In this document: piece after piece, positions 1-64,000 of the stretch
Layout of the letters: every line of letters starts with the position of its first letter
Numbering within the stretch: the first letter of the stretch is position 1
Notes under the pieces: generated by a model
The model's database searches: none
What the model was told of the DNA's origin: nothing
What the model saw: the letters and a program-made list of their open reading frames with translations, nothing else
Virus record (IMG/VR): IMGVR_UViG_3300022242_000023
Coordinates: 1 to 64,000 of that record
Length of the DNA: 64,000 nt
Source of the DNA: a virus
Lineage: Duplodnaviria; Caudoviricetes
Strand: one strand, 5' to 3'
Translations under genes and position numbers: made by a program

Positions 1-280
1 GTGTAACAACACACTTGTCATTTTTTGAATGCACCAGTCTTATGTAGTTATGAAGACTTCTTATAATAATTATGCCCTGATGTGAAAGGTATCATCAATA
101 TGTAGATTATAAGATGTGAAACTACCTGATTAATACAATGGCTGCAGCCAATTTAATACAAAGGTGAAATTCTTTGTAGTTAATCAGCTCCCAAGGATAA
201 GCAATTATAACAGGCTCCTTTTTCTGCTGGAGTTTGGATAGGGGATTTAAAGCAGAACCACCTATTATAATTGAGTGCAG
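1..280 (+). ncRNA. candidate structured non-coding RNA (possibly truncated by the window edge)
   Basis: No ORF in the track; stems 36-41/53-58, 59-67/106-114, 78-82/93-97, 126-133/180-187, 139-142/147-150, 157-164/171-178, 202-210/265-273, 30-34/275-279; G-U wobble pairs work only on the + strand. Confidence 0.5.
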
Positions 281-391
281 AGGGGAAATTTTTTTAAAAT
301 AAAACTTACTAATTATGATAAATATCAGATCACCAGGTTAGTTAAACTATATATAATATAGTTAATATAATAATTTTTTTATCTAACACAC

Positions 392-429
392 AGATAAGGC
401 AGGAGATTAAATCTTGCCTTATCTTTTCT
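392..429 (+). terminator. intrinsic terminator-like hairpin
   Basis: agataaggcagga ... tcttgccttatct stem followed by T-rich sequence. Confidence 0.6.
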
Positions 430-442
430 AAAAAACAAAATC

Positions 443-661
443 ATGAAAAAAGCATTTTTAATTTCAGTGTTTATACTTCTTTGGGCATATGCATCTGAAG
501 TGGATATGTCATTATTTGCACAAACACCTAATACTCAACAAACCTACAAAGATACTGATAATAAAGTTTATCAGGTACATGTAGGAAAAAAAGGAGGAAT
601 GTACATTGTAAGAACCAGTAAATCTGGAAAGACTTACAAAAAATACATTAAAAAATTATGA
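443..661 (+). CDS. small secreted basic protein
   Basis: 72 aa; signal-peptide-like N-terminus and Lys-rich C-terminus. Confidence 0.75.
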   Translation: MKKAFLISVFILLWAYASEVDMSLFAQTPNTQQTYKDTDNKVYQVHVGKKGGMYIVRTSKSGKTYKKYIKKL

Positions 662-1002
662 AAAATCTATTATTCATGCTGTCATTAATACTAATGACAG
701 CATGCTCTTATGAAGAGCAATGGTTCCCCAAAACTCACGGATTAGCTCAAGATGGAGCTGATTCTATTAGTCTTATTTATAATCTGGATTATTTGACTAT
801 AATAAGATTTGAAAACAATGGAGATTGTTTTGTACCATTGGATCAAAAGATCAATATGGAGATTATCGAAATAAAATGTAATAATCTTCAGAAGGTAGTA
901 TCTATAGAATATATAGATGAAGGCATGTCTAAATCACATGAAGATAATTATATATTCTTATATGATGATTATATTATTTATAACGATATTGTTTACAAAT
1001 AA
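658..1002 (+). CDS. putative lipoprotein
   Basis: 114 aa; lipobox-like LMTAC; ATGA overlap with the previous ORF. Confidence 0.7.
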   Translation: MKNLLFMLSLILMTACSYEEQWFPKTHGLAQDGADSISLIYNLDYLTIIRFENNGDCFVPLDQKINMEIIEIKCNNLQKVVSIEYIDEGMSKSHEDNYIFLYDDYIIYNDIVYK

Positions 1003-1014
1003 AAATCTTAAAAA

Positions 1015-1854
1015 ATGTCAAAAATTACTTTTACCGAAGAAATAATAACACCTGCAATTGCCACGTATTACTTGTCATTAATGGGAAATAATAAAAAGCT
1101 AAGACAAGAAACTCTTATGAGATATGTACAAGACATACGAAATGGAAGATGGAAATCAGATACAGGAGAATCAATAAAATTTTCCAAAAGCGGAAGACTT
1201 ATTGATGGTCAACACAGATTGAATGCTATTATTATAGCAGGTATGACTTTAGTTCTATTAGTTGCTAGAGGACTAGATGATGAGGTATTTGATGTATTAG
1301 ATACAGGATCTAAAAGGACAGCATGTGACATATTTAAAATCAAAGGTATTAAATATGACACTTTAATTCCATCAATGATGGTAACATACAATAGTATTAA
1401 AGAAAATGGTAAAACAGGTAGTGGTTCTAATATTACTAAAACTGTAAGACCAAAAAATACTAATGCTGCATTATTAGAAGCATATTACAATGATCCATTA
1501 TTCTGGGAGCACGTAGCAACAAAAACATTTACATATTATAGATATATAGACAGATTGTTAACTCCTTCTTTTATAGGAGGATTATATGCTGTATTATATA
1601 AAATAAATAATAAAATGGCAGATGATTTTATGCACCAATTATGTAAAGGAGATGCTGCAGTTAAACCTATCACTTTAGCAAGACAGATTCTTTATACAGA
1701 TGGAGTATCAAAAACTTCAAAATTGACGCTAAATACAAAATTAGCATATATAGTAAAAGCATGGAATCTTTTTGTTAAAGGAAATAATAGCATCAAATCT
1801 TTAAGATTTGACCCAGCTAAGGAAGAATTTCCAAAAATATCAAGACCTATTTAA
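1015..1854 (+). CDS. ParB/Srx-like (DGQHR motif) phage protein
   Basis: GRLIDGQHRLNA motif preceded by GRWKSDTGESIKF. Confidence 0.75.
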   Translation: MSKITFTEEIITPAIATYYLSLMGNNKKLRQETLMRYVQDIRNGRWKSDTGESIKFSKSGRLIDGQHRLNAIIIAGMTLVLLVARGLDDEVFDVLDTGSKRTACDIFKIKGIKYDTLIPSMMVTYNSIKENGKTGSGSNITKTVRPKNTNAALLEAYYNDPLFWEHVATKTFTYYRYIDRLLTPSFIGGLYAVLYKINNKMADDFMHQLCKGDAAVKPITLARQILYTDGVSKTSKLTLNTKLAYIVKAWNLFVKGNNSIKSLRFDPAKEEFPKISRPI

Positions 1855-1874
1855 ATAACAATTTGTGGGAGGGA

Positions 1875-1919
1875 GCTACTTGCAGGAAAACTTTAAGTTA
1901 GTACTGCAAGTAGTTTTTT
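1875..1919 (+). terminator. intrinsic terminator
   Basis: gctacttgcag/ctgcaagtagt 11-bp stem followed by a T run, downstream of the ParB-like gene. Confidence 0.75.
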
Positions 1920-1923
1920 AAAT

Positions 1924-2009
1924 GCTATAGTGGTGGAATTGGTAGACACGCAGGACTTAAAATCCTGTTGACAGTAATGTCAGTATAGGTTCAAGTCCTA
2001 TCTATAGTA
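1924..2009 (+). tRNA. trnL: tRNA-Leu (anticodon UAA)
   Basis: Acceptor gctatag/ctatagt; D arm tggtggaattggtagacac; anticodon arm cagga-cttaaaa-tcctg; long variable arm tgac/gtca; T arm ataggttcaagtcctat; CCA not encoded. Confidence 0.95.
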
Positions 2010-2023
2010 CATAATTTAATATA

Positions 2024-2212
2024 ATGAGTAAAGTTAAACTGATTAATACACGTATATATTCTAAAACTGGAAGATATAATAATTGTAGAATATTAATAGA
2101 ACTTGAAAACAGATTTTATCCTTTTCCTGGTATAAATAACGCAGAATATGCTGTAGAAAAAGGTTTAGAGTATTTTGAATATTATCGAGTAACAAAGGAA
2201 GATTATGAGTAA
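2024..2212 (+). CDS. microprotein, array A
   Basis: 62 aa; GINNAEYAV motif; overlaps the next ORF. Confidence 0.7.
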   Translation: MSKVKLINTRIYSKTGRYNNCRILIELENRFYPFPGINNAEYAVEKGLEYFEYYRVTKEDYE

Positions 2213-2408
2213 ATATTTATTACTAAGAAGACCAACTAATAAAGAAACCTTTCAGCAATTATATTTTATAAAAACTTATGATAATAGATATTTCCCATGT
2301 TTTTTTCTTGATGAAAATAAGTTATTAAATTGTTATTACAGAAATTTTCCTAATTATCCTTTCGATTTATTAGACGAAAAAACTTTTAAAGCTATATATG
2401 AAGAATAA
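2205..2408 (+). CDS. microprotein, array A
   Basis: 67 aa; YFPCF strand; coupled to neighbours. Confidence 0.7.
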   Translation: MSKYLLLRRPTNKETFQQLYFIKTYDNRYFPCFFLDENKLLNCYYRNFPNYPFDLLDEKTFKAIYEE

Positions 2409-2613
2409 AGTTACATTTCTCAATCGTTATAAAAATCATAATCTTTCTCATGTACATACTATTGAAATAGATGGAGCATATTTTGCCTTTTCTACAAGTG
2501 ATATTAGCGATATAGAAAATATATTTATAGCAGCTAATGATTTTGAAATTAAACAATATTTAAAGGATAATTATATTAAATCTGATGAAGAAAATTTCAA
2601 AGCTAGGTATTAA
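2398..2613 (+). CDS. microprotein, array A (paralog of 2585-2836)
   Basis: 71 aa; YFAFSTSDISDIENIF and EIKQYLKDNY. Confidence 0.75.
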   Translation: MKNKVTFLNRYKNHNLSHVHTIEIDGAYFAFSTSDISDIENIFIAANDFEIKQYLKDNYIKSDEENFKARY

Positions 2614-2836
2614 AAAGAAAATTAAACTTATTAATTATTTTAAAGGTCGTAAATTATCTGAAATATATACTATTAAAATGGATGAATTATATTTTCCATT
2701 TGAATTTGAAGGAATTGAAATTCAAGATGTAGAAAACATTTTTACATACGCTAGTGCTACTACTCTTGAATTTAAAGAATACTTAAAAAGAAATTTTACT
2801 GACATTAGTGAAGAATATTACAGTATAAACATATAG
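2585..2836 (+). CDS. microprotein, array A
   Basis: 83 aa; YFPFEFEGIEIQDVENIF and EFKEYLKRNF. Confidence 0.75.
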   Translation: MKKISKLGIKKKIKLINYFKGRKLSEIYTIKMDELYFPFEFEGIEIQDVENIFTYASATTLEFKEYLKRNFTDISEEYYSINI

Positions 2837-2858
2837 ATTTTTATTTTTCATAATTTGG

Positions 2859-2900
2859 GCTAAACAGGAGAAGGAGAAATCTTTCTCCTAGTTTAGTTTT
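2859..2900 (+). terminator. intrinsic terminator-like hairpin
   Basis: aggagaagga-gaaa-tctttctcct, extended by gctaaac/gtttagt, then a T run. Confidence 0.7.
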
Positions 2901-2911
2901 AAAACTAATAA

Positions 2912-3085
2912 ATGGAAAAACATAAATTCATTAGAATAGCAAAAGCAGGTATATTAAACTGTAAATATAAGTATAATAATTCAGAGCATACTCATTACTT
3001 TTTTACTTTAAAAAGTCTTGAAAAATTCTTAATAAGTAAAGTTACGGCGGAATTCCTAATAATTGATCATGGCAAAGATAACTAA
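2912..3085 (+). CDS. microprotein, array A (not in ORF track)
   Basis: Hand-translated 57 aa MEKHKFIRIAKAG...TLKSLEKFL. Confidence 0.65.
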   Translation: MEKHKFIRIAKAGILNCKYKYNNSEHTHYFFTLKSLEKFLISKVTAEFLIIDHGKDN

Positions 3086-3137
3086 TTCAAAAATAGAAAC
3101 CAACTCTTTTGTAAGTAAAAAATTGAAATTTTAATTC

Positions 3138-3311
3138 ATGAAAAAATATGTAATAGCTAAGAAAATAATAGAAGAGGGAATGGTAATATATGCAATAAAA
3201 AGAGATGAAGGATATGTTCCTATTTCTGTCTTAGATGAAAAAAAATTTATAGAAATTTATCATAGTAAAAAGAATTGGCATATAGTAGAAGAGCATGAGT
3301 GGAAAAATTAA
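3138..3311 (+). CDS. microprotein, array A (not in ORF track)
   Basis: Hand-translated 57 aa MKKYVIAKKIIEEGMVIYAIKRDEGY; resembles 3295-3510. Confidence 0.65.
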   Translation: MKKYVIAKKIIEEGMVIYAIKRDEGYVPISVLDEKKFIEIYHSKKNWHIVEEHEWKN

Positions 3312-3510
3312 AATAATTAAAAGAAAAGTAAAAAATGGTGTTATATATGCAGTTGTAGACAAAAATGGTTTATACGTAGTTTTTCAAAATTTTTTTTGGG
3401 ACCTCATTGAGAGAATATATAATTGTGAAATAGGATATTATTATAAAATAACTAAAAAAAAGTTTTACGAAAATTACGAAATTGATTATGAAAATAATAA
3501 AATTGAATAA
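3295..3510 (+). CDS. microprotein, array A
   Basis: 71 aa; GVIYAVV and FWDLIERIY. Confidence 0.7.
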   Translation: MSGKIKIIKRKVKNGVIYAVVDKNGLYVVFQNFFWDLIERIYNCEIGYYYKITKKKFYENYEIDYENNKIE

Positions 3511-3715
3511 TGATTTAGAAAAAATATTAGGAATTCCTTGTAGATACGTTCTTATAAGAAAAGATTATGTAATCTATTATAAATATAGCGGATCTTTTTA
3601 TCTAGATCTTATAGAGAAGGTAATTAATGGAAATATACCTGAGTATCATTTATTATATATATCTTCAGATGATATTGATAAGATTATTAAATATGAAAAT
3701 AATAAAACTAAATAA
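3488..3715 (+). CDS. microprotein, array A
   Basis: MKIIKLN start; YLDLIEKVI. Confidence 0.7.
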   Translation: MKIIKLNNDLEKILGIPCRYVLIRKDYVIYYKYSGSFYLDLIEKVINGNIPEYHLLYISSDDIDKIIKYENNKTK

Positions 3716-3890
3716 AAAGATGCGTGATCTGTTATATAACAGAAATTCTAATTATGTATTAAAAAAAAATTATAAATATTACTTGTTTATACATTTAAGA
3801 AATTTAGAAAATATGATACATGATAAAAATAATGTCCCATTAGATGCTAATCATACACTTGTTATGAAATTTAAAAAATTAAATATATGA
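3693..3890 (+). CDS. microprotein, array A
   Basis: Likely start MKIIKLN at 3693 (first 23 nt nearly identical to 3488); HLRNLENMI. Confidence 0.7.
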   Translation: MKIIKLNKKMRDLLYNRNSNYVLKKNYKYYLFIHLRNLENMIHDKNNVPLDANHTLVMKFKKLNI

Positions 3891-4156
3891 AAATTTTAAT
3901 TATCTTACTAATAGGGTTACCAGACTGGATAAACCCTTTTAATGTAAAATTAGACATTCAATATGTAAAAGATATTGATTGTTATATTGTAGCACCATAT
4001 GCCAATACCAATGAAGCAGATTGTGTTTTATTTGAAAAAGGTTTATCATTAAATTGTGAAAAAATTAATGATAGATTGTGGTGTAATAAAGAATTAGTTG
4101 TTACCAAGACAACTAATATTTTAGGTTCATATTACATAATTTGCAAAAAAGAATAA
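3887..4156 (+). CDS. hypothetical secreted or membrane protein
   Basis: 89 aa; hydrophobic N-terminus; several Cys. Confidence 0.65.
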   Translation: MKILIILLIGLPDWINPFNVKLDIQYVKDIDCYIVAPYANTNEADCVLFEKGLSLNCEKINDRLWCNKELVVTKTTNILGSYYIICKKE

Positions 4157-4244
4157 TAAAAAATTTGATTAATCAATAAATAGGAAGAAAAGTCTTTAGT
4201 GTATAGCCTTAACTGTCGCACGCCTATTATTTAAAACAAGCTAA

Positions 4245-4757
4245 ATGAAAGTGACAATTGACAAATTAAATACATTATCTATAGATCAACTATTAGATCT
4301 AAAAGTAAAAAATGAAAAATTAGAAATTGATAACCCTTCTAATTTAGAACTAACATTTAAAGATTCTAATAATATAGCAGAATCTTTTGGGGTATCAGAC
4401 AATTTTACAAAGCAAATAGTAAGAGCATTAGAAGACTTAAAAGAGATAGAAAAGAAAGCAATTAAAAAAGTTTCAAGATATATGGAAGATAATAACATAG
4501 ATGTCTATAAGAAACTTGAACATGCAGAAGATGATATTGCAGCTTTGTTAAGCTCTATATTAAATAATAAAAAAGAGATAGATGAAGAATTATTTAGAGA
4601 TACAGCTAAAAAAATACTAGATAAAGAGACATATAAAATTGCTTTAACGGGTGCTGGGCAATTAGAGTATATGTATAAAACATTAGCACCACAAACATTA
4701 AACGAATTATCATATTTAATGTTTACATTAGGTAGTAAATCATCAAAAAATGGATAA
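4245..4757 (+). CDS. hypothetical helical protein
   Basis: 170-aa ORF in operon context. Confidence 0.75.
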   Translation: MKVTIDKLNTLSIDQLLDLKVKNEKLEIDNPSNLELTFKDSNNIAESFGVSDNFTKQIVRALEDLKEIEKKAIKKVSRYMEDNNIDVYKKLEHAEDDIAALLSSILNNKKEIDEELFRDTAKKILDKETYKIALTGAGQLEYMYKTLAPQTLNELSYLMFTLGSKSSKNG

Positions 4758-5121
4758 TAGTAAAGTAAGAATCGTAAAGAAACTAATTACTGCACCAGAT
4801 TTTATCTGGATACAGAATTTAATCCCATTTCTTAGACACCTGGGAGTGGAAGTACCTAAGGAAAATTTCTCAACGAGGTTTTTCATTGAAAAAGTGATAA
4901 ATTTTGACGCAATGATCAAAATTTTTTCAGTTAGACAAAGAGCTTTTTTAACTAAAAAACTTTTAGAGAGTTTTGGCATTACAGCAAAGGAGAATGATAA
5001 AGAAATATCATTCTCATATAATGAAGATTCCTCTAAAGAGGAAGCAGCAGTATTATTTGAAGTATTAACTGAAATAACTTCAAAACCAGTAGAAGCAGTA
5101 GTTTCTAATTTAAACCAGTAA
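4750..5121 (+). CDS. hypothetical protein
   Basis: 123 aa; overlaps the previous ORF. Confidence 0.7.
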   Translation: MDNSKVRIVKKLITAPDFIWIQNLIPFLRHLGVEVPKENFSTRFFIEKVINFDAMIKIFSVRQRAFLTKKLLESFGITAKENDKEISFSYNEDSSKEEAAVLFEVLTEITSKPVEAVVSNLNQ

Positions 5122-5164
5122 ACAATTTTTTTAAACATTTTTTAAACATTTAAACATTTTTATT

Positions 5165-5611
5165 ATGTCAAAATTAACAGAAGTAAGGTTGTCTAACAAC
5201 CCAAATGCAACTGTAGTTCCATCTAAGGATGGGATTAATGGAAAGATCAATGAAAGCTCTGATGGTGCGCAATATTGCACACTAGTGATCACTGATGATT
5301 CTAACCCTTTCAAAAAATCCACTTGTGTAAGAAACTACAGACAGCAAATGTCTGGAGGTAAGTGGAAATGGCCAGGTCTTACTCCAAAAGAGTTTTCTGC
5401 TTTGCAGGGAAAAGAAATTGGAGGAAGATTCTACACTGCAATTGTAGAACCTTACCAAATTGATGGCAGAATTGTGCATCAGTATACTACTTTTGTAGCA
5501 GAGAATGAGTCTGTAGCAACAGTTTTCAGAAATGCAGGCCACCCATTGGTGGTCAATACGGAAACTGGTGAAGTAGCTATGGAAAGCGCTACTAAACAAG
5601 TAGAAGCATAA
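5165..5611 (+). CDS. hypothetical protein (beta-rich, possibly nucleic-acid binding)
   Basis: 148 aa followed by a terminator; no motif recognised. Confidence 0.7.
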   Translation: MSKLTEVRLSNNPNATVVPSKDGINGKINESSDGAQYCTLVITDDSNPFKKSTCVRNYRQQMSGGKWKWPGLTPKEFSALQGKEIGGRFYTAIVEPYQIDGRIVHQYTTFVAENESVATVFRNAGHPLVVNTETGEVAMESATKQVEA

Positions 5612-5631
5612 ACATCAGTAAGTGAAGAATT

Positions 5632-5665
5632 AGGGGGAATAGAAATATTCTCCCTTTTTCTTTTT
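5632..5665 (+). terminator. intrinsic terminator
   Basis: agggggaata-gaaa-tattctccct followed by a T run. Confidence 0.75.
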
Positions 5666-5678
5666 AAAAACAACTACA

Positions 5679-6032
5679 ATGAAAAAAATACTGTTTCTAT
5701 TATTAATGAGTAGCACATTAAGTGCACAAATATTTATATCAGATGAATATTCTACAAGACTAATGTCTGAAAGAGAATATAGTGATCCTGAAATCTCTAC
5801 CACAATCATTACTGTAACTGAAAAAGTTATTATGATATCTGATTCTGGCGGATATAAAGTGTATGCTATATCTGATGTAGAACATAAAAAGTATGAATAT
5901 ACAGAATATCATGCTACACTTATTGCTAAACAAAATTTTTATAATATAGCTTTAAGAATTACTTCAGATAAAATGTTTTTAACTATTCCTGGTAAATTTT
6001 ACGTTTTAAAACTTAATAAAGTATGGCCTTAA
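5679..6032 (+). CDS. secreted hypothetical protein
   Basis: Signal peptide MKKILFLLLMSSTLSA-Q. Confidence 0.75.
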   Translation: MKKILFLLLMSSTLSAQIFISDEYSTRLMSEREYSDPEISTTIITVTEKVIMISDSGGYKVYAISDVEHKKYEYTEYHATLIAKQNFYNIALRITSDKMFLTIPGKFYVLKLNKVWP

Positions 6033-6409
6033 TAATATTATTACTTCAAATCACAGAAATATACCATAATCAAGTATATGATTTAGCTAAAATCATACAC
6101 GCAGAATGTGGAAAATGTAATTATGAAGAAAAACTTCTAGTAGGATCCGTGGTACTAAATAGAGTAGGCCATCCCAAATTTTCTAAAACCTTAATAGGAG
6201 TTATTAATCAAGATTCACAATTTCACGGTATATGTAATACTCAGTTTATATTAAATTCTGAAAGCTTAAAAGCTGCAGCAGATTTATTAATGAACGGTAG
6301 TTATAATAAGAAGATACTATATTTCTATTTAAGAGATTCTCCTAATAAAAAATGGAGAAAAAATCTAACTATTATCAAAAAATCTAAATTCCATAACTTT
6401 TGTAAATAA
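6023..6409 (+). CDS. SleB-like cell wall hydrolase
   Basis: LAKIIHAEC...VGSVVLNRV...FSKTLIGVINQDSQF, the SleB/Hydrolase_2 signature. Confidence 0.85.
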   Translation: MALIILLLQITEIYHNQVYDLAKIIHAECGKCNYEEKLLVGSVVLNRVGHPKFSKTLIGVINQDSQFHGICNTQFILNSESLKAAADLLMNGSYNKKILYFYLRDSPNKKWRKNLTIIKKSKFHNFCK

Positions 6410-6558
6410 TTTAAAATGATTTTGTACATAATAAATTTAATTATATCTTTAGCATGTGCTTTAAGACTAGCTTATTATCAAGATATACCAGCAGCAGCAG
6501 GATGGGTTTGTGCAGCTTTGTGGCTAATATTATTAATAATAAAAGAAAAAAGGAAAGA

Positions 6559-6879
6559 ATGAAAATTATACTAATACTACTACTTCTTTTAATAATATCA
6601 TATATAATCCATATTATAACATATAAAAAGATTCATAAATTTAGGATACTAGAAGATGATGGAAAATTTACATTAGAAGGAAAAAATAATTATGTCTTTT
6701 TCTGGACAGACGATCTTAAAATAACATTTAATGATATTATTGTTAGAAATAAGGATAGTGATGAATTATCTGTAATATATAGAAAAAATATTAAAGGAGC
6801 TATGGAAATTGTAGACAAACATTTTGAAACTATAAAAAAACGAAGACTAAAAAAATATCATTACATAAATAAAAACTGA
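6559..6879 (+). CDS. membrane-anchored hypothetical protein
   Basis: Likely start MKIILILLLLLIISY within track ORF 6454-6879. Confidence 0.65.
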   Translation: MKIILILLLLLIISYIIHIITYKKIHKFRILEDDGKFTLEGKNNYVFFWTDDLKITFNDIIVRNKDSDELSVIYRKNIKGAMEIVDKHFETIKKRRLKKYHYINKN

Positions 6880-6881
6880 TT

Positions 6882-7058
6882 ATGTTACTCTGTGATATAG
6901 AGAATTTTCCATGTATAATTAAATCTTGTACTTGTGAACAATGTAAAGCTGTCAAAAACGCACGTAAAAACAGAAAAAATAAAAAAATTATGAAACGTTA
7001 TTTAAATAAAAAACGCAGAAAAACTTATTCCAAATATGTAAATCATTATTGGGCATGA
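6882..7058 (+). CDS. small Cys-containing basic protein (not in ORF track)
   Basis: Hand-translated 58 aa MLLCDIENFPCIIKSCTCEQCKAVKNARKNRK...HYWA. Confidence 0.6.
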   Translation: MLLCDIENFPCIIKSCTCEQCKAVKNARKNRKNKKIMKRYLNKKRRKTYSKYVNHYWA

Positions 7059-7091
7059 CAAAGAAATTATTTAAATTTTTAAATCGTAGAA

Positions 7092-7379
7092 ATGAAAACA
7101 CTTAAATTAATCAAAAGAAGCTGGTTATTAGTATTCATTTATTTGTTTCTCAGATTTATTCAATGGTGCTATCAAAACTATGCAACCAATGAATTTTTAA
7201 GAGATTGTATAGTAGTAACTCTTTTTACTGTTGCTATAGTTATTTTTGGTTTTTTACTGAGATATGTTACAATTTTTATTATTGATTATGGAGATTATAA
7301 TGATTTTTTCTCAAAACATACGGATCCAGTAATAGAAAAGATAGAAAGATTTTTTAACAGAAGAAATATTGAAAAATGA
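7092..7379 (+). CDS. small 2-TM membrane protein
   Basis: Two hydrophobic segments followed by DPVIEKIERFFNRRN. Confidence 0.7.
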   Translation: MKTLKLIKRSWLLVFIYLFLRFIQWCYQNYATNEFLRDCIVVTLFTVAIVIFGFLLRYVTIFIIDYGDYNDFFSKHTDPVIEKIERFFNRRNIEK

Positions 7380-7825
7380 TAAAAAAAATAGTAAACAGCA
7401 TCCTGATTTTTGTAGCAGTATCACTATATACGTTAATATTAGGAGCTGCATATTGTTCTGGTAAAGAGATAAATGATTATACAGTTTTTACTCTCATATT
7501 AATTACACCAATATTATATTTAATAATGTTATATACTAGTGGTAAATTTGATAATTATATTAATAATACATTGGAACCTTTACTCCAAAAATTATTAAAA
7601 TGGTTTAATAGAAGAAATCTAATGTTGTTAATTGTTCTTATTTCATTTACTGGATGTAGGACGTACATAGATAAAGATGAGGCTATTATAGTCTCTGCTC
7701 ATAAAACAACACATTCTAAAACATACCGATATTATTATCAGCTTAATAGTGCTAATGGTAAATATATTTTTTATTCCAACCAAGAATTTCAAGTTGGTAC
7801 ACCAATTAAACTTTGTCCAAGATGA
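7376..7825 (+). CDS. membrane protein paralogous to 7092-7379 with a lipoprotein-like second half
   Basis: EPLLQKLLKWFNRRN followed by LLIVLISFTGC. Confidence 0.65.
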   Translation: MIKKIVNSILIFVAVSLYTLILGAAYCSGKEINDYTVFTLILITPILYLIMLYTSGKFDNYINNTLEPLLQKLLKWFNRRNLMLLIVLISFTGCRTYIDKDEAIIVSAHKTTHSKTYRYYYQLNSANGKYIFYSNQEFQVGTPIKLCPR

Positions 7826-8208
7826 GTAACTTAGATAAAGAATTTGTACCTTATGGACAAGCATTAGAACTTAAGGAATTAGGTTTTGATGAAGTATGTA
7901 TTGCTTTTTATCATGATTTTGGTAGAAAATTAAAAAGAACTATCAAAATTAAAAACTCCATGTCATGTGCAAGATTATCTGAAACAACTTTTACAGTATT
8001 TGAAGCAGCACCATTGTATCAGCAAGCTTTCAGATGGTTTAGAGAGCGTGGATATGATATTAAAGTTCAAAAAGAATCCAATGGCATATACTTTGGATTT
8101 TATTGGACAGGAGCAGCATGGATTAGTGTTGGTAGTGGAACCTATGAAGAAGCAGAACTTGAATGTCTCAAAAAATTAATTGAAATTGAAAAAAAAAAAG
8201 AAGAATAA
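7813..8208 (+). CDS. conserved phage hypothetical protein
   Basis: EFVPYGQALELKELGFDE...APLYQQAFRWFRE, a pattern I associate with Bacteroidota phages. Confidence 0.75.
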   Translation: MSKMSNLDKEFVPYGQALELKELGFDEVCIAFYHDFGRKLKRTIKIKNSMSCARLSETTFTVFEAAPLYQQAFRWFRERGYDIKVQKESNGIYFGFYWTGAAWISVGSGTYEEAELECLKKLIEIEKKKEE

Positions 8209-8224
8209 AAAAAAACAAATTAAT

Positions 8225-8515
8225 ATGAAAGTAAAAGATTTTCCACTATCAATTAGAAGGTTAATTAAAAAAAGATGTGAAGAACAAGGTTCTATTTATG
8301 ATGAAAATAAGCATCTAGGTAATAGTTTTTCCTTTCCAGCATCACCAGAAAATAGTGACTTTTGGTTTGACATTAACTCTGGAGATTTTTCAAAATTTTA
8401 CGAACTTTATCCAATACCTCATAGATATGCTATTAAAGCTGTATATCTTAATACAAAGTATCGTTCAAAATTTGATTTGAAGATTATTATAGATCTATTA
8501 CACATCGTACACTAA
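8225..8515 (+). CDS. hypothetical protein, possibly frameshifted (continuation to 8712)
   Basis: ATG at 8225 lies in the frame of track ORF 8180-8515; an ATG-less open frame runs 8476-8712. Confidence 0.55.
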   Translation: MKVKDFPLSIRRLIKKRCEEQGSIYDENKHLGNSFSFPASPENSDFWFDINSGDFSKFYELYPIPHRYAIKAVYLNTKYRSKFDLKIIIDLLHIVH

Positions 8516-8722
8516 CATGGTACAAAAGTACAAGTAATTTCTATATACATAACAATGGTGTTCAATCACCCTCTCTGGGTACTACCTTTGAAGAAATAGA
8601 TATAGTTGATTGGATTTATTGGATGAAATTAGAAAAATCAAAAAGTCAGAATGAAAATTCTAAAGCAAAATGTTTTTCTATAGATTCTTATGATATATTA
8701 GATAACTATTAAAAAAATACAA

Positions 8723-8998
8723 ATGAAATCTAAACACATAATTACGTTTTTTATAAGAATTTTATACACTTATTTAGGTATAATATTCTATGAGTCTATT
8801 ACTATTAATAAATTTACTATATCATCTTATGGTATGGGTATTATTTATTCTGCAGGGGTAATCATATACATAATACTCCCTATATTATATATAGTATATA
8901 TAATCAGTGAATTTTTTAATGGTAAATATGATGAATGGCTTAATAATAATATAGATGAAAAAATAAATAAATTTTTAAAATGTTTTAAACAGAACTGA
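8723..8998 (+). CDS. small 2-TM membrane protein, paralog of 7092/7376
   Basis: GKYDEWLNNNIDEKINKFLKCF after two TM segments. Confidence 0.7.
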   Translation: MKSKHIITFFIRILYTYLGIIFYESITINKFTISSYGMGIIYSAGVIIYIILPILYIVYIISEFFNGKYDEWLNNNIDEKINKFLKCFKQN

Positions 8999-8999
8999 A

Positions 9000-9329
9000 A
9001 TGCAAACGTATAAGTTTTATACTAAAAAAAACGAAAGACTGGCTATTTTCCTAAATAAAAAGGAGCTTGTAGTATTCAAATGTTCTTTACAAGACAACTT
9101 TAGTAAGAAAGTTGCAAGAGAAGCTTTTGCAGAATATTTAAGAAATAAAATTGAAGGAACAGGATGCAAATATAATCCAAAAGTTATACCATTAGAAAAA
9201 GAACTTACTGGTAAAGAATTCTATATTCACTGTAAAGAGAATTTTAGACAAATCAAGACTTCTCCATTGCCTGGAAAAGGTAAATTCTTTATTAGAAATG
9301 GATTATTAAATCAACTAGTAAATAGATAA
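9000..9329 (+). CDS. hypothetical protein
   Basis: 109-aa ORF in operon context. Confidence 0.7.
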   Translation: MQTYKFYTKKNERLAIFLNKKELVVFKCSLQDNFSKKVAREAFAEYLRNKIEGTGCKYNPKVIPLEKELTGKEFYIHCKENFRQIKTSPLPGKGKFFIRNGLLNQLVNR

Positions 9330-9332
9330 ATT

Positions 9333-9497
9333 ATGAATGTTTTTGATTTAGAAGAAGATTTCAATGAAGAATTAGAACAAGAATTATTAGAAGTAGAATC
9401 TCTTTTGGAAACAATACCTCCCTTATCTGAAAAAGAAACTGAGACTGTTAAAAAAGAGATTGAATCTGAATTTGATTACTTAGATGAAGAAGAATGA
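9333..9497 (+). CDS. highly acidic microprotein (not in ORF track)
   Basis: Hand-translated 54 aa, 22 D/E versus 3 K; ATGA overlap with the next gene. Confidence 0.7.
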   Translation: MNVFDLEEDFNEELEQELLEVESLLETIPPLSEKETETVKKEIESEFDYLDEEE

Positions 9498-10036
9498 TTA
9501 TTCTAGCTAAAGACAAAGATTACTACGATTATTTAGCAGACGGTAAAGGTGTTGTATTAGATAGAAGATATGCAGAAAAGTTTTCATTACAAACAATGAA
9601 AAGAATAGTACTGCATATCGGAGGTTGGAGATATGAAGGAATGTTTATAAATGGAGATATTGTATATGGAATGAAAGCAATTAAAGAACAAAAAGTTAAA
9701 AATGCTGCTCCAATAACTGTTCCCCATGTATTTGATGCTCCTACTAATACCAACCCTACTACACACCTTTACTTTAACTTAAGAGTCGAAGGAGGATATT
9801 ATTTTTACACAAAAGAAAGTAGTTGCATTTTGAAGGAAAAACAGCCTTCAATATATAATGACAGATATAATTGTCCTATATTAATATGGGATAATGGGTT
9901 TAAAAAATATCCTAACTTAGAATTATTAAAATTTGATAAACATGTTTCTGCATGGGAAATGTATGAAATATTAAACAACTGGTATGGCACTAACATTATG
10001 GCTAATAATGACATTTTACGAGATTCTCTCGTTTAA
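9494..10036 (+). CDS. hypothetical phage protein
   Basis: 180 aa; KDKDYYDYL N-terminus. Confidence 0.75.
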   Translation: MIILAKDKDYYDYLADGKGVVLDRRYAEKFSLQTMKRIVLHIGGWRYEGMFINGDIVYGMKAIKEQKVKNAAPITVPHVFDAPTNTNPTTHLYFNLRVEGGYYFYTKESSCILKEKQPSIYNDRYNCPILIWDNGFKKYPNLELLKFDKHVSAWEMYEILNNWYGTNIMANNDILRDSLV

Positions 10037-10102
10037 AGAACAAACACAAATTTTAAACAAAGTTAATACAAATTTTATTTTAACAATTATATATTGCATG
10101 CT

Positions 10103-10234
10103 ATGGCCAATTACAAAATTATTGATGATACTGAACATGTTCAAGAAAAATCTACTAGAGTAGAAAAATGTATATATGGTGAAGAATGTATGTGCATGAA
10201 ACTTTTTAATGAAATTAAATGTAAGAAAATCTGA
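10103..10234 (+). CDS. small Cys-rich protein (not in ORF track)
   Basis: Hand-translated 43 aa MANYKIIDD...KCIYGEECMCMKLFNEIKCKKI. Confidence 0.45.
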   Translation: MANYKIIDDTEHVQEKSTRVEKCIYGEECMCMKLFNEIKCKKI

Positions 10235-10305
10235 ACAAGATCAGAAAAACATATTGTTTAATGAAATCAATGAATTTTTAAGTTAAAAAAAGTGAAAGTT
10301 TAAGT

Positions 10306-10337
10306 AAAGGAAGAGGGAGTAATCCCTCTTTCTTTTT
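10306..10337 (+). terminator. intrinsic terminator
   Basis: aaaggaagaggga-gtaa-tccctctttcttt followed by a T run. Confidence 0.75.
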
Positions 10338-10360
10338 ATTGTTTAATAAATATTTAAAAA

Positions 10361-11434
10361 ATGGCAAAAAGACAAGCTAAAAAAACAGAAAATGTTGAAT
10401 TAGGACAAGAAGAAAAATTAAGACCAATATCCAGATTAGACAAATATGTCTATATGGATGATACTATCCAGTTATTAGACTTTGCATTTAAATGTAATAA
10501 AAATGTAATTCTATACGGACCAGGGGGTTATGGAAAATCTGAAGTAAGTATGGATTTTCTAAATGAAAGAGGTATTCAACCTTATGTATTAACAATGGGT
10601 AATGGTACTACCACAGATAGATTATTTGGCGGTATGGATTTAAAGAAGTTTAATGATGATGGTAAAATTGAATACTTAGTAGAAAATTCATTTATGAACC
10701 ATGAATATGTAATTTTTGAAGAGTTATTTGATGCTCAAGATTATATATTAGAGCAGCTAAAAGACATTTTAAGTTCAAGAATATTCAGAAATGGTAATCA
10801 AATTTTTAATATTAAAACTAAATTGATTATTTGCTGTACTAATAAAACTAGGGAATCCTTTTCTAAAAATGATTCATTGAAGGCTTTGATGGAAAGATTT
10901 CCATTGGAACATAATGTAGAATGGAAAGAAAATAACTCTATAAACTATGAGCATTTATTCAGAAAAGTATTAGGGAATGTAGATCCATTTCTTACTTATA
11001 TATTAGGAGAATATTCTAAAAATGGTATTAAGATATCTCCTAGGATGGCTTTAACATCTGCAGAATTGTTAATGGCTTGTGGCCCTGATTGTTTAAAATT
11101 CATACCAGAATTCTCAAAGAAACCTGAGTTATTAAAATCTGCAACTACTAAATTTAAATCAATTGAAGAAGTTTATGAAATAAATGAAAAGTTTAAAGCG
11201 TTAAAGTCTTCATTTAAAATAGGAAATGATGTTGATTCTATAAAGAAATCAAATCTTCAAATTGCAGAATTAAAGAAAACACTTGTTAAATTAAAATCTA
11301 TAAAAGCTGATGATAGCATTGTTACTAAAGTTAGTGAATTAATCACAGAAATAGAAGCTTTTATAAAAAATAATGAAAAAGCTTTAAGTTTGTTAATGGG
11401 AATTAGTGCCTTAGAAGAAAGTGAAATATCATAA
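10361..11434 (+). CDS. MoxR/RavA-like AAA+ ATPase
   Basis: Walker A GPGGYGKS, Walker B-like IFEEL, CCTN sensor, ALMERF arginine finger. Confidence 0.85.
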   Translation: MAKRQAKKTENVELGQEEKLRPISRLDKYVYMDDTIQLLDFAFKCNKNVILYGPGGYGKSEVSMDFLNERGIQPYVLTMGNGTTTDRLFGGMDLKKFNDDGKIEYLVENSFMNHEYVIFEELFDAQDYILEQLKDILSSRIFRNGNQIFNIKTKLIICCTNKTRESFSKNDSLKALMERFPLEHNVEWKENNSINYEHLFRKVLGNVDPFLTYILGEYSKNGIKISPRMALTSAELLMACGPDCLKFIPEFSKKPELLKSATTKFKSIEEVYEINEKFKALKSSFKIGNDVDSIKKSNLQIAELKKTLVKLKSIKADDSIVTKVSELITEIEAFIKNNEKALSLLMGISALEESEIS

Positions 11435-12878
11435 ATCAAAAAAGTTTGATATAGAAGAAGATGTAGAGTTTACAGATAGTAAACATTTAAAAGGAGGGGT
11501 TATTAAAGAATACTCCTCAAAAGTTTATGATAATAATTATCGTAGTAATTACTATGATAACTACTATAACAACAGTTATGGAAGTAGAAGTACTGGTTAT
11601 AGTTATGGTAGCAATTATTATAATAAACCTTATAGTTCATATTGGTCATCCTGGTATGACAGTTCATACACAATAAAGGAAGAAAAAGATGAACTTTTTA
11701 TAAAGAATTCAGAATCATATTTAACACCTTCGTCAGATGAATTAAGAAAAGAAATAGGTTGGGGATGCAGCGCGGATACTATTAAAATGGGAAAAGAACT
11801 TTCAAGATTCTTTTTTTACAAAATGATCAATGAAAAGGATTATATAGATGAAAAATATTTAGATGATAGTAAATTAAATGATTCTCAATTAAGCGAGAAA
11901 ATATCAAAAATAGAAACATACAATAATTTATGGGATGCTGCAATCCCTGGATATACGCCCAAAGAAAAAGCCCTATACGTAATGCAGTCTTTACATAGAA
12001 AAACTGGTAAAGTACCTTCTGAAATATCTGATTTAAAAGAACATATAATAGAGAAAATATCTATTAAAGATGAGATATTAGCAGATCCTATTTTGAATGA
12101 ATTATATGATACATTACACTCAAAAGCAAAATTTAATAAATTTGACATACTTAATAAAGTGTCTTTATTAAAAAATTTAGGTTCTAAATTCAAAATAGAA
12201 AAGGAGATAGAAAAAAAGATTGTTCATAATTCCAGTATTAGAGATATCAAATTAATGACAGATATATCTCAAATATGTAATGTAGAATTATATCAGAGAT
12301 TATTGCCTAATTTTAAACACAAACTGTTAACTAAAAGTTTATTAGTAAATGTACCTGTTCAAAAAACTGAACATAAACAGAAGATTATAATGTTAGTAGA
12401 CTTTTCTGGTAGTATGTGCAGTACAGATAAACAACAATGGGTTGTTGCTATAATGATGGATAGATTAAGAATGGCAATTAAAGAAGAATGTGAAATATTC
12501 TTTACGTATTTTTTACAAGATGTGAGAGAATTCAGTTTTCATCATATATTTGACAGAGAAAGCGCATTAGAATTTTGGAAATCATTTTCTACTAGACCAA
12601 ATGGAGGAGATACTTCTGTAGGTACAATTATTACTAGTATAAAAGATGAAATTCAAAAAGGAAAACTGTTTAACATAAATGTAGATCTGTCTAAAGAACT
12701 ACCTGAAGTCTTAATTATAAATGATGGTCAAGATACTGTTAAAACAGAATCTTTCACATATAAAACTAATGCAATAAATCTGATACAGAATAATGAACAA
12801 GTTAAAAATTTATGTATACAAAACAAAGGTGTACATGTACACGTTAATATGAATGATAATTTAACAATAAGTGAATAA
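11421..12878 (+). CDS. vWA-domain protein (ViaA-like partner of the AAA+ ATPase)
   Basis: MIDAS motif LVDFSGSM, NGGDT, IINDGQD; Tyr/Ser-rich N-terminus; GTG start. Confidence 0.85.
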   Translation: MKYHKSKKFDIEEDVEFTDSKHLKGGVIKEYSSKVYDNNYRSNYYDNYYNNSYGSRSTGYSYGSNYYNKPYSSYWSSWYDSSYTIKEEKDELFIKNSESYLTPSSDELRKEIGWGCSADTIKMGKELSRFFFYKMINEKDYIDEKYLDDSKLNDSQLSEKISKIETYNNLWDAAIPGYTPKEKALYVMQSLHRKTGKVPSEISDLKEHIIEKISIKDEILADPILNELYDTLHSKAKFNKFDILNKVSLLKNLGSKFKIEKEIEKKIVHNSSIRDIKLMTDISQICNVELYQRLLPNFKHKLLTKSLLVNVPVQKTEHKQKIIMLVDFSGSMCSTDKQQWVVAIMMDRLRMAIKEECEIFFTYFLQDVREFSFHHIFDRESALEFWKSFSTRPNGGDTSVGTIITSIKDEIQKGKLFNINVDLSKELPEVLIINDGQDTVKTESFTYKTNAINLIQNNEQVKNLCIQNKGVHVHVNMNDNLTISE

Positions 12879-12880
12879 AT

Positions 12881-13126
12881 ATGAATATATCAAACACAAA
12901 ATTAGTAAGATTGATACTTAGTAATGAAAACACATCAATTATTAAGTTTAGAACTAAAAACAAAAAGACAAGAGTCATAGCTTGTGATATAAATAAAAGT
13001 GAACCTATGACACCATTAGGATACTTAGTAGTAAAAGAAAAACTATCAGAAGAATATAAAACTATTGATCCTAAAAATATAACTTCAGCAATTATTAACG
13101 GTATAACTTATGTAAAAAATGGTTAA
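12881..13126 (+). CDS. small SH3/WYL-like beta-barrel protein
   Basis: KFRTKNKKTRV...GYLVV...YKTIDPKNI pattern; fold assignment is tentative. Confidence 0.5.
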   Translation: MNISNTKLVRLILSNENTSIIKFRTKNKKTRVIACDINKSEPMTPLGYLVVKEKLSEEYKTIDPKNITSAIINGITYVKNG

Positions 13127-13268
13127 AATAACAATGTTAATTGTAATAGTAGTATTTTGTATACTATTAATTATGGCAGTAAGAGAAGTTCTTGTACAAA
13201 GTAGAAAAAAATACAGGAAGACTACTGTTTCTGACTTTGATGAAACAGATATTTATAAGAAAAATTAA
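13119..13268 (+). CDS. small membrane protein upstream of the SPFH gene (not in ORF track)
   Basis: Hand-translated 49 aa MVKITMLIVIVVFCILLIMAVRE. Confidence 0.55.
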   Translation: MVKITMLIVIVVFCILLIMAVREVLVQSRKKYRKTTVSDFDETDIYKKN

Positions 13269-13278
13269 ACAATTAAAT

Positions 13279-14496
13279 ATGAATAGACAAATTTTTAAAA
13301 TTGGAGCGCTGTTATTTGCGCTTATTATGGTTTTATGGTTAAATCCTACATCGTGGAATGATGCCACTTCTAGAACAGTAGTAACTAGAGCAGATGGATC
13401 TCAAATGGTAAGATTTGGACCTGGGTTATTTTACGCTGGTTTCTTTGCTAAAGAAACAGTATGGCCAAATCAGCTAACAATCTCTTACAGAGAAGAGCAA
13501 GCTGCTAATTCATTAGAAGATAACATGATGGAGATTGGTAAAATACCTGTAAGATTTGCTTCAGGACCTCAAGCAGATATGATGGGTGTTGTTCAATTTA
13601 TTCTACCAAATGATGAGGCTAAAATGCTAGAAATACACAATGTACACAAAAGTCCTGTACATTTGGTTAAGAATAGATTAATGCCTTATACTAGAGAGTG
13701 TTTACAAAGTTCTTCACAACTACTTACAGTACAGAATCATTATGAAGGTGGAAGAGCTCAATTAGGACAAGATTACCTAGATCAGCTTCAAAATGGGGCA
13801 TTTTTATTAGATGTAAAAGAAAAATCTGGAAGAGATAGTATTACAAATGAACTAAAGACTTATTATGTATCAAGTCCTAAAAGAGATGCTAATGGTAATA
13901 TACTAAGAAAACATTCATCTATTAAAGAATATGGTATATTAGTAGGAGATGTTCAAATCACAGATACTGACTATAGTGAGCTTGTAGACTCTATGATTAA
14001 TAAGAATATTCAGTCAGTTACAATGGCTTCTGTAAGTAAGCAAAACCTTATTACCGCCCAACAGCAAGCTCTTACAGCAAGAGCTGAAGGTGAGAGAAAC
14101 CTAGTAACTATTGAATATGAAAAGAAAAAAGAGCAAACAGCATTAGTAGTATCTGCACAAACTCAAGTAGAATTAGCAAAACAAGACCTTTTAAAGCAGG
14201 AAATTGCCAGACAAGCCTCTATAAAAGAAGCAGATAAGATTAAGACTCTTGCTGACGCAGAAGCTTATGCTAAAGCTAGGATTATGCAAGCAGATGGTGC
14301 TTTAGAAAAGAAATTAGCTGCATGGGTTACATCACAGGAATATTGGGCTAATGCCTTTGGTAAATACCAAGGAGCAGTAGTTCCTCAGATATCTACAAAT
14401 GGTAATTCTGGTAATGCTGCAGTAAATTTTATGGAAATTATGGGGATTAAGGCTGCCAAAGATCTTAATCTTGATTTAAACAACAATAAACGTTAA
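13279..14496 (+). CDS. SPFH/Band 7 (prohibitin/flotillin-like) protein
   Basis: N-terminal TM, PGLFY, GDVQITDTDY and an AE/AQ-rich coiled coil (ARAEGE, AEAYAK); likely start at 13279. Confidence 0.85.
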   Translation: MNRQIFKIGALLFALIMVLWLNPTSWNDATSRTVVTRADGSQMVRFGPGLFYAGFFAKETVWPNQLTISYREEQAANSLEDNMMEIGKIPVRFASGPQADMMGVVQFILPNDEAKMLEIHNVHKSPVHLVKNRLMPYTRECLQSSSQLLTVQNHYEGGRAQLGQDYLDQLQNGAFLLDVKEKSGRDSITNELKTYYVSSPKRDANGNILRKHSSIKEYGILVGDVQITDTDYSELVDSMINKNIQSVTMASVSKQNLITAQQQALTARAEGERNLVTIEYEKKKEQTALVVSAQTQVELAKQDLLKQEIARQASIKEADKIKTLADAEAYAKARIMQADGALEKKLAAWVTSQEYWANAFGKYQGAVVPQISTNGNSGNAAVNFMEIMGIKAAKDLNLDLNNNKR

Positions 14497-14500
14497 TAAA

Positions 14501-14887
14501 ATGGCAACAAAATTGAAAGCAGTGTCTAAAAAAACAAGACCTGTACAAAAAAAGACTACGAAAGTTACTCCAAGAAGGAAAGTTGTAGCAAAGAAAACAA
14601 CAGTTCCAGAATCCCCTTCTGATAGAATAGAAGATCTTGAGAACTTGGTGAATGCTACTATGGATAATATCAGACTTCAGAGAATGGAAAATGAAGTTTA
14701 TGCATTAAATATCACAAGGAAGATTGAAGAAAATATGGCAAAGAAGGAAGCTTCTTTGAATTCTGCCAAAGAAACCATGTTAACTTTAAAGAATGCGTAT
14801 AAAAAAGCTAAAGAAGAATGTTTCAAAATGGAAGAAGACTTGGCTAAATTAAATGATATGATTACATCGCTTGCCTGCAATGTTTAA
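14501..14887 (+). CDS. basic N-terminus plus coiled-coil protein
   Basis: 128 aa; Lys-rich tail followed by heptad-like repeats. Confidence 0.7.
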   Translation: MATKLKAVSKKTRPVQKKTTKVTPRRKVVAKKTTVPESPSDRIEDLENLVNATMDNIRLQRMENEVYALNITRKIEENMAKKEASLNSAKETMLTLKNAYKKAKEECFKMEEDLAKLNDMITSLACNV

Positions 14888-14917
14888 AATTTTTCATTGA
14901 TAATAATTTTATTGGAG

Positions 14918-14953
14918 GGATTGTGCACTAGAAGTAGTGCACAATTCTTTTTT
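14918..14953 (+). terminator. intrinsic terminator at a convergent junction
   Basis: ggattgtgcacta-gaag-tagtgcacaattc followed by a T run. Confidence 0.85.
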
Positions 14954-15575
14954 ATTCTATAAATTCTGATTTAACATCAAAATTAGGACAAGTTTTAGAT
15001 ACATTGGGCATATCTCTATGTCCTACAACTAGTATATCTGGGAATATAGTCTTAATATGTTTAACTAGAATTTTAATAGTGTTTATTTGAGCTTCAGTTC
15101 TAGTGTCTTTAGAATAACCACCTATATAAGCAATATTTATAGTTACTGAATTATAGTTTTTAACACCATAGACAACCTCATTCCATTCTAGTAATGGAGA
15201 ATTGTCTATTGGAGCAAGGTAATATACCTCACCTTTCATATTTACAGCGTAATTATAACCTGGTTTTGTATATCTACCCCATCTCTGTATAAATACATTC
15301 ATTAACTCAGCTTGAGTTTGATCTTTTTTGGAACCTGTAGTGTGTATTACTAAATATCTAGGTTTTTTAGGTCTAAATGTATTTTTATCTAGTAAGTCTG
15401 CATTGTCTAAAGTATCTAAGCATTGATCATGCATTTCTACACTACCTTCACCATAATAAATCATAAAATTCTTACCTTTAACACCTAAAAATGTCAATAT
15501 AAAAGTAACTATTACAGAAGTTATCACTCCTATAATAAACTTTTTATCAACAAATTCTTTAAGTTCTTCTATCAT
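14952..15575 (-). CDS. N-acetylmuramoyl-L-alanine amidase (Amidase_2, T7-lysozyme-like) with N-terminal TM
   Basis: LVIHTT, GYNYAV, IAYIGG and GHRD...KTCPNF Zn-ligand motifs. Confidence 0.9.
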   Translation of the reverse strand: MIEELKEFVDKKFIIGVITSVIVTFILTFLGVKGKNFMIYYGEGSVEMHDQCLDTLDNADLLDKNTFRPKKPRYLVIHTTGSKKDQTQAELMNVFIQRWGRYTKPGYNYAVNMKGEVYYLAPIDNSPLLEWNEVVYGVKNYNSVTINIAYIGGYSKDTRTEAQINTIKILVKHIKTIFPDILVVGHRDMPNVSKTCPNFDVKSEFIE

Positions 15576-16384
15576 TTTATGATTATATTTTGTCTTAATT
15601 CAGGGTGTTCATGTATGGTGAACCTTATTTTTGATAACTGACCATCGGTAAGACATCCTCTACAATGGAGATAAGCCCAAGACATCAGATTACAACTTAG
15701 CATGGTCTTATCTATATCTGGTATACTATCTGCATCTGCGCCTATATATTTGCAATCCCCAGAAATTTTTTCATGAAGATTGTTAGCAGATCTTGTATCA
15801 CATACTCTATCTCCAGAATATATGGTATAACCATCAGTATCATCTGGCGTATCATAATGATATAATCCTAGACAATGACCTAATTCATGAAGTAAAGTAC
15901 TCTTAAGAATATATTGTTCTCTAATAGCAAAAAATGTAGATCCTACACCTGCTGCTATACCAAGAACACCTTTTAAATCATCAGGAAAATTCTCTTGAGT
16001 ATTACCATATATGTAACAAGTTACAATATAAGGTCTATAATAAATTTTACCATACTTCACAAAAGAAGGCATATCTCCCTTAATCAAGGGAGAAACAATT
16101 TCTACAGTATCATCTAGTCTAAAAGTTACATCAGCATCAATATATGTTTTATTGATATATTGAACTACTTTTTCAAAATCAATATTATTGATTTCACCTA
16201 CTGTATCTGAAAATTTAACAAATCTGATAGGTAATTCAATTCTATCAGTATTACTAAAGTATATTTCAGATAAATGATAAGCATTTCCACAATCTTTTTT
16301 ATCAAAGTTAGGTGGAATATGACGCTTTGTAGGACAAGATAATAATAGAAGAATAGGAAAAATCTTTAAAAAGATTACCTTCAT
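15572..16384 (-). CDS. Zn metallopeptidase (M43/pappalysin-like) lipoprotein
   Basis: HELGHCLGLYH metzincin motif, DRVCDT and NLMSW Met-turn; lipobox LLLSC. Confidence 0.8.
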   Translation of the reverse strand: MKVIFLKIFPILLLLSCPTKRHIPPNFDKKDCGNAYHLSEIYFSNTDRIELPIRFVKFSDTVGEINNIDFEKVVQYINKTYIDADVTFRLDDTVEIVSPLIKGDMPSFVKYGKIYYRPYIVTCYIYGNTQENFPDDLKGVLGIAAGVGSTFFAIREQYILKSTLLHELGHCLGLYHYDTPDDTDGYTIYSGDRVCDTRSANNLHEKISGDCKYIGADADSIPDIDKTMLSCNLMSWAYLHCRGCLTDGQLSKIRFTIHEHPELRQNIIIK

Positions 16385-16457
16385 ATCCTCTAAATTTAAA
16401 CCCCTTTAGTGAATGTTGCTATATTACAACCAGATCCATTTCCGCAGTTAAACATGA

Positions 16458-16631
16458 TTATCTATTTAAAGTGTCAAGTAATTGGTTATCTTTAGGTAAA
16501 GTATCTACTGAAGAAGCTTCTACTTTCTCAGAAGTAAAGTAATCTTTAACTGTTCCTCCAAAGAAATATATTAAGATTGCTGCTAGCACAGCTCCAATAA
16601 GAGATTTGTTTTTAGTAATAAAGTCTTTCAT
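16458..16631 (-). CDS. single-TM small protein (holin/spanin-like candidate; not in ORF track)
   Basis: Hand-translated 57 aa MKDFITKNKSLIGAVLAAILIYFFGG; ATGA overlap with 16628-16825. Confidence 0.65.
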   Translation of the reverse strand: MKDFITKNKSLIGAVLAAILIYFFGGTVKDYFTSEKVEASSVDTLPKDNQLLDTLNR

Positions 16632-16825
16632 AGTTTATATTTGGGTTTACAATTTACAGTAACATATGCAACAATAGTATCAGCTTTTATAGTATTTTGA
16701 ATGATTAAAGTATGAGTACCCTCACCAGTAACTTCAAATTTTACTATACCTATATTAGATTTATTTTGGGGTAAAAAACTCCCAAAAATAAAAATAATAA
16801 AAAGAAATAATACTAAATATTTCAT
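16628..16825 (-). CDS. small membrane or secreted protein in the lysis-type cassette
   Basis: 65 aa; hydrophobic N-terminus. Confidence 0.65.
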   Translation of the reverse strand: MKYLVLFLFIIFIFGSFLPQNKSNIGIVKFEVTGEGTHTLIIQNTIKADTIVAYVTVNCKPKYKL

Positions 16826-16847
16826 ATATTTGTATTTAAATTAACTG

Positions 16848-16855
16848 CAAATTTA
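16848..16855 (-). promoter_or_regulatory. Bacteroidota -7 promoter box (TAnnTTTG)
   Basis: TAAATTTG(CA) on the - strand about 23 nt upstream of the ATG at 16825; no clear -33 box. Confidence 0.45.
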
Positions 16856-16927
16856 ATGATAAACATCATTATAAAACGTAATTATCATGAGTTTACATAA
16901 ATAATTATTCACAGTATATAGCTAAAA

Positions 16928-17311
16928 ATGAAAAAATATTATAAAAAACCTGATATTAAAGATATAGTGCCTGGAAAAATAGTTCCAGTGTATATAAATT
17001 TCAGAGAAGAAAAAGATTTAGCAGGTTTTGCTATGATAAACTACAGAACAAAGTCTCTACAAGAGGAGTTACCTTATGTTAGAGCAGAAATAGGTGGTAA
17101 AAATGGTAAATATCAATCCCAATCTGTATTGTGGATTCATAAAAGATTTAATATTACATTTGTTGACCCTTTTGATTATGATCCAAATATGCCTTTTGAA
17201 ATGAGAATGAAGTATATTCATCAAAAGGGATTTACTACAAATTGGAACATAGCATTCTTTTTAAAAACATCAAGTAACATATATATTAATAAAAAAAACA
17301 ATATTGTCTAA
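16928..17311 (+). CDS. hypothetical protein
   Basis: 127 aa; first gene of the replication operon. Confidence 0.75.
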   Translation: MKKYYKKPDIKDIVPGKIVPVYINFREEKDLAGFAMINYRTKSLQEELPYVRAEIGGKNGKYQSQSVLWIHKRFNITFVDPFDYDPNMPFEMRMKYIHQKGFTTNWNIAFFLKTSSNIYINKKNNIV

Positions 17312-17615
17312 TATGGAAAAAGCTCTCGTAAGTGGCATCATCTACACTGTAAGAAATGATGATAATAGTAATCAAGTACTATTTTTTGATGAGAATGAAT
17401 ATGTAAGAATTCTCTACAAAAAAGAGGGGGAAGAACCTAGTGAGGTATTAGAGTTCTTTACTCATCCAGATGTTGAATTAGATTTTAAATATGATGAAGA
17501 AGACATTCTTTTCTCTAAAAAAAGAGAAGAATCCATTATTCAAATGATGAAATCTGAAGACAACAACACCAAATTATTGGCAACAAAATTGATTCAAGTA
17601 AAAGAACATAATTAA
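17304..17615 (+). CDS. hypothetical protein with C-terminal S-x-D helical motif
   Basis: IIQMMKSEDNNTKLLATKLI. Confidence 0.75.
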   Translation: MSNMEKALVSGIIYTVRNDDNSNQVLFFDENEYVRILYKKEGEEPSEVLEFFTHPDVELDFKYDEEDILFSKKREESIIQMMKSEDNNTKLLATKLIQVKEHN

Positions 17616-17616
17616 G

Positions 17617-19557
17617 ATGAAAATATACGATATTGAAACCTATATAGATAGTACTGTAATAGTATTTAAAGAAGTAGGGGGAAAATTATATGATGTATTT
17701 GTGGATTCACATTTAGATTATACTAATTTAAAAATCCCTAAATGTACCATACATCCTTTAAAGGAGGTAGGTAAATATGTAGAAAAAGACCCAAAATTAA
17801 TAGGTTTTAATAATCAATATTTTGACAATCCTATTTTAGAAAAGATTATTAGAGGTATGAATAGCTCTGAGGATATTTACAAGTATTCTCAGAGCATTAT
17901 TAAATCTAAAAACAGATTTTATCTGGATTTTAGAGATCATCATTTACACTTCAAATATCTGGATTTATTAAAAATAAATCACTATGATAATCCTGCTAGA
18001 GCAACAAGTTTAAAAAAGTTAGAATTTAATTACAGAAAAAAGAGAATAGCAGATTTACCATTTGGACATGAAACTAAATTAACTAAACTAATTCAATTAG
18101 AAGATTTAATCAGATATTGCTGTTATGACGTAGATGTCACAGAAGACTGTTTTTTAAATACTAAAGAAGCCATATCTTTAAGGGAGACTTTATGTTCTAT
18201 ATATCCTGGAACCAATTTCATGAACTTTTCCAATAGTAAAATTGGAGAAGAACTCAACTTAAGAGATTATTGTAATAGTACAGGAAGAACTCCTTCTGAA
18301 GTAAAAGAAAGTAAAAAAATAGATACTAATATTAAAATAGCGTTTAAAGACTGTATTCCAGAATTAGTAGAGTTTAAGACTGAACAATTACAAAATTTTC
18401 TTATAAGTTTGAAATCTAAAGTAGTACGTTCTACTAAAGAATTTAAAGAAAAAATAGAATTTTATGGAACTATTTATACTTTTGGGCAGGGAGGTCTTCA
18501 TTCAGAAGATCCTCCTAGAATATTTAGAAGTTCTGATAAAATGATATTGAAAGACGCAGATATATCTGGTCAGTATCCAACAGAAATAATTAAAAGAGGT
18601 CTATACCCTAAACATTTATCTGTAGAATGGTCAAAAAATGCTGAAAAGAAATATTTAGAAAGGATTCATGTACATAAACCTAATAGTAAAACTGATCCTA
18701 AAGCTAAAGCTCAGTCTGATGCAATAAAAGAACAACTTAATGCAGGCTTATATGGCAAAACTAATTCTGAGTACTCTTGGCAATATGATCCTGTAGTTAC
18801 AATGAAAACCACTCTAGGATGTCAAACTACAATGATGATGTTAATAGAAGATCTTGAACTAAGTGGTATACGTGTGCTATCTGTTAATACAGATGGTATA
18901 GTATGTTATTTTGAAAGATCTAAATTAGATACTTATTATGACATTTTAGAAAAATGGAAAGAAAAAGTTGGTAACAGTACTTTAGGAGATTTTGAATTTA
19001 CAGATTATGAGTTATTAGCGCAACTATCAGTAAATGATTATATAGCAAAATCTACTAAGGGAGATATTAAAAGGAAAGGTAGCTTTTTAACATATGAAGA
19101 TATTAAATCTGGGATGTGGCATAAAGATGCTTCTGGAATGATAATACCTACATCATTAGAAAAGTATTTTATAAATGGAATTCCTGTAGAAGAAACTATT
19201 AATAATTGCAATGACATTTTTGAGTTTTGTTATGGTTCTAAAAAACAAAAAGCAGCTAAAAAAGGTAATTTCAAATGGTTGATTTCAGAAACTCAAGATT
19301 CTGGTATAATTACTAGTTATTTAAGTGAAGATAGATTTATTAGATATTATATGGGAGGTAAAAGTACTATAAATAAATTATATGAAGATTGGGAAATTAA
19401 AAACCTTCCTACTAAAGGTAATCCTGTTACTGTAGCTCAATATTTAAAAAGATCAGAAATAGTAAGACCAGGAGAAGTTATTAGTCCTTATAAGGATTTG
19501 AATAAAACATTTTATATACAAGAAGCTTTAGAAATCATAAATCAAATAGAAAAATGA
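17617..19557 (+). CDS. polB: DNA polymerase, family B
   Basis: Exonuclease YDIETY and YCCYDV; polymerase motifs DISGQYP, KEQLNAGLYGK and NTDG. Confidence 0.95.
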   Translation: MKIYDIETYIDSTVIVFKEVGGKLYDVFVDSHLDYTNLKIPKCTIHPLKEVGKYVEKDPKLIGFNNQYFDNPILEKIIRGMNSSEDIYKYSQSIIKSKNRFYLDFRDHHLHFKYLDLLKINHYDNPARATSLKKLEFNYRKKRIADLPFGHETKLTKLIQLEDLIRYCCYDVDVTEDCFLNTKEAISLRETLCSIYPGTNFMNFSNSKIGEELNLRDYCNSTGRTPSEVKESKKIDTNIKIAFKDCIPELVEFKTEQLQNFLISLKSKVVRSTKEFKEKIEFYGTIYTFGQGGLHSEDPPRIFRSSDKMILKDADISGQYPTEIIKRGLYPKHLSVEWSKNAEKKYLERIHVHKPNSKTDPKAKAQSDAIKEQLNAGLYGKTNSEYSWQYDPVVTMKTTLGCQTTMMMLIEDLELSGIRVLSVNTDGIVCYFERSKLDTYYDILEKWKEKVGNSTLGDFEFTDYELLAQLSVNDYIAKSTKGDIKRKGSFLTYEDIKSGMWHKDASGMIIPTSLEKYFINGIPVEETINNCNDIFEFCYGSKKQKAAKKGNFKWLISETQDSGIITSYLSEDRFIRYYMGGKSTINKLYEDWEIKNLPTKGNPVTVAQYLKRSEIVRPGEVISPYKDLNKTFYIQEALEIINQIEK

Positions 19558-20267
19558 AAAATATTCCAAAACAAGTGCTTACAATTGAAAACTTAATGTA
19601 TGACATATCAAACTTTAAAGAGGATATAGATTGTATGAAAAAATCAATTACAGAGATTAAACATGATATAAAATATAGATTAGAACAACTTAAAGAAGAG
19701 CAAAAGAGGATTCTAATTCGTAAATCAAAATGTAAAGAAAACTTAAAAAAATTAAAAGATATTTCAAAACAATTTGATTTTTTTAAACATTTCCATAATT
19801 ATGATATACAAGATCATTATTTATGTAAAATAGACAATAAATATTTTATAGGTAAAGTAATTCGTGATAATTTTTTAAATGTAAAGTTAATAGAATTTGA
19901 ATATTCTGGTACAAAATTTCGTATTTTTAACAACACAAAATTAGATGAAATCATTTTTAAATTCTTAACAGCTAATGATCATTACAGTACTAACTTTATA
20001 TTTTTAGGTATGGAATTTGTAATAAAATTTAGAACAAATTCGTATTATGCAAAATGTGTTACTGAAGAGCTTTATCTAGGAGATGGTGTTCAATATCTAC
20101 ATCATTCTGTTATAAAATACGTAAATTTGAAAGATTTGGATATTGTATCAATTGATAATTTTGTAGAATTAGGAAACAGTAAAGATCCAGAATCTGTAGC
20201 TTTATTTAAAGAATTGTGTAAAAATTACATGAAAGAAAATGGAACTAGAAAGAATAGCAAAAATTGA
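19554..20267 (+). CDS. coiled-coil protein with C-terminal S-x-D motif (paralog of the next gene)
   Basis: YLHHSVIKYVNLKDLDI...GNSKDPESVALFKELC. Confidence 0.75.
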   Translation: MKNIPKQVLTIENLMYDISNFKEDIDCMKKSITEIKHDIKYRLEQLKEEQKRILIRKSKCKENLKKLKDISKQFDFFKHFHNYDIQDHYLCKIDNKYFIGKVIRDNFLNVKLIEFEYSGTKFRIFNNTKLDEIIFKFLTANDHYSTNFIFLGMEFVIKFRTNSYYAKCVTEELYLGDGVQYLHHSVIKYVNLKDLDIVSIDNFVELGNSKDPESVALFKELCKNYMKENGTRKNSKN

Positions 20268-20883
20268 AGCATTAATAAATGTTAAACATAATTTAGAATA
20301 TAAAAAAACAAGTTATTCAAGAAATATTCTATATTATAATGATAAAATTAAATCACTAGAAATAGATTTAGAACGAACAGAGAATGAACTATCCTCAATA
20401 GAAGATGATCTTGTAAAACAAGATTTATTGATTTCAAAATGGACAAATTTAAAAAATCATAGTAAAAACTTTGTAAAATTTAATCTGGGAGATGAATATT
20501 TAATCAAATATCATCGTAGATATACTTTTACAAAAGTTGTCAAAGATGATGTACTAAATGTTAACACAATAAGGATTAGTAAAAGATTACTATTTGCAAA
20601 TGAAAAATTAGATAATGAAATATATAAAAATTTAATAAGTAAACCATATTCAAAAGGAGTTAAACTTTTTGGTATATCATATAGACTTGATGTAAAAAAA
20701 AATGAATTAGTTATTCAAGAGGCAGATCGTTATTCTAAATATGTTCATCATTCTTATGTAAAATATATAAACTTAAAAGACCTAGATATTCCATCTATAG
20801 AAAACTTTAAGCAATTAGCAAAATCAAAAGATCCAGAAACAAAAGCCTTGTTTAGAGCATTATGTGAAAGTTATTTATCATGA
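20239..20883 (+). CDS. coiled-coil protein with C-terminal S-x-D motif
   Basis: YVHHSYVKYINLKDLDI...AKSKDPETKALFRALC. Confidence 0.75.
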   Translation: MELERIAKIEALINVKHNLEYKKTSYSRNILYYNDKIKSLEIDLERTENELSSIEDDLVKQDLLISKWTNLKNHSKNFVKFNLGDEYLIKYHRRYTFTKVVKDDVLNVNTIRISKRLLFANEKLDNEIYKNLISKPYSKGVKLFGISYRLDVKKNELVIQEADRYSKYVHHSYVKYINLKDLDIPSIENFKQLAKSKDPETKALFRALCESYLS

Positions 20884-21251
20884 TAATTATTTTTATATTT
20901 GTAAAATCCATAGATATACCAAAAATATATTGTATATTTGATAACCCTAGTGGTGAAACAACGACTATAACAGTTTATCAAGAATATTCCACAAAAGATC
21001 TCTTCACTTTGAGTAAAATGACAGATTTTGAAAACAATATTGTTTGCACTTCTGTTGTTAAAGGAGCATTTGATAAAATTAAGTTAGATATAGAAATTGG
21101 TGATAATATAAAATTAATGAATATATATCAAATGCTATCATCCAATGATAAAAATGCTTCAGAATTAGGAATAATTACTTTAATAGAAGAACTTTTAAAT
21201 TACCAGTTATGCAAAGAGAAGAAGAACAACAGCCAATTATTGATGAAATAA
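20880..21251 (+). CDS. hypothetical protein with C-terminal S-x-D motif
   Basis: IYQMLSSNDKNASELGIITL. Confidence 0.65.
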   Translation: MIIIFIFVKSIDIPKIYCIFDNPSGETTTITVYQEYSTKDLFTLSKMTDFENNIVCTSVVKGAFDKIKLDIEIGDNIKLMNIYQMLSSNDKNASELGIITLIEELLNYQLCKEKKNNSQLLMK

Positions 21252-22345
21252 TCAAACAAGATTATCATGGAATAATATATTTGCCCACAGGAACTGGTAA
21301 AACTAGAATTTTAATTGAAGCTTTAAAACAATCTTCATTTAAATCTATTTTATGGGTTTGTGCCACAGAACAAGCTAGAGATGTTACACTAGAAAAAGAG
21401 TTTAAAATTTGGAAAGCTACAAAGTTGTTTAAGAAAGTTACTGCAATATGTTGGCAATCATTAGGTAAACATAAAGGTAAATATGATATTGTAATACTTG
21501 ATGAAATACAAAGGATCACACCAAGAAATTCATTATATTTCATAAACAATAATTGTAAAATTATTGGTGCAACAGGTTCAGAACCTAGAGAGCAAATAAA
21601 GCAAGACATTTTTAAACAATTAAATTTAGATGTAATCTGGAGATTACACATAGACAATGCTATAGAAAAATCTTTAATAGCAGAATATTTCATTGATATT
21701 GTATATGTTGACATTGATCCAATAACTAAGTATGAAGTAAAAGGTAATAAGGGATCTTTTTATAAAACGGAAAAAGAAAGTTATAATTGGTATAGTTACA
21801 AAATAGAACAATTAAAAGATAAGGGTAATTATACAGATGCAAAAAAGCTACAACTATCAAGGGCAAGATTCATTTATAATTCAAAAACAAAACTCAGGGC
21901 ATCGCAATTATTAATGAAAAAATTCTCAGATAATAGAGTTATTTCATTTTCTAAATCTACTGATATAGCAAACATTCTTTCAAAGAATCCTTATCATTCT
22001 AAATTAAAAAAAGAAGATCGCAAACTCAATTATGATAAGTTCAATTCTAAAAAAGAAAATCATATATCAACAGTAGAAGCAGCTAATACTAGTCTAAATT
22101 TTACAGAAATAGAAATAGCATTTATACAACAGTTAGATTCTAATCCTGGAAACTTTTTACAAAGGATTGGTAGAGCTCTTAGATTTAGAGAAAACTATAC
22201 TGCAAAAATTGTACTCTTATGTTTAAGAGGTACTCAAGATGAAGTATGGGTCAATAGCTGTATTGAATCTCTGAACTCAGAAAAAATTAATATGTATAAT
22301 TTTAAAGATTACATTCATGACAAAAGAATTAATACAGTTAATTAA
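21209..22345 (+). CDS. superfamily 2 helicase
   Basis: PTGTGKT, ILDEIQ, GATGS and QRIGRALR. Confidence 0.9.
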   Translation: MQREEEQQPIIDEIIKQDYHGIIYLPTGTGKTRILIEALKQSSFKSILWVCATEQARDVTLEKEFKIWKATKLFKKVTAICWQSLGKHKGKYDIVILDEIQRITPRNSLYFINNNCKIIGATGSEPREQIKQDIFKQLNLDVIWRLHIDNAIEKSLIAEYFIDIVYVDIDPITKYEVKGNKGSFYKTEKESYNWYSYKIEQLKDKGNYTDAKKLQLSRARFIYNSKTKLRASQLLMKKFSDNRVISFSKSTDIANILSKNPYHSKLKKEDRKLNYDKFNSKKENHISTVEAANTSLNFTEIEIAFIQQLDSNPGNFLQRIGRALRFRENYTAKIVLLCLRGTQDEVWVNSCIESLNSEKINMYNFKDYIHDKRINTVN

Positions 22346-22775
22346 ACTTATCCAGACACAAGTAGTTAGTATACTACTTGTGAATGGATATGTGGAATTG
22401 ATAGACAAGCAAGGGAAGTATTTATTTAATAACATAAGAATAACTACATCTGGTAAAACAACTATTAAAGAGACTAATCTTGTTACAGATTCAGAAGTTC
22501 AAACTTACATGAACTTATGGCCAAAAGGTTATAGATCTAATTTAAAAGCTGTAAAGGCTAAGATGGAGAGATTCATGTTAAATAATAAATGTACTTTAAA
22601 ACAGATTATGCTAGCAGCAGAAACTTATATAAGAGATAAAGGTACTCCATATCATGGGAAAGCTGACTATTTCTTTTATAAGGAAGAAAATGGTGTAGAA
22701 ACTTCTAGATGTGAAGAATATTTAGAAGATGAAAATTTTGAAGAAGAAATAGACTATAGAAGACAGGTGACATAA
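22317..22775 (+). CDS. hypothetical replication-associated protein upstream of the DnaB-like helicase
   Basis: 152 aa; KADYFFYK; stop/start overlap with the helicase gene. Confidence 0.65.
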   Translation: MTKELIQLIKLIQTQVVSILLVNGYVELIDKQGKYLFNNIRITTSGKTTIKETNLVTDSEVQTYMNLWPKGYRSNLKAVKAKMERFMLNNKCTLKQIMLAAETYIRDKGTPYHGKADYFFYKEENGVETSRCEEYLEDENFEEEIDYRRQVT

Positions 22776-23854
22776 TGGGATTTGTAGAAAATTTAGATAA
22801 AGGTATAGAAAAGGGTCTAAAAGGACTCAATAAGGGGATACCAGGTGGATTACCAAGATTTGATAAGAAAATCTTTAATATCCAACCTGGAAAACAAGTT
22901 TCAATAGTAGGCGCACCAAAATCTGGGAAAACATACTTCATGTTATGGAGATATGTATTTAGACCTTGGATAGCAGGTGAGAGAAATATCAAATGGATTT
23001 TATATTCATTAGAAGTAGATTCTCAACAAGTGGCGGCAAGATTAGCGGGTATGTTTATATATCATTATTATAAACGTAAAATTGATCCTAATAAACTATT
23101 AGGATTTGGGGAAGATCAGTTATCAGACGTAGAACAGGAAATTTATAAAAAAGTCAGAGAAGAACATTTAGTACCTCTTCAAAAGCAATTGAAAATAATT
23201 GAAGATAAGAATGACAGTAATCCTACTGCTATATATAAAGCAGCATTAACATATGCATCAAAACATGGAACTTTTGAAGAAGAAGAATATTCTACTACTG
23301 ATGAAAAAAATCAACCAATTAAAAAAAAGAGAAGAGTAGGTTATACACCTAATGACCCAGATGAAAAAATCTTTATAATGATAGATACTCTGGGCTTAAT
23401 GAAGAGAGAAAGAAATTTCTCTAAAAAAGAAAACATGGATAAATGGTTAGATGAATATGCAATAGAGTTAAGAAATCTATTGAGATACACTATAATCAAT
23501 TGCCATCATTTAAATAGAAACTTAAGTGCACCAGAAAGAAAGAAATTATCAGGAGAAGATTTACAACCAGAGCTGGAAGATATCAAAGATACTTCAGCAA
23601 TAGGTGAATCTTCAGACATGGTAATTGGTATTTTTAATCCTAACGTGCACGCAGAAATAAAGGTTCATCAAGGCTATCATGTTCCAAAATTTAATGGATA
23701 TTATAGAAGTATTCACGTAATGGCTTCTAGGTATACTCCATCACCAATAAATTCAGCTTTATTATTTGATTTTGAAACTGGTGCATGGCAAGAACTACCT
23801 CCGCCAACAGATACTACTGCTTTGGAACCATTTTATAAAATGTTAAATAGTTAA
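22775..23854 (+). CDS. replicative helicase, DnaB-like (SF4)
   Basis: GAPKSGKT, MIDTL, HHLNR and IKDTSAIGESSDMVIGI. Confidence 0.85.
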   Translation: MGFVENLDKGIEKGLKGLNKGIPGGLPRFDKKIFNIQPGKQVSIVGAPKSGKTYFMLWRYVFRPWIAGERNIKWILYSLEVDSQQVAARLAGMFIYHYYKRKIDPNKLLGFGEDQLSDVEQEIYKKVREEHLVPLQKQLKIIEDKNDSNPTAIYKAALTYASKHGTFEEEEYSTTDEKNQPIKKKRRVGYTPNDPDEKIFIMIDTLGLMKRERNFSKKENMDKWLDEYAIELRNLLRYTIINCHHLNRNLSAPERKKLSGEDLQPELEDIKDTSAIGESSDMVIGIFNPNVHAEIKVHQGYHVPKFNGYYRSIHVMASRYTPSPINSALLFDFETGAWQELPPPTDTTALEPFYKMLNS

Positions 23855-23856
23855 AA

Positions 23857-24531
23857 ATGACAAAAATAAGATCAGTTTGCATAGATACTTTGACTGCTTT
23901 ACAGATAGCAGAATATATGAGAGAAAGTAAAAAACCTAACCACGACAAATGGATGGATTATGGAAAGTCTATATATAATTTTATAGATGATCTTCAAGCT
24001 TTAGGTTTTGAATCAATTTTAATACTTGGAGAACCTGGTACAGGTAAAAGTTCTGGAATGAGGACTTTACTACCAAATACTAATATTTGGTATAATGCAG
24101 ATAATAAAAATCCTGTATGGGCAGGAGGAACTGCAGAATATGGTAAGAAGACAAATCCTAGAAATAATTACCATATTATCCCTAAAAGTTATGAAGAAAT
24201 TATATCTCATATCTCTGGAGGAATAAAAGCAGGTGTTTTTGAAGAAGAAAGATTTGCATTTCTTACAGGCCATGTAGAAACATTTAGGTCTGGTACTGAA
24301 AACAAAGAAAGACTGAAATTACTAGGTAATGTGGCTACTAAAATGCAGTTAGAAGGACGCTTAGAGACAGTAATGTACTCAAAAGTAGAAAAAGAGGATG
24401 GTAAAATTAAGTATTTACTAGAGAGCCAAAATAATGGTTATAATACAGCAAGAAGCCCTATGAATGTATTTGAACCAACAATAGAGAATGATTATCAACA
24501 TATAATAGATAAGCTGTTAGCAGGTTTTTAA
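23857..24531 (+). CDS. Sak4/AAA_24-like ATPase with permuted motif order
   Basis: GEPGTGKS, CIDT, TGHVE, ARSP and IEND; the Walker B segment is at the N-terminus. Confidence 0.8.
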   Translation: MTKIRSVCIDTLTALQIAEYMRESKKPNHDKWMDYGKSIYNFIDDLQALGFESILILGEPGTGKSSGMRTLLPNTNIWYNADNKNPVWAGGTAEYGKKTNPRNNYHIIPKSYEEIISHISGGIKAGVFEEERFAFLTGHVETFRSGTENKERLKLLGNVATKMQLEGRLETVMYSKVEKEDGKIKYLLESQNNGYNTARSPMNVFEPTIENDYQHIIDKLLAGF

Positions 24532-24576
24532 CAAAAGATTAACAAATAATAATTAGAGATAGTTAATTTTTATTTG

Positions 24577-24584
24577 TATATTTG
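24577..24584 (+). promoter_or_regulatory. Bacteroidota -7 promoter box
   Basis: TATATTTG in the intergenic gap 32 nt before the ATG at 24616. Confidence 0.55.
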
Positions 24585-24615
24585 TATTATTGTTTAACAA
24601 CTAAATTAAGTAAAG

Positions 24616-25221
24616 ATGAGTATGTACGGTTTATCAAATGTTGAGTCTAATAGAACTCCATTTCCTCTCTCAAACGGTGTAACTAACGTAGAATTAAAAT
24701 CTTGTTCATATGTGGATGGTGGAAGCTGGGAAGCTATAGATTTTGTTTATGGGAGGACTACTGATGAAGGAGAGAGTATTTTAAAGGACAGGATGTTTGC
24801 CATAAATGAGGCAAATATTTCTCCAAGTTCATTTGTAGAAAATGACACTAAGGAAGCTGCTATAGATAGGGAAGCTAAAAGGTTAAATACCAGGCTTAAG
24901 CACATTGCTACAAAGTTCAGTATTAGCCCTAACACCTTATTATCTATTACTGGTAAAAATTTTAGAGAATATGCGGAAGCATACTGTAAAATTGTAAACG
25001 CACATTGTAAAGGAGTAAAACTTTACTGTAAAACAGTAAAAGATGCTTCTGGATATGTGAAAGTAGCTAAATACCCTAATTTTTTACAAAGGATGGATTC
25101 TGGAGAGTGTGAATTAAAATACACAGAGAGGGAGTTAGCAGCTAATGTATCTAATAGCCCTACAAATGGTGCTGTTAGAGAAACTAGGAGTGTAGATTCT
25201 GCAGATTCGTGGACTAAATAA
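24616..25221 (+). CDS. putative single-stranded DNA-binding protein
   Basis: Position after the Sak4-like gene, beta-rich body, flexible tail ending ADSWTK; assignment is from context. Confidence 0.5.
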   Translation: MSMYGLSNVESNRTPFPLSNGVTNVELKSCSYVDGGSWEAIDFVYGRTTDEGESILKDRMFAINEANISPSSFVENDTKEAAIDREAKRLNTRLKHIATKFSISPNTLLSITGKNFREYAEAYCKIVNAHCKGVKLYCKTVKDASGYVKVAKYPNFLQRMDSGECELKYTERELAANVSNSPTNGAVRETRSVDSADSWTK

Positions 25222-25247
25222 GTAAGATAATTTAGTTTGTTTTATTT

Positions 25248-25282
25248 GAGAGAGAGGTAGGAAACTACCTCTCTCTTTTTTT
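25248..25282 (+). terminator. intrinsic terminator
   Basis: gagagagaggtag-gaaa-ctacctctctctt followed by a T run. Confidence 0.9.
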
Positions 25283-25290
25283 ACCTAAAA

Positions 25291-25602
25291 TTGAATAAAA
25301 TGATACAAAAAACGGAACAAGTATACAAAACTCTAATTGTAAAATTAGGAGATAGTTTAAAACTGATAAGATGCGATGATTTCTTACAAAAAGAAAAGGA
25401 ATATAAGGATATACCATTTCCTCCAGAAATAACTGATGAAGTTCATTTAAATTGGTTAGAAAATAACTCCCCAATATTAAATATCAGAAGAAGTTTCTAT
25501 GATATGATAGATTCTGAAGATGAGGATACTCAAAATGTAGCAAAAGATTGTATTCACGGTATGCTTAAACAACATTTAACAGATTATGTATTCAATATCT
25601 AA
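25291..25602 (+). CDS. hypothetical protein with C-terminal S-x-D motif
   Basis: FYDMIDSEDEDTQNVAKDCI. Confidence 0.7.
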   Translation: MNKMIQKTEQVYKTLIVKLGDSLKLIRCDDFLQKEKEYKDIPFPPEITDEVHLNWLENNSPILNIRRSFYDMIDSEDEDTQNVAKDCIHGMLKQHLTDYVFNI

Positions 25603-26560
25603 TTCACAAATTACTGATCTAAAAGATCTAAATACTTTCATATCTGATGAAGAAATATTATTAAAATATTTTGGAGAATATGAACTTGACAAACATTATC
25701 TATGCCCATTTGTGGAAGAAACTGTACCATCCTTTATTATATCTTATTATAATAACAGGTTAGTATGGAGAAGATTTGGTTTATATGATAGACCTATGAG
25801 CGCAATAGATTTTGTCATGGTAAAGTTCAATTTAAGTTTTAAAGACGCTATAAATAAATGTTTTAAAGAAATTAATGTAGATAATACTGAAATTTTAAAG
25901 ACTATTACTATACCTGTAGAAACTTCTAAGACATGTGGTATAAATTATGTAGAAGATTGGTATCCTTGGGAACTAGATTATTGGAAAGATTATCATTTTG
26001 ATAAAAAAATATTAAAAAAATACGAAATATATCCTTGTACAGGATATTGGATAAATCAATTTAGGTGGCATTATTCTAAAAAGAATGATCCTTTATTTGT
26101 ATATATGCATGGATTAAATTCCTGGACAGGTTATAGACCCTTAGCCAAAAATAAGTTAGATAAATTTAGGAAACATAATATTAAAAATCACATTATGGGA
26201 ATGGAAAATCTTCCTAACGAGGGAGATTTGCTTTTCATTACAAAATCTTATAAAGATTTGATAACTTTAAATTTAATAGGTTTAAATGCTATTGCAGTAC
26301 ATACTGAAAGAGTTTACATAGATCATAATATTATTACCAACTTAAAAAAACGCTTTAAACACATATATGTGGTATTTGATAATGATAAGACAGGTATTGA
26401 TGCAAGTATGTTTTTTACTAAGGAATATGGGTTAAATTATTATAACATTCCTTCAAATTGTATAGGATGTAAAGACCCTGCTGATCTAAGTAAAATCCAA
26501 GGATTAGATGCATTAGAGAAATCTATTAAAGAAAAATTAAAAAGAGATAATATATTATGA
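25586..26560 (+). CDS. DNA primase (DnaG-like TOPRIM)
   Basis: Degenerate Zn-ribbon CPF..E..PSF; FITKSYKD, FDNDKTG and KDPAD. Confidence 0.85.
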   Translation: MYSISNSQITDLKDLNTFISDEEILLKYFGEYELDKHYLCPFVEETVPSFIISYYNNRLVWRRFGLYDRPMSAIDFVMVKFNLSFKDAINKCFKEINVDNTEILKTITIPVETSKTCGINYVEDWYPWELDYWKDYHFDKKILKKYEIYPCTGYWINQFRWHYSKKNDPLFVYMHGLNSWTGYRPLAKNKLDKFRKHNIKNHIMGMENLPNEGDLLFITKSYKDLITLNLIGLNAIAVHTERVYIDHNIITNLKKRFKHIYVVFDNDKTGIDASMFFTKEYGLNYYNIPSNCIGCKDPADLSKIQGLDALEKSIKEKLKRDNIL

Positions 26561-26949
26561 AAATATTAAAAAATTCAGATATAAAGAAATTAGAAATTAA
26601 AGATGCTTTATTAACTGATGTGTATTTTATTAGAGGACAATCTAGAACTAGATTCTTAGGTATATTAGGTCAAGTTAATAGATCATATTCGTTAAAGGGT
26701 ATAGGATATATGCATCTGAATAATACTTATGAATTTTATGATAATATAGATATAGTAAATCACATGAAATTACGTTGTTTTTTAAATTTATCAAAAGTAC
26801 AACGAGAAGGTGTTTTACCCTATAAAGATATTCAAGAACTTATATCAATGTATACTTCACCAGATCAAGGTATAAGAGATGTATTGGAAGAATGCTTAAT
26901 TCAAATTTTCAGAGAAAAATATAAAGGTAGATATGATTTCATATACTAG
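26557..26949 (+). CDS. hypothetical protein with C-terminal S-x-D motif
   Basis: LISMYTSPDQGIRDVLEECL. Confidence 0.7.
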   Translation: MKILKNSDIKKLEIKDALLTDVYFIRGQSRTRFLGILGQVNRSYSLKGIGYMHLNNTYEFYDNIDIVNHMKLRCFLNLSKVQREGVLPYKDIQELISMYTSPDQGIRDVLEECLIQIFREKYKGRYDFIY

Positions 26950-27586
26950 TTTATTACAAAAATGGTATCCGTATTTTGTAAAATGGAAAATGTTAGGAAT
27001 ATTAGATGATGTAATAGATAGATTAAATATCTTATATAAAGATTGTACAGTATATCCTGAAAAACAAAAAGTGTTTAGAATATTTCAAGAAATTCCTCCT
27101 GAAAATGTTAAAGTAGTATTTTTAGGTCAAGATCCTTATCCAGGATACTACAAAGGATCTCCTTCAGCATGTGGGAGAGCTTTTGCTACTGAAAATGGAT
27201 ATTTAAATCCCAGCTTAAAAAATATGTTTAAAGAACTTGCTGATGATGTAGGTGTTAATTTAAATATTCCAATGGATTATTCATTACAAACTTGGGTAGA
27301 TAGTGGAGTATTTCTTTTAAATACAGCCTTAACTGTAGAAATGGGTATGCCAGGAGCACATTTAAAACTTTGGGAAAACTTTTCAAAAGAATTTATAACG
27401 AATTTTTCAAAAGATTTTAATGTAGTTTGGGTATTATTAGGAGGGAAAGCTCAACAATGGGATAAGTATATTTTAAACGGAGAAGTTATTACCGCTGCTC
27501 ATCCTTCACCTTTAGCTGGAGGTAAATTCTTTGGGTCTAAAATATTTTCAAAAATAAACAATTTTAAAGAAATAAAATGGCAATAA
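26933..27586 (+). CDS. ung: uracil-DNA glycosylase, family 1
   Basis: GQDPY, LLNTALTV and HPSPL. Confidence 0.95.
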   Translation: MISYTSLLQKWYPYFVKWKMLGILDDVIDRLNILYKDCTVYPEKQKVFRIFQEIPPENVKVVFLGQDPYPGYYKGSPSACGRAFATENGYLNPSLKNMFKELADDVGVNLNIPMDYSLQTWVDSGVFLLNTALTVEMGMPGAHLKLWENFSKEFITNFSKDFNVVWVLLGGKAQQWDKYILNGEVITAAHPSPLAGGKFFGSKIFSKINNFKEIKWQ

Positions 27587-28950
27587 TAAAATACGAGATA
27601 GATATATATGAAGATCTATTGGTAACTGCAAAAAAGTTAATGTGGAAACAGCCTTTAATGGGATTTTTCCTAGCAACATTACATAAGAAAGTTATATACA
27701 AAGGGGATCCAGAAGAAAAGGATATAAAAACTGCTGCAGTAGGAAAATCTAAAGGAGACTTAAATTATAGTCTATATGTTAATGCAGAATTCTGGAAAGA
27801 TTTAACAGACTTACAAAAACAAGATGTTTTATTACATGAGTTAAATCACATATGTTATTTTCATCCAACAATGTCTAAGTCTTTTTCTCAAAAAGAACTC
27901 TTTAATATAGCAGCTGATATAGAAATCAATCAACATCTGCCAAATCTTCCAGATAATGATATGCCTTTAGACAAGTATGTGGAATGGATAGAAGCTCACA
28001 AAAAAGAAATCCAAGAAGGTAAAATTGTAGCTCCTGCAAGATTTTGCAGATTAGAAGATTATGGTTTCAAAAAAGAAGCCGATGACTTCAAAGGTACTAG
28101 ATATTACTATGATAGACTAATGGCCATAATAAATGATCAGAAAAATCAATCTCCAATGGCTAAAAGTTTAAGGCAAATGGTAGCTTCTATGGGTGAAGAA
28201 AATAGTCCATACCCTTGCTCTCATAATACATGGAAGAATTTTGAAGAAGATAGTGATATAGAAAGTGAATTAATAGACGAAAATGTTAAAAGTCTTCTTA
28301 AAAGAATCATGTTAGAAAATGAACATCAAAGATCTCAACTTATTGGTAGTTTACCAGGATATTTGAGAAATTTGATAGAAGATCTTCTTAAAGAAAGACC
28401 ACCTATATTTAACTGGAAATTATATGTAAGAAGATTTGTTGCAAAATCTATAGATTCTTATGTAAGAACTACAAGAAGTAAACCTAATAAAAGATTAGAT
28501 GAAGAAATGCCCACTATTAAAATTATTGAAAAATATTGTTTATTAATGGGTGTAGATACATCAGGTAGCATGAGTAATGAAGATATAGCTCAGTGTTTTA
28601 CTGAAATACATCATGTATATAAAACAGGTAATACTGTATTGGTGGCAGAATGTGATGCTGCATTAGATAAAAACAATGATGTATACAAATACACTGGTAA
28701 GTATCCTACAAAAAGATTAGGTTTAAGTGGAGGAGGAGGTACAAACATGGACCCTGTATTAGCATACGCTAATGAAAATGTTAATTCACTAACATGTTTA
28801 ATACACATAACTGATGGTTATATACCAATTCCAAAAGTTAAATGTAAAGTTCCTACTTTAATAATAATTACACCAGATGGTGCAAATCCTGAAGATTTGA
28901 TTAAAGGAGGTTTGAAATATCCTGTAATTAAAATGAATAGAGATTGTTAA
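27577..28950 (+). CDS. metallopeptidase-vWA protein (DUF2201-like)
   Basis: HELNH zincin motif; MIDAS VDTSGSM, GGGGT and ITDG. Confidence 0.85.
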   Translation: MAIIKYEIDIYEDLLVTAKKLMWKQPLMGFFLATLHKKVIYKGDPEEKDIKTAAVGKSKGDLNYSLYVNAEFWKDLTDLQKQDVLLHELNHICYFHPTMSKSFSQKELFNIAADIEINQHLPNLPDNDMPLDKYVEWIEAHKKEIQEGKIVAPARFCRLEDYGFKKEADDFKGTRYYYDRLMAIINDQKNQSPMAKSLRQMVASMGEENSPYPCSHNTWKNFEEDSDIESELIDENVKSLLKRIMLENEHQRSQLIGSLPGYLRNLIEDLLKERPPIFNWKLYVRRFVAKSIDSYVRTTRSKPNKRLDEEMPTIKIIEKYCLLMGVDTSGSMSNEDIAQCFTEIHHVYKTGNTVLVAECDAALDKNNDVYKYTGKYPTKRLGLSGGGGTNMDPVLAYANENVNSLTCLIHITDGYIPIPKVKCKVPTLIIITPDGANPEDLIKGGLKYPVIKMNRDC

Positions 28951-29279
28951 TGAAACTAGATCATTACGAAAGAGGTGATATTATTTTATTTTATGACGAT
29001 GAATGTAACTCATTAATATATTATTATGACAAGGTAACAAAAGATAAATCTAATGAATTATTATTGCATTTAATAGATTTTAAAGACAAGAGTTCAGTTT
29101 CATTTAAGAAATGTTACAAATATGATGATTTATTCATAAATAGTTTAAATCTTACATATTTAATTAATAATAATTATATACAAGAAAATATAATAAGTTT
29201 AGTATCATCACCAGATAAAGAGATGCAAAGATTAGGAGTAGAAATATTAAAAAATTCAATAAACAAATATAATATTTAA
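28944..29279 (+). CDS. hypothetical protein with C-terminal S-x-D motif
   Basis: IISLVSSPDKEMQRLGVEIL. Confidence 0.7.
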   Translation: MLMKLDHYERGDIILFYDDECNSLIYYYDKVTKDKSNELLLHLIDFKDKSSVSFKKCYKYDDLFINSLNLTYLINNNYIQENIISLVSSPDKEMQRLGVEILKNSINKYNI

Positions 29280-29284
29280 AATTT

Positions 29285-30529
29285 ATGGCAAGTAAAGTTA
29301 AACAAGAAAAAGTATTTTTGAAACCTTCAGAGGTTAAGTTAAAAGTATTAGAATTTATAGAATCTAATACTCAATTAGAAAAAAGAGGATTATTAAAAAA
29401 TGCTTTATCTTTTGTAGGAGAACCTGGTATTGCTAAAACATCATCTGTTTTGCAAGTATGCCAAGAGAATAACATAGGAATAGAAAAAGTCAATATGGCG
29501 AATATTGATGACCTTGGAGAAATCACAGGATATCCTATGAAAGAATATGAAATGAAAAAGAATAGTGATATCCAATGGGCTAATGATAAAAATCATGAAA
29601 GCTTTTTGAGACTTGGTTATCTTGATACAGGTTCTACAAGAACAGGATATGCAGAACCTAAATGGGTTAATAGTCTTAGGAATTATGAAAAAAGTGTATT
29701 ATTACTTGATGATTCTTTGAGAAGTCAACCTAGGTTTATCAATGCCTTAATGGATCTTATTCAGAGAGGTGAGTATTATGGTTGGAAATTACCAAAAGGA
29801 TGCACTGTCATTATGACAAATAATCCTTCTGATGGAGATTTTCAGGTAGCTCAAGAAGATAGTGCTCATATTAGTAGATATTTCACTTTCCATGTAAAAT
29901 ATTGTGAAAAATCTTGGGCAGAACAAGCTCAAAAAGAAAATCTTCATGGAGCGTTTATAAACTTTATATTGAAACACCACTCAGAGTTATTTGCTTTACA
30001 AGATGAAAAGAACCCTTCTTTAGGGATGATGTCCATGCCTAGACAATGGAGTATGTTATTTTCATCTATAAATCATTTACCTGAATTTACTTCTCCGAAA
30101 AGTCAACAGATTATTTTACAAAATGGGAAGGCAATTTTACCTTCAAATTTAGTACAAATTTTCACAACTTTTTTACATGCTAAAGAATGGGATATTGTTG
30201 AACCAGATGAAATCTTCAATAATAAAATTAAAGACGAAGAAGTAGTGTCAATGTTAAAAAAGAGTGTGGGAGAACCAAAAGCTGGTACATTCAGAAATGA
30301 TGTAGCATCTATTTTGTCAATGCGTATTACTAACTATTTAGTACATCTTGCTAGTACAAATCCTATTGACTCTTTCTTGACAGGAAGGTTAAAACTGATA
30401 ATGGAAAACAAAATCTTAGGGTCAGATTTGGATTTCAAATTGATCAAAGATATGTATTCTAGAAATCGTGATAAGTTTAAAGGTTTATTATCTGAAAAGT
30501 TTTTCAGAGATCAAATAATTCAAGGATAA
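29285..30529 (+). CDS. MoxR-like AAA+ ATPase (partner of the DUF2201-like protein)
   Basis: GEPGIAKT, LLLDD, MTNNP, HISRY and PRQW. Confidence 0.85.
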   Translation: MASKVKQEKVFLKPSEVKLKVLEFIESNTQLEKRGLLKNALSFVGEPGIAKTSSVLQVCQENNIGIEKVNMANIDDLGEITGYPMKEYEMKKNSDIQWANDKNHESFLRLGYLDTGSTRTGYAEPKWVNSLRNYEKSVLLLDDSLRSQPRFINALMDLIQRGEYYGWKLPKGCTVIMTNNPSDGDFQVAQEDSAHISRYFTFHVKYCEKSWAEQAQKENLHGAFINFILKHHSELFALQDEKNPSLGMMSMPRQWSMLFSSINHLPEFTSPKSQQIILQNGKAILPSNLVQIFTTFLHAKEWDIVEPDEIFNNKIKDEEVVSMLKKSVGEPKAGTFRNDVASILSMRITNYLVHLASTNPIDSFLTGRLKLIMENKILGSDLDFKLIKDMYSRNRDKFKGLLSEKFFRDQIIQG

Positions 30530-30530
30530 T

Positions 30531-31553
30531 ATGGTACAGGAATTAGACGTTAAAGTTTATAATGGTTATGGTATTTCAAATGATGTAGAAAGTGTAAAGT
30601 TAATCAGAAAATCTGAATTAAAAACAAAACTGGATAGTTTGCAAATAGTTAAAACTATTAAAGATAAAAGTAACGTATTTTTTCTAGATAATGTTGTATT
30701 CCCTAGGCAAACGCTTAGGGAATATGGCAAATCTAGAGGTATAAATATAGTTAGAAAAGTAGAAACAGCAGATTATCTTGTTATTAAAAATAATGATATA
30801 AATAACTACATTAAATCATATAGACAATATGGTTTATTTAAAAATATACATACGGGTGAATTACTTTTAAATCTTTCTTGGGATCAACAGGCTACTCATA
30901 GAATATTCAATGATTATAGTATGATAGCTAATGATTATTGTAATATAATTGATTCATTAGTTGATGATATCAATAATTTATTTACAATAAATAAACCTAT
31001 TATTGATCAAGAAAGTTTAAATAATCAATGTTTAAATAGTACAATAATTGATTACAAAAATTATCTCAATTATGTTTCAATGCTAAATAGCACTGATCAG
31101 ATTGTAAAGGATATGGCTATAAGACTGATATCAATGTGTAACAGGGATGCCTCAGAATTTTATATAGCGTGCTTATATAATAAATTTAAACAAGATTTTT
31201 TTAATAGTAAAGAATGGAATTCTGTAAATTTGAGATCTTTTAGAATATATGTAGAAAGTAAAAGTTGGGGCCGTACTAGAATGGATAATGAACTAAGTGT
31301 ATTAAGATTTTTTATTGATGGAAACTATAAATTTAAAATAGATTCTGTATTTTTTCATAAAATGGTAGAAGAAGATTTTAATAAGATTTCAAACGGCATT
31401 TTAAGAATCTTAGATAAAGTAGCTGAAACTGAAATGGTATTAAAATATAATATTAAACCAAGCATTAAAATAATAGAATTTGAAAATGAAGAACCAAGTG
31501 GAACAATCAAAAGAATCAGTGAAAAAAATTCCCAGATCGGGAAAGAAGAATAG
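30531..31553 (+). CDS. hypothetical protein with internal S-x-D motif
   Basis: 340 aa; YVSMLNSTDQIVKDMAIRLI. Confidence 0.75.
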   Translation: MVQELDVKVYNGYGISNDVESVKLIRKSELKTKLDSLQIVKTIKDKSNVFFLDNVVFPRQTLREYGKSRGINIVRKVETADYLVIKNNDINNYIKSYRQYGLFKNIHTGELLLNLSWDQQATHRIFNDYSMIANDYCNIIDSLVDDINNLFTINKPIIDQESLNNQCLNSTIIDYKNYLNYVSMLNSTDQIVKDMAIRLISMCNRDASEFYIACLYNKFKQDFFNSKEWNSVNLRSFRIYVESKSWGRTRMDNELSVLRFFIDGNYKFKIDSVFFHKMVEEDFNKISNGILRILDKVAETEMVLKYNIKPSIKIIEFENEEPSGTIKRISEKNSQIGKEE

Positions 31554-31941
31554 GACTAAAGGACATGGTTATGAAATTAAAATATCTAACATGTTAAAAG
31601 ATCTAGGTTTAGTTAAAACCAAAACATCAAGGGCTGCATCAAAATTGTATGATGATTGCGGTATTGATCATTGGGGTGCAATACTTCCTACTGGTGATTT
31701 AATATTAACACAGTGTAAATCTGGATATAAAAATTCTAGACCAAAAGCAGATGTAGAGTTTAAAAACCAAATAGAGAAAATGAAAACTCATTTTCCCAAA
31801 GGTAGTAAGGAATTAGATTCTAATAATATGCAAATATTATTTCATAAAATAGATGATTATAGACCTGAAAATCATTTAGTAACTATGAAATATGATGATT
31901 TTGTTAAACTGTTAAAAACTTTCATAGATGCACATAATTAA
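31480..31941 (+). CDS. Holliday junction resolvase, PD-(D/E)xK
   Basis: NRTKGHGYE...GID...QCKSG. Confidence 0.75.
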   Translation: MKMKNQVEQSKESVKKIPRSGKKNRTKGHGYEIKISNMLKDLGLVKTKTSRAASKLYDDCGIDHWGAILPTGDLILTQCKSGYKNSRPKADVEFKNQIEKMKTHFPKGSKELDSNNMQILFHKIDDYRPENHLVTMKYDDFVKLLKTFIDAHN

Positions 31942-32206
31942 AAGACTGTATAAATACTGGAATTTGAGATCAGGTGTTATTGTAATGGTAACTCCAGAAG
32001 AAGAGTTATATTTTATTGAAATTAAAGGGGTATTTTTATTTAAACTAATTTCTTTAATATTTCTAAAAGGCGATTATTCAGATTACAAATTTGCATATAC
32101 AGATAATTGGGCCCGTATAAATAGATTTTGTGAATATAAGAATTCAGAGGATCCAGATGTACAAGAAATGTTTAAAAACTGCATAAAACATGAACTAGAT
32201 GATTAG
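31928..32206 (+). CDS. hypothetical protein with C-terminal S-x-D motif
   Basis: FCEYKNSEDPDVQEMFKNCI. Confidence 0.7.
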   Translation: MHIIKRLYKYWNLRSGVIVMVTPEEELYFIEIKGVFLFKLISLIFLKGDYSDYKFAYTDNWARINRFCEYKNSEDPDVQEMFKNCIKHELDD

Positions 32207-32810
32207 AAAAATATGGAAAAAATTTAATGTAAGTACAGTTATGATTTTACCCTTATTTTGGAATGCTACTGAACATATAATAGCAAAAAAATCTAAAGTT
32301 AGATTCCCATTTGTACAGTTGTGCATAGAGTATGGATTAATAAATACATATCTATATAAAAATGGTAAGTATGATAATAAATTATACTTAGAATTTGACA
32401 AAGAAGAGTTTACCAAGGATAAAAAATTAACTACAAGCCCATATACATCTATATTAGAATTGCTTATTAATTATAATATGTATGCTGGACTAGAGATGAC
32501 TAATGATACAGTGCTGATAGCTTTACATATTCCTGTAGAATTTAGAGAAGATATTAAAATTATCGAAGATTCTAAATACTCTAAATTATCAGATGAATAT
32601 AAATCAGAGCTTCATATAAAACAAAACTCTGTACCATTAACAAAAAATGAATTTGCAATGTATGTTGCAAGCAAGAACTTAGGATATGCTATTTCAATGA
32701 AATCTGATAATATCAAGAAAGAAATTGAAAAAGAGCTCAAAATGACTATAACGAGGGATGATGAATATTACGAAAGATTCAATAAAGTTAAAGAAAATTA
32801 CGTAAATTGA
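32199..32810 (+). CDS. hypothetical protein
   Basis: 203-aa ORF in operon context. Confidence 0.75.
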   Translation: MIRKIWKKFNVSTVMILPLFWNATEHIIAKKSKVRFPFVQLCIEYGLINTYLYKNGKYDNKLYLEFDKEEFTKDKKLTTSPYTSILELLINYNMYAGLEMTNDTVLIALHIPVEFREDIKIIEDSKYSKLSDEYKSELHIKQNSVPLTKNEFAMYVASKNLGYAISMKSDNIKKEIEKELKMTITRDDEYYERFNKVKENYVN

Positions 32811-32811
32811 G

Positions 32812-33225
32812 ATGAAAAAAAAGAAAAAAACAAGTAAGAACAATGTGTTACCAATTATATTAAATAAGAAAGGTAATAAAAATGATGCAGGTAAACCTCC
32901 TGTAACCCAGTTACTGAGGCAATTCCCTTCTGCTATTAAATATGTATCTAAATGTTCTGAATATGGACATAAAGAATATGGGGAAAAAGAGAATGAAGAG
33001 TTATGGGACAATTGGAGATATGTAGAAGAAGCTAAGTTTAGATATAAACAAGCTGCGGGAAGACATTTTCTAGAAGAAAATGGTAAGTTTGATGAAGGAA
33101 GTGGTTTATATCATATAGCACATTGCATATGGAATTTATTAGCAGAATTGCAATTTCAATTAGAAGAAGATTTTCAAAAAAATATAAAAAATGAAGGACA
33201 TAAATTTGATATTAAAGAACGTTAA
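32812..33225 (+). CDS. dATP/dGTP diphosphohydrolase domain protein (DUF5664)
   Basis: KNDAGKP, GHKEYG..NW, AAGRH and DEGSGLYHIAH. Confidence 0.85.
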   Translation: MKKKKKTSKNNVLPIILNKKGNKNDAGKPPVTQLLRQFPSAIKYVSKCSEYGHKEYGEKENEELWDNWRYVEEAKFRYKQAAGRHFLEENGKFDEGSGLYHIAHCIWNLLAELQFQLEEDFQKNIKNEGHKFDIKER

Positions 33226-33457
33226 GTTTGCTTCTTTCAGAAGTAACGCAGATGGTAGTATTAGAATATCATTTGATACACAAGAACTTTCAGTAGAAGA
33301 TACTAGGAAATTAATCTCCTTATATAAGGAAAAAGAATGTAGTGTAAATGTGGGCAGTGGTGAAATATTTGATACAGGTGTAGAATTTTTGGCAAGCATT
33401 GAAAATCTTGCACCTGATCAGTTAAAAGCTTTTTTAAAACATGCTGAAGAAGATTAA
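33191..33457 (+). CDS. hypothetical protein
   Basis: 88-aa ORF in operon context. Confidence 0.7.
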   Translation: MKDINLILKNVKFASFRSNADGSIRISFDTQELSVEDTRKLISLYKEKECSVNVGSGEIFDTGVEFLASIENLAPDQLKAFLKHAEED

Positions 33458-33706
33458 GTGAAAAGTTACACAAAAACTTTTTTAGAATATATGGAGAAAA
33501 TTCATAATATTCTTCCTCATGAACTATTATGTGAAGTATGTCAGCAAAAAGCTGTTGACATACATCACATTTTAGGAAAAGGTAAATATCCAGAATTGAC
33601 AAATGATGTTAATAATTTAATAGCACTATGTAGAAAATGTCATGATAAATATGGACAGAAAAAGCAATATGTGGAATATTTACAATCTATAATTAAAAAA
33701 AGATGA
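33458..33706 (+). CDS. HNH endonuclease
   Basis: CEVC...DIHHI...NLIALCRKCH. Confidence 0.9.
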   Translation: MKSYTKTFLEYMEKIHNILPHELLCEVCQQKAVDIHHILGKGKYPELTNDVNNLIALCRKCHDKYGQKKQYVEYLQSIIKKR

Positions 33707-33882
33707 AAACGATAGTTTCAAGGATACGTGTACATAAAACTTATTCGCATATTAATAGCTCTCATAAGTATTTCATTAATATTAATGTTAATGAACCTAT
33801 TATAGAAGACGAAGGTTTTTTTGATTTATCAATAGTTGAATCAATAGTGCAAAGTTTAATAACTAAATATCATAATATTTAA
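33703..33882 (+). CDS. microprotein B1
   Basis: 59 aa MKTIVSR...DLSIVESIV. Confidence 0.65.
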   Translation: MKTIVSRIRVHKTYSHINSSHKYFININVNEPIIEDEGFFDLSIVESIVQSLITKYHNI

Positions 33883-33888
33883 TAAATA

Positions 33889-34059
33889 ATGAAGAAATAT
33901 TTGATAACTTATAAAAGACGTTATATTAAGTCTTTTGATCTTTATAATTACGAGCTTTATCATGATAAATTATACTCTAGTATTGTAATATTATCTATAG
34001 AACGTGAAATTTTAGCACTTGAAAGACAGTTTTATGCGATTAAAAATAATAAATCATAG
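33889..34059 (+). CDS. microprotein B2
   Basis: 56 aa MKKYLIT...ILSIEREI. Confidence 0.65.
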   Translation: MKKYLITYKRRYIKSFDLYNYELYHDKLYSSIVILSIEREILALERQFYAIKNNKS

Positions 34060-34186
34060 ACATTACTATTATAATCATACATATATGTATGAACTTCGTA
34101 GTTGGACAGGAAATAAATTAAATAGTTCATTCTCTATCATATGGATAGAAGAATATATTAAATATCTAAAGGAAAATGAAATTTAA
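34034..34186 (+). CDS. microprotein B3
   Basis: 50 aa MRLKIIN...IIWIEEYI. Confidence 0.65.
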   Translation: MRLKIINHRHYYYNHTYMYELRSWTGNKLNSSFSIIWIEEYIKYLKENEI

Positions 34187-34319
34187 AATATGTAATTTTA
34201 AAATAGCAGATATAATTTATGGAAAGTATAGATATAAATTGCATAAGGATCATGAAGTTGGTCATAATTTACGCCAAATTGAAGGTGTAATCATTATACT
34301 AACTAACTGTTTTAAATAA
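34176..34319 (+). CDS. microprotein B4
   Basis: 47 aa MKFKICN...LRQIEGVI. Confidence 0.65.
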   Translation: MKFKICNFKIADIIYGKYRYKLHKDHEVGHNLRQIEGVIIILTNCFK

Positions 34320-34329
34320 AAGTTCAATA

Positions 34330-34485
34330 ATGAAATTAAAAATTACTAATGAAAAAATAGATAAATGTTATTTATATACTGTACATTTACCAAATGGAGA
34401 AACGTATAGATATGATATATTATTTTTAATAGGTTGTTGGTTTAAATTTTACGCTGATGAAATACACAATAAAATGGGTTGCTAA
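34330..34485 (+). CDS. microprotein B5
   Basis: 51 aa MKLKITN; lacks the conserved Glu. Confidence 0.6.
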   Translation: MKLKITNEKIDKCYLYTVHLPNGETYRYDILFLIGCWFKFYADEIHNKMGC

Positions 34486-34591
34486 AGGGAATTATTATGT
34501 ATTACTAAAAGGTTCCAGAACAATTTTTGGTGCAGGAAACTTGTTTTATTTAGAACATCTTTTTATACTATTTCATGAGAATCCTTCTTAA
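34457..34591 (+). CDS. microprotein B6
   Basis: 44 aa MKYTIKW...LFYLEHLF. Confidence 0.65.
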   Translation: MKYTIKWVAKGNYYVLLKGSRTIFGAGNLFYLEHLFILFHENPS

Positions 34592-34736
34592 AAATCATAG
34601 ATTAAGTAAATCAATTTATACATATAAAATTGAAAATGTAGATTATAGTAGATTTATTATGTCTATACATTTATGCAATATAGAAAGTCAAATAAAAATT
34701 CATGAAAACAAAAATTCTAATAAAAAGAACAATTAA
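34575..34736 (+). CDS. microprotein B7
   Basis: 53 aa MRILLKN...LCNIESQI. Confidence 0.65.
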   Translation: MRILLKNHRLSKSIYTYKIENVDYSRFIMSIHLCNIESQIKIHENKNSNKKNN

Positions 34737-34836
34737 TTCTCGTTACTATATAACTAATAGTAAAAATTTTATGACATATGGTTATTATATTAATCTGAAA
34801 TCAGTAGAACACGTTATAGAAAATTATTTTATATGA
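34702..34836 (+). CDS. microprotein B8
   Basis: 44 aa MKTKILI...LKSVEHVI. Confidence 0.65.
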   Translation: MKTKILIKRTINSRYYITNSKNFMTYGYYINLKSVEHVIENYFI

Positions 34837-34970
34837 AAATAATAATAAAATGTGATCTTACTAGAAGAATTAAAATCTACCAGCGTTTACGTAAATGCTA
34901 TCATATTAGAAGTTTTTCTTCTTTGCTGCAAATAGAAAAATTTATTAAAAATGAAAATTATCATACATAA
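34833..34970 (+). CDS. microprotein B9
   Basis: 45 aa MKIIIKC...LLQIEKFI. Confidence 0.65.
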   Translation: MKIIIKCDLTRRIKIYQRLRKCYHIRSFSSLLQIEKFIKNENYHT

Positions 34971-35085
34971 AACAATGAAAGGTTGTAAAGAAACTATTAG
35001 AATTAATTATATCTATACTGTTAATAGTATAACACTAGGTAATTACATATTTCTTTCAACTTTAGAAAAAAGACTAAAAGAATAA
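34951..35085 (+). CDS. microprotein B10
   Basis: 44 aa MKIIIHK...LSTLEKRL. Confidence 0.65.
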   Translation: MKIIIHKTMKGCKETIRINYIYTVNSITLGNYIFLSTLEKRLKE

Positions 35086-35104
35086 ATAGGATAAGAAATA
35101 TTAA

Positions 35105-35275
35105 ATGAAAATTATAATAAGAAATAAGAAGGATTCTTCTTATACCGTGAGTAAATATAAATACAAATATTATATGTATAATAACGATAAAACTTGGGTT
35201 TATTGGCTATATCTTATAGAAGGTTATATTAAACATATGAAAAAATATGAAAAGATTAAAATTAAAAATAATTAA
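35105..35275 (+). pseudogene. microprotein B11, disrupted by two compensating 1-nt indels
   Basis: The ATG 35105 frame stops at 35114; family-like sequence continues in the adjacent frame and returns to the ATG frame near 35160 (LYLIEGYI). Confidence 0.5.
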
Positions 35276-35414
35276 AAGTAGTGAAAACGTATTAAAATGG
35301 AATATATTTTATATTATACCTCTTTCACACAAACATTATCTGAGAAAAAAATATCGTGTAAGTGGATATTTCATACAAGATATAGAAAAATATATTAAAA
35401 ATAGCTTCAATTAA
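35247..35414 (+). CDS. microprotein B12
   Basis: 55 aa MKRLKLK...IQDIEKYI. Confidence 0.65.
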   Translation: MKRLKLKIIKSSENVLKWNIFYIIPLSHKHYLRKKYRVSGYFIQDIEKYIKNSFN

Positions 35415-35559
35415 AATAGTATCTATAAAGGGCGGAGATTGTAAATATAGAATAGAAGTATATAATAAAAAAGTTTTAAAATATGCAATTAGATTTACTA
35501 CATTTGAACGTGTACATTCCTATGTAACTTATTTTTATGAAAATTATACTAAAAAATGA
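35401..35559 (+). CDS. microprotein B13 (no ATG; ATA at the expected start)
   Basis: 52 codons (I)ASIKIVSIK...TFERVHSYV. Confidence 0.45.
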   Translation: MASIKIVSIKGGDCKYRIEVYNKKVLKYAIRFTTFERVHSYVTYFYENYTKK

Positions 35560-35714
35560 TAACAATTAAATTAAACAGACAATTGCAGTCAAAATATGTA
35601 GTTATTTGTACATATCCTGATAACACTGTTCAAAATTTTCCAATGAGAGAGTTGCTGCAAGCAGAATGGTTTATAGAAGAAAGATCTAAAATTTATGGAC
35701 GACTTTTTAGTTGA
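35556..35714 (+). CDS. microprotein B14
   Basis: 52 aa MITIKLN...LLQAEWFI. Confidence 0.65.
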   Translation: MITIKLNRQLQSKYVVICTYPDNTVQNFPMRELLQAEWFIEERSKIYGRLFS

Positions 35715-35718
35715 ATTT

Positions 35719-35868
35719 ATGAAAAAGTATATTATAACAAATCATAGAATACATAGTTTAGAGATAATTATATATGACCTATATGTATATATAGATACCA
35801 CAGTTACTAATTATGAGGGTTGGAGCAGTTTAAAGCATTTAGAAGATATTATAATCTCGTATAAATAA
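35719..35868 (+). CDS. microprotein B15
   Basis: 49 aa MKKYIIT...LKHLEDII. Confidence 0.65.
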   Translation: MKKYIITNHRIHSLEIIIYDLYVYIDTTVTNYEGWSSLKHLEDIIISYK

Positions 35869-35869
35869 A

Positions 35870-36082
35870 ATGAAACCTAAAAAATACATATTGAAAAATA
35901 AACGTACTTCAAATATTGAATTTATACATTTTAATACATATAAACTTAGAATAAAATATCAATATTATGTAGCAAATCTTTTTAACAGTTACATTAGTGG
36001 GATACAAGAGGGTATGAGACATTATGACATCAACCATCCTGAAAAAACAATATTATCTGAAATAAATGAAATATATATTTAA
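35870..36082 (+). CDS. microprotein B16
   Basis: 70 aa MKPKKYILK...ISGIQEGM. Confidence 0.65.
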   Translation: MKPKKYILKNKRTSNIEFIHFNTYKLRIKYQYYVANLFNSYISGIQEGMRHYDINHPEKTILSEINEIYI

Positions 36083-36182
36083 AAATCACCGAAACCCTCA
36101 TTATAAGTATGTGTATTCTATAGTAGGTACAACTTCATTGTATATACATATACATAATATAGAATATATAATTAAATGTTAA
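36066..36182 (+). CDS. microprotein B17
   Basis: 38 aa MKYIFKN...IHNIEYII. Confidence 0.6.
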   Translation: MKYIFKNHRNPHYKYVYSIVGTTSLYIHIHNIEYIIKC

Positions 36183-36230
36183 ACATTATATAAGTGGTCA
36201 TATCAAGACTTAAAAAAAGAAAATTATAGT

Positions 36231-36359
36231 ATGAAATATAAAATTCAATATTATAAAAGATATAAGCTATATTCTTTATATGTTTTATATAAAGTTGCAG
36301 ATAACAGAGTAACTGCAAACATGTTCCATACACTGAAAGAAATTGAACGTCATATATGA
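36231..36359 (+). CDS. microprotein B18
   Basis: 42 aa MKYKIQY...LKEIERHI. Confidence 0.65.
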   Translation: MKYKIQYYKRYKLYSLYVLYKVADNRVTANMFHTLKEIERHI

Positions 36360-36505
36360 AATTTAAAATTACAAAATACAAGAATCATCGAAATGATGAT
36401 AGACACATATTATCTTACAATAATATTGATTACATTGAACTATTTATGTTACATAACATAGAAGATCATATAATTGAAATTTCTAAAAATGAAATATATA
36501 CTTAA
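36356..36505 (+). CDS. microprotein B19
   Basis: 49 aa MKFKITK...LHNIEDHI. Confidence 0.65.
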   Translation: MKFKITKYKNHRNDDRHILSYNNIDYIELFMLHNIEDHIIEISKNEIYT

Positions 36506-36662
36506 AAATTGTAAAAATGCTGATGGAGATTGGATGTACTTTATAACAAATTCCTATTTAGATAATGATGAATATATGGAATTTTTAAACTATTACTATC
36601 TTGAAAATCTTGAGTACTGTCTTTTAAAATATTATTATGAAAATAAAACTAGTTATAAATAA
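36489..36662 (+). CDS. microprotein B20
   Basis: 57 aa MKYILKN...LENLEYCL. Confidence 0.65.
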   Translation: MKYILKNCKNADGDWMYFITNSYLDNDEYMEFLNYYYLENLEYCLLKYYYENKTSYK

Positions 36663-36810
36663 TAAACCTTTTCCAGCTCCGCTTTCTTATTTTAATGCAT
36701 TTTCACTGAAAGTAAAAGGGAAAATTACAGTGTTAAATTGGGAATTCAATATAAAAGATATTGAAAATCAAATACAAAGAGATACTTATGCGATATACTA
36801 TAAAAAATAG
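36637..36810 (+). CDS. microprotein B21
   Basis: 57 aa MKIKLVI...IKDIENQI. Confidence 0.65.
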   Translation: MKIKLVINNKPFPAPLSYFNAFSLKVKGKITVLNWEFNIKDIENQIQRDTYAIYYKK

Positions 36811-36931
36811 AAAAGAACTTCGTTATCATAATTCTGATACGCATTTTTACATATATCATGTAACAAATTTTTATTTAAATTCATATGAATATATTTCACT
36901 CAGTACTTTAGAAAATTTATTTATAAGATGA
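36788..36931 (+). CDS. microprotein B22
   Basis: 47 aa MRYTIKN...LSTLENLF. Confidence 0.65.
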   Translation: MRYTIKNRKELRYHNSDTHFYIYHVTNFYLNSYEYISLSTLENLFIR

Positions 36932-37071
36932 ATTATAAAAAGATATTTATTATAAAAAGACTAACATATCATGATGGGTTTGACACATTAACATTATTGT
37001 TTAAATCAGATGGTGCATATAGATATATAAATTGGAAATTTACTATTAATGAAATTGAAAAACTTATATAA
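36928..37071 (+). CDS. microprotein B23
   Basis: 47 aa MNYKKIF...INEIEKLI. Confidence 0.65.
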   Translation: MNYKKIFIIKRLTYHDGFDTLTLLFKSDGAYRYINWKFTINEIEKLI

Positions 37072-37072
37072 T

Positions 37073-37249
37073 ATGTTTAAAATAAAAATGATTAATACTA
37101 GAGCAGAAGGATTTCGATGCTCTATTCATTATAATCATGAAGAACTCCTTATTCTTGGTAGCGAGTATACTAATAAAGTAACACACGGCACTAGTCTTAT
37201 CTTTGATATTATAGAATATAGATTAGTTAATAGATATAGAATTAATTAA
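37073..37249 (+). CDS. microprotein B24
   Basis: 58 aa MFKIKMI...FDIIEYRL. Confidence 0.65.
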   Translation: MFKIKMINTRAEGFRCSIHYNHEELLILGSEYTNKVTHGTSLIFDIIEYRLVNRYRIN

Positions 37250-37264
37250 TATAAAATAATTAAA

Positions 37265-37399
37265 ATGTATATCATACGTAAAAATACACTAACTAAATTT
37301 GGTTATACACTAATTAAAAAATCAAATAATTTCCATAAAGCATGGTCAGGTATATCTTTAAGATATGCAGAATCTATTATATCACATAATAAATTATGA
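37265..37399 (+). CDS. microprotein B25
   Basis: 44 aa MYIIRKN...LRYAESII. Confidence 0.65.
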   Translation: MYIIRKNTLTKFGYTLIKKSNNFHKAWSGISLRYAESIISHNKL

Positions 37400-37403
37400 G
37401 AAA

Positions 37404-37553
37404 ATGAAAAATAAAATATTTACTCTAAGAAAACCATTGTTTAATCATCATTTTATAGTTCTTATTTTATACAATCCTACAAGAGTTCTTCAAGGAGATA
37501 TTGAAACATTAGAAAAACTTATAGTACATTATTATCATGAACGTAATCCATAA
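37404..37553 (+). CDS. microprotein B26
   Basis: 49 aa MKNKIFT...IETLEKLI. Confidence 0.65.
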   Translation: MKNKIFTLRKPLFNHHFIVLILYNPTRVLQGDIETLEKLIVHYYHERNP

Positions 37554-37755
37554 AAGTTTATCATCAGATATATATGAATTAAAGTCTACTAGAAATAATA
37601 TTACAATGCCATACAAAACTATTATACCTACTCTTGAAAAAGTTAAAGTTTATGAAATATATATTAATAATGGGAAAGATTTACTTGAAATAGGGTACGA
37701 AATATCCTATGTGGAATATCATTTAAAATTACTTCTTAAATCAAATAAAATATGA
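37537..37755 (+). CDS. microprotein B27
   Basis: 72 aa MNVIHKS...ISYVEYHL. Confidence 0.65.
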   Translation: MNVIHKSLSSDIYELKSTRNNITMPYKTIIPTLEKVKVYEIYINNGKDLLEIGYEISYVEYHLKLLLKSNKI

Positions 37756-37919
37756 AATGCATTTTTAAAAATGTAAAAGGGAAAGGTTACTATAGTTATT
37801 TTATTACTAATTTATATACTATTTTATATCCCAGAGACGTACTTGTTGATCCATCTAGTGGAACTTATATGCAGATATCTTCTTTAGAAGAATTAGTAGA
37901 TTTTCACAAACAGATTTAA
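37752..37919 (+). CDS. microprotein B28
   Basis: 55 aa MKCIFKN...ISSLEELV. Confidence 0.65.
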   Translation: MKCIFKNVKGKGYYSYFITNLYTILYPRDVLVDPSSGTYMQISSLEELVDFHKQI

Positions 37920-37934
37920 AGAATGGTTTAAAGA

Positions 37935-38093
37935 ATGGAAAATAATAAAATCAAAATAATCAAGCATTCTTCTGGATATACCCTCTTTCCAAAACCTTTA
38001 AGATTTGATATATATGAAAATTTTTGTGTAATGTTAACAGGAACTTCTGATCTTAACATCAAAGATGTAGAAAGATTTATAAAAACTATGTAA
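37935..38093 (+). CDS. microprotein B29
   Basis: 52 aa MENNKIKIIK...IKDVERFI. Confidence 0.65.
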   Translation: MENNKIKIIKHSSGYTLFPKPLRFDIYENFCVMLTGTSDLNIKDVERFIKTM

Positions 38094-38105
38094 AATAATT
38101 ATAAT

Positions 38106-38417
38106 ATGAAAATAGAAAAATACATTGAAATTTTAGAAAAATTAAAATCTAAAATTATACCTATGACAGGGTATAAAGAATTAAATTACAACTCTAAATG
38201 TTTAGCAATAGAGAAGTTTAATTATCTGGTTACAGATAAAACATATGATAAAATATGTAAAAAATTACATAAAGAATTCGTAAAAGAATTAGAACTAGAT
38301 GAGCAAAGAAGTTCTGAAGAATATGTAACTATTCAGAAACTAGTATCTCAAAAGATAAAAGTTGGCACTCAAGAAGAAGTTAGTAAAAACTTAGAAATAA
38401 ATAAAATTATAACTTAA
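38106..38417 (+). CDS. hypothetical protein (last + strand gene)
   Basis: 103 aa; stop codon overlaps the stop of the convergent - strand gene. Confidence 0.7.
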   Translation: MKIEKYIEILEKLKSKIIPMTGYKELNYNSKCLAIEKFNYLVTDKTYDKICKKLHKEFVKELELDEQRSSEEYVTIQKLVSQKIKVGTQEEVSKNLEINKIIT

Positions 38418-41400
38418 TTTTCTTCTTTGTTAGATTTTTTATCAGGAAGGGCTATCATTGATTTAGATTCAGGATAATCAGTAGTACTTTTTGCTATAGG
38501 GAGTGCTGCAAGTTTTCCAACCATTTTAGCAACAAAACCTAAAGGAAAATTTGCAACACTATACCATTCTGTATCATTTATTAACTGGTTCTTAATATAA
38601 GTATTCTTTCCTGATATACTTGTTGCAATTGAAGTCTTTTCTTTACCTAAAGCTTCATTTATATAACCTCCATACAAGTTTTCAAACCAACCTCTTACAA
38701 GAGGTATAGATTTAATGAAGTCCTTTTGAGTTTTTGAATATCCAGCATACATTCCAGATTTTACTTCAGTAGAACCAAACATTACTTCTGAAGCAATTAC
38801 AAAAGGTAATGTGAATATATTGGCAAAATTCTTAAGTTCTTCTGCACCAGAAATAGGTTCATTTATATACCTAAGAATATCAGATGCTGATACTCTAGAT
38901 TCTTGTTCCATCAATGCTCTTGTAGATAAATATACAAGATATTTTGTCCAAGGATCTTCATCATCGTCATCTCCTAGTATCATAGCATTAAGTACATAAG
39001 CTAACATAAATGTCATACTTGTAGCTGCAGCCATAAGGCTTACTCTATAAAAACCTTCTTTAACTTCAGGTTCTGCATCTGTAAGCTTATCTCTTAATTC
39101 TACCCATTTCATAGGATTTAACAATTGGATAACATTTCCATCAAAAGGATCTAAAAATGCCTTCCAATAACCTATTTCTTTCTCTTGAGTACCATAATTA
39201 AATTGCTTACTTTTAAACCCTCTTTCTAACATTTGAAATAACCATCCAGTGTTAATAGTACTAAACTGGAGCATTACATCATTATATGCTTGACCTTTAT
39301 CAACATCCAAAGGTACACTATCTAACCTTGAAGCTATGATTTTTACTCTATTTTTGTAAAAAGCTATAGCTTCAGGTGTGACATAACTCTTATATGCCAC
39401 TTTGCCGTTATTGCCATCCATGCCGTCATATAAAGTAGGTGCACTATCAAATTCATCAACATTACGGTTAGGATTCTGCTTAACAAACAGATCCCAGGAT
39501 TGCTTAGTATAAAAATTACCGTCTATAAACCTAATATTATGAGCAGTAGCAATTAATGCTTCATATTTCAAGGCAACGTCAGCAAGTCTCCATCCTCCCC
39601 AATCTACCATATTTTTATTAAATCTTAGAATCTTATTTCTATTAGTATCTTGAAAATTACGTTCAATACTGTCCACAAGTCCTATGTCTTGAGCAATTAT
39701 TGATATTTTAGACTGTTTAATAGGAGAATTTAGATCCTTGATTACATCAGCAGAATGCTTTATAAAGAATTCCTTTTTAGCAAAGAGATTAGATTCTTTA
39801 GTATTATATTTACCTAATATAGATTCTATAGTGTTCTCAATCTGACCAGATATGTAACCTGTAATCATTGAAGGGATATTTCCTAATAATCTTTGATTTA
39901 TTGTATACTTTTTAAGTGTAGAAGCAAATTTATGAAAAGCGCTTAAATGACCACCTTTATTAAACATTTCACCTTGAATAATAACCTTCTTCATATGCTC
40001 AAGCTTATGCAAAAGATAATCTTCAACCTCATCCTTACTCTTAAAGATATCAAAGATCTTATATAACCCCCCTTTTGGAACATGTGAGTCCTCTCTTTCT
40101 GTATGTTTAGCGGCTTCTATTATACCATTTAACTCTGGAAGAACTTCCATGAATTCTCCATAATGATTAGACATTTCTGTGAACATAGATATACTTTTCA
40201 CTAAATCCAAAGAAATGTTATCAGCTTCTTCTAATTTAGACAAAAATCTAATCCTTGGTCTATCTATAATTTCACTTTTTGTAGCAACTTCTATCCTATC
40301 AGCATATAACAGATCATCCTCTTTTACAGTGAAAGTATCTGTAAATTTATCATATAAACCAGCACCTTTATTCTTTTGATATAAGATGTCCATATAAGAC
40401 CTAGAAATCTGCGGTAAACGATTTACTAATTCATATGAGTAATTAAGTGGAAGTCTTTCTTGCGCCTTCTGATGAGCTTCCTTTAAAGCCTCAAGTACAC
40501 TCAGAGCTTCAGGATTAGAAGTCTTAAGATTATTATACTGAGAACTTCTATAATCATTAGTTGGTATAGCAGCTCCAGTAATAGGATTTATGTTAGTAGA
40601 ACCATCTGAGGGTACAGATAACTCCCCTGTATAATAAGTAACTGTATAAGTTACATCATCTTCAATAATCTCTTTTACATGTACATTCTTGGCTAACCAG
40701 TGTTTAAACTGAGTTTTGCTCATGGAAGCTTGTCTTTTTGCTATAATATTAGTAGCATCAGGATGAGCCATTGTATTCTTGCTATACCAATCTGACCAAA
40801 GCTTATTATAAGTCTTTTCTAGCTCTTTAATATGCTTACCTAGAGGAGTTGTAGGATTATTATATCCAAATAACTCATCAATTTTCTTCTGTTCTGAAGG
40901 TATTTTTACATTGAATCCAGCTTTCCTAGATATATCTTCTATCTTTTTGATTATATTTAAGGACCCTTCTTCTCTAGCTTTATTCCATTTTGTTATATTA
41001 AATGGATTTAACCAGTAATGAGTAGGTTTACCATTCTCATCAAGCTCTTGGAATTCTCTAGCATCATACTTTTTACCAGCAATTTTCTGTAAAAGATCTA
41101 TAGATGATGAATTAGTTTTAGAATGGATAACATTTAGTACATCCATTAACTTTTTATTATAAATACCCAATAAGTCTTCTTTAGCATTTTGTGCAGCGCC
41201 CCACTTGAAATTTAATATACCTATATTATATAGTTTAATGGTATCCTGACTAATCCTTCTCTCCAAATCAGGATTTATTCCTACATATTGTTTAAATAAG
41301 TTTTTAACCTGGTTAGAAGCTTCATTATTCATGAAATCCTGGATAGTACCCAGTTTAATCTTAGAAGCTTGTATTACTTTATTAAGTTTCTTATTGGCCT

Positions 41401-43087
41401 CTGGACTTAGTTCTTTGAAAGTATGATTATTAGTAAACATTCTATTCAAAGTCTCTACAATAGGAGCATATAGAGACAGAGCTTCAGTAAATCCATAATA
41501 CTCTGATAATCCAAATTCTAACTGGTTATTCTTAATCTTCTGGATAGCATCTTGATAAGAATTCAGATCTTGGATAATACCTCCAACACCATCTCCATTA
41601 GGTCCAAAAAAGAACATGAATATTCCAGCTTCAAATTTCTCTTTAGAAATCTGAGCTTCAATAGATTTTATCCTATCATTAGTATCTTCTATCTTTTTGA
41701 TGTTCTTTTCATCTAAAGCATCAGCTTTAATCAAAGCATATAGCTCTGTTAGATCAGCTAATCTTGTTTTTTCTGCAGGTGTAAGAGGTGTAGGAGAATT
41801 CTTTAATGTACTAATTTCAGTAGCTAACTGATTAAGATTAGAGATAGCTAATGAATTTGTTAAATCAATTTTCCTCCGTTTAAGTTCTTCATTATATAAT
41901 CCTATCTTCTTTTCAGCTAACTCTTGTTTCCTAGCTTCTAATTTATTAATTAGAGCCCTAGATAAGTTCTCTGAAAAATCAATATTATTAACTGTAATTT
42001 CTGTACCTAAGCCTAAACCTCTACTAGTTAAAGAAGACTGGAAAGAATCTGATCTTACTTCAGCTACAGATCTGTTTAATAAACTATTTAACTGATCAGT
42101 AATATCAGTTTTACTTACATTATGTGTTAAACGTATTTGCCTAAAGATCTTTCCTAGAACATAGTTTAATACTTTTTCTAATTGAGATAGTACTCTTTGA
42201 GATAAAGATTCAGATCTTACTTGGTCATAAATAGCTTGTGCCATTAATTTACCTATGATCTCTTTATCCATCTTTTCTTGATCTCCCTTATATAGTTTAT
42301 GATAATGTCTAAAATTACGTTTATATGTTTCTGTCAATTTAAAATCTTCATCAACACCATTAGACTTTAGATCTCTTATATTTTTAAATATAGGTTGGTC
42401 CCAGAACATATCTGTAAGAAAGTGGAAAGCTTCTTCTGATAATGTAGTACCATCCTGATTATCTTTAGATACAGCTATTATATTGTTCAATAAGTCAGCA
42501 ATACCTATGTCAGTAATTTCTAACCCTGTTTTCTGTTTGTATCTTACTTTAAAGTCTTCTAGGTTTTCTACAGTTACACCTATCTTGGCTAAAATAGATT
42601 TCATAAACTTGTTAAGCTTATGATTTACTTTCATCCTGTCCTTATCATGTTCTGTTTGATGCATGAACTCAGAGTCTTCATTTAATTCCTGCTCCATAAG
42701 AGCTCTGTCTCCATTAAAGAATTGAAGATCTCTACTAAAATCTACTGGAACAGGATTCTTCTCTGTTAACTTATTAAATTCATGTTCTACATATGCAGGA
42801 TTTACAAATACTTCTACCATTACAGGATTATACCTGTCTTTTTCAAAATATCTGGCTCTAACATTGTCTTTAAACTTTCTATTAATCTCCTCCATTTTAG
42901 ACTTAGCAATATTTAAAGCTACTGTTCTTTTATCATTAGCTTTGTTATTTCTAACCTTCTGTGAGTTTTTTATATAAAATCTATTGTTAGTACCTTCTAC
43001 AGCTCCATAAGTATATCTTTCTGCAATGAGTTCGTCATGCACTCTTTTTAAAATTCTATTCTTTATATCTAATCTACAAGGTTTCAT
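38414..43087 (-). CDS. large virion/ejection protein downstream of the virion RNA polymerase
   Basis: 1557 aa, mostly helical; zincin-like EEAFH; position matches the large genes flanking crAss-like vRNAP. Confidence 0.75.
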   Translation of the reverse strand: MKPCRLDIKNRILKRVHDELIAERYTYGAVEGTNNRFYIKNSQKVRNNKANDKRTVALNIAKSKMEEINRKFKDNVRARYFEKDRYNPVMVEVFVNPAYVEHEFNKLTEKNPVPVDFSRDLQFFNGDRALMEQELNEDSEFMHQTEHDKDRMKVNHKLNKFMKSILAKIGVTVENLEDFKVRYKQKTGLEITDIGIADLLNNIIAVSKDNQDGTTLSEEAFHFLTDMFWDQPIFKNIRDLKSNGVDEDFKLTETYKRNFRHYHKLYKGDQEKMDKEIIGKLMAQAIYDQVRSESLSQRVLSQLEKVLNYVLGKIFRQIRLTHNVSKTDITDQLNSLLNRSVAEVRSDSFQSSLTSRGLGLGTEITVNNIDFSENLSRALINKLEARKQELAEKKIGLYNEELKRRKIDLTNSLAISNLNQLATEISTLKNSPTPLTPAEKTRLADLTELYALIKADALDEKNIKKIEDTNDRIKSIEAQISKEKFEAGIFMFFFGPNGDGVGGIIQDLNSYQDAIQKIKNNQLEFGLSEYYGFTEALSLYAPIVETLNRMFTNNHTFKELSPEANKKLNKVIQASKIKLGTIQDFMNNEASNQVKNLFKQYVGINPDLERRISQDTIKLYNIGILNFKWGAAQNAKEDLLGIYNKKLMDVLNVIHSKTNSSSIDLLQKIAGKKYDAREFQELDENGKPTHYWLNPFNITKWNKAREEGSLNIIKKIEDISRKAGFNVKIPSEQKKIDELFGYNNPTTPLGKHIKELEKTYNKLWSDWYSKNTMAHPDATNIIAKRQASMSKTQFKHWLAKNVHVKEIIEDDVTYTVTYYTGELSVPSDGSTNINPITGAAIPTNDYRSSQYNNLKTSNPEALSVLEALKEAHQKAQERLPLNYSYELVNRLPQISRSYMDILYQKNKGAGLYDKFTDTFTVKEDDLLYADRIEVATKSEIIDRPRIRFLSKLEEADNISLDLVKSISMFTEMSNHYGEFMEVLPELNGIIEAAKHTEREDSHVPKGGLYKIFDIFKSKDEVEDYLLHKLEHMKKVIIQGEMFNKGGHLSAFHKFASTLKKYTINQRLLGNIPSMITGYISGQIENTIESILGKYNTKESNLFAKKEFFIKHSADVIKDLNSPIKQSKISIIAQDIGLVDSIERNFQDTNRNKILRFNKNMVDWGGWRLADVALKYEALIATAHNIRFIDGNFYTKQSWDLFVKQNPNRNVDEFDSAPTLYDGMDGNNGKVAYKSYVTPEAIAFYKNRVKIIASRLDSVPLDVDKGQAYNDVMLQFSTINTGWLFQMLERGFKSKQFNYGTQEKEIGYWKAFLDPFDGNVIQLLNPMKWVELRDKLTDAEPEVKEGFYRVSLMAAATSMTFMLAYVLNAMILGDDDDEDPWTKYLVYLSTRALMEQESRVSASDILRYINEPISGAEELKNFANIFTLPFVIASEVMFGSTEVKSGMYAGYSKTQKDFIKSIPLVRGWFENLYGGYINEALGKEKTSIATSISGKNTYIKNQLINDTEWYSVANFPLGFVAKMVGKLAALPIAKSTTDYPESKSMIALPDKKSNKEEN

Positions 43088-43097
43088 ATTTTATATT

Positions 43098-46000
43098 TTA
43101 TGCTTCTCTCGTAGGCCCACATGCTGTTTCATCTTCATCAAGTGCAGGAGGACCTTTAATTTCTAAATCATCAGGGAATTCTTGTGTTTTTTCAACAGGA
43201 GAAAGCTGCTCATTTAACTTTCTTAAGATTTCATTTTTAATTTTTATAATACCAGGAGAAGATAAAGTAAGTATTTCTTTACCAGCATCTTTAGCAGATA
43301 TATCTATAATTCTATTGTCTGTTAATACATAAACTTTCAAATCTCCATGTTCAACTTTTCTTAAAGGATTATATCCATGTTTAACTTGAAACATATTTAT
43401 AAGTTTCTCATCTACTACCTCTACACCTTTTTCATCCCTTATAGTACCATTAGAGTATAATCCTAACTTTTGACCATTTACAATAATTTCTTTTTCAAGA
43501 GTTTCAACATTATCAGGTAAAATTTCTCTAATTTCATATTCTCTAGGTAATATAACATTGTCTGGAATTATGTTTTTAAGTTTTTCAAATAAACTTTTAA
43601 TTTCTTCTATTGAATATCCAGCTAATGAACTTCCAAGTTTAGTTACTAAAAATTTCTTATTTGGATTAGCTCTAGCAAATAATATCATATTTTGTAACTC
43701 TTTACCAATTTCTGATAAACTAGATGATTTTTCAACATCCCAATACTTTTTAGTTATTACTGCGTAAGATTGACCTTGCAACCCTTTACTTTGTCCTTGT
43801 ATTGCTCCAAATTTCTGTTTAGCTAGTAAAGCAGCACCTGCGCCATGAGTAGGTTTTCCTCCTTTTGAACTACCTTCATTACTACCAAATACAAATATTT
43901 CATTTGGTTTAAGAAATGTTATATTATCAGGGGTATATTCTCTGATTGTATTTACATCTTCTTCTAATTTAGGAACTTCATTTTCTGAAATTTCAATTTC
44001 TTCAGCTTTAATCTTATCATCTTGTTTGTATGTATTATTAACAGCTTTGGCAACACTATGTTCTGATTTAGTCTTTTCAGAATTGAGTTTATGATATTTC
44101 ATCTTAAAATCTGGGTAGAAACTTTGTTCATCAGCTTTAAGATTAAAGTTCTTAAATGCTTTAGGATTACCATTTAATCTTTGTATTTCATATACTCCAG
44201 CAGGATTCTTCTTATACAATACTGGTAAAGTAGCATTTTCATAATATACTGTAGAATGTAAGTATTCAGGTAATGAATCACCTTCATTACTATATATGTC
44301 TAAGAGATTTTCGTTTATCGTAAAACTAATAGGTATTACACTCTTGCTTACTTCACCATTAAATTCATTAGTAAAACTTTCACTATATTCTTCTAAAGCT
44401 TCTATATGATTTTGTATATCTACGTTTCTAGTATAGAAAGGATTTGTATATAAGATTCTTTCAGAAAGTTCTTTTTCTGACATGCTGTTCATTATATTTT
44501 TCAAATATTTAACAGGATTCTTAAATACATCTCTTACTATACTACCTTCTTCTGTAGAAGTATAAAAACTTACAGGTAACCACTGACTAAAAGAATCAAT
44601 TGTAAATCTAAAACTAGAAGTAATTAATGAATATAAACCAAGATCTTTAGCTAAAGAAGATATTTCTTCATTAGGATCTTTCATCATCTTTTCCCATAAA
44701 CTAGTTAAGTCTTCACCTTCTTCTCTACCAGGAGAAACAGCTCTACGTATTAATACTTCTTTTGTTACTTGCTCATACTTTAAAGCATTTAGAAAAGGTA
44801 AATATTCTTCATATAATTCTTTGAAATCAGATCTCTTCTTTAGATCAGCAAATCTTTTAGAGACATCTCTTATAAAGTCTTTACCTAATACTATAGAAGG
44901 ACTCATTTGGAATATCATATTATATATATCCAAATCTAACATTTTCCTATCTGATTTTTTAAACTCATCTAGTTCTAAGAACTCTGCTAAATTTGATCTT
45001 ATTTGTTCAAACTCTGGAGATAGGAAACTGAAATGTTCTTTCAAATTATTAGCCTGATCCATAGCTAACTGTATATACTTATCATTGAGTTTAAGTACAG
45101 ATGCATTTTCTTTTGAAAATTCATAATTAGCTGTCTCAGGATTGAATATAATATTTGGAACAATTAGATCTAAACCTGAAATTACAGGATCCTCTTTTTC
45201 AAAGTACTTTTTAAGTAAAGAACGTATCTTATCAATTTTATTTAAGTTATCATACAGTGTAGGTCCAAATGCTGCATCAGTATCAAACTTAGTAGCAATC
45301 ATTGCAGAAGTTAACTCGTCAGATATTTTAAAAAGCTCTTTAATTTTAACTAAAGCTACTATATCTGTAGTATTAGAATTATATTGAGTTAAACCTTTTT
45401 CAAAAACACTTCTTCCAGGATTTTTATCAAATTCTTGTTTGTAAAACTCTGTAAGAGGGAGATTTCTTTCTTTGGCAAAACTCTCTATTAACTTAGGAAT
45501 AGTGGTAGTATAATCTAAGTTAGTATTTATATAAATAGTTAAATCTTTTACTATCTTCTGATTTAAGATTAACATTATATCTCCAAAAGGTATTCCTAAC
45601 CTAAGAGCTGCCAATACCATAGAAACATTATTCCTGTCTATATTAAGTTTATCCATCAAAGGATTCTTAATATGTTCAGTAGATGCAAATAATATACTAG
45701 ATAGAGATTCAGAAATAAATTTATTATTTCTATTTCTCATATTACTTAGACTAGAATATGTATGTTGTAAGAAAGTAAAAGGTTTACTTAATTTTAATCC
45801 TTCAATATTCTGTACTACTGCATGATGCTTATTATGAGAAGCAGCAATTCCAATTATCTCTCCACCCACAATAGCTTTGTTAGCTGCATATATTTGGTAT
45901 ATAGGATCAGATATATCCATAGGAACACTAGTATCTTCTAGAACTACTCCTTTATCTTCAAATGCTTTTATTTGATCTCTTAACATATCAGCATTACCAC

Positions 46001-49000
46001 CTTTATGAAATTCTTCAGCAAAGTTTCTTGTCTGAGCAATCTTCTCATATATAGACATTCTAAGATTATGTCTAGCCATAGGAGTCTCCATTCCAGGAGG
46101 AACCATTTCTATATTACTTATAGTAATATTATCTTTAATTCTTCTAAAACGTTCTGGCTCTCTTAAGAATTCTATAGCTTCTGCTTCTACTTCACTATTA
46201 GGTATACCTCTGTTTAAAACTTTATTGAATAAAGCTTTTGCAGAACTATTATCATATTCTACAGTAAGAATTTCACCTGTATTTTCATTAAATAATTTCT
46301 TATCAGCAAAAAAACTATTTAATTCATCAACTACATAACTGAAATCTCCTTTAGTTAATTCAAAAGCTTTGAATAATACATATAGTTTATCAATATCAAA
46401 GTCTAGCCCAGTAATTGTAGTAGCTTCTTTAGGTAATATAATTAAAGAATCTGAATAACTTGGTATTAGATATTTTATTTTAATAGGGTATATTGAATAA
46501 TCCCCTTCAGTAGGAATTCTATAACCAAAAGCTTTTCGTAATTCATCTGTAGCTTCTTTACCTAATGCTTGTTCTATTCTTGTAAAATCTAAAAGACCTC
46601 TATCATCAGCTAATAAAGCTAAAGCATAATTATAAGCTGGAACAGCAGCATCAATATAATCAATTACTGTTTCACCTTTTTCATTTGTTTTATAATGTAT
46701 TTCAAGATTATCTTGGTAACTTTCTAAATCTGTAAATCCAACAGAAGAAGCATTTACAAAAGGAGCACCAGGAACTTTGTTATTTAAAGCTTTCTTAGTC
46801 TTAGAGTTGATTAGTTTAAGATTATCATCTATAGTCAAAGGAAAATTTAAAGGAATATTCAAATCTCCATCTTGGTGCTTGGATAAACTTTCTATTACAG
46901 ACATAGGTTTACCTTGCTCACTAGCTTGAGCTAATAATGTATTTCTTAAACTATCTGTATCTTTTAATGCCTCATTTAAACTAACTCTATTTTCATCTAT
47001 ATCTCTAGTAAAAGTTTCATCTAATACAGATCTAACTTGTTCTGGAGTCATTTTACCATAACCTTCTACCTCTACTTCTTCTTCAAGATTAGCTGGCATG
47101 ATTACTTTAAACTGAGATCCTTCTTCTATTTTACCTTGAAAGTGTTTTTCACTAGGAACAATGTTTTGTCTACCATACCCTTCCATAGAAGTTTCCACTA
47201 CAGATGCTAATATAGTATCTATGTCCATATTATCTATTGATTCTCTTTTGAGAACTTTAGAATTATCTCTATCAACTTTATTAACACTTTGAAAACTTAT
47301 TCCATCAATACCGTGTTCATGAAATAAATAAAGAATTTTAGCTAAGAAAGGTCTTCTATATTTTGAAAAATCAGTTTTGTCAGAAGGTTTTTCAACTTTA
47401 AAATCTTTAGTTAACCATGCCATAGCTGGAGTAAGAGTATACTCTGAGTTCTTCTCTTGGAAAGGTCTTAATAATTCTCCAGACTCTTCTTGGTTAAAAT
47501 AGTAAGGTTTTTGAACAGGGAAAACAAATTCTGCAGATTCACCATTCTTAATTCTTTCAGCAATTTCTATTTCACGATCAGAAATTTCATCAAATCCTCT
47601 CATAACATCTACTGTAAAATCAATAGAGTTTATGGTTTGAGCATCTGTAATATTATGACCTTTATTATAGTCTCCAGCTAATTCAGGAAAGTCTTCTTTG
47701 AGAGTATCTAATTCATTACTTGGAATTAATATATCATCTACAGTTATCCTTCTCTTTTTTCTAGGAGTTCCATCTTTATATGTAAAGAGCGCATGTTGCT
47801 TAGGTGAATGAGCTTCTTTAAACCTCTTAAGAAAGTCTACTAATAAACTATTTTTATAATCAAAAGGTGCATCATCAGACTTATATGTACCATAAAAAGC
47901 AGGATCTCCAGCTAATAAAGGTATTAACTGAGTATTATAATAATACTGATTAAAGAATTGAGTCTTTATATCACCTTCTAAGTCATCTTTAAAGCTAGAA
48001 CTACTATCATCTATTATATCATCAGTTTTAACAAGTTTTGAACCTTCTTTAACTAATACTCCATCCTTTACTAATTTTTCAGTATATGCTTCAAACTTTT
48101 TATTTAAAACACTAGATATAAAACCTTCTAATCTTTCAGTGAGTTCTGGTCCTAATTCTACTCCGCCATTTGCTTTATACAATTCTATAATAGTATCCTT
48201 TTTAGAATTTAAAAAAGGTAATAGTATAAAATGTTTACCGTTTATGTTAAAGTTTCTGTAATTGGTTTTGTTATTTTCAAGATATATAATCCTATTTAAT
48301 TCAGCATGCGCAGTTCTAACTAATTTATTTACTACGTCATCCAAGGATACTGTTGGAGCATTCATATACCCAGAAGATGTAGCATCAGAAAACGGAGGTA
48401 AAGCAATTACTATCTCCTTACCATTACTATTATACATTCTTTCTAATGCATAATTTAACTGCTGAGTAATTAGGTCATAATTAAAATACTTGTTATAAGT
48501 AATTCCATTATATGTACCTTTTATACCTATACCATTATCATAATGAGGTTCAAATATCTCTATAGATTTGCTCAATAAAGCATCATATATAGGTAAGTCT
48601 TTATGTAAGATCTTATTCTTAATTGTAGCTAAAGCAGATTTAGGACTTTCTTTAAACTTGTTAAAGAGAGTTGTCAAATGATTATTCATCTGATGAATAT
48701 ATTCAGCTTCACCTTGAACAGTTGTAATATTCATTACATATGATTGCTGATCATGTTTAGCTAATAAATCAGATACTTCTTTTATCTGTTGCTTTGTAAG
48801 TTTGCTTTCAATGACACTGAAAGGATTTTTACCTTCTTTAATTGCATTAAATACTGGTAGAGCATTAATGCTCAAGCTCTTGTTAGAGAATTCATTACTT
48901 TCAAGCTCTACAGCAATTTCTTGATCAATGTTATAACCTAAGAAAGTATATATACGTTCTATGTCTACAGCATTAAGAAGATTATTATTAGTAATACTAT

Positions 49001-52000
49001 TCTCTAAGATCTTATAAATTTCTAAAAATTCTAATGAATCAAGTTCTTTATTTAAGAACATTATTTCAGCATGTCTCTTGAACATTTTCCATAAACCTTT
49101 CTTAGAAGAATTATGTACACGTATTCCTCTTCTACTTCTCTCTGTATTTATAAATACAATATTTCTTTGAGAACCAGTTATTAAGTATAAATTTTTAAAC
49201 CATTTACTCGCTGAAAGTTTATATACATATTCAGGATCATATTTCTTACTATTCTTATCTAATTTTTCTACATTAATATCTTCTCCTGATTGTAGAATCT
49301 TTTTACCTACTAATTCATTCTTAATTTTCTCAACTAATGTATCTGCATAATCCTTTGTCTTAGCTAAGTCTATTAACTTTAACATGGTTTGTTCAGGAGA
49401 TGATCCTGAAAGTTTATTCAATAATCTATTAAATAGTACATCAAAGTTATGATATATCTTAGCTCCTGTTTTAGGATCTATTTTATCAACATAATGACCT
49501 AATTCTCTTTCTCTTACAGGAATTAAAGACATTAATTCTCTAATTTTACCTTTAACATTTGTCTTAGGATTCACATTAGTATCTCTAATTAATGTAGTTT
49601 TCTCATCAAATTCATTTGCATCTTGAGTAATTTGAACTCCAGCACTATATAAGTTATTCATATATTGTGCTATATACAACTGAAGTTTAAGAAGATCTTC
49701 TTTATTTTCTAATATATTCTTTAATTCACCGTAGTTTTCTAATTGTTCAGGACTGTTATGTTTCTGGAACCAAAGATCAATATAAGTAGGTAATTCATTA
49801 AAAAACTCTTTATTAAACTGAGATTTATTACCAGATTCTATAATAGCATTGTATGTATAGTATTGAGCTATATTAGTTTTTTTACCATCTTTATTAATAG
49901 TATTTGATTTAAAAGTTCTAACTGCCAGATGTACTAAGTTCTGTGCTATAAATTTAGCATGTTCACGTATCTGTTTTATATTTGAAACTTTGAACTTTCC
50001 TTGATGTAATAATCTAGCAAAGTTTTCAGAATAGTTTTTATTGAAAGCATTAGTTCTCCCCCCAAATATACTTCTACCAAATATATTTCTATCTAATTGA
50101 TAAAATAAATCTTCTACAGATATCTTAGTAGTAAAGTAAGGTTTTAATTGTTGATAACTATCGTATATAAAATTATATAATGAATCTAAAAATTTAGCAA
50201 TCTTAGGATATTTCTTTTTAAAATTCTCAGAAACAAATCCATCAGTAGCTTTATAAGTCTCAAATAATTCTGCTAACTTTTCTTCTAATCTAATTAAAGG
50301 ATTTTGTTTTTTGTAATATTCTTCTTCTGATTTTAAACGTATAGCACTTTGATCTCTATTATTATCAATAGTTATTTCATTCCAAGTATTACCATGCTCA
50401 TCAGTAACCTGTTTTACATTATCTTTACCATAAGTTTTATTAAGAATATTACTTACTGTATTTTCATAAAAATTATAAATAGGTTTTAATGCACCAAATC
50501 CTTCCTTATCAATTCTTTCAAGTTCTTGTTTAAGTTGGTTTATTTCAACTTTTGAATCTTCTTGTTTAGTTTTAATATATTGATTGTAACTTTTTACAAC
50601 TAATTCTTCATTAGCTTTTTGCTGATTAAAACTTTGATTACCTGTTTGATATTGAATTAACCATTCTCCACTTCTCCCATCTAATTCTACTGTTTCTCCT
50701 TTATTATCTCTGAATTGAAAATACCTTAAATAGGTAGGTTGTTTTATTTCAGAAGAATTAGTAATAGTATTGAAATCTTTTTCAAGTTCTTTAATCCTAT
50801 CTTCTTTTTGTTTCTTAAACTCTTCTAAAGTAGTATGCCCTTCAACTTTACTAGCTGTATTACCAGTAGGAAACAAAACTTTTTCATATCCTTTTTTAGC
50901 ACTATCTTGTATGATAGATTTAACAAAGAATGTTACCCAATTATTATCTTTGTTTAATAGTTGTAGAAATTGATTAGATTTAATATTTTTTCTTTTTTCT
51001 ATAATTTCTTCTATTGTATTACCATCTACATTTTGGTATTCTTCAGAATACTCATTTATTAAATTATCTTTATCTCTACCTTTCTGAAATAAATCAGATT
51101 GTACTTCAAGTATTCTACGAGTTTTAGTATTAGTTCCTTTTTGTATATAACCTTTAACCCCATATTGATTATCATATATAGCATATATATCAGTATCATT
51201 TAAATCTGCTCTTTCATGTAAAGAACCGTCACTATCTAAATATTTCCAAATATTATTCTCTTTAAACCATTTTCCATTTTCATCATTAAATGAATTTGGG
51301 TAATCCTTAGATGTTATATATTCTTCATCACTTCTAAACCAACCAATACCTTTATCAGTACTAAATTGAGCATGACCTTTAATAGAAGGAGTAATAGCTC
51401 CTTTTCTTACAGTTTTAGTATTAGATTTAATAAAGCTTTTAAACCCTTCTATATCTTGTTTAGAACCTAATATATGAATTTGTTCTGGTTCAAATACTAC
51501 GAATTGAGCTACTCTTGAAGGAGTTATAATACCATCAAATCCTTTTTCTTGTAATTTTTTTGAAAAAGGAATTAAACGAGAATCTTCTTCTAATAATTCT
51601 TTATCGCTAAATCCTAATCTTTTACCTTCATAATATCTTTCAGACCATTCTTGTTCTTGTGGTGTGAGTTTATATGTAGTTCTTGGATTACTTGGGTTTT
51701 TAATATCTAAAATAGCAGTATATAATTCTCCATATCTTAAAGCTTCTTCTTTAATATTTGTAAAATAAAACCCATCACCTATTTCAAAATGAACTATTTG
51801 TTTAGAAGAACCTATATAATTTTTATTAAAACTATTATTTATAGGTATAGGACTATTTATTGAAACATTATTTTCAAATAATGTTATTCCATTATCATTT
51901 AAAATAAGTCCTATTCCTGCACCTATTATCTTGTTTTTACCTTCATATATTTGTACTCCTATATGCCAATTATTATTAGATACTTTTTCAGCCTTTAATA

Positions 52001-55000
52001 TTTTAATATTATAAGAATTTACATCTAAAATTTTTCCAAATTTATCTGGATAATTTTTAATAAATAATTCAATTATTTTATTTTGATACTCTTTATTGTA
52101 CTGTAATTGATTAAATACTCTCGAACTACCATGATAAACAATATCTTTTACTTTACTATCAGGAAATATAGTATCAAGATATTGAGAGTACAATTCTTGA
52201 GCTTGTTGTTTTTGTTGAGGAGTTATTTGTTGTTGTTTTTGTTCAAGGGTTATTTGATTATTTAGCTCTGCTAATTCTGCATCGTATTTAGCGTTGATTT
52301 CATTCTTTACATTCTCAATATTTTTATTTATAACATCTCTTGTACTAGATAACCCATTTTCGGTAGGTGTTAAATCCCTATTAATAAAATCTATGTGCGA
52401 GCCAGATATTCCAGCCTTTGGTATAGCATTATCATTTCTAATATCACCTAATTGAGTATCTAATTCTTCTGAAAGAAGTTTAAGTATTTTGCTATCATAA
52501 TAATTATTGATTTCATTACCAGATAACTTATTCATCCATCCATCTTGTGCTATACCAAATATAGGATACCACTTACCAGATGTAACATCAGCTTTACCTC
52601 CATGCCCAGTAGATAGATAAAACGGAACATTCATTCCATTTACATTAAGAACTACCACTTTTCTACCAGCTAAATCAATAATGGGGGATTTCCCTCTAAC
52701 TTTTCTTTTATTACCATCAGCAGTTTGGTCATAAATAGTAGTTTCGTATTCAATTTCTTGACGATTCTTAACTATATTTTTTACATCTTCTTGTATCCTT
52801 CTTTCTATATCAGATTTTTGTTGTTGTTTTTGTTCATCAGAAATATTTCCAGTAAACCCTAAAGCTTCATATACACTATTAGCCAATTCAGGATTAGATT
52901 CAAATAGTTCAGAAACTCCTTGTTTTACAGGAACCCCTTGAGGCTTTTCCTGTATCTCTACTCCAGGTATAGCTATTTCATTTTCTGTATAATTAGTACC
53001 TCCTGGAACTGTTAGATTAGAGTAGTATTGTGTTGGTTTATTTAAAGTTTTATTGTATTCATTCATTGCTTCTGAATACTTTTTTTCTCCTATTTCTTTT
53101 CCATTTTTAGTAAAAGATAATATACCAAAATCATTAAATTCATATTTATCATTATCTAGTATAAAATCTATATAATCTGTACTAAATTTACTATGATATT
53201 TTTGTTCTTTAGCAGTATTAATCTCAACAGTATAACTATAATTAGAAGCTAATTCTAAAGCATATTGTAAAGGTTCATCATAAATAGCAAATTGTTTTTG
53301 TACAAAATCTTGTTCTATTTGTTCTATTAATTCTTTTTGTTCTTTAGGTATTGCAAGTTCAGTTAATATCTTATCTAAACTCCAATTGTTTTTTCTTCCT
53401 TTATTAAATATTTGTTTAGCTTTTTCAGATTGTAATATATCTACTGCTTTAAGTACATAATCAACTTGATCTTCAACTTTAAATCTATTACTATCAATAG
53501 GTTTATTTAAATCATTTTCAAACTCTTCTTTAGTTATACCTAATTCTTTACCATATTTCTTATAAGCCTCATTAAGAACTTGTTTTCTTTGTTTATCATT
53601 TAAGAACAGATTAAAAGCAACGTGAAAAGCTTCATGCTTTCCTACATTTAATCCAGCATCTGAAGATAGATATACTACAGCATTATAAAATGCCCCCCAT
53701 ACTTTACCATCTCCTACATTGTATATATTAGATATAATTCTTAAAGCTTCATCTGAAACTTTAACTCCTAAATTTTCAAATCTATCTTTGATATATTTTT
53801 CAGCAGCTCCTTCTTTAAATTCTTCTACTGTGGTTGTATCATCAGTATATTTAGCAAAAAAATTACCTTCTGGGACTTCTGTATTATTTTCTAATTCAGC
53901 TCTCATTCGAGCTTTTTTTTCTTCTGAAACTTCTTGTTTTGACACTTGTGTTTCATTAGATCTTACTTTAAATTCAATTACTGTAACATCATCTTGAGAT
54001 TTATTTTCTTTTCTTAGACTTTCAGATTTATTTATTATTTCATCAAAACTATCCCCTTTATTCGATATATTAGGCACCTCATCCGTATATAATAATACAT
54101 TATCACCAGCTTTTACATCTACTTCTTGTATTATTTCATCTATTGATTTATTTTTTGCTAAAACAGTACTGTTTGTTTTAATATTAAAATTTACATTAGT
54201 TTTAATTCCTTGTTTTATCTTTTCACCATTTATTTCAACAAAAGAATCTCCAATGCTAAATATTTTATTTAATTTTGGTATGTATAAAATTAGAGTACCA
54301 ATTTGACCTGTTTGAGATCCATTTGTGAAATCTGGGGATTTTATTACCAAAGAATTTAAGATATCATATAAAGATTGCTTATCTTTTATTTCACCTTTTC
54401 TTTTTGCAATTTCTTCAACTAATTGATGGGATAATGATCCCTCAGCAGAATCTGACATTCCATCTGACATAACAATTATATCATTAGAAACAAAGAAAGC
54501 ATCTTCAATATAGTTATCTGCGTAACCTTTCCTATTTTTATTTTGTGTGTAAACTTTTACGCCATTAATAGTTTGTACCTTGCCAAGGTTTTTATTTATT
54601 TTAGTGCTTTGAATTACATCTTTTGTTTTTATTTTTTCACCTGTTTTGATATCTTTTAATGTTTCTATTTCTTCTTTACTACTAGTTCTTTCTACATCTA
54701 TATATACTTCACCTTGCTCATAATATCCTTCATCTATAGTTTTTAGATCTGTAGATACTAAATCAGGATGTTCTAATAAGAAATCTTTAGTATTATGACT
54801 AGGAACATGTACCCTTACTTCCCCTAATTTTGCAACAACCTGATCAACAGATAATCCATATTCTATTTTATATTCACCTTTCTTTCCTTTAGTAGAAATA
54901 GCAAATCCAGGTAATAATTTACTAGCATTTTCATAACCTTCTTTAGTAAGATAATCAATACCAGAAGGTGTATAATAAGTAATAACTGGACCCAATCCTC

Positions 55001-58000
55001 CATCAGGATTTATATCTGTTTTATTTTCTCTATCAAAAGAAGAATCTGGAGTTCTATATCTTAGTATACCAAGCTCTCCTTTACTAATACCTATTATCTG
55101 AGCCCACTTCTTTCTAACTATATCATTTACTTGATCTACAGGAGCATTTGCAATATCATTTAATGCTTGAACTAATTTCTTTTTATAAGAAGTTACTTCT
55201 TTTACTTTCTTAGTTTCTAATTCTACTGGTATGAATTCTTCTTTACCATTCTTATTTGTACTAGGTAAAAACATAAATACTTTACCCAACTGTCTTTGGA
55301 TAAAATTTTCTACCTTTCCTTTACCATCTGAAGATTCTTTTGGAGAGAATTTTGAATTTGCAAATTTATAATTTTCAACTAATGAAGCTGTTTTTTCAAA
55401 GTCTGTTATTACAACATCAAATTCATTATTTGCAATATCTTCTCTAGTTACTGCTCTAAACTTACCAACATGTAGAGAAGCTTTTTTATGAATACCTTTT
55501 ACAGGTACAGGCTCTGAAATAAAATCTGTTTTCTTATCCCATTTACTATATAAATTCTTTCTTAAAATTTTATCTATATCTTTTGATTGGATATTTCCAT
55601 TAGATCTAACATGGCCTACAATAACTTCTTTAGCATTTGGAGTACCTTTTTCTACAATAGTATCATTGAGTACATATGCTACCATATATAACCCAAAATT
55701 ACCTTCATCTATTCCAACACCTTCATTCCAACCTTTAGATGGGATTTTATAATATATTTTATCTCCAGGTTGTAATACATTGTTTACAACATGTACAGTA
55801 TCTTTATTATCGTAACCTAAATAGTTATTAACTATTCTTTTCTTAAAAGTTAAATTATCAGAAAGATTTGTATTTTTACTCTTTGCTATTTTTATTAATT
55901 CTTTAACTTTAGAAGAATGGAAAAGTTCTTTTACTTCAGCATGAGTAAGAGTTAATATAGTTCCTGTAGGGGCATTATTTTCCCACACTTCAATATCTAC
56001 ATATTTATGACCCTCTTTTCCACCTATAGTTTCACTATGATTATTATCTACAGTAAGTAAACTAGTAGTATTATCTGGAGATCCTGTTTCTACAGGAATG
56101 TTTACATCAGGTATAGGTGTTACAGGTATAGTAGAAGGATTTTCATCATCCTCTTCTGGATTTTCAAATTCTTCTTCCTCTTCTTCTTCTACTTTAGTTT
56201 CTTTACCATTGAAATTATCAATAGCTCTTTGAAAGATAGGATCATCTATCTTATCCTTTACAGTTTCTGGATCTAAAGAATTTATATAAGATTCTTCAGT
56301 ACCACCTTTAGCAATATGTTCTGTTAAATTCTTAAACTTAGGATTAGGAGTATATTGATAATTAGGATCAGCTTTCTTAGCTTCTATATGTTGTAGTTCT
56401 TGAAAGAACTCAGGATCATTTGCTAATATCTTTCTGAATGCTCTAGCAATACCTTTCTCTTCATGCTGTCTTAATAACTCATTTTCTTGACCATATCTTT
56501 CAATAAGATCTACAGGTTTAGTAACTTCTGAAATTTTACCATTAGTATCTGTTTTCTGACCTTTTATCTTTTCATATTTAATCTGATCTATGAGATCAGC
56601 TTTATCAGGATTACTTGCTTTCTCACTTTCAAATTCATCTAAAGATGATAGAGTATTTAATTTTTTTACATACTCTTCATTCTTAAGTTGTTCTATTACT
56701 TCAATAGCTTGAACTTTAGTTTTTCCAGTTTTGTTTTTTAAGATTTCTTCTTCTGTTTTACCATTCTTGAAATCTTGAGCAACTTCCTGAGCATTAGTTT
56801 CTTCTTCTGTTATTTTTGTATCAGCAGTTTTGTTAGACGTGAATTTATCGTAAGCCTTTATGAGTTCGGTCTTATACGTTTTTAAACTTTCTATTTTAGA
56901 TTCTAAACTTTTCTTCTCTTCTTTTTGTAAAGAATTTAATTTTTCTTCTTTATTCTTTAAATTTTCTAATTGATTGCTGTATTTATCTAATTCTTTAGTG
57001 ACTAAATCCTGTTGTACTGAATTATGATATATTGATTGTTTAAATTCTGCAGAATTATTTTTTAACAAGGGGTTAGAATAAATTGCAGTATAATTGTCTT
57101 TAGCAATATCTAATATATTTCTCTTTATATCTTTGAATTCTTCATAAGAATAAAATTCACTTAATTTATTTTGTTCATAATCTTTTTTAGTCATGCTATT
57201 ATTAATAGCATTTTCTATAGCTTCTACACTATCTCCTTTAAACAAATGATCATGTACAATACTAGAAATTTTAGCTGCTTGTAAAACTTTAATCGCTTCC
57301 CCATTATTGTTTTTCAAAGCTTCTTCTTGTAATTGATCAATCTGTAATGCATTATTCATTCCTCTAATAGCACTAAGTTGTTTAGTAGGATCTATTTGAG
57401 GTTTATTATTTGAATCATATATTAATTTACCATCTTCATCAGTTTTATAAATATCATTGGCAGATAAAGCTAATGAGCTATTTACTTTGCTCATTATCGG
57501 TTTTTCTTTAGTATATAACTGATGTATTGATGATAATGAAGCTGGTCCTGCTGTAGCAGCTGCTACACCAAACCCTCCTGCAAAAGAATCCCAATAATCA
57601 GCTTTACCATCCATTAAACCGTGATATGTAGCACTTAAAGTACCCCCTAATGCACTGTCACCATCACCAAATAATGAATCAAATACTCCTGTATTTTTAC
57701 CTTCATTATATGGTTGTTTTAATGCTTTTTCAGTACTATAATCTGTGGCTCCTGTTTGGAATGATTCTTGTACTCCTTCAGATATTCCTAATACTAAAGT
57801 ATTTATAACACCTCTTACAAGTGCGTGTTTTGAAGTAGAAATTCCATCTGTTAAACCTTGTAGTTCAATAAAATTAGTAGCTAATAACATCATGAAATTA
57901 GTACCAAATATTTCAGAAGCAGCATCTGATGCTTGTTTAGTAGCCTCTTCTTCTGATAATCCTTTATCTAATAATTGTTGTTTAATATCTTTATAAGCTA

Positions 58001-59414
58001 AAGACGCTTCCTGAACTGCTTCTGCACTAGCATTTAATACTGTACCTGTGCCTATTGTTACAATTTTTTCAGCAACTTTTTCAGAAACTAAAGGTACTTT
58101 AGTTAATACTTTAGTCAAACCAATTCCTAATTCAGTTCCTTTAATTGCCCCACTAGCTGCCAAACCTAATCCACCAAATGCTAATTGTGAACCTAACATA
58201 TCAGCACCCTCTTGTTCCCAATATTGAGATTCACCTAATTTACTTAAAGAAGCTACAAGACCAGCAAATGCACCTTTATTCTCTTCTGCTATTTTTGCTT
58301 TTTCTTCTATAGACAACATAGAAGCATTAGTTATTTGTTTTGATTTTTGTGTATTTAGATAATCATTAACTGCATTATCTGCATAATCCATTGTTTTATC
58401 AAAATTAGTATCTCCTGTAAGTACTGCTTCTATTGCATCTTCTGTTACACCTATTGCAGCCCCTGCAAGACTTGCCAATCCACTAACTGTTTGGATTCCA
58501 ACATTAACCAGTGCTGCGTCAAATCTATCAATTACCCCTGCATTATTTCTATCTAGGTATTTTGTACTTTTTACACCTTCTTTATCTTTAAAAGATATAT
58601 TATACCTATTAGTTTTAAACATTCCTAAAAAGGTGTCATCATCATGTTTTATATCAGTTTCATATGCTTCTCCTGGTGTACCTCCCGCCTTGATATATAA
58701 TTCATCTAAAGTCTTCTGATCAAATTTAGAAGGATCTACATCTTGTGCAAAAGTAACTCCTGCAGAACCCATAGGATCCTGAGCAGAACCCATAGATTCT
58801 ACTAAACTTTGTGCTCTAGGTTGATATCTGTTTACAAAAGTTTTATCTTTTGCAAGACCTTCCCAAGTTGGAGATAAAGTTTTTCTAATATTTTCTAAAA
58901 CAGCAGGATCATTAGATTGAAGATCTTCATCTAATTCTCTATTAGTTCTTCTTCTATAGTCATCTTGTGCTAACCATATGGCAGCTTTATCTTGACTTTC
59001 TGGAGAGAAATCTGGTAAATGAAGTTTAGCTTGTATTCTATCCCAAGTACTTTTTGTTATCTGGTATTTACCAGCAGCTGTAGAAGGGCCTGCAGGTGTT
59101 ACTACACCTACTATATTAGGATGTTGATCATATCCTTGAAATCTTTTACCTCCTGTAATTACATTATAATCTGGAGATTCTACATCAGATATAGTATCTA
59201 ATAATGCTTTTTGATGAGCAGTTAATGATGAAATATTATTTGCTCCTAAATCATTTTCAAATTCTTCAAATGTACCAACTTTAGAAAGTTCATGATTATT
59301 AAAAAACGATTTTCTAACATCTACTGAAGACATATCATTTTTAAACTCATCAAATGTACCTACAGATGATAATTGATATTTTTCAAATAAATGTTTTAAT
59401 AAATCTTCATTCAT
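43098..59414 (-). CDS. giant virion RNA polymerase polyprotein (crAss-like) with lysozyme, PP2C-like, zincin, ART-like and macro-like domains
   Basis: GYRIPT (46509-46526) followed by the catalytic DFDIDK (46386-46403), as in phi14:2 gp66-type polymerases; 5438 aa. Confidence 0.9.
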   Translation of the reverse strand: MNEDLLKHLFEKYQLSSVGTFDEFKNDMSSVDVRKSFFNNHELSKVGTFEEFENDLGANNISSLTAHQKALLDTISDVESPDYNVITGGKRFQGYDQHPNIVGVVTPAGPSTAAGKYQITKSTWDRIQAKLHLPDFSPESQDKAAIWLAQDDYRRRTNRELDEDLQSNDPAVLENIRKTLSPTWEGLAKDKTFVNRYQPRAQSLVESMGSAQDPMGSAGVTFAQDVDPSKFDQKTLDELYIKAGGTPGEAYETDIKHDDDTFLGMFKTNRYNISFKDKEGVKSTKYLDRNNAGVIDRFDAALVNVGIQTVSGLASLAGAAIGVTEDAIEAVLTGDTNFDKTMDYADNAVNDYLNTQKSKQITNASMLSIEEKAKIAEENKGAFAGLVASLSKLGESQYWEQEGADMLGSQLAFGGLGLAASGAIKGTELGIGLTKVLTKVPLVSEKVAEKIVTIGTGTVLNASAEAVQEASLAYKDIKQQLLDKGLSEEEATKQASDAASEIFGTNFMMLLATNFIELQGLTDGISTSKHALVRGVINTLVLGISEGVQESFQTGATDYSTEKALKQPYNEGKNTGVFDSLFGDGDSALGGTLSATYHGLMDGKADYWDSFAGGFGVAAATAGPASLSSIHQLYTKEKPIMSKVNSSLALSANDIYKTDEDGKLIYDSNNKPQIDPTKQLSAIRGMNNALQIDQLQEEALKNNNGEAIKVLQAAKISSIVHDHLFKGDSVEAIENAINNSMTKKDYEQNKLSEFYSYEEFKDIKRNILDIAKDNYTAIYSNPLLKNNSAEFKQSIYHNSVQQDLVTKELDKYSNQLENLKNKEEKLNSLQKEEKKSLESKIESLKTYKTELIKAYDKFTSNKTADTKITEEETNAQEVAQDFKNGKTEEEILKNKTGKTKVQAIEVIEQLKNEEYVKKLNTLSSLDEFESEKASNPDKADLIDQIKYEKIKGQKTDTNGKISEVTKPVDLIERYGQENELLRQHEEKGIARAFRKILANDPEFFQELQHIEAKKADPNYQYTPNPKFKNLTEHIAKGGTEESYINSLDPETVKDKIDDPIFQRAIDNFNGKETKVEEEEEEEFENPEEDDENPSTIPVTPIPDVNIPVETGSPDNTTSLLTVDNNHSETIGGKEGHKYVDIEVWENNAPTGTILTLTHAEVKELFHSSKVKELIKIAKSKNTNLSDNLTFKKRIVNNYLGYDNKDTVHVVNNVLQPGDKIYYKIPSKGWNEGVGIDEGNFGLYMVAYVLNDTIVEKGTPNAKEVIVGHVRSNGNIQSKDIDKILRKNLYSKWDKKTDFISEPVPVKGIHKKASLHVGKFRAVTREDIANNEFDVVITDFEKTASLVENYKFANSKFSPKESSDGKGKVENFIQRQLGKVFMFLPSTNKNGKEEFIPVELETKKVKEVTSYKKKLVQALNDIANAPVDQVNDIVRKKWAQIIGISKGELGILRYRTPDSSFDRENKTDINPDGGLGPVITYYTPSGIDYLTKEGYENASKLLPGFAISTKGKKGEYKIEYGLSVDQVVAKLGEVRVHVPSHNTKDFLLEHPDLVSTDLKTIDEGYYEQGEVYIDVERTSSKEEIETLKDIKTGEKIKTKDVIQSTKINKNLGKVQTINGVKVYTQNKNRKGYADNYIEDAFFVSNDIIVMSDGMSDSAEGSLSHQLVEEIAKRKGEIKDKQSLYDILNSLVIKSPDFTNGSQTGQIGTLILYIPKLNKIFSIGDSFVEINGEKIKQGIKTNVNFNIKTNSTVLAKNKSIDEIIQEVDVKAGDNVLLYTDEVPNISNKGDSFDEIINKSESLRKENKSQDDVTVIEFKVRSNETQVSKQEVSEEKKARMRAELENNTEVPEGNFFAKYTDDTTTVEEFKEGAAEKYIKDRFENLGVKVSDEALRIISNIYNVGDGKVWGAFYNAVVYLSSDAGLNVGKHEAFHVAFNLFLNDKQRKQVLNEAYKKYGKELGITKEEFENDLNKPIDSNRFKVEDQVDYVLKAVDILQSEKAKQIFNKGRKNNWSLDKILTELAIPKEQKELIEQIEQDFVQKQFAIYDEPLQYALELASNYSYTVEINTAKEQKYHSKFSTDYIDFILDNDKYEFNDFGILSFTKNGKEIGEKKYSEAMNEYNKTLNKPTQYYSNLTVPGGTNYTENEIAIPGVEIQEKPQGVPVKQGVSELFESNPELANSVYEALGFTGNISDEQKQQQKSDIERRIQEDVKNIVKNRQEIEYETTIYDQTADGNKRKVRGKSPIIDLAGRKVVVLNVNGMNVPFYLSTGHGGKADVTSGKWYPIFGIAQDGWMNKLSGNEINNYYDSKILKLLSEELDTQLGDIRNDNAIPKAGISGSHIDFINRDLTPTENGLSSTRDVINKNIENVKNEINAKYDAELAELNNQITLEQKQQQITPQQKQQAQELYSQYLDTIFPDSKVKDIVYHGSSRVFNQLQYNKEYQNKIIELFIKNYPDKFGKILDVNSYNIKILKAEKVSNNNWHIGVQIYEGKNKIIGAGIGLILNDNGITLFENNVSINSPIPINNSFNKNYIGSSKQIVHFEIGDGFYFTNIKEEALRYGELYTAILDIKNPSNPRTTYKLTPQEQEWSERYYEGKRLGFSDKELLEEDSRLIPFSKKLQEKGFDGIITPSRVAQFVVFEPEQIHILGSKQDIEGFKSFIKSNTKTVRKGAITPSIKGHAQFSTDKGIGWFRSDEEYITSKDYPNSFNDENGKWFKENNIWKYLDSDGSLHERADLNDTDIYAIYDNQYGVKGYIQKGTNTKTRRILEVQSDLFQKGRDKDNLINEYSEEYQNVDGNTIEEIIEKRKNIKSNQFLQLLNKDNNWVTFFVKSIIQDSAKKGYEKVLFPTGNTASKVEGHTTLEEFKKQKEDRIKELEKDFNTITNSSEIKQPTYLRYFQFRDNKGETVELDGRSGEWLIQYQTGNQSFNQQKANEELVVKSYNQYIKTKQEDSKVEINQLKQELERIDKEGFGALKPIYNFYENTVSNILNKTYGKDNVKQVTDEHGNTWNEITIDNNRDQSAIRLKSEEEYYKKQNPLIRLEEKLAELFETYKATDGFVSENFKKKYPKIAKFLDSLYNFIYDSYQQLKPYFTTKISVEDLFYQLDRNIFGRSIFGGRTNAFNKNYSENFARLLHQGKFKVSNIKQIREHAKFIAQNLVHLAVRTFKSNTINKDGKKTNIAQYYTYNAIIESGNKSQFNKEFFNELPTYIDLWFQKHNSPEQLENYGELKNILENKEDLLKLQLYIAQYMNNLYSAGVQITQDANEFDEKTTLIRDTNVNPKTNVKGKIRELMSLIPVRERELGHYVDKIDPKTGAKIYHNFDVLFNRLLNKLSGSSPEQTMLKLIDLAKTKDYADTLVEKIKNELVGKKILQSGEDINVEKLDKNSKKYDPEYVYKLSASKWFKNLYLITGSQRNIVFINTERSRRGIRVHNSSKKGLWKMFKRHAEIMFLNKELDSLEFLEIYKILENSITNNNLLNAVDIERIYTFLGYNIDQEIAVELESNEFSNKSLSINALPVFNAIKEGKNPFSVIESKLTKQQIKEVSDLLAKHDQQSYVMNITTVQGEAEYIHQMNNHLTTLFNKFKESPKSALATIKNKILHKDLPIYDALLSKSIEIFEPHYDNGIGIKGTYNGITYNKYFNYDLITQQLNYALERMYNSNGKEIVIALPPFSDATSSGYMNAPTVSLDDVVNKLVRTAHAELNRIIYLENNKTNYRNFNINGKHFILLPFLNSKKDTIIELYKANGGVELGPELTERLEGFISSVLNKKFEAYTEKLVKDGVLVKEGSKLVKTDDIIDDSSSSFKDDLEGDIKTQFFNQYYYNTQLIPLLAGDPAFYGTYKSDDAPFDYKNSLLVDFLKRFKEAHSPKQHALFTYKDGTPRKKRRITVDDILIPSNELDTLKEDFPELAGDYNKGHNITDAQTINSIDFTVDVMRGFDEISDREIEIAERIKNGESAEFVFPVQKPYYFNQEESGELLRPFQEKNSEYTLTPAMAWLTKDFKVEKPSDKTDFSKYRRPFLAKILYLFHEHGIDGISFQSVNKVDRDNSKVLKRESIDNMDIDTILASVVETSMEGYGRQNIVPSEKHFQGKIEEGSQFKVIMPANLEEEVEVEGYGKMTPEQVRSVLDETFTRDIDENRVSLNEALKDTDSLRNTLLAQASEQGKPMSVIESLSKHQDGDLNIPLNFPLTIDDNLKLINSKTKKALNNKVPGAPFVNASSVGFTDLESYQDNLEIHYKTNEKGETVIDYIDAAVPAYNYALALLADDRGLLDFTRIEQALGKEATDELRKAFGYRIPTEGDYSIYPIKIKYLIPSYSDSLIILPKEATTITGLDFDIDKLYVLFKAFELTKGDFSYVVDELNSFFADKKLFNENTGEILTVEYDNSSAKALFNKVLNRGIPNSEVEAEAIEFLREPERFRRIKDNITISNIEMVPPGMETPMARHNLRMSIYEKIAQTRNFAEEFHKGGNADMLRDQIKAFEDKGVVLEDTSVPMDISDPIYQIYAANKAIVGGEIIGIAASHNKHHAVVQNIEGLKLSKPFTFLQHTYSSLSNMRNRNNKFISESLSSILFASTEHIKNPLMDKLNIDRNNVSMVLAALRLGIPFGDIMLILNQKIVKDLTIYINTNLDYTTTIPKLIESFAKERNLPLTEFYKQEFDKNPGRSVFEKGLTQYNSNTTDIVALVKIKELFKISDELTSAMIATKFDTDAAFGPTLYDNLNKIDKIRSLLKKYFEKEDPVISGLDLIVPNIIFNPETANYEFSKENASVLKLNDKYIQLAMDQANNLKEHFSFLSPEFEQIRSNLAEFLELDEFKKSDRKMLDLDIYNMIFQMSPSIVLGKDFIRDVSKRFADLKKRSDFKELYEEYLPFLNALKYEQVTKEVLIRRAVSPGREEGEDLTSLWEKMMKDPNEEISSLAKDLGLYSLITSSFRFTIDSFSQWLPVSFYTSTEEGSIVRDVFKNPVKYLKNIMNSMSEKELSERILYTNPFYTRNVDIQNHIEALEEYSESFTNEFNGEVSKSVIPISFTINENLLDIYSNEGDSLPEYLHSTVYYENATLPVLYKKNPAGVYEIQRLNGNPKAFKNFNLKADEQSFYPDFKMKYHKLNSEKTKSEHSVAKAVNNTYKQDDKIKAEEIEISENEVPKLEEDVNTIREYTPDNITFLKPNEIFVFGSNEGSSKGGKPTHGAGAALLAKQKFGAIQGQSKGLQGQSYAVITKKYWDVEKSSSLSEIGKELQNMILFARANPNKKFLVTKLGSSLAGYSIEEIKSLFEKLKNIIPDNVILPREYEIREILPDNVETLEKEIIVNGQKLGLYSNGTIRDEKGVEVVDEKLINMFQVKHGYNPLRKVEHGDLKVYVLTDNRIIDISAKDAGKEILTLSSPGIIKIKNEILRKLNEQLSPVEKTQEFPDDLEIKGPPALDEDETACGPTREA

Positions 59415-59415
59415 A

Positions 59416-60987
59416 TTACCAATTTTTACCTGAAGTTTTTACAGGAGTTTTAGGCGTAGTACTATTTACTCTACTACCTTTGTTAGTATTACTAGTTTGT
59501 CTACTTGCATCATGTATTGGAATAGCAATTCTATCTCCAGTACCATCTAGGTTATAAGCACCAGTTCCATGTAAAGGTCCACTTTCTATAGCATCATTAT
59601 AATCATGATCTGGGAGACGACTTTCAATATCAAAACCGTAAAAATCTCTTAAGAATTTAGTGTTTCCAGAAGTTTTTCCATCTAGTATAAAATAAGCTTC
59701 TCCATTACCTCTTAATTCTATTTGAACACTTTTAGGAAGATCTTTCTTTTCCCACCATCTATTACCTATTTTAAAATTCTTAAGTTCTACACCATGACTA
59801 TCAGTAATGTAATTACCATAATTTCTATCACTACTTTTAGTTTGTTGGGTATATCCAACACCTCCTGCACCATTATTATATGTTACTGTAGAATCTTTAT
59901 CATTTAAACGTCTTATAGTTTCATACTTTTGTTCATTTGACATAGTAGGATCTTGCATGATCTCCATTTTAATAAGATCTTCTGCAGAAGTATTTGTTAT
60001 ACCAGCAGAGGCTGCAGCTGTTGCTGCATTCATTCCTTGTTTTCTAAACTCATGGTACATGTTAACTTTCTCCTGACCTATTTCTGCTTCTATCTTTTTA
60101 ACATCTATTAAAACTCTCTTATATTCAATTTCAGCTTTTTTCAATGCTACTTCATCTTCTATCATTATAGCATCTATCTGCAATTGCTGTTCTGGAGTAA
60201 TTTGATCATCAGGAACATCTGTCAAGTTTAATCTTTGTTTTGCACTAGCTCTTAAACTTGCTTGAGTTTGTTTAATTACATTAGCCTTTTGTTCAGATTC
60301 CATTGCTTCAGCTTCTGCTTTATGTGCATTAGCTTTTTGAAGATTAGCAGCAGTTTCTTTTGCAAGTTGTTTTGCTGCATTGTATCCTTCATGATCTATT
60401 TGTACAGGAGGGACTTGTTTACCACTAGCAATAGCAGTTTGAATTTCATCCATGTTTAAAATATAACCATCATATTCTTTTGCAACTACTGAAAAGTTTT
60501 TAATGTTTGCGTCATTAGCTTTCTTTCTAGAAAGATATCCACTTAGTCTTGGATCCATTGCTAATGCAGTACTTGCTCTCATTACATTGATCATAGCATT
60601 CTGATCACCTTTAGCAGCGGCATCTAACATATCTTGTGTTACATACTGTCCACGTAAAGATTCATAACCTGCTTGATCTTCTGGAAGAATTTCAAGATTC
60701 ATAAAATCATCTCTGATAGTGTTCAGATGTTGAAGATCTCTATAAAGATTTTCTTTATCTTGCTGTTTAATCCTTTGTTGAAATTCTATCTTCTGTTGTT
60801 GGAAAGCATCTTGCTGTAAGTCTAGTTGTTGAGTTTGTAAATAACCACTTAGACCTCCATCAATAGGCATCATAGCTGCTTGCTGTATACCTTGCATATT
60901 TGGTACAATACCCTGAATAGGAGAATTCCCCAAGTTAAATACTTGAGGAACTCCGCCTTGCTGAAATTTTAAAATCTTTCTTTTCAT
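59416..60987 (-). CDS. putative ejection/cargo virion protein
   Basis: Likely start MKRKILKFQQGG at 60987; Q/A-rich coiled coil; directly upstream of the vRNAP gene. Confidence 0.7.
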   Translation of the reverse strand: MKRKILKFQQGGVPQVFNLGNSPIQGIVPNMQGIQQAAMMPIDGGLSGYLQTQQLDLQQDAFQQQKIEFQQRIKQQDKENLYRDLQHLNTIRDDFMNLEILPEDQAGYESLRGQYVTQDMLDAAAKGDQNAMINVMRASTALAMDPRLSGYLSRKKANDANIKNFSVVAKEYDGYILNMDEIQTAIASGKQVPPVQIDHEGYNAAKQLAKETAANLQKANAHKAEAEAMESEQKANVIKQTQASLRASAKQRLNLTDVPDDQITPEQQLQIDAIMIEDEVALKKAEIEYKRVLIDVKKIEAEIGQEKVNMYHEFRKQGMNAATAAASAGITNTSAEDLIKMEIMQDPTMSNEQKYETIRRLNDKDSTVTYNNGAGGVGYTQQTKSSDRNYGNYITDSHGVELKNFKIGNRWWEKKDLPKSVQIELRGNGEAYFILDGKTSGNTKFLRDFYGFDIESRLPDHDYNDAIESGPLHGTGAYNLDGTGDRIAIPIHDASRQTSNTNKGSRVNSTTPKTPVKTSGKNW

Positions 60988-60988
60988 A

Positions 60989-63900
60989 TTATTTACCATA
61001 TAAAGCGTCATTGTTAGGATCTATATAAGGTCCATAACTTGAAGACATATACTCTGGATTTTGGAAATTGAATGCTGGATTTTGTACTCCTGTTGCATTG
61101 TAAGTATATTGAGGAGTTGTTCTATTATTTAAATATGTACCATAATTATACATACCTTGAGCAACACTGTTACCTAATCCATTTAATGCTGAACTAATTC
61201 TTAAACCATTGTTAGTTAAGAAATTTGCTTGCTGATTTCTTGCTCCCATTCTAGCAGCTAAAGATTGATTTGCCAATCCTGATAATCCTGCAAAGTGTTC
61301 AGAACCCATTTTAGATATTCCAGAATACAAACCAGAGTTTAAGTTATTAATATTAGCTCTTGTCATATTTTCTCCATATTGTCTATCTTTTGCCATAGTA
61401 TCATCATAGTTATTCAATGCTCCCATTCTACCTAATGTATTTTGGTTCTGCATTTGATTATAACTTACATTAATATTATTAGCATTTTGAATACCTTGTG
61501 CATTCATTTGTTGAGCATATGCTGCAGCTTGTTGAGGATTTAACCCCATAGAACCAGCATTTCTATAGAAAGAAGATATATTACCTCTACTATTATCTAA
61601 ACTTCTTTGTAATTGATTATTGATATTTGCATCTACATTACCATATCCAGCTTCTGTTCTTTGCATAGAAGATGTTAAATCCAAATTAGTATATCTTGGA
61701 TCCTGAGTAGCATAGTTACCTATTAAGGATGCACCTTGTATTCCTGTATTACTATTTATATATCCTCTATTTAACTCTTCATTAGCAGCAATATCTGCAA
61801 GAGTTTGTTTGTACATTTTCTTTTGTCTATTCCTATCAGCAATAGACATTACCATGTCAAATATTTTAAAGGGTATATCTGCAATTCCAGCACCAGCTTT
61901 AATTAGTTCTCCTACTTGTGCATGTTGAATATCACCTCCATTCTGGAAACTAAAGAATTTTTTTTTTAAATTTGGACTTTGGGAATATAAGTTATTACTG
62001 TAAACACCTCCAGTTCTCAATGCTTTATCTCTATTCTCAAGAGGATCCCTGTATACAGAACCTGTTATAGCATTGTTATAAGGATTATTATATATAGGAG
62101 ATATTACATTTCCTCCTATTTGATATGACATAGATTGTTGATCATTCTGTTTTATTCCCCATCTGGATCCAATATCCATTACAATAGGACTTTGGAACCC
62201 TGGTCTAATACCTACACCCCATCTAGATCCAATATCCATAATAAGAGGATTAATACTACGAGTATTGTCATAACCTACACCCCATCTAGATCCAATATTC
62301 ATACTAAAAGGATTACCAAAAGATACAACTTGTGAAGAATTGGGGGAAGACGGTTGTTGTGTAGTTTGTGGATAAGTATGATTCTGTAAATCATTCATTT
62401 GATTAATAAAAAAAGGATTAGTAGCCTGAGAATTTTGTTTGACAGGTGTATTATTTACAGAAACATTTTTAAATTGATTGAATTGGTTTTGAAAATAAGT
62501 ATTTAAATTATTATTATTATTTTTTACTTCTGATTGGGTTTTTATTTTTGCCGCAGGTTTAATAGTTCTAGGTTTATAACCACCTGGATCAAAAATACCA
62601 CTCATGATTTGGCCCTCTATTGCTTTTACTCCAGCAGCATTCATGGTTTTCCAATCTCCAGATCCTTTCTTTCTGGTCTTCCATGTACCATCTTCTGCTT
62701 GAAGATATTCATAAGGATCTCCTTTTGTCTGTAATATTTTACCAGAAGCCAATCCTGTATTAGTGTAAGAACTATTATCTACTCTGTTTGGTAAATCATA
62801 TATTTCCATTAAACCAGATCTCTGAGGAGTATTTATACCAGCACTGTAAGCATCTGGACTAACTTGTCCTTGCAACATTAATTGTTGTTGCATTGGGTGT
62901 TGCATATTTACATAAGGATCATTCCATGCATAGCCTCCATCTTGCATTTTTCTTTTCTTCTTTACTTTACCTCCGCATTTATACTGATCAGGTTTTTCTT
63001 TTTTAAGTTCATTAATGCCTTTGATGATTTCTAGGTATGGAGATCTTGAAGCTTTATTTCCTTCAATTGCTAAAGTTGCAAAAGCATCATTTTCTCTGTC
63101 TGTAACTTTATAAGTAGACTTAAGTTTAGATGCTAGATCTGCTGGTGTAAATTTGTTAGTGTTCATAAAGTCTAGGAATTTAATTTCTTTTGGGGCAGAG
63201 CTTACTTCTGTTTCTGAATACTCAATAGGAGTATATCCTAGAGATATGTCATTTAAGTCTACACCTTTAAATTTTTTATTTTTATATAGTGTTAATTTTG
63301 GATCACGTGAAAATATGTATGCACCTTCAGGAAGAAGTTCTGTAACTTCATCATCCTTCATGTGCTTATGTCTTTTTTTAGCTTTTACTGGAGTAATAGT
63401 TCCATCTTCAAATGCTATATACTCACCTACTTCTGCTTGTAGTGGAACCATTTCTGGACTTTCTACTTCTCCACCTTCTTGGTATTTCATTGGAATTTCA
63501 GTAACATAAGATGCTCCAGGGAAATTGTAATTATTTCCTGGCATCATCATTCTTCTTTGTCCATTGTTTCCTATACCCATAACAGGAAAAGGAGTATTTC
63601 TCATTGTAATTTGATTAGAAGGAATTATGTTATAAGGATTATTCATTGAAGGATAACCAGGAGTATATCCTGTAGAATTTATCATACCTCCTTTTTGTTT
63701 TTGATATTGATCATAAGCTTGATAAGTATCTGAAGCTTTTCCTGCTAAAGAGGCCGCTTGCATGGTATTTGTAAAATTATTTAAAGATCGAACTTGTCTA
63801 CTAGTTTTAGCTAAAGTTGAAAATCCTTTAGCTGTTTTTCCAATTTTACCAAGTAAAGGTAAAGCACCTACTATCTCTAAATATGTTTCAGGACTCATTC

Positions 63901-64000
63901 CTGATTTTTTATATGATCTATATACATCATCATAAGAAGAAATACCAGTAGGGTCAACTATTTCAAGAATATTTTCAAGATTAGAATCTGGTTCAATCGC
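60989..64000 (-). CDS. virion cargo/structural protein, 5'-truncated by the window edge
   Basis: Frame stays open from the track start at 63898 to 64000 (AIEPDSNLENILEIVDPTG); repeated QxGG motifs; N/Q/G-rich. Confidence 0.75.
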   Translation of the reverse strand, partial: AIEPDSNLENILEIVDPTGISSYDDVYRSYKKSGMSPETYLEIVGALPLLGKIGKTAKGFSTLAKTSRQVRSLNNFTNTMQAASLAGKASDTYQAYDQYQKQKGGMINSTGYTPGYPSMNNPYNIIPSNQITMRNTPFPVMGIGNNGQRRMMMPGNNYNFPGASYVTEIPMKYQEGGEVESPEMVPLQAEVGEYIAFEDGTITPVKAKKRHKHMKDDEVTELLPEGAYIFSRDPKLTLYKNKKFKGVDLNDISLGYTPIEYSETEVSSAPKEIKFLDFMNTNKFTPADLASKLKSTYKVTDRENDAFATLAIEGNKASRSPYLEIIKGINELKKEKPDQYKCGGKVKKKRKMQDGGYAWNDPYVNMQHPMQQQLMLQGQVSPDAYSAGINTPQRSGLMEIYDLPNRVDNSSYTNTGLASGKILQTKGDPYEYLQAEDGTWKTRKKGSGDWKTMNAAGVKAIEGQIMSGIFDPGGYKPRTIKPAAKIKTQSEVKNNNNNLNTYFQNQFNQFKNVSVNNTPVKQNSQATNPFFINQMNDLQNHTYPQTTQQPSSPNSSQVVSFGNPFSMNIGSRWGVGYDNTRSINPLIMDIGSRWGVGIRPGFQSPIVMDIGSRWGIKQNDQQSMSYQIGGNVISPIYNNPYNNAITGSVYRDPLENRDKALRTGGVYSNNLYSQSPNLKKKFFSFQNGGDIQHAQVGELIKAGAGIADIPFKIFDMVMSIADRNRQKKMYKQTLADIAANEELNRGYINSNTGIQGASLIGNYATQDPRYTNLDLTSSMQRTEAGYGNVDANINNQLQRSLDNSRGNISSFYRNAGSMGLNPQQAAAYAQQMNAQGIQNANNINVSYNQMQNQNTLGRMGALNNYDDTMAKDRQYGENMTRANINNLNSGLYSGISKMGSEHFAGLSGLANQSLAARMGARNQQANFLTNNGLRISSALNGLGNSVAQGMYNYGTYLNNRTTPQYTYNATGVQNPAFNFQNPEYMSSSYGPYIDPNNDALYGK
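62158..62302 (-). repeat. three in-frame coding repeats (MxIGSRWG)
   Basis: cccatct(a/g)gatccaatat(c/t)cat at 62158, 62218 and 62281 (periods 60 and 63 nt). Confidence 0.85.

Follow-up and report, generated by a model that had tools for sequence, protein, structure and literature searches.

A large, previously unclassified family of structured RNAs in uncultivated phages, with a possible role as a cis-acting leader

Introduction

Classes of structured RNA that combine wide spread, strong covariation, invariant junctions and a pseudoknot are rare, and such classes have often proved to be riboswitches, ribozymes or the cores of ribonucleoprotein particles. Among described phage RNAs, GOLLD and ROOL (which we take to be Rfam families RF01998 and RF03087, respectively) are known mainly from metagenomes and are ornate, with variable peripheral arms, and they often lie near tRNA genes in ORF-poor DNA. 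The put RNA of phage HK022 is a two-hairpin RNA located just downstream of a promoter, and it acts in cis in processive antitermination. The glutamine riboswitch (glnA RNA) is built around a three-way junction with a loop-to-tail pseudoknot, occurs in tandem copies, and is also present in cyanophages. The pRNA of phage phi29 (Rfam RF00044) has a three-way-junction core and is encoded near the packaging genes. In the hammerhead ribozyme, the catalytic core (e.g., CUGANGA ... GAAA) is arranged around a three-way junction.

The DNA analyzed here, referred to as the window, comprises bases 1-64000 of a linear IMG/VR viral contig of 86,303 bp that is estimated to be 70% complete. A preliminary description of the window had proposed that its first 280 bases form a multi-domain structured RNA of no recognized class with two possible pseudoknots. 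Since the window begins at base 1 of the contig, this element stands at the very start of the contig. The present analysis gives good support to the conclusion that window 28-285 belongs, as a complete copy, to a large family of structured RNAs of uncultivated phages that had not been classified before.

Results

The window locus

No ORF longer than 28 aa overlaps window 1-361 and no reading frame enters from the left edge, which bears out the description of the stretch as ORF-free and indicates that it is not part of a coding sequence. The seven complementary pairs and the small hairpins named in the preliminary description are all exact. Folded as a single copy, the stretch has a minimum free energy of -71.5 kcal/mol (z = -2.2), 1 of 200 dinucleotide shuffles is equally stable, and the reverse strand of the stretch folds at z = -2.3. 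The suggested comparison with shuffled controls thus came out in favor of the fold, but by a modest amount; taken alone, the fold of the window copy is modestly above chance, which is suggestive rather than proven. The GC content is 33.7% in the stretch and 28.8% in the whole contig, placing the stretch at the 87th percentile.

A 279-aa protein encoded at window 1015-1854 is encoded identically by several short contigs of other samples, and looking up the identical protein led to contig L002 (3,468 bp, another sample), which extends 1,151 bp further upstream. L002 1152-1455 corresponds to window 1-304 with 99.7% identity. The additional sequence, L002 1-1151, is ORF-poor and holds several strong hairpins, with a GC content of 43-47% at positions 300-500 (contig mean, 29%) and one 89-aa ORF (L002 260-529) that was not called by the gene caller. 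No conservation of L002 1-1090, the 1.1 kb 5' of the window, was found in other member loci, and since this sequence is not common to those loci, the family is a module and not a giant RNA. Immediately upstream of the window copy is a 3'-truncated, degenerate copy: the family model matches L002 1092-1189 at 33 bits, and L002 1091-1151 shares 93% identity with the 5' portion of a complete element in another locus (L156). The earlier suggestion that the structure extends upstream of the window was not upheld, as the element starts at base 28 and bases 1-27 are the end of the degenerate copy.

The DNA on the 3' side of the element differs between strains. A 342-bp segment (L002 1456-1797) with a 109-aa ORF (L002 1466-1795) lies between the element and the sequence that begins at window 288 in L002 and L003; it is missing from the window and from L004-L006, with the junction at window 285-304. 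In L009, whose shared DNA is ~86% identical, the end of a different gene is found at this junction. The segment is a strain-variable gene cassette directly 3' of the element. Its 109-aa ORF has a few homologs and no recorded Pfam family. The 279-aa protein has no Pfam hit and 54 metagenomic homologs, and its sequence LIDGQHRL presumably represents the DGQHR motif found in ParB/DndB-like domains. In the spacer that leads from the element to the first gene of the window, a hairpin with a 10-bp stem (AGAUAAGGCA/UGCCUUAUCU) followed by UUUUCU ends 12 nt before the ATG and looks like a terminator or a translation-masking hairpin.

Identification and extent of the family

A 26-nt stretch around TCCCAAGGATRAGCARTT is present twice in L002. 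Scanning IMG/VR with the 18-mer TCCCAAGGATGAGCAGTT gave 26 loci, 22 of which have a wider framework in common, and scanning with the 3' block ACAAYTGARTGCAGAGGG gave at least 120 loci. Among 185,579 species genomes, 58 of the 59 matches to the 18-mer are not the RNA, and the one family member (L099), which is the sole binned bacterial contig with the element, is probably viral. The other genome matches were rejected as members, many because they fall in one conserved Bacteroidota gene region and the rest because they are without the family flanks. In the Bacteroidota loci L049-L104, the 18-mer has the same conserved flanks on both sides and apparently lies inside a protein-coding gene; these loci are unrelated to the RNA and are a trap for pattern searches. 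BLAST of 50,697 GenBank phage records, with the window and a type A member (see below) as queries, gave no match. An exact 24-mer from the P5 arm was absent from the viral contigs searched, and following the neighboring genes (the 279-aa and 109-aa ORFs) led to distant homologs in other contexts, without related non-coding DNA.

Pattern searching yielded 57 distinct copies of the architecture designated type A, and 33 of these were aligned (alignment A1) and used to build covariance model R1. Alignment A3 consists of 17 full-length type B copies, including window 28-284, with six helices mapped from the window coordinates. R1 gave 132 matches in the window and 99 loci; 110 of them end in a GCAGAGG tail, and the remainder are weak or reverse-strand echoes. 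Another 46 matches were obtained in 39 loci (L181-L219), so that matches to R1 extend over 99 plus 39 viral loci (at least about 140 IMG/VR loci). Nine control loci, some from unrelated phages and others with Bacteroidota hairpins of the GTTGTAAT...ATTACAAC form, gave zero matches. In the 86-kb contig, the sole match to R1 is window 168-284 (30.8 bits, E = 3e-5), and the match scores low since R1, as a type A model, treats the type B arms as insertions. Many loci contain two to four copies, and in L032 three copies lie head to tail, two of them 3 nt apart.

Architecture and covariation

The type A core (80-200 nt) is a three-way junction that reads AA, P1, CAnaa, P2, C, P6, A, P1' and GAGGG. 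P1 is UGCAC/GUGCA, P2 is a 5-bp hairpin with the invariant loop UUCCCAAGG, and P6 is formed by CAGUUGUAAU/AUUACAACUG with a variable insert. The window copy (Table 1) is of type B, in which two additional arms, P3-P4 and P5, separate the P2 5' strand from the P2 loop, CUCCCAAGG. P3 (GURG/CYAC) encloses the conserved strands AUAUAAAGACU and UGUGAAA in addition to the P4 helix. As expected of a family member, the P2 strands of the window flank the invariant (U/C)UCCCAAGG at 188-196. About 35 nucleotides in the junctions and loops are invariant.

Table 1. Features of the element copy in the window and of the adjoining sequence
Feature	Coordinates	Strand	Evidence or remark
Complete element	28-285	+	End-to-end alignment with 16 type B relatives
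Linker and end of degenerate upstream copy	1-27	+	Hairpin GUGU-aaca-ACAC at 1-12; U-run at 21-26; rest of the copy is L002 1092-1151
Invariant AA, then P1 5' strand UGCAC	28-29, 30-34	+	P1 100% paired in A1 and A3
P2 5' strand CUUAU	39-43	+	Partner 197-201; replaces CUCAC/GUGAG of most members
P3 5' strand GUAG	44-47	+	Partner CUAC 122-125; 100% paired in 17 sequences
Conserved internal-loop strand UUAUGAAGACU	48-58	+	Consensus AUAUAAAGACU; invariant or nearly invariant A3 columns
P4 arm: helix 59-67/106-114, variable insert 68-105	59-114	+	First 6 pairs conserved
Conserved strand UGUGAAA, then P3 3' strand CUAC	115-121, 122-125	+	Invariant A3 columns; P3 covariation
P5 arm: CUGAUUAA/UUAAUCAG 126-133/180-187, variable insert 134-179	126-187	+	Covariation
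Invariant CUCCCAAGG	188-196	+	P2 hairpin loop in type A; invariant in A1 and A3
P2 3' strand AUAAG	197-201	+	P2 covariation in A1 and A3
P6 arm: CAAUUAUAA/UUAUAAUUG 202-210/265-273, variable insert 211-264	202-273	+	98% paired
Junction A, P1 3' strand GUGCA, invariant tail GAGGGG	274, 275-279, 280-285	+	Invariant columns
A/U-rich spacer to first downstream gene (ATG 443)	286-442	+	Holds hairpin 392-430; read from sequence

Covariation among homologs, which had been proposed as a check on the structure, was found in both alignments. Pairing holds in 97.4% of cells among the 33 type A sequences of A1, with double changes at 10 of 21 pairs; none of 500 shuffles reaches the observed score, and slid controls are 21-49% paired. 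All five pairs of P2 covary, in type A as well as in type B, with versions that include CUCAC/GUGAG, CUAUC/GAUAG, CCUGA/UCAGG, UCAGC/GCUGA and CUAGC/GCUAG. Because P2 is absent from both search patterns, its covariation is unbiased. Unguided, RNAalifold recovers the same three helices for type A and predicts invariant U-G closing pairs in P2. The 17 type B sequences of A3 have 37 pairs that are 97.3% paired, with compensatory changes in 19; no shuffle out of 500 is as good, and slid controls are 28-46% paired.

The closing pair of P1 covaries from C-G to U-A, and L032 and L116 have UGCGU/ACGCA variants. P3 is GUGG/CCAC in 11 sequences and GUAG/CUAC in 6. The first 6 pairs of P4 are 97% paired with compensatory changes in 3, and the P4 insert (window 68-105) could not be aligned between members. 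The 8 pairs of P5 are 96% paired with compensatory changes in 6; the P5 insert of the window forms two hairpins, which were seen only in the single-sequence fold. None of the relatives has the small hairpins of the window's P4 and P5 inserts. In P6, two A-U pairs of the window replace G-C pairs of the consensus CAGUUGUAA/UUACAACUG. The window itself supplies the compensations CUUAU/AUAAG in P2, GUAG/CUAC in P3 and CAAUUAUAA/UUAUAAUUG in P6. Inserts in P6 range from 25 to 200 nt and on average fold better than shuffles, with z about -1.

These alignments also show how the pairings proposed from the single sequence fared. The multi-domain structure held, with five of the proposed pairings being helices that have compensatory changes in the 17 full-length copies and three of the five also being kept in the 33 shorter relatives. 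The long-range pairing of 30-34 with 275-279, suggested to close the domain, is the conserved P1, and the pairings 59-67/106-114, 126-133/180-187 and 202-210/265-273 are the conserved P4, P5 and P6, respectively. The hairpin 36-41/53-58, on the other hand, is specific to the window; the family-wide partner of 39-43 is 197-201, and the two form P2. One of the two supposed pseudoknots, 44-49/120-125, is a conserved pairing (as 44-47/122-125), but it is the nested helix P3 and not a pseudoknot. The other, 222-228/251-257, lies in the variable P6 insert and shows no compensatory change in two homologous inserts, where 5 of the 7 pairs (L209) and about 3 of the 7 (L133) are kept.

A proposed loop-to-tail pseudoknot and a possible closing helix

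A different pseudoknot is suggested by a third architecture, type C, which is represented by five members (L119, L133, L134, L165 and L196). These lack the UUCCCAAGG loop and have a short P2 loop, such as GUAA in two of them. In all five, a tract complementary to the tail lies directly 5' of AA-UGCAC, with CCC or CCCC opposite GGG or GGGG and, in L133, CUCUC opposite GAGAG; L134 has AG opposite UU as well, giving a continuous helix. Such a tail-complementary 5' flank is found in 1 of 51 type A copies. Because these variants carry the complementary tract in the 5' flank instead of the loop, we infer that in types A and B the CCC at 190-192 pairs with the GGG at 282-284, forming a pseudoknot that would stack on P1. 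In types A and B the nucleotides concerned do not vary, which puts the pairing there beyond the reach of ordinary covariation.

The sequence UUAA is enriched 3-18 nt 3' of the tail (48 of 123, compared with 23 +/- 4 in shuffles; window 294-297) and is complementary to a UUAA that precedes P1 in most members. These sequences hint at an additional closing helix, P0, which would leave GAGGGRWW as a bulge.

Genomic context and strand

Genes clustered downstream of the elements share the element's strand and those clustered upstream have the reverse orientation, an arrangement that places the element at a divergent junction. A large terminase gene (phrog_6681, E = 5e-88) is located ~5 kb upstream on the opposite strand. 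For 44 of 109 elements, the distance from the tail to the start of an ORF of 30 aa or more is 20-60 nt; the first ORF of the window, 159 nt after the tail, is outside this peak. A gap of 20-60 nt is too short for a separate promoter, which indicates that the + strand is transcribed through the element, and the module is probably transcribed together with the genes to its right. The strand assignment is based on gene context and not on wobble pairs or fold energy. In the core helices, counts of G-U and A-C mismatches (6 versus 5 in A1; 5 versus 4 in A3) did not distinguish the strands, and neither did the z-scores of P6 insert folds (-1.03 versus -0.87, p = 0.17). G-U pairs make up < 1% of the pairs in the core, an unusually small share for an RNA.

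The first proteins encoded downstream are mutually unrelated and include small membrane proteins, lipoproteins and unknowns. Genes for tRNA or tmRNA occur in about a third of 60 loci scanned, at no fixed distance from the element. Upstream of the family member in L038 is a 140-nt tRNA-like match (214-353, 33.7 bits), possibly a tRNA with an insertion, and L046 has a phage-encoded tmRNA and five tRNAs (4435-5977) 2-3 kb downstream of its copy. No promoter motif at a fixed distance upstream of the elements was found, and only UWUU directly before AAUGCACC is conserved there. Downstream of the elements, terminator-like hairpins show no enrichment (17 of 95 elements versus 35 of 285 control positions); about 8% of the copies have a hairpin and U-tract that end 6-9 nt before the element. 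A search for an expression platform found neither a competing terminator nor a sequestering helix.

Comparison with known families

The window had been said to match no recognized RNA class, and this was confirmed with Rfam 15 (4227 models). At the gathering threshold, window 1-64000 gave only tRNA-Leu, and at E <= 1-10 there was no family match in window 1-3000, window 1-320, L002, L137 440-660 or 10 member loci. In the relaxed search, the only matches that overlap any element are chance snoRNA or miRNA matches of 9-22 bits.

Several specific candidates were considered. The base of P6 resembles, we believe, the ends of some Cas13b repeats, which raised the idea of a CRISPR-repeat mimic; among 401 Bacteroidota genomes, none has more than two occurrences of the pattern GTTGTAAT-N(10-30)-ATTACAAC, and the idea was dropped because these genomes contain no arrays of it. 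The P6 insert, at 25-200 nt, is also not repeat-sized. Small self-cleaving ribozymes found no support: no Rfam ribozyme gave a hit, and the junction strands are CAUAA, C and A. Nor did a generic riboswitch, as the downstream genes are unrelated and terminators are not enriched. Neither word searches nor sequence-string searches of the literature turned up a description of the motif; the sequences of PMC10690425, which presents a large automatic IMG/VR catalogue of viral candidate RNAs, lay outside those searches and may include the motif as an unnamed entry.

Discussion

What is the function of an RNA module whose core is so strongly conserved and whose neighbors are so diverse? We consider the chances to be about even that the new phage RNA family to which window 28-285 belongs works in cis, as a leader or an aptamer-like domain. 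The module would stand first in a gene block oriented away from the terminase/structural block, in many cases with a start codon 20-60 nt further on, and would act on the genes that follow it. It may bind a conserved partner, which could be a small ligand or else part of the host machinery, for instance the ribosome or RNA polymerase, and such binding would set the expression of whichever variable genes come next. Since the element precedes diverse, unrelated genes, it may serve these phages as an all-purpose expression device.

A more specific version of the cis-acting model, which we put forward tentatively and regard as doubtful in its full form, is that the family is a new functional RNA class with a specific partner, either a riboswitch-like aptamer or a leader that binds a host machine, and that it gates fast-evolving early or accessory genes. 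The type A, B or C architecture together with the loop-to-tail pseudoknot would then constitute the binding pocket, and phages would place the element singly or in tandem before early or accessory genes. An element that recruits the ribosome or RNA polymerase might suit hosts in which Shine-Dalgarno pairing plays no part.

The main alternative, which we consider unlikely though worth weighing, is that the module is a stable phage non-coding RNA that acts in trans and does not regulate the adjacent gene. Such an RNA could be cut from a longer transcript or transcribed as its own unit, and could serve as a decoy, as the scaffold of a ribonucleoprotein or, like ROOL and GOLLD, as an ornate RNA that assembles with itself. 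It would account for the lack of relationship between the genes beside the element at different loci, for the frequency of tandem copies (3 nt apart in L032 and up to 4 per locus), and for the tRNA or tmRNA genes in about a third of the loci scanned. Sequence conservation is very strong in the loops and extends even to the helices, as would be expected for a fixed partner, and some members (e.g., L164, L178 and L113) are followed by a good intrinsic terminator. However, 40% of the elements lie 20-60 nt before a start codon with no intervening terminator, a co-occurring protein partner was not identified, and Rfam gave no match to ROOL, GOLLD or any other family.

It is improbable that the module is a self-cleaving ribozyme or RNA-processing module that cuts a polycistronic transcript at its own boundary and so defines RNA ends. 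The compact fold, with its proposed pseudoknot and ~35 invariant junction and loop nucleotides, would suit a ribozyme, as would the head-to-tail tandem units and the position of the element between transcription units, close to tRNA genes in some loci; yet none of the hammerhead, twister, HDV-like, hatchet or pistol models matches the family, and its junction strands are unlike the hammerhead core. Least probable of all is a DNA-level element whose inverted repeats act in single-stranded or cruciform DNA as a replication/priming site, packaging signal or recombination hotspot near the terminase gene: the almost purely Watson-Crick core helices (G-U being no commoner than A-C mismatches), the conservation of the 10-bp P6 base in sequence as well as pairing, the divergent intergenic site ~5 kb from the large terminase gene, and the frequent proximity to contig ends and to a strain-variable insertion are compatible with this idea, but repeat arms separated by 25-200 nt of unrelated sequence are ill-suited to a dimeric DNA-binding site, the nested multi-helix architecture includes a pseudoknot-type swap in type C, invariant U-G closing pairs are predicted in P2, the orientation relative to downstream genes is consistent, and assembly breaks at repeated modules can explain the contig-end positions.

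The family has been seen only in uncultivated phages, in at least about 140 viral contigs and in 0 of 50,697 GenBank phage records; the hosts are presumed to be Bacteroidota. It is nonetheless directly testable, as architectures A, B and C define a minimal construct of 80-110 nt and the nucleotides to mutate.

Among the systems considered, phi29 pRNA shares with the new family a phage origin, a three-way-junction core and a location in the general region of the packaging genes. The pRNA model does not match the family, however, and the terminase here is a classical large terminase (phrog_6681) and not a phi29-type packaging ATPase; nor do the copy number of the element and its place before diverse ORFs fit a pRNA. 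HK022 put resembles the new family as a structured phage RNA that heads a long same-strand gene block, is present in more than one copy per genome, and may act on anything downstream whatever its identity. The two differ in that the new family has a three-way junction and a proposed pseudoknot, is not at a fixed distance from a promoter, and is not followed by an enrichment of terminators, and no sequence relation between them was found.

In its design, the family resembles glnA-type aptamers, with covarying helices around an invariant junction and loop, an arm of free length, a pseudoknot (proposed in the new family) with the 3' tail, and tandem copies. It differs from glnA-type riboswitches in having no Rfam riboswitch match, no conserved class of downstream gene and no sequestering helix. 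GOLLD and ROOL, in turn, resemble the family in being phage-borne and mainly metagenomic, in having variable arms, and in often lying near tRNA genes in ORF-poor stretches. The covariance models of GOLLD and ROOL do not match the elements even at E <= 10, and the new RNA is of a different kind: it is much smaller (80-370 nt), is built on a simple three-way junction, is often in tandem, and often stands just before a start codon.

Follow-up and report, generated by a model that had tools for sequence, protein, structure and literature searches.

Introduction

Docking elements carried by otherwise unrelated proteins are familiar from several systems, e.g. clamp-binding/PIP motifs, dockerins, the poxvirus PRANC/F-box on ankyrin proteins and the encapsulation peptides of microcompartments. 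For AAA+/vWA systems of the MoxR type (CbbQO-Rubisco, the Rea1 MIDAS with Rsa4/Ytm1, NorQD, RavA-ViaA, ATV p618/p892 and the zincin-vWA/MoxR pairs of jumbo phages), we know of no recognition module common to many clients. In such pairs target binding involves the MIDAS and, on the part of the target, an acidic side chain, as in CbbQO-Rubisco (Asp82/Glu75) and Rea1-Rsa4 (PMC4660213). The zincin-vWA and MoxR pairs of jumbo phages have been described as chaperone and processing systems, and peptidolytic processing has been proposed (PMC7824862).

The locus analyzed here is the replication gene block of a Caudoviricetes genome (IMG/VR record IMGVR_UViG_3300022242_000023). The window, i.e. the whole stretch of DNA under analysis, comprises the first 64,000 nucleotides of that record, and genome-wide searches covered all 86,303 bp. 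The genome is AT-rich, with about 27% GC. Nine proteins encoded in the block share a genuine two-helix module. Its likeness to the docking elements named above is that one short conserved element is found terminally on many unrelated co-encoded proteins, as expected for recruitment to a hub. However, linear docking peptides are at most 10 residues long, whereas the phage module is a predicted folded two-helix unit of 30-40 residues without sequence similarity to clamp-binding/PIP motifs, dockerins, PRANC/F-box or encapsulation peptides, and its hub is a candidate only. As in the MoxR-type systems, an AAA+ ATPase and a vWA protein whose MIDAS is intact are encoded alongside the module; known targets expose an acidic residue to the MIDAS, while for the phage module such a contact is hypothetical. 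Phages are known to carry the same zincin-vWA fusion (PMC7824862), but other phages with the pair lack the module.

Results

Nine copies of the S-x-D motif

By checking the open reading frames of the window, we found the S-x-D peptide in all nine ORFs that a sequence-only reading of the locus had named, each on the plus strand (Table 1). Seven copies fit the expression h-x-x-[ML]-x-x-S-x-D-x5-[LMV]-x3-[LCI] exactly, and two miss one position each, namely ORF 20880 (T at the last position) and ORF 31928 (Y for [ML]). Ser and Asp are thereby present in 9/9 tags, and M or L in 8/9. The conserved stretch is 26-38 residues long. In eight copies 6-23 residues separate the end of the motif from the stop codon, and the ninth is internal, covering residues 181-199 of the protein of 340 aa encoded at 30531.

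Enrichment over background, the lack of which the sequence-only reading had named as refuting, was pronounced. Per-protein shuffles gave a whole-window expectation of 0.10 strict and 0.23 relaxed matches (one position loosened per copy), against 7 and 9 observed. Only four strict matches occurred in the ORFs of 80 related low-GC phage loci, which total 410,829 residues (about 1 per 100,000 residues), none of these four within 25 residues of a C-terminus, and there were none in 22,441 residues of the same genome outside the module. The enrichment exceeds 70-fold against both the shuffles and the real phage proteins. An HMM built from the nine tags scores 33-43 bits on them, with one module copy per protein, and the runner-up segment in the six-frame translation of the whole genome reaches 7.7 bits. 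Exactly nine copies are found in the 86,303-bp genome and none lies beyond the replication gene block, where the sequence-only reading had seen none either. In leave-one-out searches seven of the nine remained the best non-training match; 26557 was not recovered, and the 19554/20239 pair was weak when both were withheld. Since the Ser codons of the motif are mixed (TCT, TCA, TCC, AGT and AGC, from both the TCN and AGY families), the motif is conserved at the protein level and not at the DNA level. The paralogs 19554 and 20239 differ at most synonymous sites.

The small tagged genes are interleaved with those for PolB, helicase, primase, UDG and the AAA+ protein, and their 3' ends run up to or into the start of the gene that follows. 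Three tagged genes are consecutive. For three of the genes the likely starts are the ATGs at 17313, 25300 and 28950, as in database versions P0009, P0005 and P0006, and not TTGs further upstream. The MIDAS of the vWA-like protein is intact (DTSGS, T389, D413). The AAA+ protein and its homologs also have AAA_5/AAA_3 matches, which are sub-threshold, i.e. below the curated cut-offs.

Table 1. Module-bearing genes and the candidate partner genes in the window.
Feature	Coordinates	Strand	Motif core	Remarks
Small tagged protein, 100 aa from ATG	17313..17615	+	17535-17591	Directly upstream of PolB
Tagged protein, 237 aa	19554..20267	+	20160-20216	Long N-terminal helix (residues 4-74), beta-rich domain, C-terminal module
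Tagged protein, 214 aa	20239..20883	+	20806-20862	Full-length paralog of 19554
Small tagged protein, 123 aa	20880..21251	+	21123-21179	Overlaps SF2 helicase gene start
Small tagged protein, 100 aa from ATG	25300..25602	+	25495-25551	Overlaps DnaG-type primase gene start
Small tagged protein, 130 aa	26557..26949	+	26839-26895	Overlaps UDG gene start; weakest copy
Zincin (HELNH) + vWA-like protein, candidate module partner	27577..28950	+		Pfam DUF2201_N + DUF2201
Small tagged protein, 109 aa from ATG	28950..29279	+	29190-29246	Between vWA and AAA+ genes
AAA+ ATPase paired with vWA protein, candidate module partner	29285..30529	+		phrog_1297 ATPase, E 8e-27
T430 family member, 340 aa, module internal	30531..31553	+	31071-31127	Follows AAA+ gene; T430 HMM
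Small tagged protein, 92 aa	31928..32206	+	32126-32182	Overlaps next gene start (32199)

Related domains in uncultivated phages

Profile comparisons indicate that the motif is neither a free-standing invention nor confined to the present phage. It corresponds to the N-terminal ~38 residues, i.e. a helix, the S-x-D turn and a second helix, of a helical domain of ~105 residues, which was found in two unannotated families from uncultivated crAss-like contigs. These were named T137 (about 135 aa, module N-terminal) and T430 (about 430 aa, module central), and neither has a match in Pfam, PHROG, the PDB or cultured phages. The protein at 30531 aligns over its full length with a protein from a related contig (L029:12150-13406; phmmer E 7.5e-8) and is matched by the T430 HMM (E 1.4e-7). 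In 65/65 T430 sequences M184, S187 and D189 (numbered as in 30531), A196, N204 and S208 are invariant, and the M, S and D of the module are so in more than 110 sequences, across two families whose members are only 18-46% identical.

With the HMM of the nine tags, T137 proteins are detected at scores of up to 26.6 bits (E 3e-6 in 1 Mb). By hhalign, the tags are linked to T137 with 77-79% probability (E 2e-5) and T137 to T430 with 96.6% (E 6e-10 over 106 columns); with T430 alone, the tags give a weak result (2.8%, E 0.016). Conversely, a T137 HMM built without any window sequence ranks six of the nine tagged ORFs among the top eight of 956 segments, each aligned over S-x-D (hypergeometric P about 2e-12), with the protein at 17313..17615 as its top match. 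Taken individually, the small proteins score weakly against the family profile (E 0.005-0.6). The full domain is present in 30531 only; the eight small proteins stop 6-23 residues past the core and are without the Asn-His that follows the Asp in T137 and T430. The module is related to T137/T430, the small proteins carry a fragment of the domain (its first two helices) and not the whole, and 30531 is the ancestral-type copy. The C-terminal placement stressed in the sequence-only reading holds for eight of the nine copies here, but in the relatives the module is N-terminal (T137) or internal (T430) and part of a larger domain.

Predicted fold

AlphaFold models the module as a helix-turn-helix (pLDDT about 80-93), with helices at residues 77-87 and 92-108 in the protein at 28944 (28950 in Table 1) and at 200-207 and 212-234 in that at 19554, the Asp being placed at the inter-helix turn in both models. 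Against the PDB, the best matches of the tag profile are ARM/HEAT proteins, i.e. the designed armadillo protein 4hxt, whose E of 2.8e-5 is a whole-protein sum over six repeats that are each weak alone, and the Mot1 HEAT repeats (3oc3/4wzs; E about 0.3). Armadillo/HEAT repeats resemble the module in their h-x-x-L-L-x-S-x-D-x-E-h-x-x-x-A-x-x-x-L-x-N pattern and in being helix-turn-helix units with an S/D turn. They differ in forming tandem arrays of several ~40-residue repeats, whereas the phage module is a single unit per protein, and in lacking the M-x-x-S-x-D-x-[DE]-N-H signature, which is invariant in, and specific to, the phage families. Pfam yielded no family for the nine tagged proteins at E up to 1, and none (Arm/HEAT included) for 25 T430 members at E up to 0.1; nor were internal repeats detectable in T137. 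The first description, a single HEAT-like helix-turn-helix, agrees with the modeled fold and the nearest PDB pattern. The module has an ARM/HEAT-like pattern and is not a demonstrated ARM/HEAT member. An S-x-D at the helix-helix turn is a structural N-cap in ARM/HEAT-type repeats too, and its invariance could be partly structural. A short linear docking motif of the PIP-box type in a disordered tail was rejected on the grounds that the region spans 26-38 residues with two helices predicted at high confidence.

Gene neighborhood

The order T137 > zincin-vWA > AAA+ > T430 was found in 63 of 81 related loci, which come from one clade and are not independent events. T430 comes after the vWA/AAA+ pair in all 79 loci that have it, in 78 of them directly after the AAA+ gene. 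In these relatives the module is confined to the two genes bracketing the pair, and this neighborhood is what links it to the AAA+/vWA machine. Among 63 vWA homologs, the MIDAS residues DxSxS..T..D and HExxH are invariant or nearly so. The pair needs no module in general, because none is found near the zincin-vWA/AAA+ pairs of N4-like, Thermus and Bacillus jumbo phages.

The HMM search suggested at the outset did recover T137 relatives. The distribution of the module across Crassvirales is narrow: 77 of 80 loci found by their primase are without all four cassette families, and none of these 80 is matched significantly by the tag profile. Relative loci hold one or two module copies, as opposed to nine in the present genome, where six of the eight small tagged genes lie apart from the vWA/AAA+ genes, their neighbors being PolB, helicase, primase, UDG and an unknown gene. 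Gene order and copy number show that the module is genomically linked to the pair and has expanded in the present lineage.

Discussion

We tentatively favor, with somewhat less than even confidence, the reading that the module is a protein-protein docking element joining its carriers to one common partner, for which the zincin-vWA/AAA+ machine, with its MoxR-like AAA+ component, is the best candidate. T430 is retained in the present phage as the protein at 30531, and eight small proteins specific to the lineage have also received the two-helix piece at their C-termini. The carriers would act as clients, adaptors or substrates of a remodelling and proteolytic machine. Recruitment to a common partner, such as the co-encoded AAA+/vWA machines or the replisome, had been proposed from the sequence-only reading; gene order ties the module to the pair, but the recruitment is our inference. 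By analogy with known MoxR-type targets, a possible, hypothetical contact is that of the invariant inter-helix Asp with the metal site of the intact vWA MIDAS. A bolder version, to which we give little credence, has the module serve as a handle by which a viral MoxR-like AAA+/vWA-zincin machine recognizes its targets, the MIDAS binding the Asp; with this handle on eight new accessory proteins beside PolB, helicase, primase and UDG, one machine for remodelling and proteolysis would control a whole set of factors linked to replication.

Alternatively, the module could be a structural relic of common descent, i.e. the best-conserved folding core of a fast-evolving multigene family, or of one gene fragment captured repeatedly, with no shared partner. 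We regard this as unlikely, even if the present phage resembles virus multigene families in its lineage-specific expansion (nine copies versus one or two), its sister-strain deletion variant and its tandem paralogs, 19554 and 20239, which are similar over their full length (31% identity, E 2e-30) and belong to the three tagged genes in a row. Furthermore, no homologs outside the lineage were found for any of the eight small tagged proteins, and S-x-D can act as a helix N-cap, as in ARM/HEAT repeats. However, virus multigene families multiply genes, whereas here a ~38-residue module was multiplied and the remainders are unrelated by profile comparison: the tag-less N-terminal parts have no detectable similarity (hhalign probability <1% for all). 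The nine proteins had been called otherwise unlike, which is true of these parts, but the 19554/20239 paralogy reduces them to eight unlike groups. In the sub-family of 19554, 20239 and P0011 conservation of the module is roughly double that of the remaining protein (49-62% versus 29-34% identity), and the module survives in P0010, a 75-aa natural in-frame deletion variant from a sister strain that retains only the N-terminal 30 aa and the module. The protein at 30531 and a homolog 73% identical overall share 84% identity across the module region. The module is under constraint, and the invariance of M, S and D across families as divergent as T137 and T430 goes beyond the needs of an interchangeable N-cap.

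Homotypic assembly is likewise rather improbable in our judgement. Here the module would bind the same domain in other carriers, the two-helix units stacking on or completing the domain of 30531 or pairing together, with 30531 as a hub that gathers accessory proteins around the replisome. The whole ~105-aa domain is common to T137 and T430, which are always co-encoded, and the partial domain of the small proteins may need a partner for stability. The pattern resembles ARM/HEAT repeats, which stack, and split designed armadillo fragments can assemble. In 19554 and 20239, the structural neighbors of the predicted long N-terminal helix (residues 4-74) are mostly coiled coils, as in scaffold proteins. 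T430 relatives have an acidic tail with FEWF at its end, which resembles tails that interact with the replisome. Against this stand the failure to detect internal repeats in T137 or any ARM/HEAT match in Pfam, and the reading gives no reason for the position of the two conserved carriers on either side of the vWA/AAA+ pair.

A special case of docking, in which the carriers are substrates, is that the module marks proteins for timed unfolding and cleavage by the AAA+ protein and the vWA-fused zincin. All vWA partners retain the HExxH, eight of the proteins have the module close to the C-terminus, a frequent site of degrons, and peptidolytic processing has been proposed for the jumbo-phage zincin-vWA/MoxR pairs (PMC7824862). 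Yet the module of T137 and T430 belongs to a folded domain and has an N-terminal or internal position, unlike terminal degrons, and no cleavage-site pattern was seen. We regard a degradation or processing tag as very unlikely. Lastly, chance, low-complexity composition or a translated DNA-level element (promoter or recombination site), which the AT-rich genome and the position of the copies shortly before the next gene, a possible place for promoters or ribosome-binding signals, might have suggested, has practically no probability left, being refuted by the enrichment over shuffles and real related proteins, by the mixed Ser codons and synonymous divergence of the paralogs, and by the recovery of the copies with an independent external T137 profile.

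AAA+/vWA pairs are common in phages and cells and their targets mostly unknown, and here a conserved, recognizable module brackets one such pair in a large clade of uncultivated phages. Its multiplication onto eight extra proteins in one lineage leads to a concrete hypothesis, namely module-to-MIDAS or module-to-module binding, and two widespread new protein families, T137 and T430, are defined. Should the MIDAS-handle reading be true, no client-recognition module of a viral AAA+/vWA system would have been defined before this one, and its carriers would be a natural client repertoire built by tagging. The present lineage further shows that a phage can grow its accessory repertoire by spreading a domain fragment instead of duplicating whole genes.

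Genomic setting

The window covers the initial 64 kb of a phage genome that is a single contig of 86,303 bp with about 27% GC; the replication module lies at 17.3-33 kb. Here tagged ORF 26557 (ORFs are named by start coordinate), UDG, the zincin-vWA gene, tagged ORF 28950 (28944 before its start was placed at the likely ATG), the AAA+ ATPase gene and ORF 30531, of the T430 type described below, follow each other in this order. The 3'-terminal 74 bases of 30531 also belong, in a different frame, to the RusA-like ORF. The dATP/dGTP diphosphohydrolase family found near the end of the module is known from phages whose DNA has adenine replaced.

Features of the replication module with their coordinates in the window
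Feature	Coordinates	Basis or remark
PolB	17617-19557	only about 30% identity to phage polymerases
SF2 helicase	within 17.3-33 kb	
DnaB-like helicase	within 17.3-33 kb	
AAA_24-type ATPase	within 17.3-33 kb	
DnaG-type primase	within 17.3-33 kb	
UDG	within 17.3-33 kb	
Zincin and vWA-like protein	27577-28950	DUF2201_N/DUF2201
AAA+ ATPase	29285-30529	phrog_1297
T430-type protein	30531-31553	
N-terminal domain of the T430-type protein	30531-30860	residues 1-110
ORF resembling a RusA-like Holliday-junction resolvase	31480-31941	phrog_244, E 8.5e-6
Protein with dATP/dGTP diphosphohydrolase N-terminal domain	32812-33225	PF18909, E 7e-17

A two-helix module in nine proteins

A sequence-only reading had described a shared tag, i.e. 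a helix, an S-x-D turn and a second helix, in nine otherwise unlike ORFs. All nine peptides are present, seven of them matching the pattern exactly and two missing one position each, while per-protein shuffling across the window led us to expect 0.10 strict and 0.23 relaxed matches (observed: 7 and 9). The ORFs of 80 related low-GC phage loci, 410,829 residues in all, gave four matches to the strict pattern, all of them away from a C-terminus; the pattern had no match in the remainder of this genome. Its described confinement to the replication module was also borne out, the nine-tag profile giving 33-43 bits for the tags and 7.7 bits for the next-best six-frame segment genome-wide. With leave-one-out profiles, seven of the nine copies remained the top non-training match; 26557 was not recovered, and the 19554/20239 pair was weak when both were withheld.

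Eight copies are indeed C-terminal, finishing 6-23 residues ahead of the stop codon; the remaining copy, that of the 340-aa protein at 30531, is internal. The description "otherwise unlike" fails for 19554 and 20239, which are full-length paralogs, but is correct for the other N-terminal parts, which are unrelated by BLAST and profile comparison. Full-length paralogy across all nine was rejected, as BLAST finds this pair only and hhalign of the N-terminal parts remains below 1% for every pair. A DNA-level repeat was likewise ruled out, by synonymous divergence between paralogs and by the codon usage at the conserved Ser, where five codons drawn from both Ser codon families point to selection on the protein. 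Searches of the nine proteins against Pfam and PHROGs gave no match. In the sub-family of 19554, 20239 and the database protein P0011, identity is 49-62% in the module and 29-34% in the remainder of the protein. We conclude that the motif is a genuine two-helix module, under stronger constraint than any other part of its carriers.

AlphaFold placed S-x-D at the inter-helix turn in both models obtained, i.e. those of the 28944 protein (helices 77-87 and 92-108, pLDDT about 80) and the 19554 protein (strand, loop, helices 200-207 and 212-234, pLDDT 91-93). The latter also shows an N-terminal helix of 70 residues and, in the middle, a beta-rich domain; Foldseek and VIA-align returned only coiled-coil matches and non-significant OB/PUR-like rows for this model, and no significant structural match for the beta-rich domain. 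For the ESM Atlas model of the 28944 protein, the nearest folds were small beta-barrels (TM scores 0.44-0.51). Among solved structures, the tag profile best matched a designed armadillo protein and the HEAT repeats of Mot1, whereas none of the nine proteins matched a curated Arm/HEAT profile. We therefore speak of an ARM/HEAT-like pattern; the earlier HEAT-like description is fair in that sense, but not as a statement of family membership.

Distribution of the small tagged proteins

An exhaustive HMMER search of 1.84 billion representative proteins with the tag profile yielded 11 matches, all from this lineage: the nine tagged proteins, in their own or sister-strain versions, P0010 and P0011. 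P0010 (75 aa) is a sister-strain form of 20239 in which an in-frame deletion has left only the first ~30 residues and the C-terminal module, while P0011 (219 aa) is 41% identical to 20239. Word-based searches with 19554 and 30531 found only near-identical or 73%-identical relatives, and scans for related loci with single proteins (primase, DnaB-like, P0011 and alignment A5) found none in viral or metagenome contigs. In L001, the nearest viral contig (its primase is 51% identical), the slot ahead of the primase holds unrelated ORFs. Eighty primase-anchored crAss-like loci had no tag, the best match (16 bits) being the primase N-terminus, which lacks the Ser. Together, the profile search, the L001 slot and the tagless primase loci indicate that the eight small tagged proteins are lineage-specific.

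Two phage families carrying the module

The 30531 protein aligned over its full length, motif included, to a 419-aa protein in viral locus L029, which as lead gave 174 relatives in IMG/VR. Across 65 distinct members of this family, named T430, residues M184, S187, D189, A196, N204 and S208 are invariant, and the central module reads Q-L-x-x-M-F-x-S-S-D-x-D-N-H-I-L-A-M-E-I-M-A-N-S-N-Y. The nine-tag profile also matches a second family at the same loci, T137 (131-150 aa; best match 26.6 bits, E 3e-6), with the module at the N-terminus and, in 50 sequences, invariant M, S, D and N of M-x-x-S-x-D-x-x-N-H. Since T137 and T430 match over 106 columns in hhalign (96.6% probability, E 6e-10), T137 is a stand-alone copy of the T430 central domain. 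Profile comparison of the nine tags with T137 gave 77-79% probability (E 2e-5, 38 columns). Conversely, a T137 profile built without window sequences placed six of the nine tagged ORFs in the top eight of 956 genome segments (P about 2e-12), each aligned across S-x-D. Both families went unseen among the 11 database matches because they fall below significance in a search of that size. Outside this lineage the module has relatives in T137 and T430; an HMM of the nine segments gave no significant match in the primase-anchored loci. The C-terminal position is kept in P0011, but not in these two families.

No internal repeats were found in T137, and neither family had a match in Pfam, PHROG or cultured phages, or a meaningful one in the PDB; T137 and T430 are previously undescribed phage families. 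T430 proteins of related phages (L097-L160, e.g. L128:7947-9263) have a long acidic C-terminal tail with the consensus terminus D-D-D-F-E-W-F, which recalls the acidic C-terminal tails of SSB and T7 gp2.5, likewise aromatic at their end; the window member is without it. The T430 N-terminal domain, with invariant P-R and A-D positions in the pattern V-F-F-L...I-V-R...A-D-Y-L-V-I, has a BRCT-like look, and an Atlas search led to a BRCT-containing cluster (score 0.84), but the likeness found no confirmation in profile searches of Pfam and the PDB.

The vWA/AAA+ neighborhood

The order T137, zincin-vWA, AAA+ ATPase, T430 on one strand occurs in 63 of 81 loci. T430 follows the vWA/AAA+ pair in all 79 loci that hold it, and in 78 the AAA+ gene immediately precedes it. 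Among the primase-anchored loci (n=80), one carries all four families, two short contigs carry the pair only, and the four are absent from the remaining 77. In one phage clade the vWA/AAA+ pair is bracketed by a conserved domain, and the module is related to the first part of this domain. Compared loci have at most two ORFs with the module, against nine in this genome.

The MIDAS (the metal site of the vWA domain; DxSxS, T, D) and the zincin HExxH are kept in 61-63 of 63 vWA proteins, and in the window as DTSGS, T389, D413 and HELNH. PHROGs puts the window protein in phrog_1314, 'HNH endonuclease', a name repeated in RefSeq records of N4-like and Bacillus phages; given its HExxH and complete MIDAS, the label looks like a propagated annotation error.

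Zincin-vWA/AAA+ pairs of N4-like, Thermus and Bacillus jumbo phages had no module nearby. The AAA+ gene also adjoins zincin-vWA in the early/middle region of two N4-like phages, Acinetobacter phage nACB1 (L161) and Stenotrophomonas phage Piffle (L163), the former with two ATPases and a 137-aa ORF directly upstream of the vWA gene; no neighboring protein in either phage carries the S-x-D module. In L136:5562-7784 the AAA+ gene is in two pieces (141 aa and 251 aa) separated by ORFs of 249 aa and 45 aa, which may reflect an inserted mobile gene or intein-like element. Two or three AAA+ pieces are found in several other loci as well.

A possible docking element

The 3' ends of the eight small tagged genes abut or overlap the next gene. 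We consider that the module would serve as a docking element for one common partner. This was already the idea of the sequence-only reading, and it is plausible, if unproven, with the neighborhood supporting AAA+/vWA as candidate partner. MoxR-type AAA+/vWA pairs engage targets via the MIDAS and an acidic side chain (PMC4660213), and zincin-vWA/MoxR pairs in phages have been proposed as chaperone and processing systems (PMC7824862). By this precedent, the invariant Asp of the module is a candidate MIDAS ligand. However, ARM/HEAT units too are usually N-capped by S-x-D, and this makes the MIDAS argument weaker; the association of the module with vWA/AAA+, coming from one clade, counts as a single evolutionary observation. 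Alternatively, the module could associate homotypically with the T430 domain of 30531, be a purely structural relic of common descent, or act as a degradation tag.

Read as a docking element, this would belong to an already known kind, that of interaction modules common to many proteins. In this lineage it has multiplied onto eight otherwise unrelated small proteins.

Follow-up and report, generated by a model that had tools for sequence, protein, structure and literature searches.

The window analysed here, 64,000 nt corresponding to positions 1 to 64,000 of the record IMGVR_UViG_3300022242_000023 (Duplodnaviria; Caudoviricetes), derives from a crAss-like phage in which an array of very small genes occupies positions 33703–38093 of the + strand (4391 nt), at the 3' end of the replication module. 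Upstream, a dGTP/dATP diphosphohydrolase-like gene (32812–33225, +) provides a synteny anchor, and a small HNH endonuclease gene (33458–33706, +), the same neighbour as in related phages, lies directly 5' of the array. Downstream, a 103-aa gene (38106–38417, +), which is not a member of the microprotein family, is the last + strand gene ahead of a convergent junction with a 1557-aa structural gene. The array shares the strand of the replication module, opposite to that of the structural genes; a block of giant virion protein genes (1557 and 5438 aa) adjoins it. A second array of nine longer units (57–83 aa) is located at 2024–3890, also on the + strand.

All units of the main array lie on the + strand and are given here with the octapeptide of their late Glu motif. 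Unit 1 (33703–33882, 59 aa, LSIVESIV) forms an in-frame fusion with unit 3 in strain L004/L026, and unit 2 (33889–34059, 56 aa, ILSIEREI) is deleted in L004/L026/L033. They are followed by unit 3 (34034–34186, 50 aa from an internal ATG, IIWIEEYI), unit 4 (34176–34319, 47 aa, LRQIEGVI), unit 5 (34330–34485, 51 aa, without the Glu motif), unit 6 (34457–34591, 44 aa, LFYLEHLF, a weak member), unit 7 (34575–34736, 53 aa, LCNIESQI), unit 8 (34702–34836, 44 aa, LKSVEHVI), unit 9 (34833–34970, 45 aa, LLQIEKFI, with an ATGA overlap) and unit 10 (34951–35085, 44 aa, LSTLEKRL). A deletion in L001–L003 leaves 33 aa of unit 11 (35105–35275, 56 aa, LYLIEGYI), which is succeeded by unit 12 (35247–35414, 55 aa, IQDIEKYI). 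Unit 13 (35413–35559) is an open frame with no ATG in the window strain (ATA at 35401–35403) and a 52-aa gene with an ATG in sister strains. Unit 14 (35556–35714, 52 aa, LLQAEWFI) is a weak member; unit 15 (35719–35868, LKHLEDII) comprises 49 aa from an internal ATG, and unit 16 (35870–36082, 70 aa) carries a 5' A-run in which one extra A shifts the frame in five other strains. Next come unit 17 (36066–36182, 38 aa, IHNIEYII), unit 18 (36231–36359, 42 aa, LKEIERHI), unit 19 (36356–36505, 49 aa, LHNIEDHI, ATGA overlap), the acidic unit 20 (36489–36662, 57 aa, LENLEYCL), unit 21 (36637–36810, 57 aa, IKDIENQI), unit 22 (36788–36931, 47 aa, LSTLENLF), unit 23 (36928–37071, 47 aa, INEIEKLI, ATGA overlap), unit 24 (37073–37249, 58 aa, FDIIEYRL, a weak member with 7 between-strain substitutions), unit 25 (37265–37399, 44 aa, LRYAESII) and unit 26 (37404–37553, 49 aa, IETLEKLI). 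Unit 27 (37537–37755, 72 aa, ISYVEYHL) is a deletion fusion in which a 45-aa unit contributed the head and a 60-aa unit the body; between these two parents, strain L027 has 1285 nt with 7–8 units. Unit 28 (37752–37919, 55 aa, ISSLEELV) is the unequal crossover product of two paralogs, both of which are present in L004 and L027, and unit 29 (37935–38093, 52 aa, IKDVERFI) closes the array.

The run of about 29 consecutive same-strand ORFs of 38–72 aa announced in the preliminary description was recovered as 29 tiled units, namely 28 ATG-started ORFs and one open frame. The 28 ATG-started ORFs, each ≥38 aa long, account for 94.2% of the array on the + strand, compared with 2 ORFs and 5.9% on the − strand, while 300 dinucleotide-preserving shuffles, a control proposed at the outset, yielded a mean of 1.3 ORFs (maximum 5) and a mean coverage of 4% (maximum 18%). 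Neighbours overlap at 18 of the 28 junctions, as had been noted, five times as ATGA and otherwise by 11–35 nt, and the widest gap is 48 nt. The reported lack of terminators and repeated spacers likewise stands, given that terminator-like sites in the array are not above shuffles and that repeats are confined to short matches where genes begin and end. Promoter-like sites are also not above shuffles, Bacteroidetes-type promoters are below chance, and an Rfam search of the region returned no match. The third-position base composition of the units is that of the large genes of the phage, and their start contexts, A-rich and without a Shine-Dalgarno sequence, resemble those of the large genes.

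The late motif [hydrophobic]-x-x-[ILVA]-E-x-x-[hydrophobic] occurs in 26 of the 29 units, exactly the count claimed, whereas 1000 shuffles of the same peptides gave a mean of 4.05 and a maximum of 10. Per 1000 aa, the motif appears 19 times in the units and 1.1 times in the large proteins of the phage, and Glu is kept as a scaffold residue in 27/29 units. The codons beneath it vary (six Leu codons at −4; ATA, ATT, TTA, CTT, GTT, GTA, GTG and GCA at −1), and this synonymous variation indicates that the constraint acts on the protein. The statement that nearly all units start M-[KR]-x-x-I-x-[KN] was overstated, since the strict form is found in 9/29; looser forms are more frequent, with M[KR] in 22/29 and M[KR]xx[ILVM] in 18/29 (6/60 in large proteins). 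N- and C-terminal motifs are jointly present in 17/29 units and in 0/122 decoy small ORFs. The Tyr richness (10.4% versus 4.4%) and the poor alignability described earlier were both borne out, with identities of 8–42% to a reference unit and a mean column identity of 18%. Leave-one-out HMMs place 19/29 units above at least 198 of 200 shuffles and leave five units as very weak family members. Among the 8 extra units of sister strain L027, which were absent from model building, 6 beat all 200 shuffles, with family HMM scores up to 22 bits. The family HMM also recognises 5 of the 9 units of the second array, one member of which keeps the same core with extra elements added. Most units are basic (pI 9–10, net charge +2 to +10) and Tyr- and His-rich, and five are neutral or acidic. 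The array is poorer in GC (22% vs 29%) and FYMINK-rich, a composition that is the drift endpoint of weakly constrained sequence in this genome.

A β-β-β-α scaffold had been anticipated, and the AlphaFold2 model of unit 17, whose alignment comprised 29 rows, all of them from the paralogs themselves, agrees with it: the predicted elements are β (5–8), β (16–19), a short β (25–26) and a helix (29–37), with a pLDDT of 84.9. For the family, the model implies a sheet of three strands, against which packs a C-terminal amphipathic helix bearing the conserved Glu. Together, the leave-one-out HMMs, the L027 units and this predicted fold back the idea that one small scaffold was amplified and diversified. 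All fold matches are in the range of common small arrangements (Z ≤4.5; Foldseek E ≥0.9), the nearest, weak neighbours being HicB-type partial dsRBD-like domains and methyl-CpG-binding domains, followed by zinc-finger-like β-β-α units and a small ribosomal protein. In this regard, the HicB-like/UPF0150 antitoxin N-terminal domain (PF15919) has a [ST]-L-E-E-like turn opening the helix after the third strand, and the units would share with it the β-β-β-α order and such a turn; however, they show no sequence match to it, structural scores are at background (TM 0.53–0.57, Z 2.5–2.6) and no HicA partner is present. None of the known anti-defence proteins resembles the units by sequence or fold.

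Pfam and PHROG searches matched no family to the units, and the PDB holds no relatives of the microprotein family. The proposed metagenome search with a profile HMM, carried out exhaustively with hmmsearch against 1.84 billion representatives, retrieved only the phage's own units or variants 1–2 residues off, and found no relatives outside the phage lineage. The locus itself extends further. Its order (dGTP diphosphohydrolase, small HNH, array, convergent junction) is kept in related phages, and tens of microgenes stand at the same place in three lineages whose core proteins are 44–56% identical; in L041/G001 and L038 the same anchors are followed by arrays of other, unalignable microprotein families. 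The array is a conserved locus in a crAss-like phage clade, and its content is replaced between lineages.

A comparison of array content and substitution patterns across relatives, also suggested earlier, revealed whole-unit differences between strains whose flanks are 99.5–99.8% identical. Array length is 4391 nt in the window strain, 4617 nt in L004/L026 and 5853 nt in L027, the unit count is 29 in the first and 38 in the last, and strains without 1–9 units were found in several samples. Deletions lie at 5–13-nt microhomology overlaps and arose as independent events in different strains, and one unequal crossover joined array paralogs. The array counts 35 nonsynonymous and 4 synonymous point differences, and flanking genes 15 and 27, respectively (Fisher p = 7e-7). 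Between the window strain and L004, pN/pS is 2.46 within the array, 0.44 upstream of it and 0.09 downstream, and no between-strain substitution falls on the motif Glu. The nonsynonymous excess over neutrality is not significant (binomial p = 0.07) and one recent paralog pair has a dN/dS of 0.79, so that the counts can be explained equally well by relaxed constraint and by positive selection. Our results show that tandem duplications, repeated and mostly old but including one recent pair, gave rise to the family, and that it follows birth-and-death evolution, with mainly amino-acid-changing substitutions, the loss of the start codon or frame in single units, and the removal or merging of whole units through 5–13-nt microhomology or paralog recombination. 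Copies are acquired, lost and mutated more quickly in the array than elsewhere in the genome.

The earlier view that no such system had been described is too strong, as conceptual precedents exist in viral multigene families, T4-type hyperplastic regions and T4 tifA. Large DNA viruses carry birth-and-death multigene families, such as ASFV MGF110/360/505 and the poxvirus gene "accordions", whose roles are host-directed, with targets partly known, and whose proteins have 100–500 aa. The array shares with them tandem paralogs in a variable region, copy-number differences between strains, fast divergence and dispensable copies, but it belongs to a phage rather than a eukaryotic virus, and its units have 38–72 aa and overlap their neighbours. 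T4-type hyperplastic regions are blocks of small non-essential genes between conserved modules that hold most insertions, deletions and replacements among close phages through recombination-driven shuffling (Arbiol et al., 2010; PMC2839356). The array is likewise a variable small-gene block shuffled by recombination; however, the ORFans of those regions are unrelated to one another, and the promoter-stem-loop cassettes between them mediate the exchanges (PMC2839356), whereas the array genes are paralogs on one scaffold, lack repeated cassettes and are exchanged via coding microhomology. The small counter-defence gene tifA of T4, whose target is ToxN, undergoes tandem segmental amplification under host defence pressure, and other accessory genes are deleted in compensation (Srikant et al., 2022; PMC9391042). 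Both cases involve a small phage gene multiplied in tandem by recombination, but the tifA copies are recent and identical and those of the array are old and diverged to ~20% identity.

Judged from sequence, the array is very probably a translated, fast-evolving paralogous family. The opposite view, in which the ORFs are untranslated and the periodic motifs of a non-coding repeat or RNA locus resemble genes, could draw on the five very weak members, but it is hardly credible against tiling that greatly exceeds chance and is confined to one strand, a motif kept at the amino-acid and not the nucleotide level, the lack of DNA repeats other than the short gene-end matches and of any Rfam match, and a confidently predicted fold. 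Only slightly less improbable is a function as virion-associated or assembly proteins (internal, ejected, decoration or chaperones). Some phages package small basic proteins, and the array adjoins the giant virion genes; however, it runs with the replication module, it differs in copy content between near-identical strains, which is unusual for structural parts, and no PHROG structural family matches.

Two further readings deserve more weight, although we regard each as unlikely. The units could be small proteins that bind DNA or RNA of the phage or the host, for example as transcript regulators or protectors of phage DNA, rather than binding host defences, a notion in line with their mostly basic, Tyr/His-rich character and their dsRBD-like, methyl-CpG-binding, zinc-finger-like and ribosomal neighbours; yet these matches fall within background, five units are not basic, a basic Lys/Asn/Ile/Tyr-rich make-up is the default of AT-rich codons, and 30–47 different, individually dispensable binders are hard to motivate. 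The array could equally be mostly evolutionary debris, made up of tandem duplicates of a once-useful microgene that are under very weak selection and have no host-directed role today, with the array growing and shrinking neutrally within packaging limits, as a substitution ratio statistically compatible with neutrality, the dN/dS of 0.79 in the paralog pair, the startless, frameshifted or truncated units, the strains missing units and the drift towards AT would suggest. Against this, random codons at 22% GC would include ~9% stops, so neutral sequence would not keep ~29–38 open frames; scaffold residues such as the Glu survive where the rest is ~20% identical; the microgene locus is kept in three lineages; and phage genomes face packaging pressure.

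Taken together, the best overall explanation, to which we assign a probability of about one half, is a polycistronic, lineage-specific paralog family that evolves by birth and death and likely encodes host-directed mini-binders. The host-directed role itself (anti-defence or takeover) is proposed tentatively, at slightly less than even odds, and the previously suggested library of defence inhibitors or adaptors would fit the gain and loss of units, the excess of amino-acid changes and their dispensability. Under this explanation, the units would be individually dispensable accessory proteins, most likely a collection of small binders by which variable host proteins, for example components of anti-phage defence, would be inhibited or redirected. 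Specificity would reside in the variable strands and loops, and the role of the conserved helix would be to maintain the fold or to offer a shared contact.

The preliminary description had proposed about 29 consecutive microprotein genes on one strand, and the array proves to be real. Over 33703-38093, the + strand is 94% covered by 28 ATG-initiated ORFs, each of 38 aa or more; the - strand of the same interval holds two (6%), and dinucleotide shuffles average 1.3 such ORFs, with no more than 5 in any of them. The 29th unit, unit 13 (35413-35559), is an open frame that begins with ATA in the window and with ATG in sister strains. A single G/A difference at 35403 (codon 35401-35403) corresponds to Ser/Gly in unit 12 and to ATG/ATA in the overlapping unit 13. 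As had been described, neighbours commonly overlap (18 of the 28 junctions, including 5 ATGA overlaps), and no gap exceeds 48 nt. The reported lack of terminators and repeated spacers is likewise borne out: terminator-like and promoter-like sites in the array are at or below shuffle expectation, no intergenic cassette recurs within it, and an Rfam search of the array gave no match. In this regard, the early genes of phage phi14:2 that are read by the virion polymerase share no upstream motif (bioRxiv 10.1101/2020.03.07.982082), so that the absence of recognisable promoters in the array is uninformative on timing.

The evidence favours a coding array. The Glu motif, [hydrophobic]-x-x-[ILVA]-E-x-x-[hydrophobic], is found in 26 of 29 units (shuffled peptides: mean 4, maximum 10), at a density about 18 times that of the large proteins of the phage. 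The N-terminal motif is weaker than had been claimed: M[KR] opens 22/29 units, and M[KR]xx[ILVM] opens 18/29 against 6/60 large proteins, but the strict form M-[KR]-x-x-I-x-[KN] is present in 9/29. The Glu motif is kept as amino acids and not as DNA, its first position being written with six Leu codons as well as Ile and Phe codons, and the position preceding Glu with ATA, ATT, TTA, CTT, GTT, GTA, GTG and GCA. The distance of the Glu codon to the next start has a standard deviation of 18 nt, compared with 13 nt each to its own start and stop. We reject the idea that the motif serves the following gene as a signal in the DNA, since the motif's codons vary and its spacing to the next start is no tighter; a single long gene read under another genetic code is rejected as well, because the frame changes at nearly every unit junction. 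The third-codon-position composition of the units is that of the large genes; from the codon-model frame test we retained only this position-specific base composition, because the test is circular for ORFs. Start contexts are A-rich and devoid of Shine-Dalgarno sequences, like those in the rest of the phage.

That one scaffold had been amplified is upheld by leave-one-out HMMs, in which 19/29 units outscored their composition-matched shuffles in at least 198 of 200 cases; about five units (starts 33889, 34457, 35556, 36928 and 37073) have no individual support in this test. Eight units present only in L027, the sister strain with the fullest array, were left out of model building, and six of these outscored every one of the 200 shuffles, the highest score being 22 bits. 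The predicted beta-beta-beta-alpha fold is recovered by AlphaFold2 with the family alignment, as a 38-residue model (pLDDT 84.9) in which residues 5-8 and 16-19 form strands, 25-26 a short third strand and 29-37 a helix. The majority of units have a basic pI of 9-10, and Tyr makes up 10.4% of residues. Adjacent units are slightly more alike than random pairs (permutation p = 0.03), mainly owing to one recent pair; duplications are mostly old, and all but this pair are saturated. Nine further + strand ORFs (57-83 aa) make up a second array at 2024-3890, right after tRNA-Leu(TAA). The family HMM recognises five of these nine, profile-profile comparison of the two arrays aligns only the 12-column Glu-motif region (probability 9%), and the member at 3488-3715 is modelled as beta-alpha-beta-beta-alpha-beta-alpha (AlphaFold2, pLDDT 74), the same core with extra elements. 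Both arrays combined amount to roughly 38-47 family genes per genome.

The window covers the opening 64 kb of an IMG/VR record of 86.3 kb that is classed as linear and about 70% complete, and contigs of up to 122 kb carry a gene flanking the array. From the start of the window to 38.4 kb, the + strand bears a replication module (DNA polymerase, helicases, primase, ATPases, RusA-like resolvase, a dGTP diphosphohydrolase-like gene and a small HNH), convergent with a - strand block of giant proteins of 1557 aa and 5438 aa (the latter at 43098-59414, adjoining the 1557-aa gene). The 1557-aa protein matched 55 records, all from Bacteroides or uncultured crAss-like phages or from Cellulophaga phages (E to 1e-31, 21-25% identity). 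Judged from this restriction of its matches and from the adjacent 5438-aa ORF, the phage is a distant crAss-like phage. Its GC content is 29%, and that of the array 22%. The likely host is a Bacteroidota with a low-GC genome. Annotations conflict for a 457-aa protein at 27577-28950, whose PHROG match is labelled HNH endonuclease and whose sister-strain counterpart is DUF2201_N plus DUF2201 in Pfam.

The same locus carries other content in related phages. In L038 (ATPase 56% identical), a dGTP diphosphohydrolase gene is followed by an HNH 63% identical to that of the window and then by about 11-14 small genes of 38-104 aa (L038:11356-14105), converging on an amidase gene and distinguished by another, hydrophobic signature in the C-terminal helix ([ED]N-hh..hh..Y.K). 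In the middle of this run lies a homologue (E 3e-7 over 36 residues) of the 103-aa gene found beyond the window's array. In L041, where the diphosphohydrolase, an 88-aa gene and the HNH are 64%, 40% and 68% identical to those of the window, the locus holds at least 19 units of 44-60 aa of the type 'MKNKT...Y..YL...YEK' (L041:6139-9626). This family is coherent (18/19 in a leave-one-out test) and recurs in at least 13 units on the - strand of L023 (L023:4740-6761) and in an array of 13 units with which G001 ends; the G001 homologue of the 1557-aa protein is 44% identical. At many junctions of the L041 and L023 arrays, '...YEK stop' and the 'MKN...' start share the same nucleotides. In all three lineages the array is bordered on its 5' side by a minimal HNH endonuclease (71-82 aa; window 33458-33706); this HNH type is very frequent in viral contigs (>575 matches). 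Other relatives differ in gene order on the structural-gene side, and the fragments available contain no array. Profile-profile comparisons of the window family with the arrays of its relatives are non-significant, the three families being unalignable with each other, and the L041-family HMM scores the window units at E 0.01 or worse; common descent of these lineage-specific families is thus plausible, yet unproven.

Outside this lineage the family has no detected relatives in the collections searched. Pfam and PHROGs gave no match and no family recurring across the 29 units, and an exhaustive profile search of 1.84 billion representatives returned nine proteins, all of them the phage's own units or variants with 1-2 changes. 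A DNA search against 50,697 phage records found no match, a search for related loci with the 1557-aa protein alone found none (the family alignment offers no stretch conserved enough to serve as a query), and neither four related IMG/VR records nor 80 HNH-bearing viral loci (best E 0.039) yielded anything to the family HMM. The latter value comes from L070, an unrelated viral contig where the HNH is preceded by a series of 14 small + strand ORFs (L070:77-3057, GC 0.33). The ESM Atlas feature search gave no usable match, the best PDB sequence hit (1rki_A, E 0.3) is suggestive but non-significant, and fold searches (Foldseek on PDB and BFVD, VIA-align, ESM Atlas) produced only background-level small beta-beta-alpha or HicB-like matches.

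Near-identical strains were recovered from many samples, a gene flanking the array being present in at least 41 index blocks. The comparison of array content among these strains that had been suggested reveals 29, about 31 and 38 units between flanks with 99.5-99.8% identity; over the colinear part of the array the identity is 98.85%. L027 holds 38 units in 5853 nt. Relative to it, the window misses 1285 nt (7-8 units), with 13-nt microhomology at the breakpoint, and the 72-aa fusion ORF at 37537-37755 is the product of this deletion; in addition, unequal crossover has cost the window one of a pair of paralogs that are 75% identical. The sister strain L004/L026 has instead lost 178 nt, which leaves units 1 and 3 fused in frame, and another 1034 nt, with overlaps of 5 and 12 nt at the respective breakpoints, and in L001-L003 a deletion shortens unit 11. 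In five strains unit 16 is frameshifted by one extra A in a run of A (window 35870-35890) that puts its ATG out of frame, which could be decay, slippage-dependent expression or an assembly error. The events tallied are three deletions, one unequal crossover, one start-codon loss and one frameshift. The array also appears to break assemblies. A more diverged strain, L007 (87-91% identical in structural genes), terminates exactly at the 3' edge of the array (window 38097), and several other contigs terminate inside it; this tendency of contigs to end at the array would explain some assembly breaks.

Substitutions follow a different pattern in the array and in its flanks. Summed over all strains, 35 differences in the array are nonsynonymous and 4 synonymous, with the motif Glu untouched, against 15 and 27 in the flanking genes (Fisher p = 7e-7). 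Between the window and L004, pN/pS is 2.46 in the array (28 nonsynonymous, 3 synonymous), 0.09 in the 1557-aa gene and 0.44 upstream. The ratio across strains, proposed earlier as a check, is therefore far above that of the flanks, but the nonsynonymous excess is not significantly above neutral (binomial p = 0.07). Because of this value, and of a dN/dS of 0.79 for the single recent paralog pair, we describe the evolution of the array as relaxed-to-diversifying, positive selection being unproven.

On the sequence evidence, the safest statement is that the array represents a family of translated, paralogous microgenes evolving by birth and death, at a locus whose content turns over completely while a phage clade keeps the locus itself. 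Apparently dispensable single units, a repertoire that varies from strain to strain, what looks like an excess of amino-acid changes with scaffold residues kept, and a location outside the core modules together form the signature of accessory genes by which viruses engage variable host factors. Known parallels are found in ASFV, with its multigene families, and in poxviruses, with their gene accordions. Phage parallels are the tandem amplification in T4 of tifA, a ToxN inhibitor (PMC9391042), and the T4-type hyperplastic regions (PMC2839356), which, in contrast to the array, carry repeated promoter and stem-loop cassettes between small genes (PeSL-mediated). The impression that no such system had been described holds in that we found no literature on such arrays in Crassvirales, but the principle is already known. 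Given this signature and these parallels, we favour a repertoire of small host-directed binders that would act in anti-defence or takeover. Pfam, PHROG and PDB, which are general libraries rather than dedicated anti-defence ones, gave no sequence match to characterised inhibitors; in the fold search a Cas/anti-Cas complex chain appeared at Z 2.8 only, with no match above background.

A nucleic-acid-binding role of the units is a possible alternative, to which their basic charge and a weak dsRBD-like or HicB-like resemblance point; HicB-like matches (Atlas clusters at TM 0.53-0.57, PDB HicB chains at Z 2.5-2.6) lie within background for a 38-residue model, and 0/29 units match PF15919 (HicB-like/UPF0150) at E up to 10. 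Part of the array may consist of decaying duplicates that drift almost neutrally. We reject a diversity-generating retroelement target: the 86-kb record (~70% complete) contains no RVT_1 match, there is no long near-identical repeat pair, and substitutions arise from A, G, C and T alike and are not adenine-specific. A RiPP precursor array is rejected as well, the units being conserved at both ends with a folded middle and 1.2% Cys, and their neighbours being the HNH, the dGTP diphosphohydrolase-like gene and replication genes. Going beyond the host-directed binders that we favour, the locus might be a 'microgene nursery' kept by a crAss-like clade, in which a beta-beta-beta-alpha scaffold beside a small HNH would be continually duplicated, recombined and mutated. 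Each strain would thereby receive a different repertoire of tens of mini-binders, resembling a germline-encoded antibody-like library, their targets would be the variable defence and surface systems of Bacteroidota hosts, and the HNH nuclease would stimulate local recombination. Taken whole, this chain of steps is unlikely, with a probability of roughly 0.15.

Interest in the array comes mainly from its strain-resolved dynamics, from a conserved locus with replaced content and from a very small, confidently modelled scaffold. In phage genomes, most genes for proteins of <70 aa go unrecognised or without annotation, and here the microgenes constitute roughly 5% of a phage of about 120 kb (122-kb contig) and its most variable part. 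The array lets birth-and-death evolution be followed cleanly, strain by strain, in uncultured phages. Should the units prove to be host-directed binders, it would be a natural library of folded scaffolds of 40-50 residues with many specificities, which could serve as a minimal protein-engineering scaffold, aid the finding of new anti-defence mechanisms in Bacteroidota and help to explain host-range differences among near-identical crAss-like strains.
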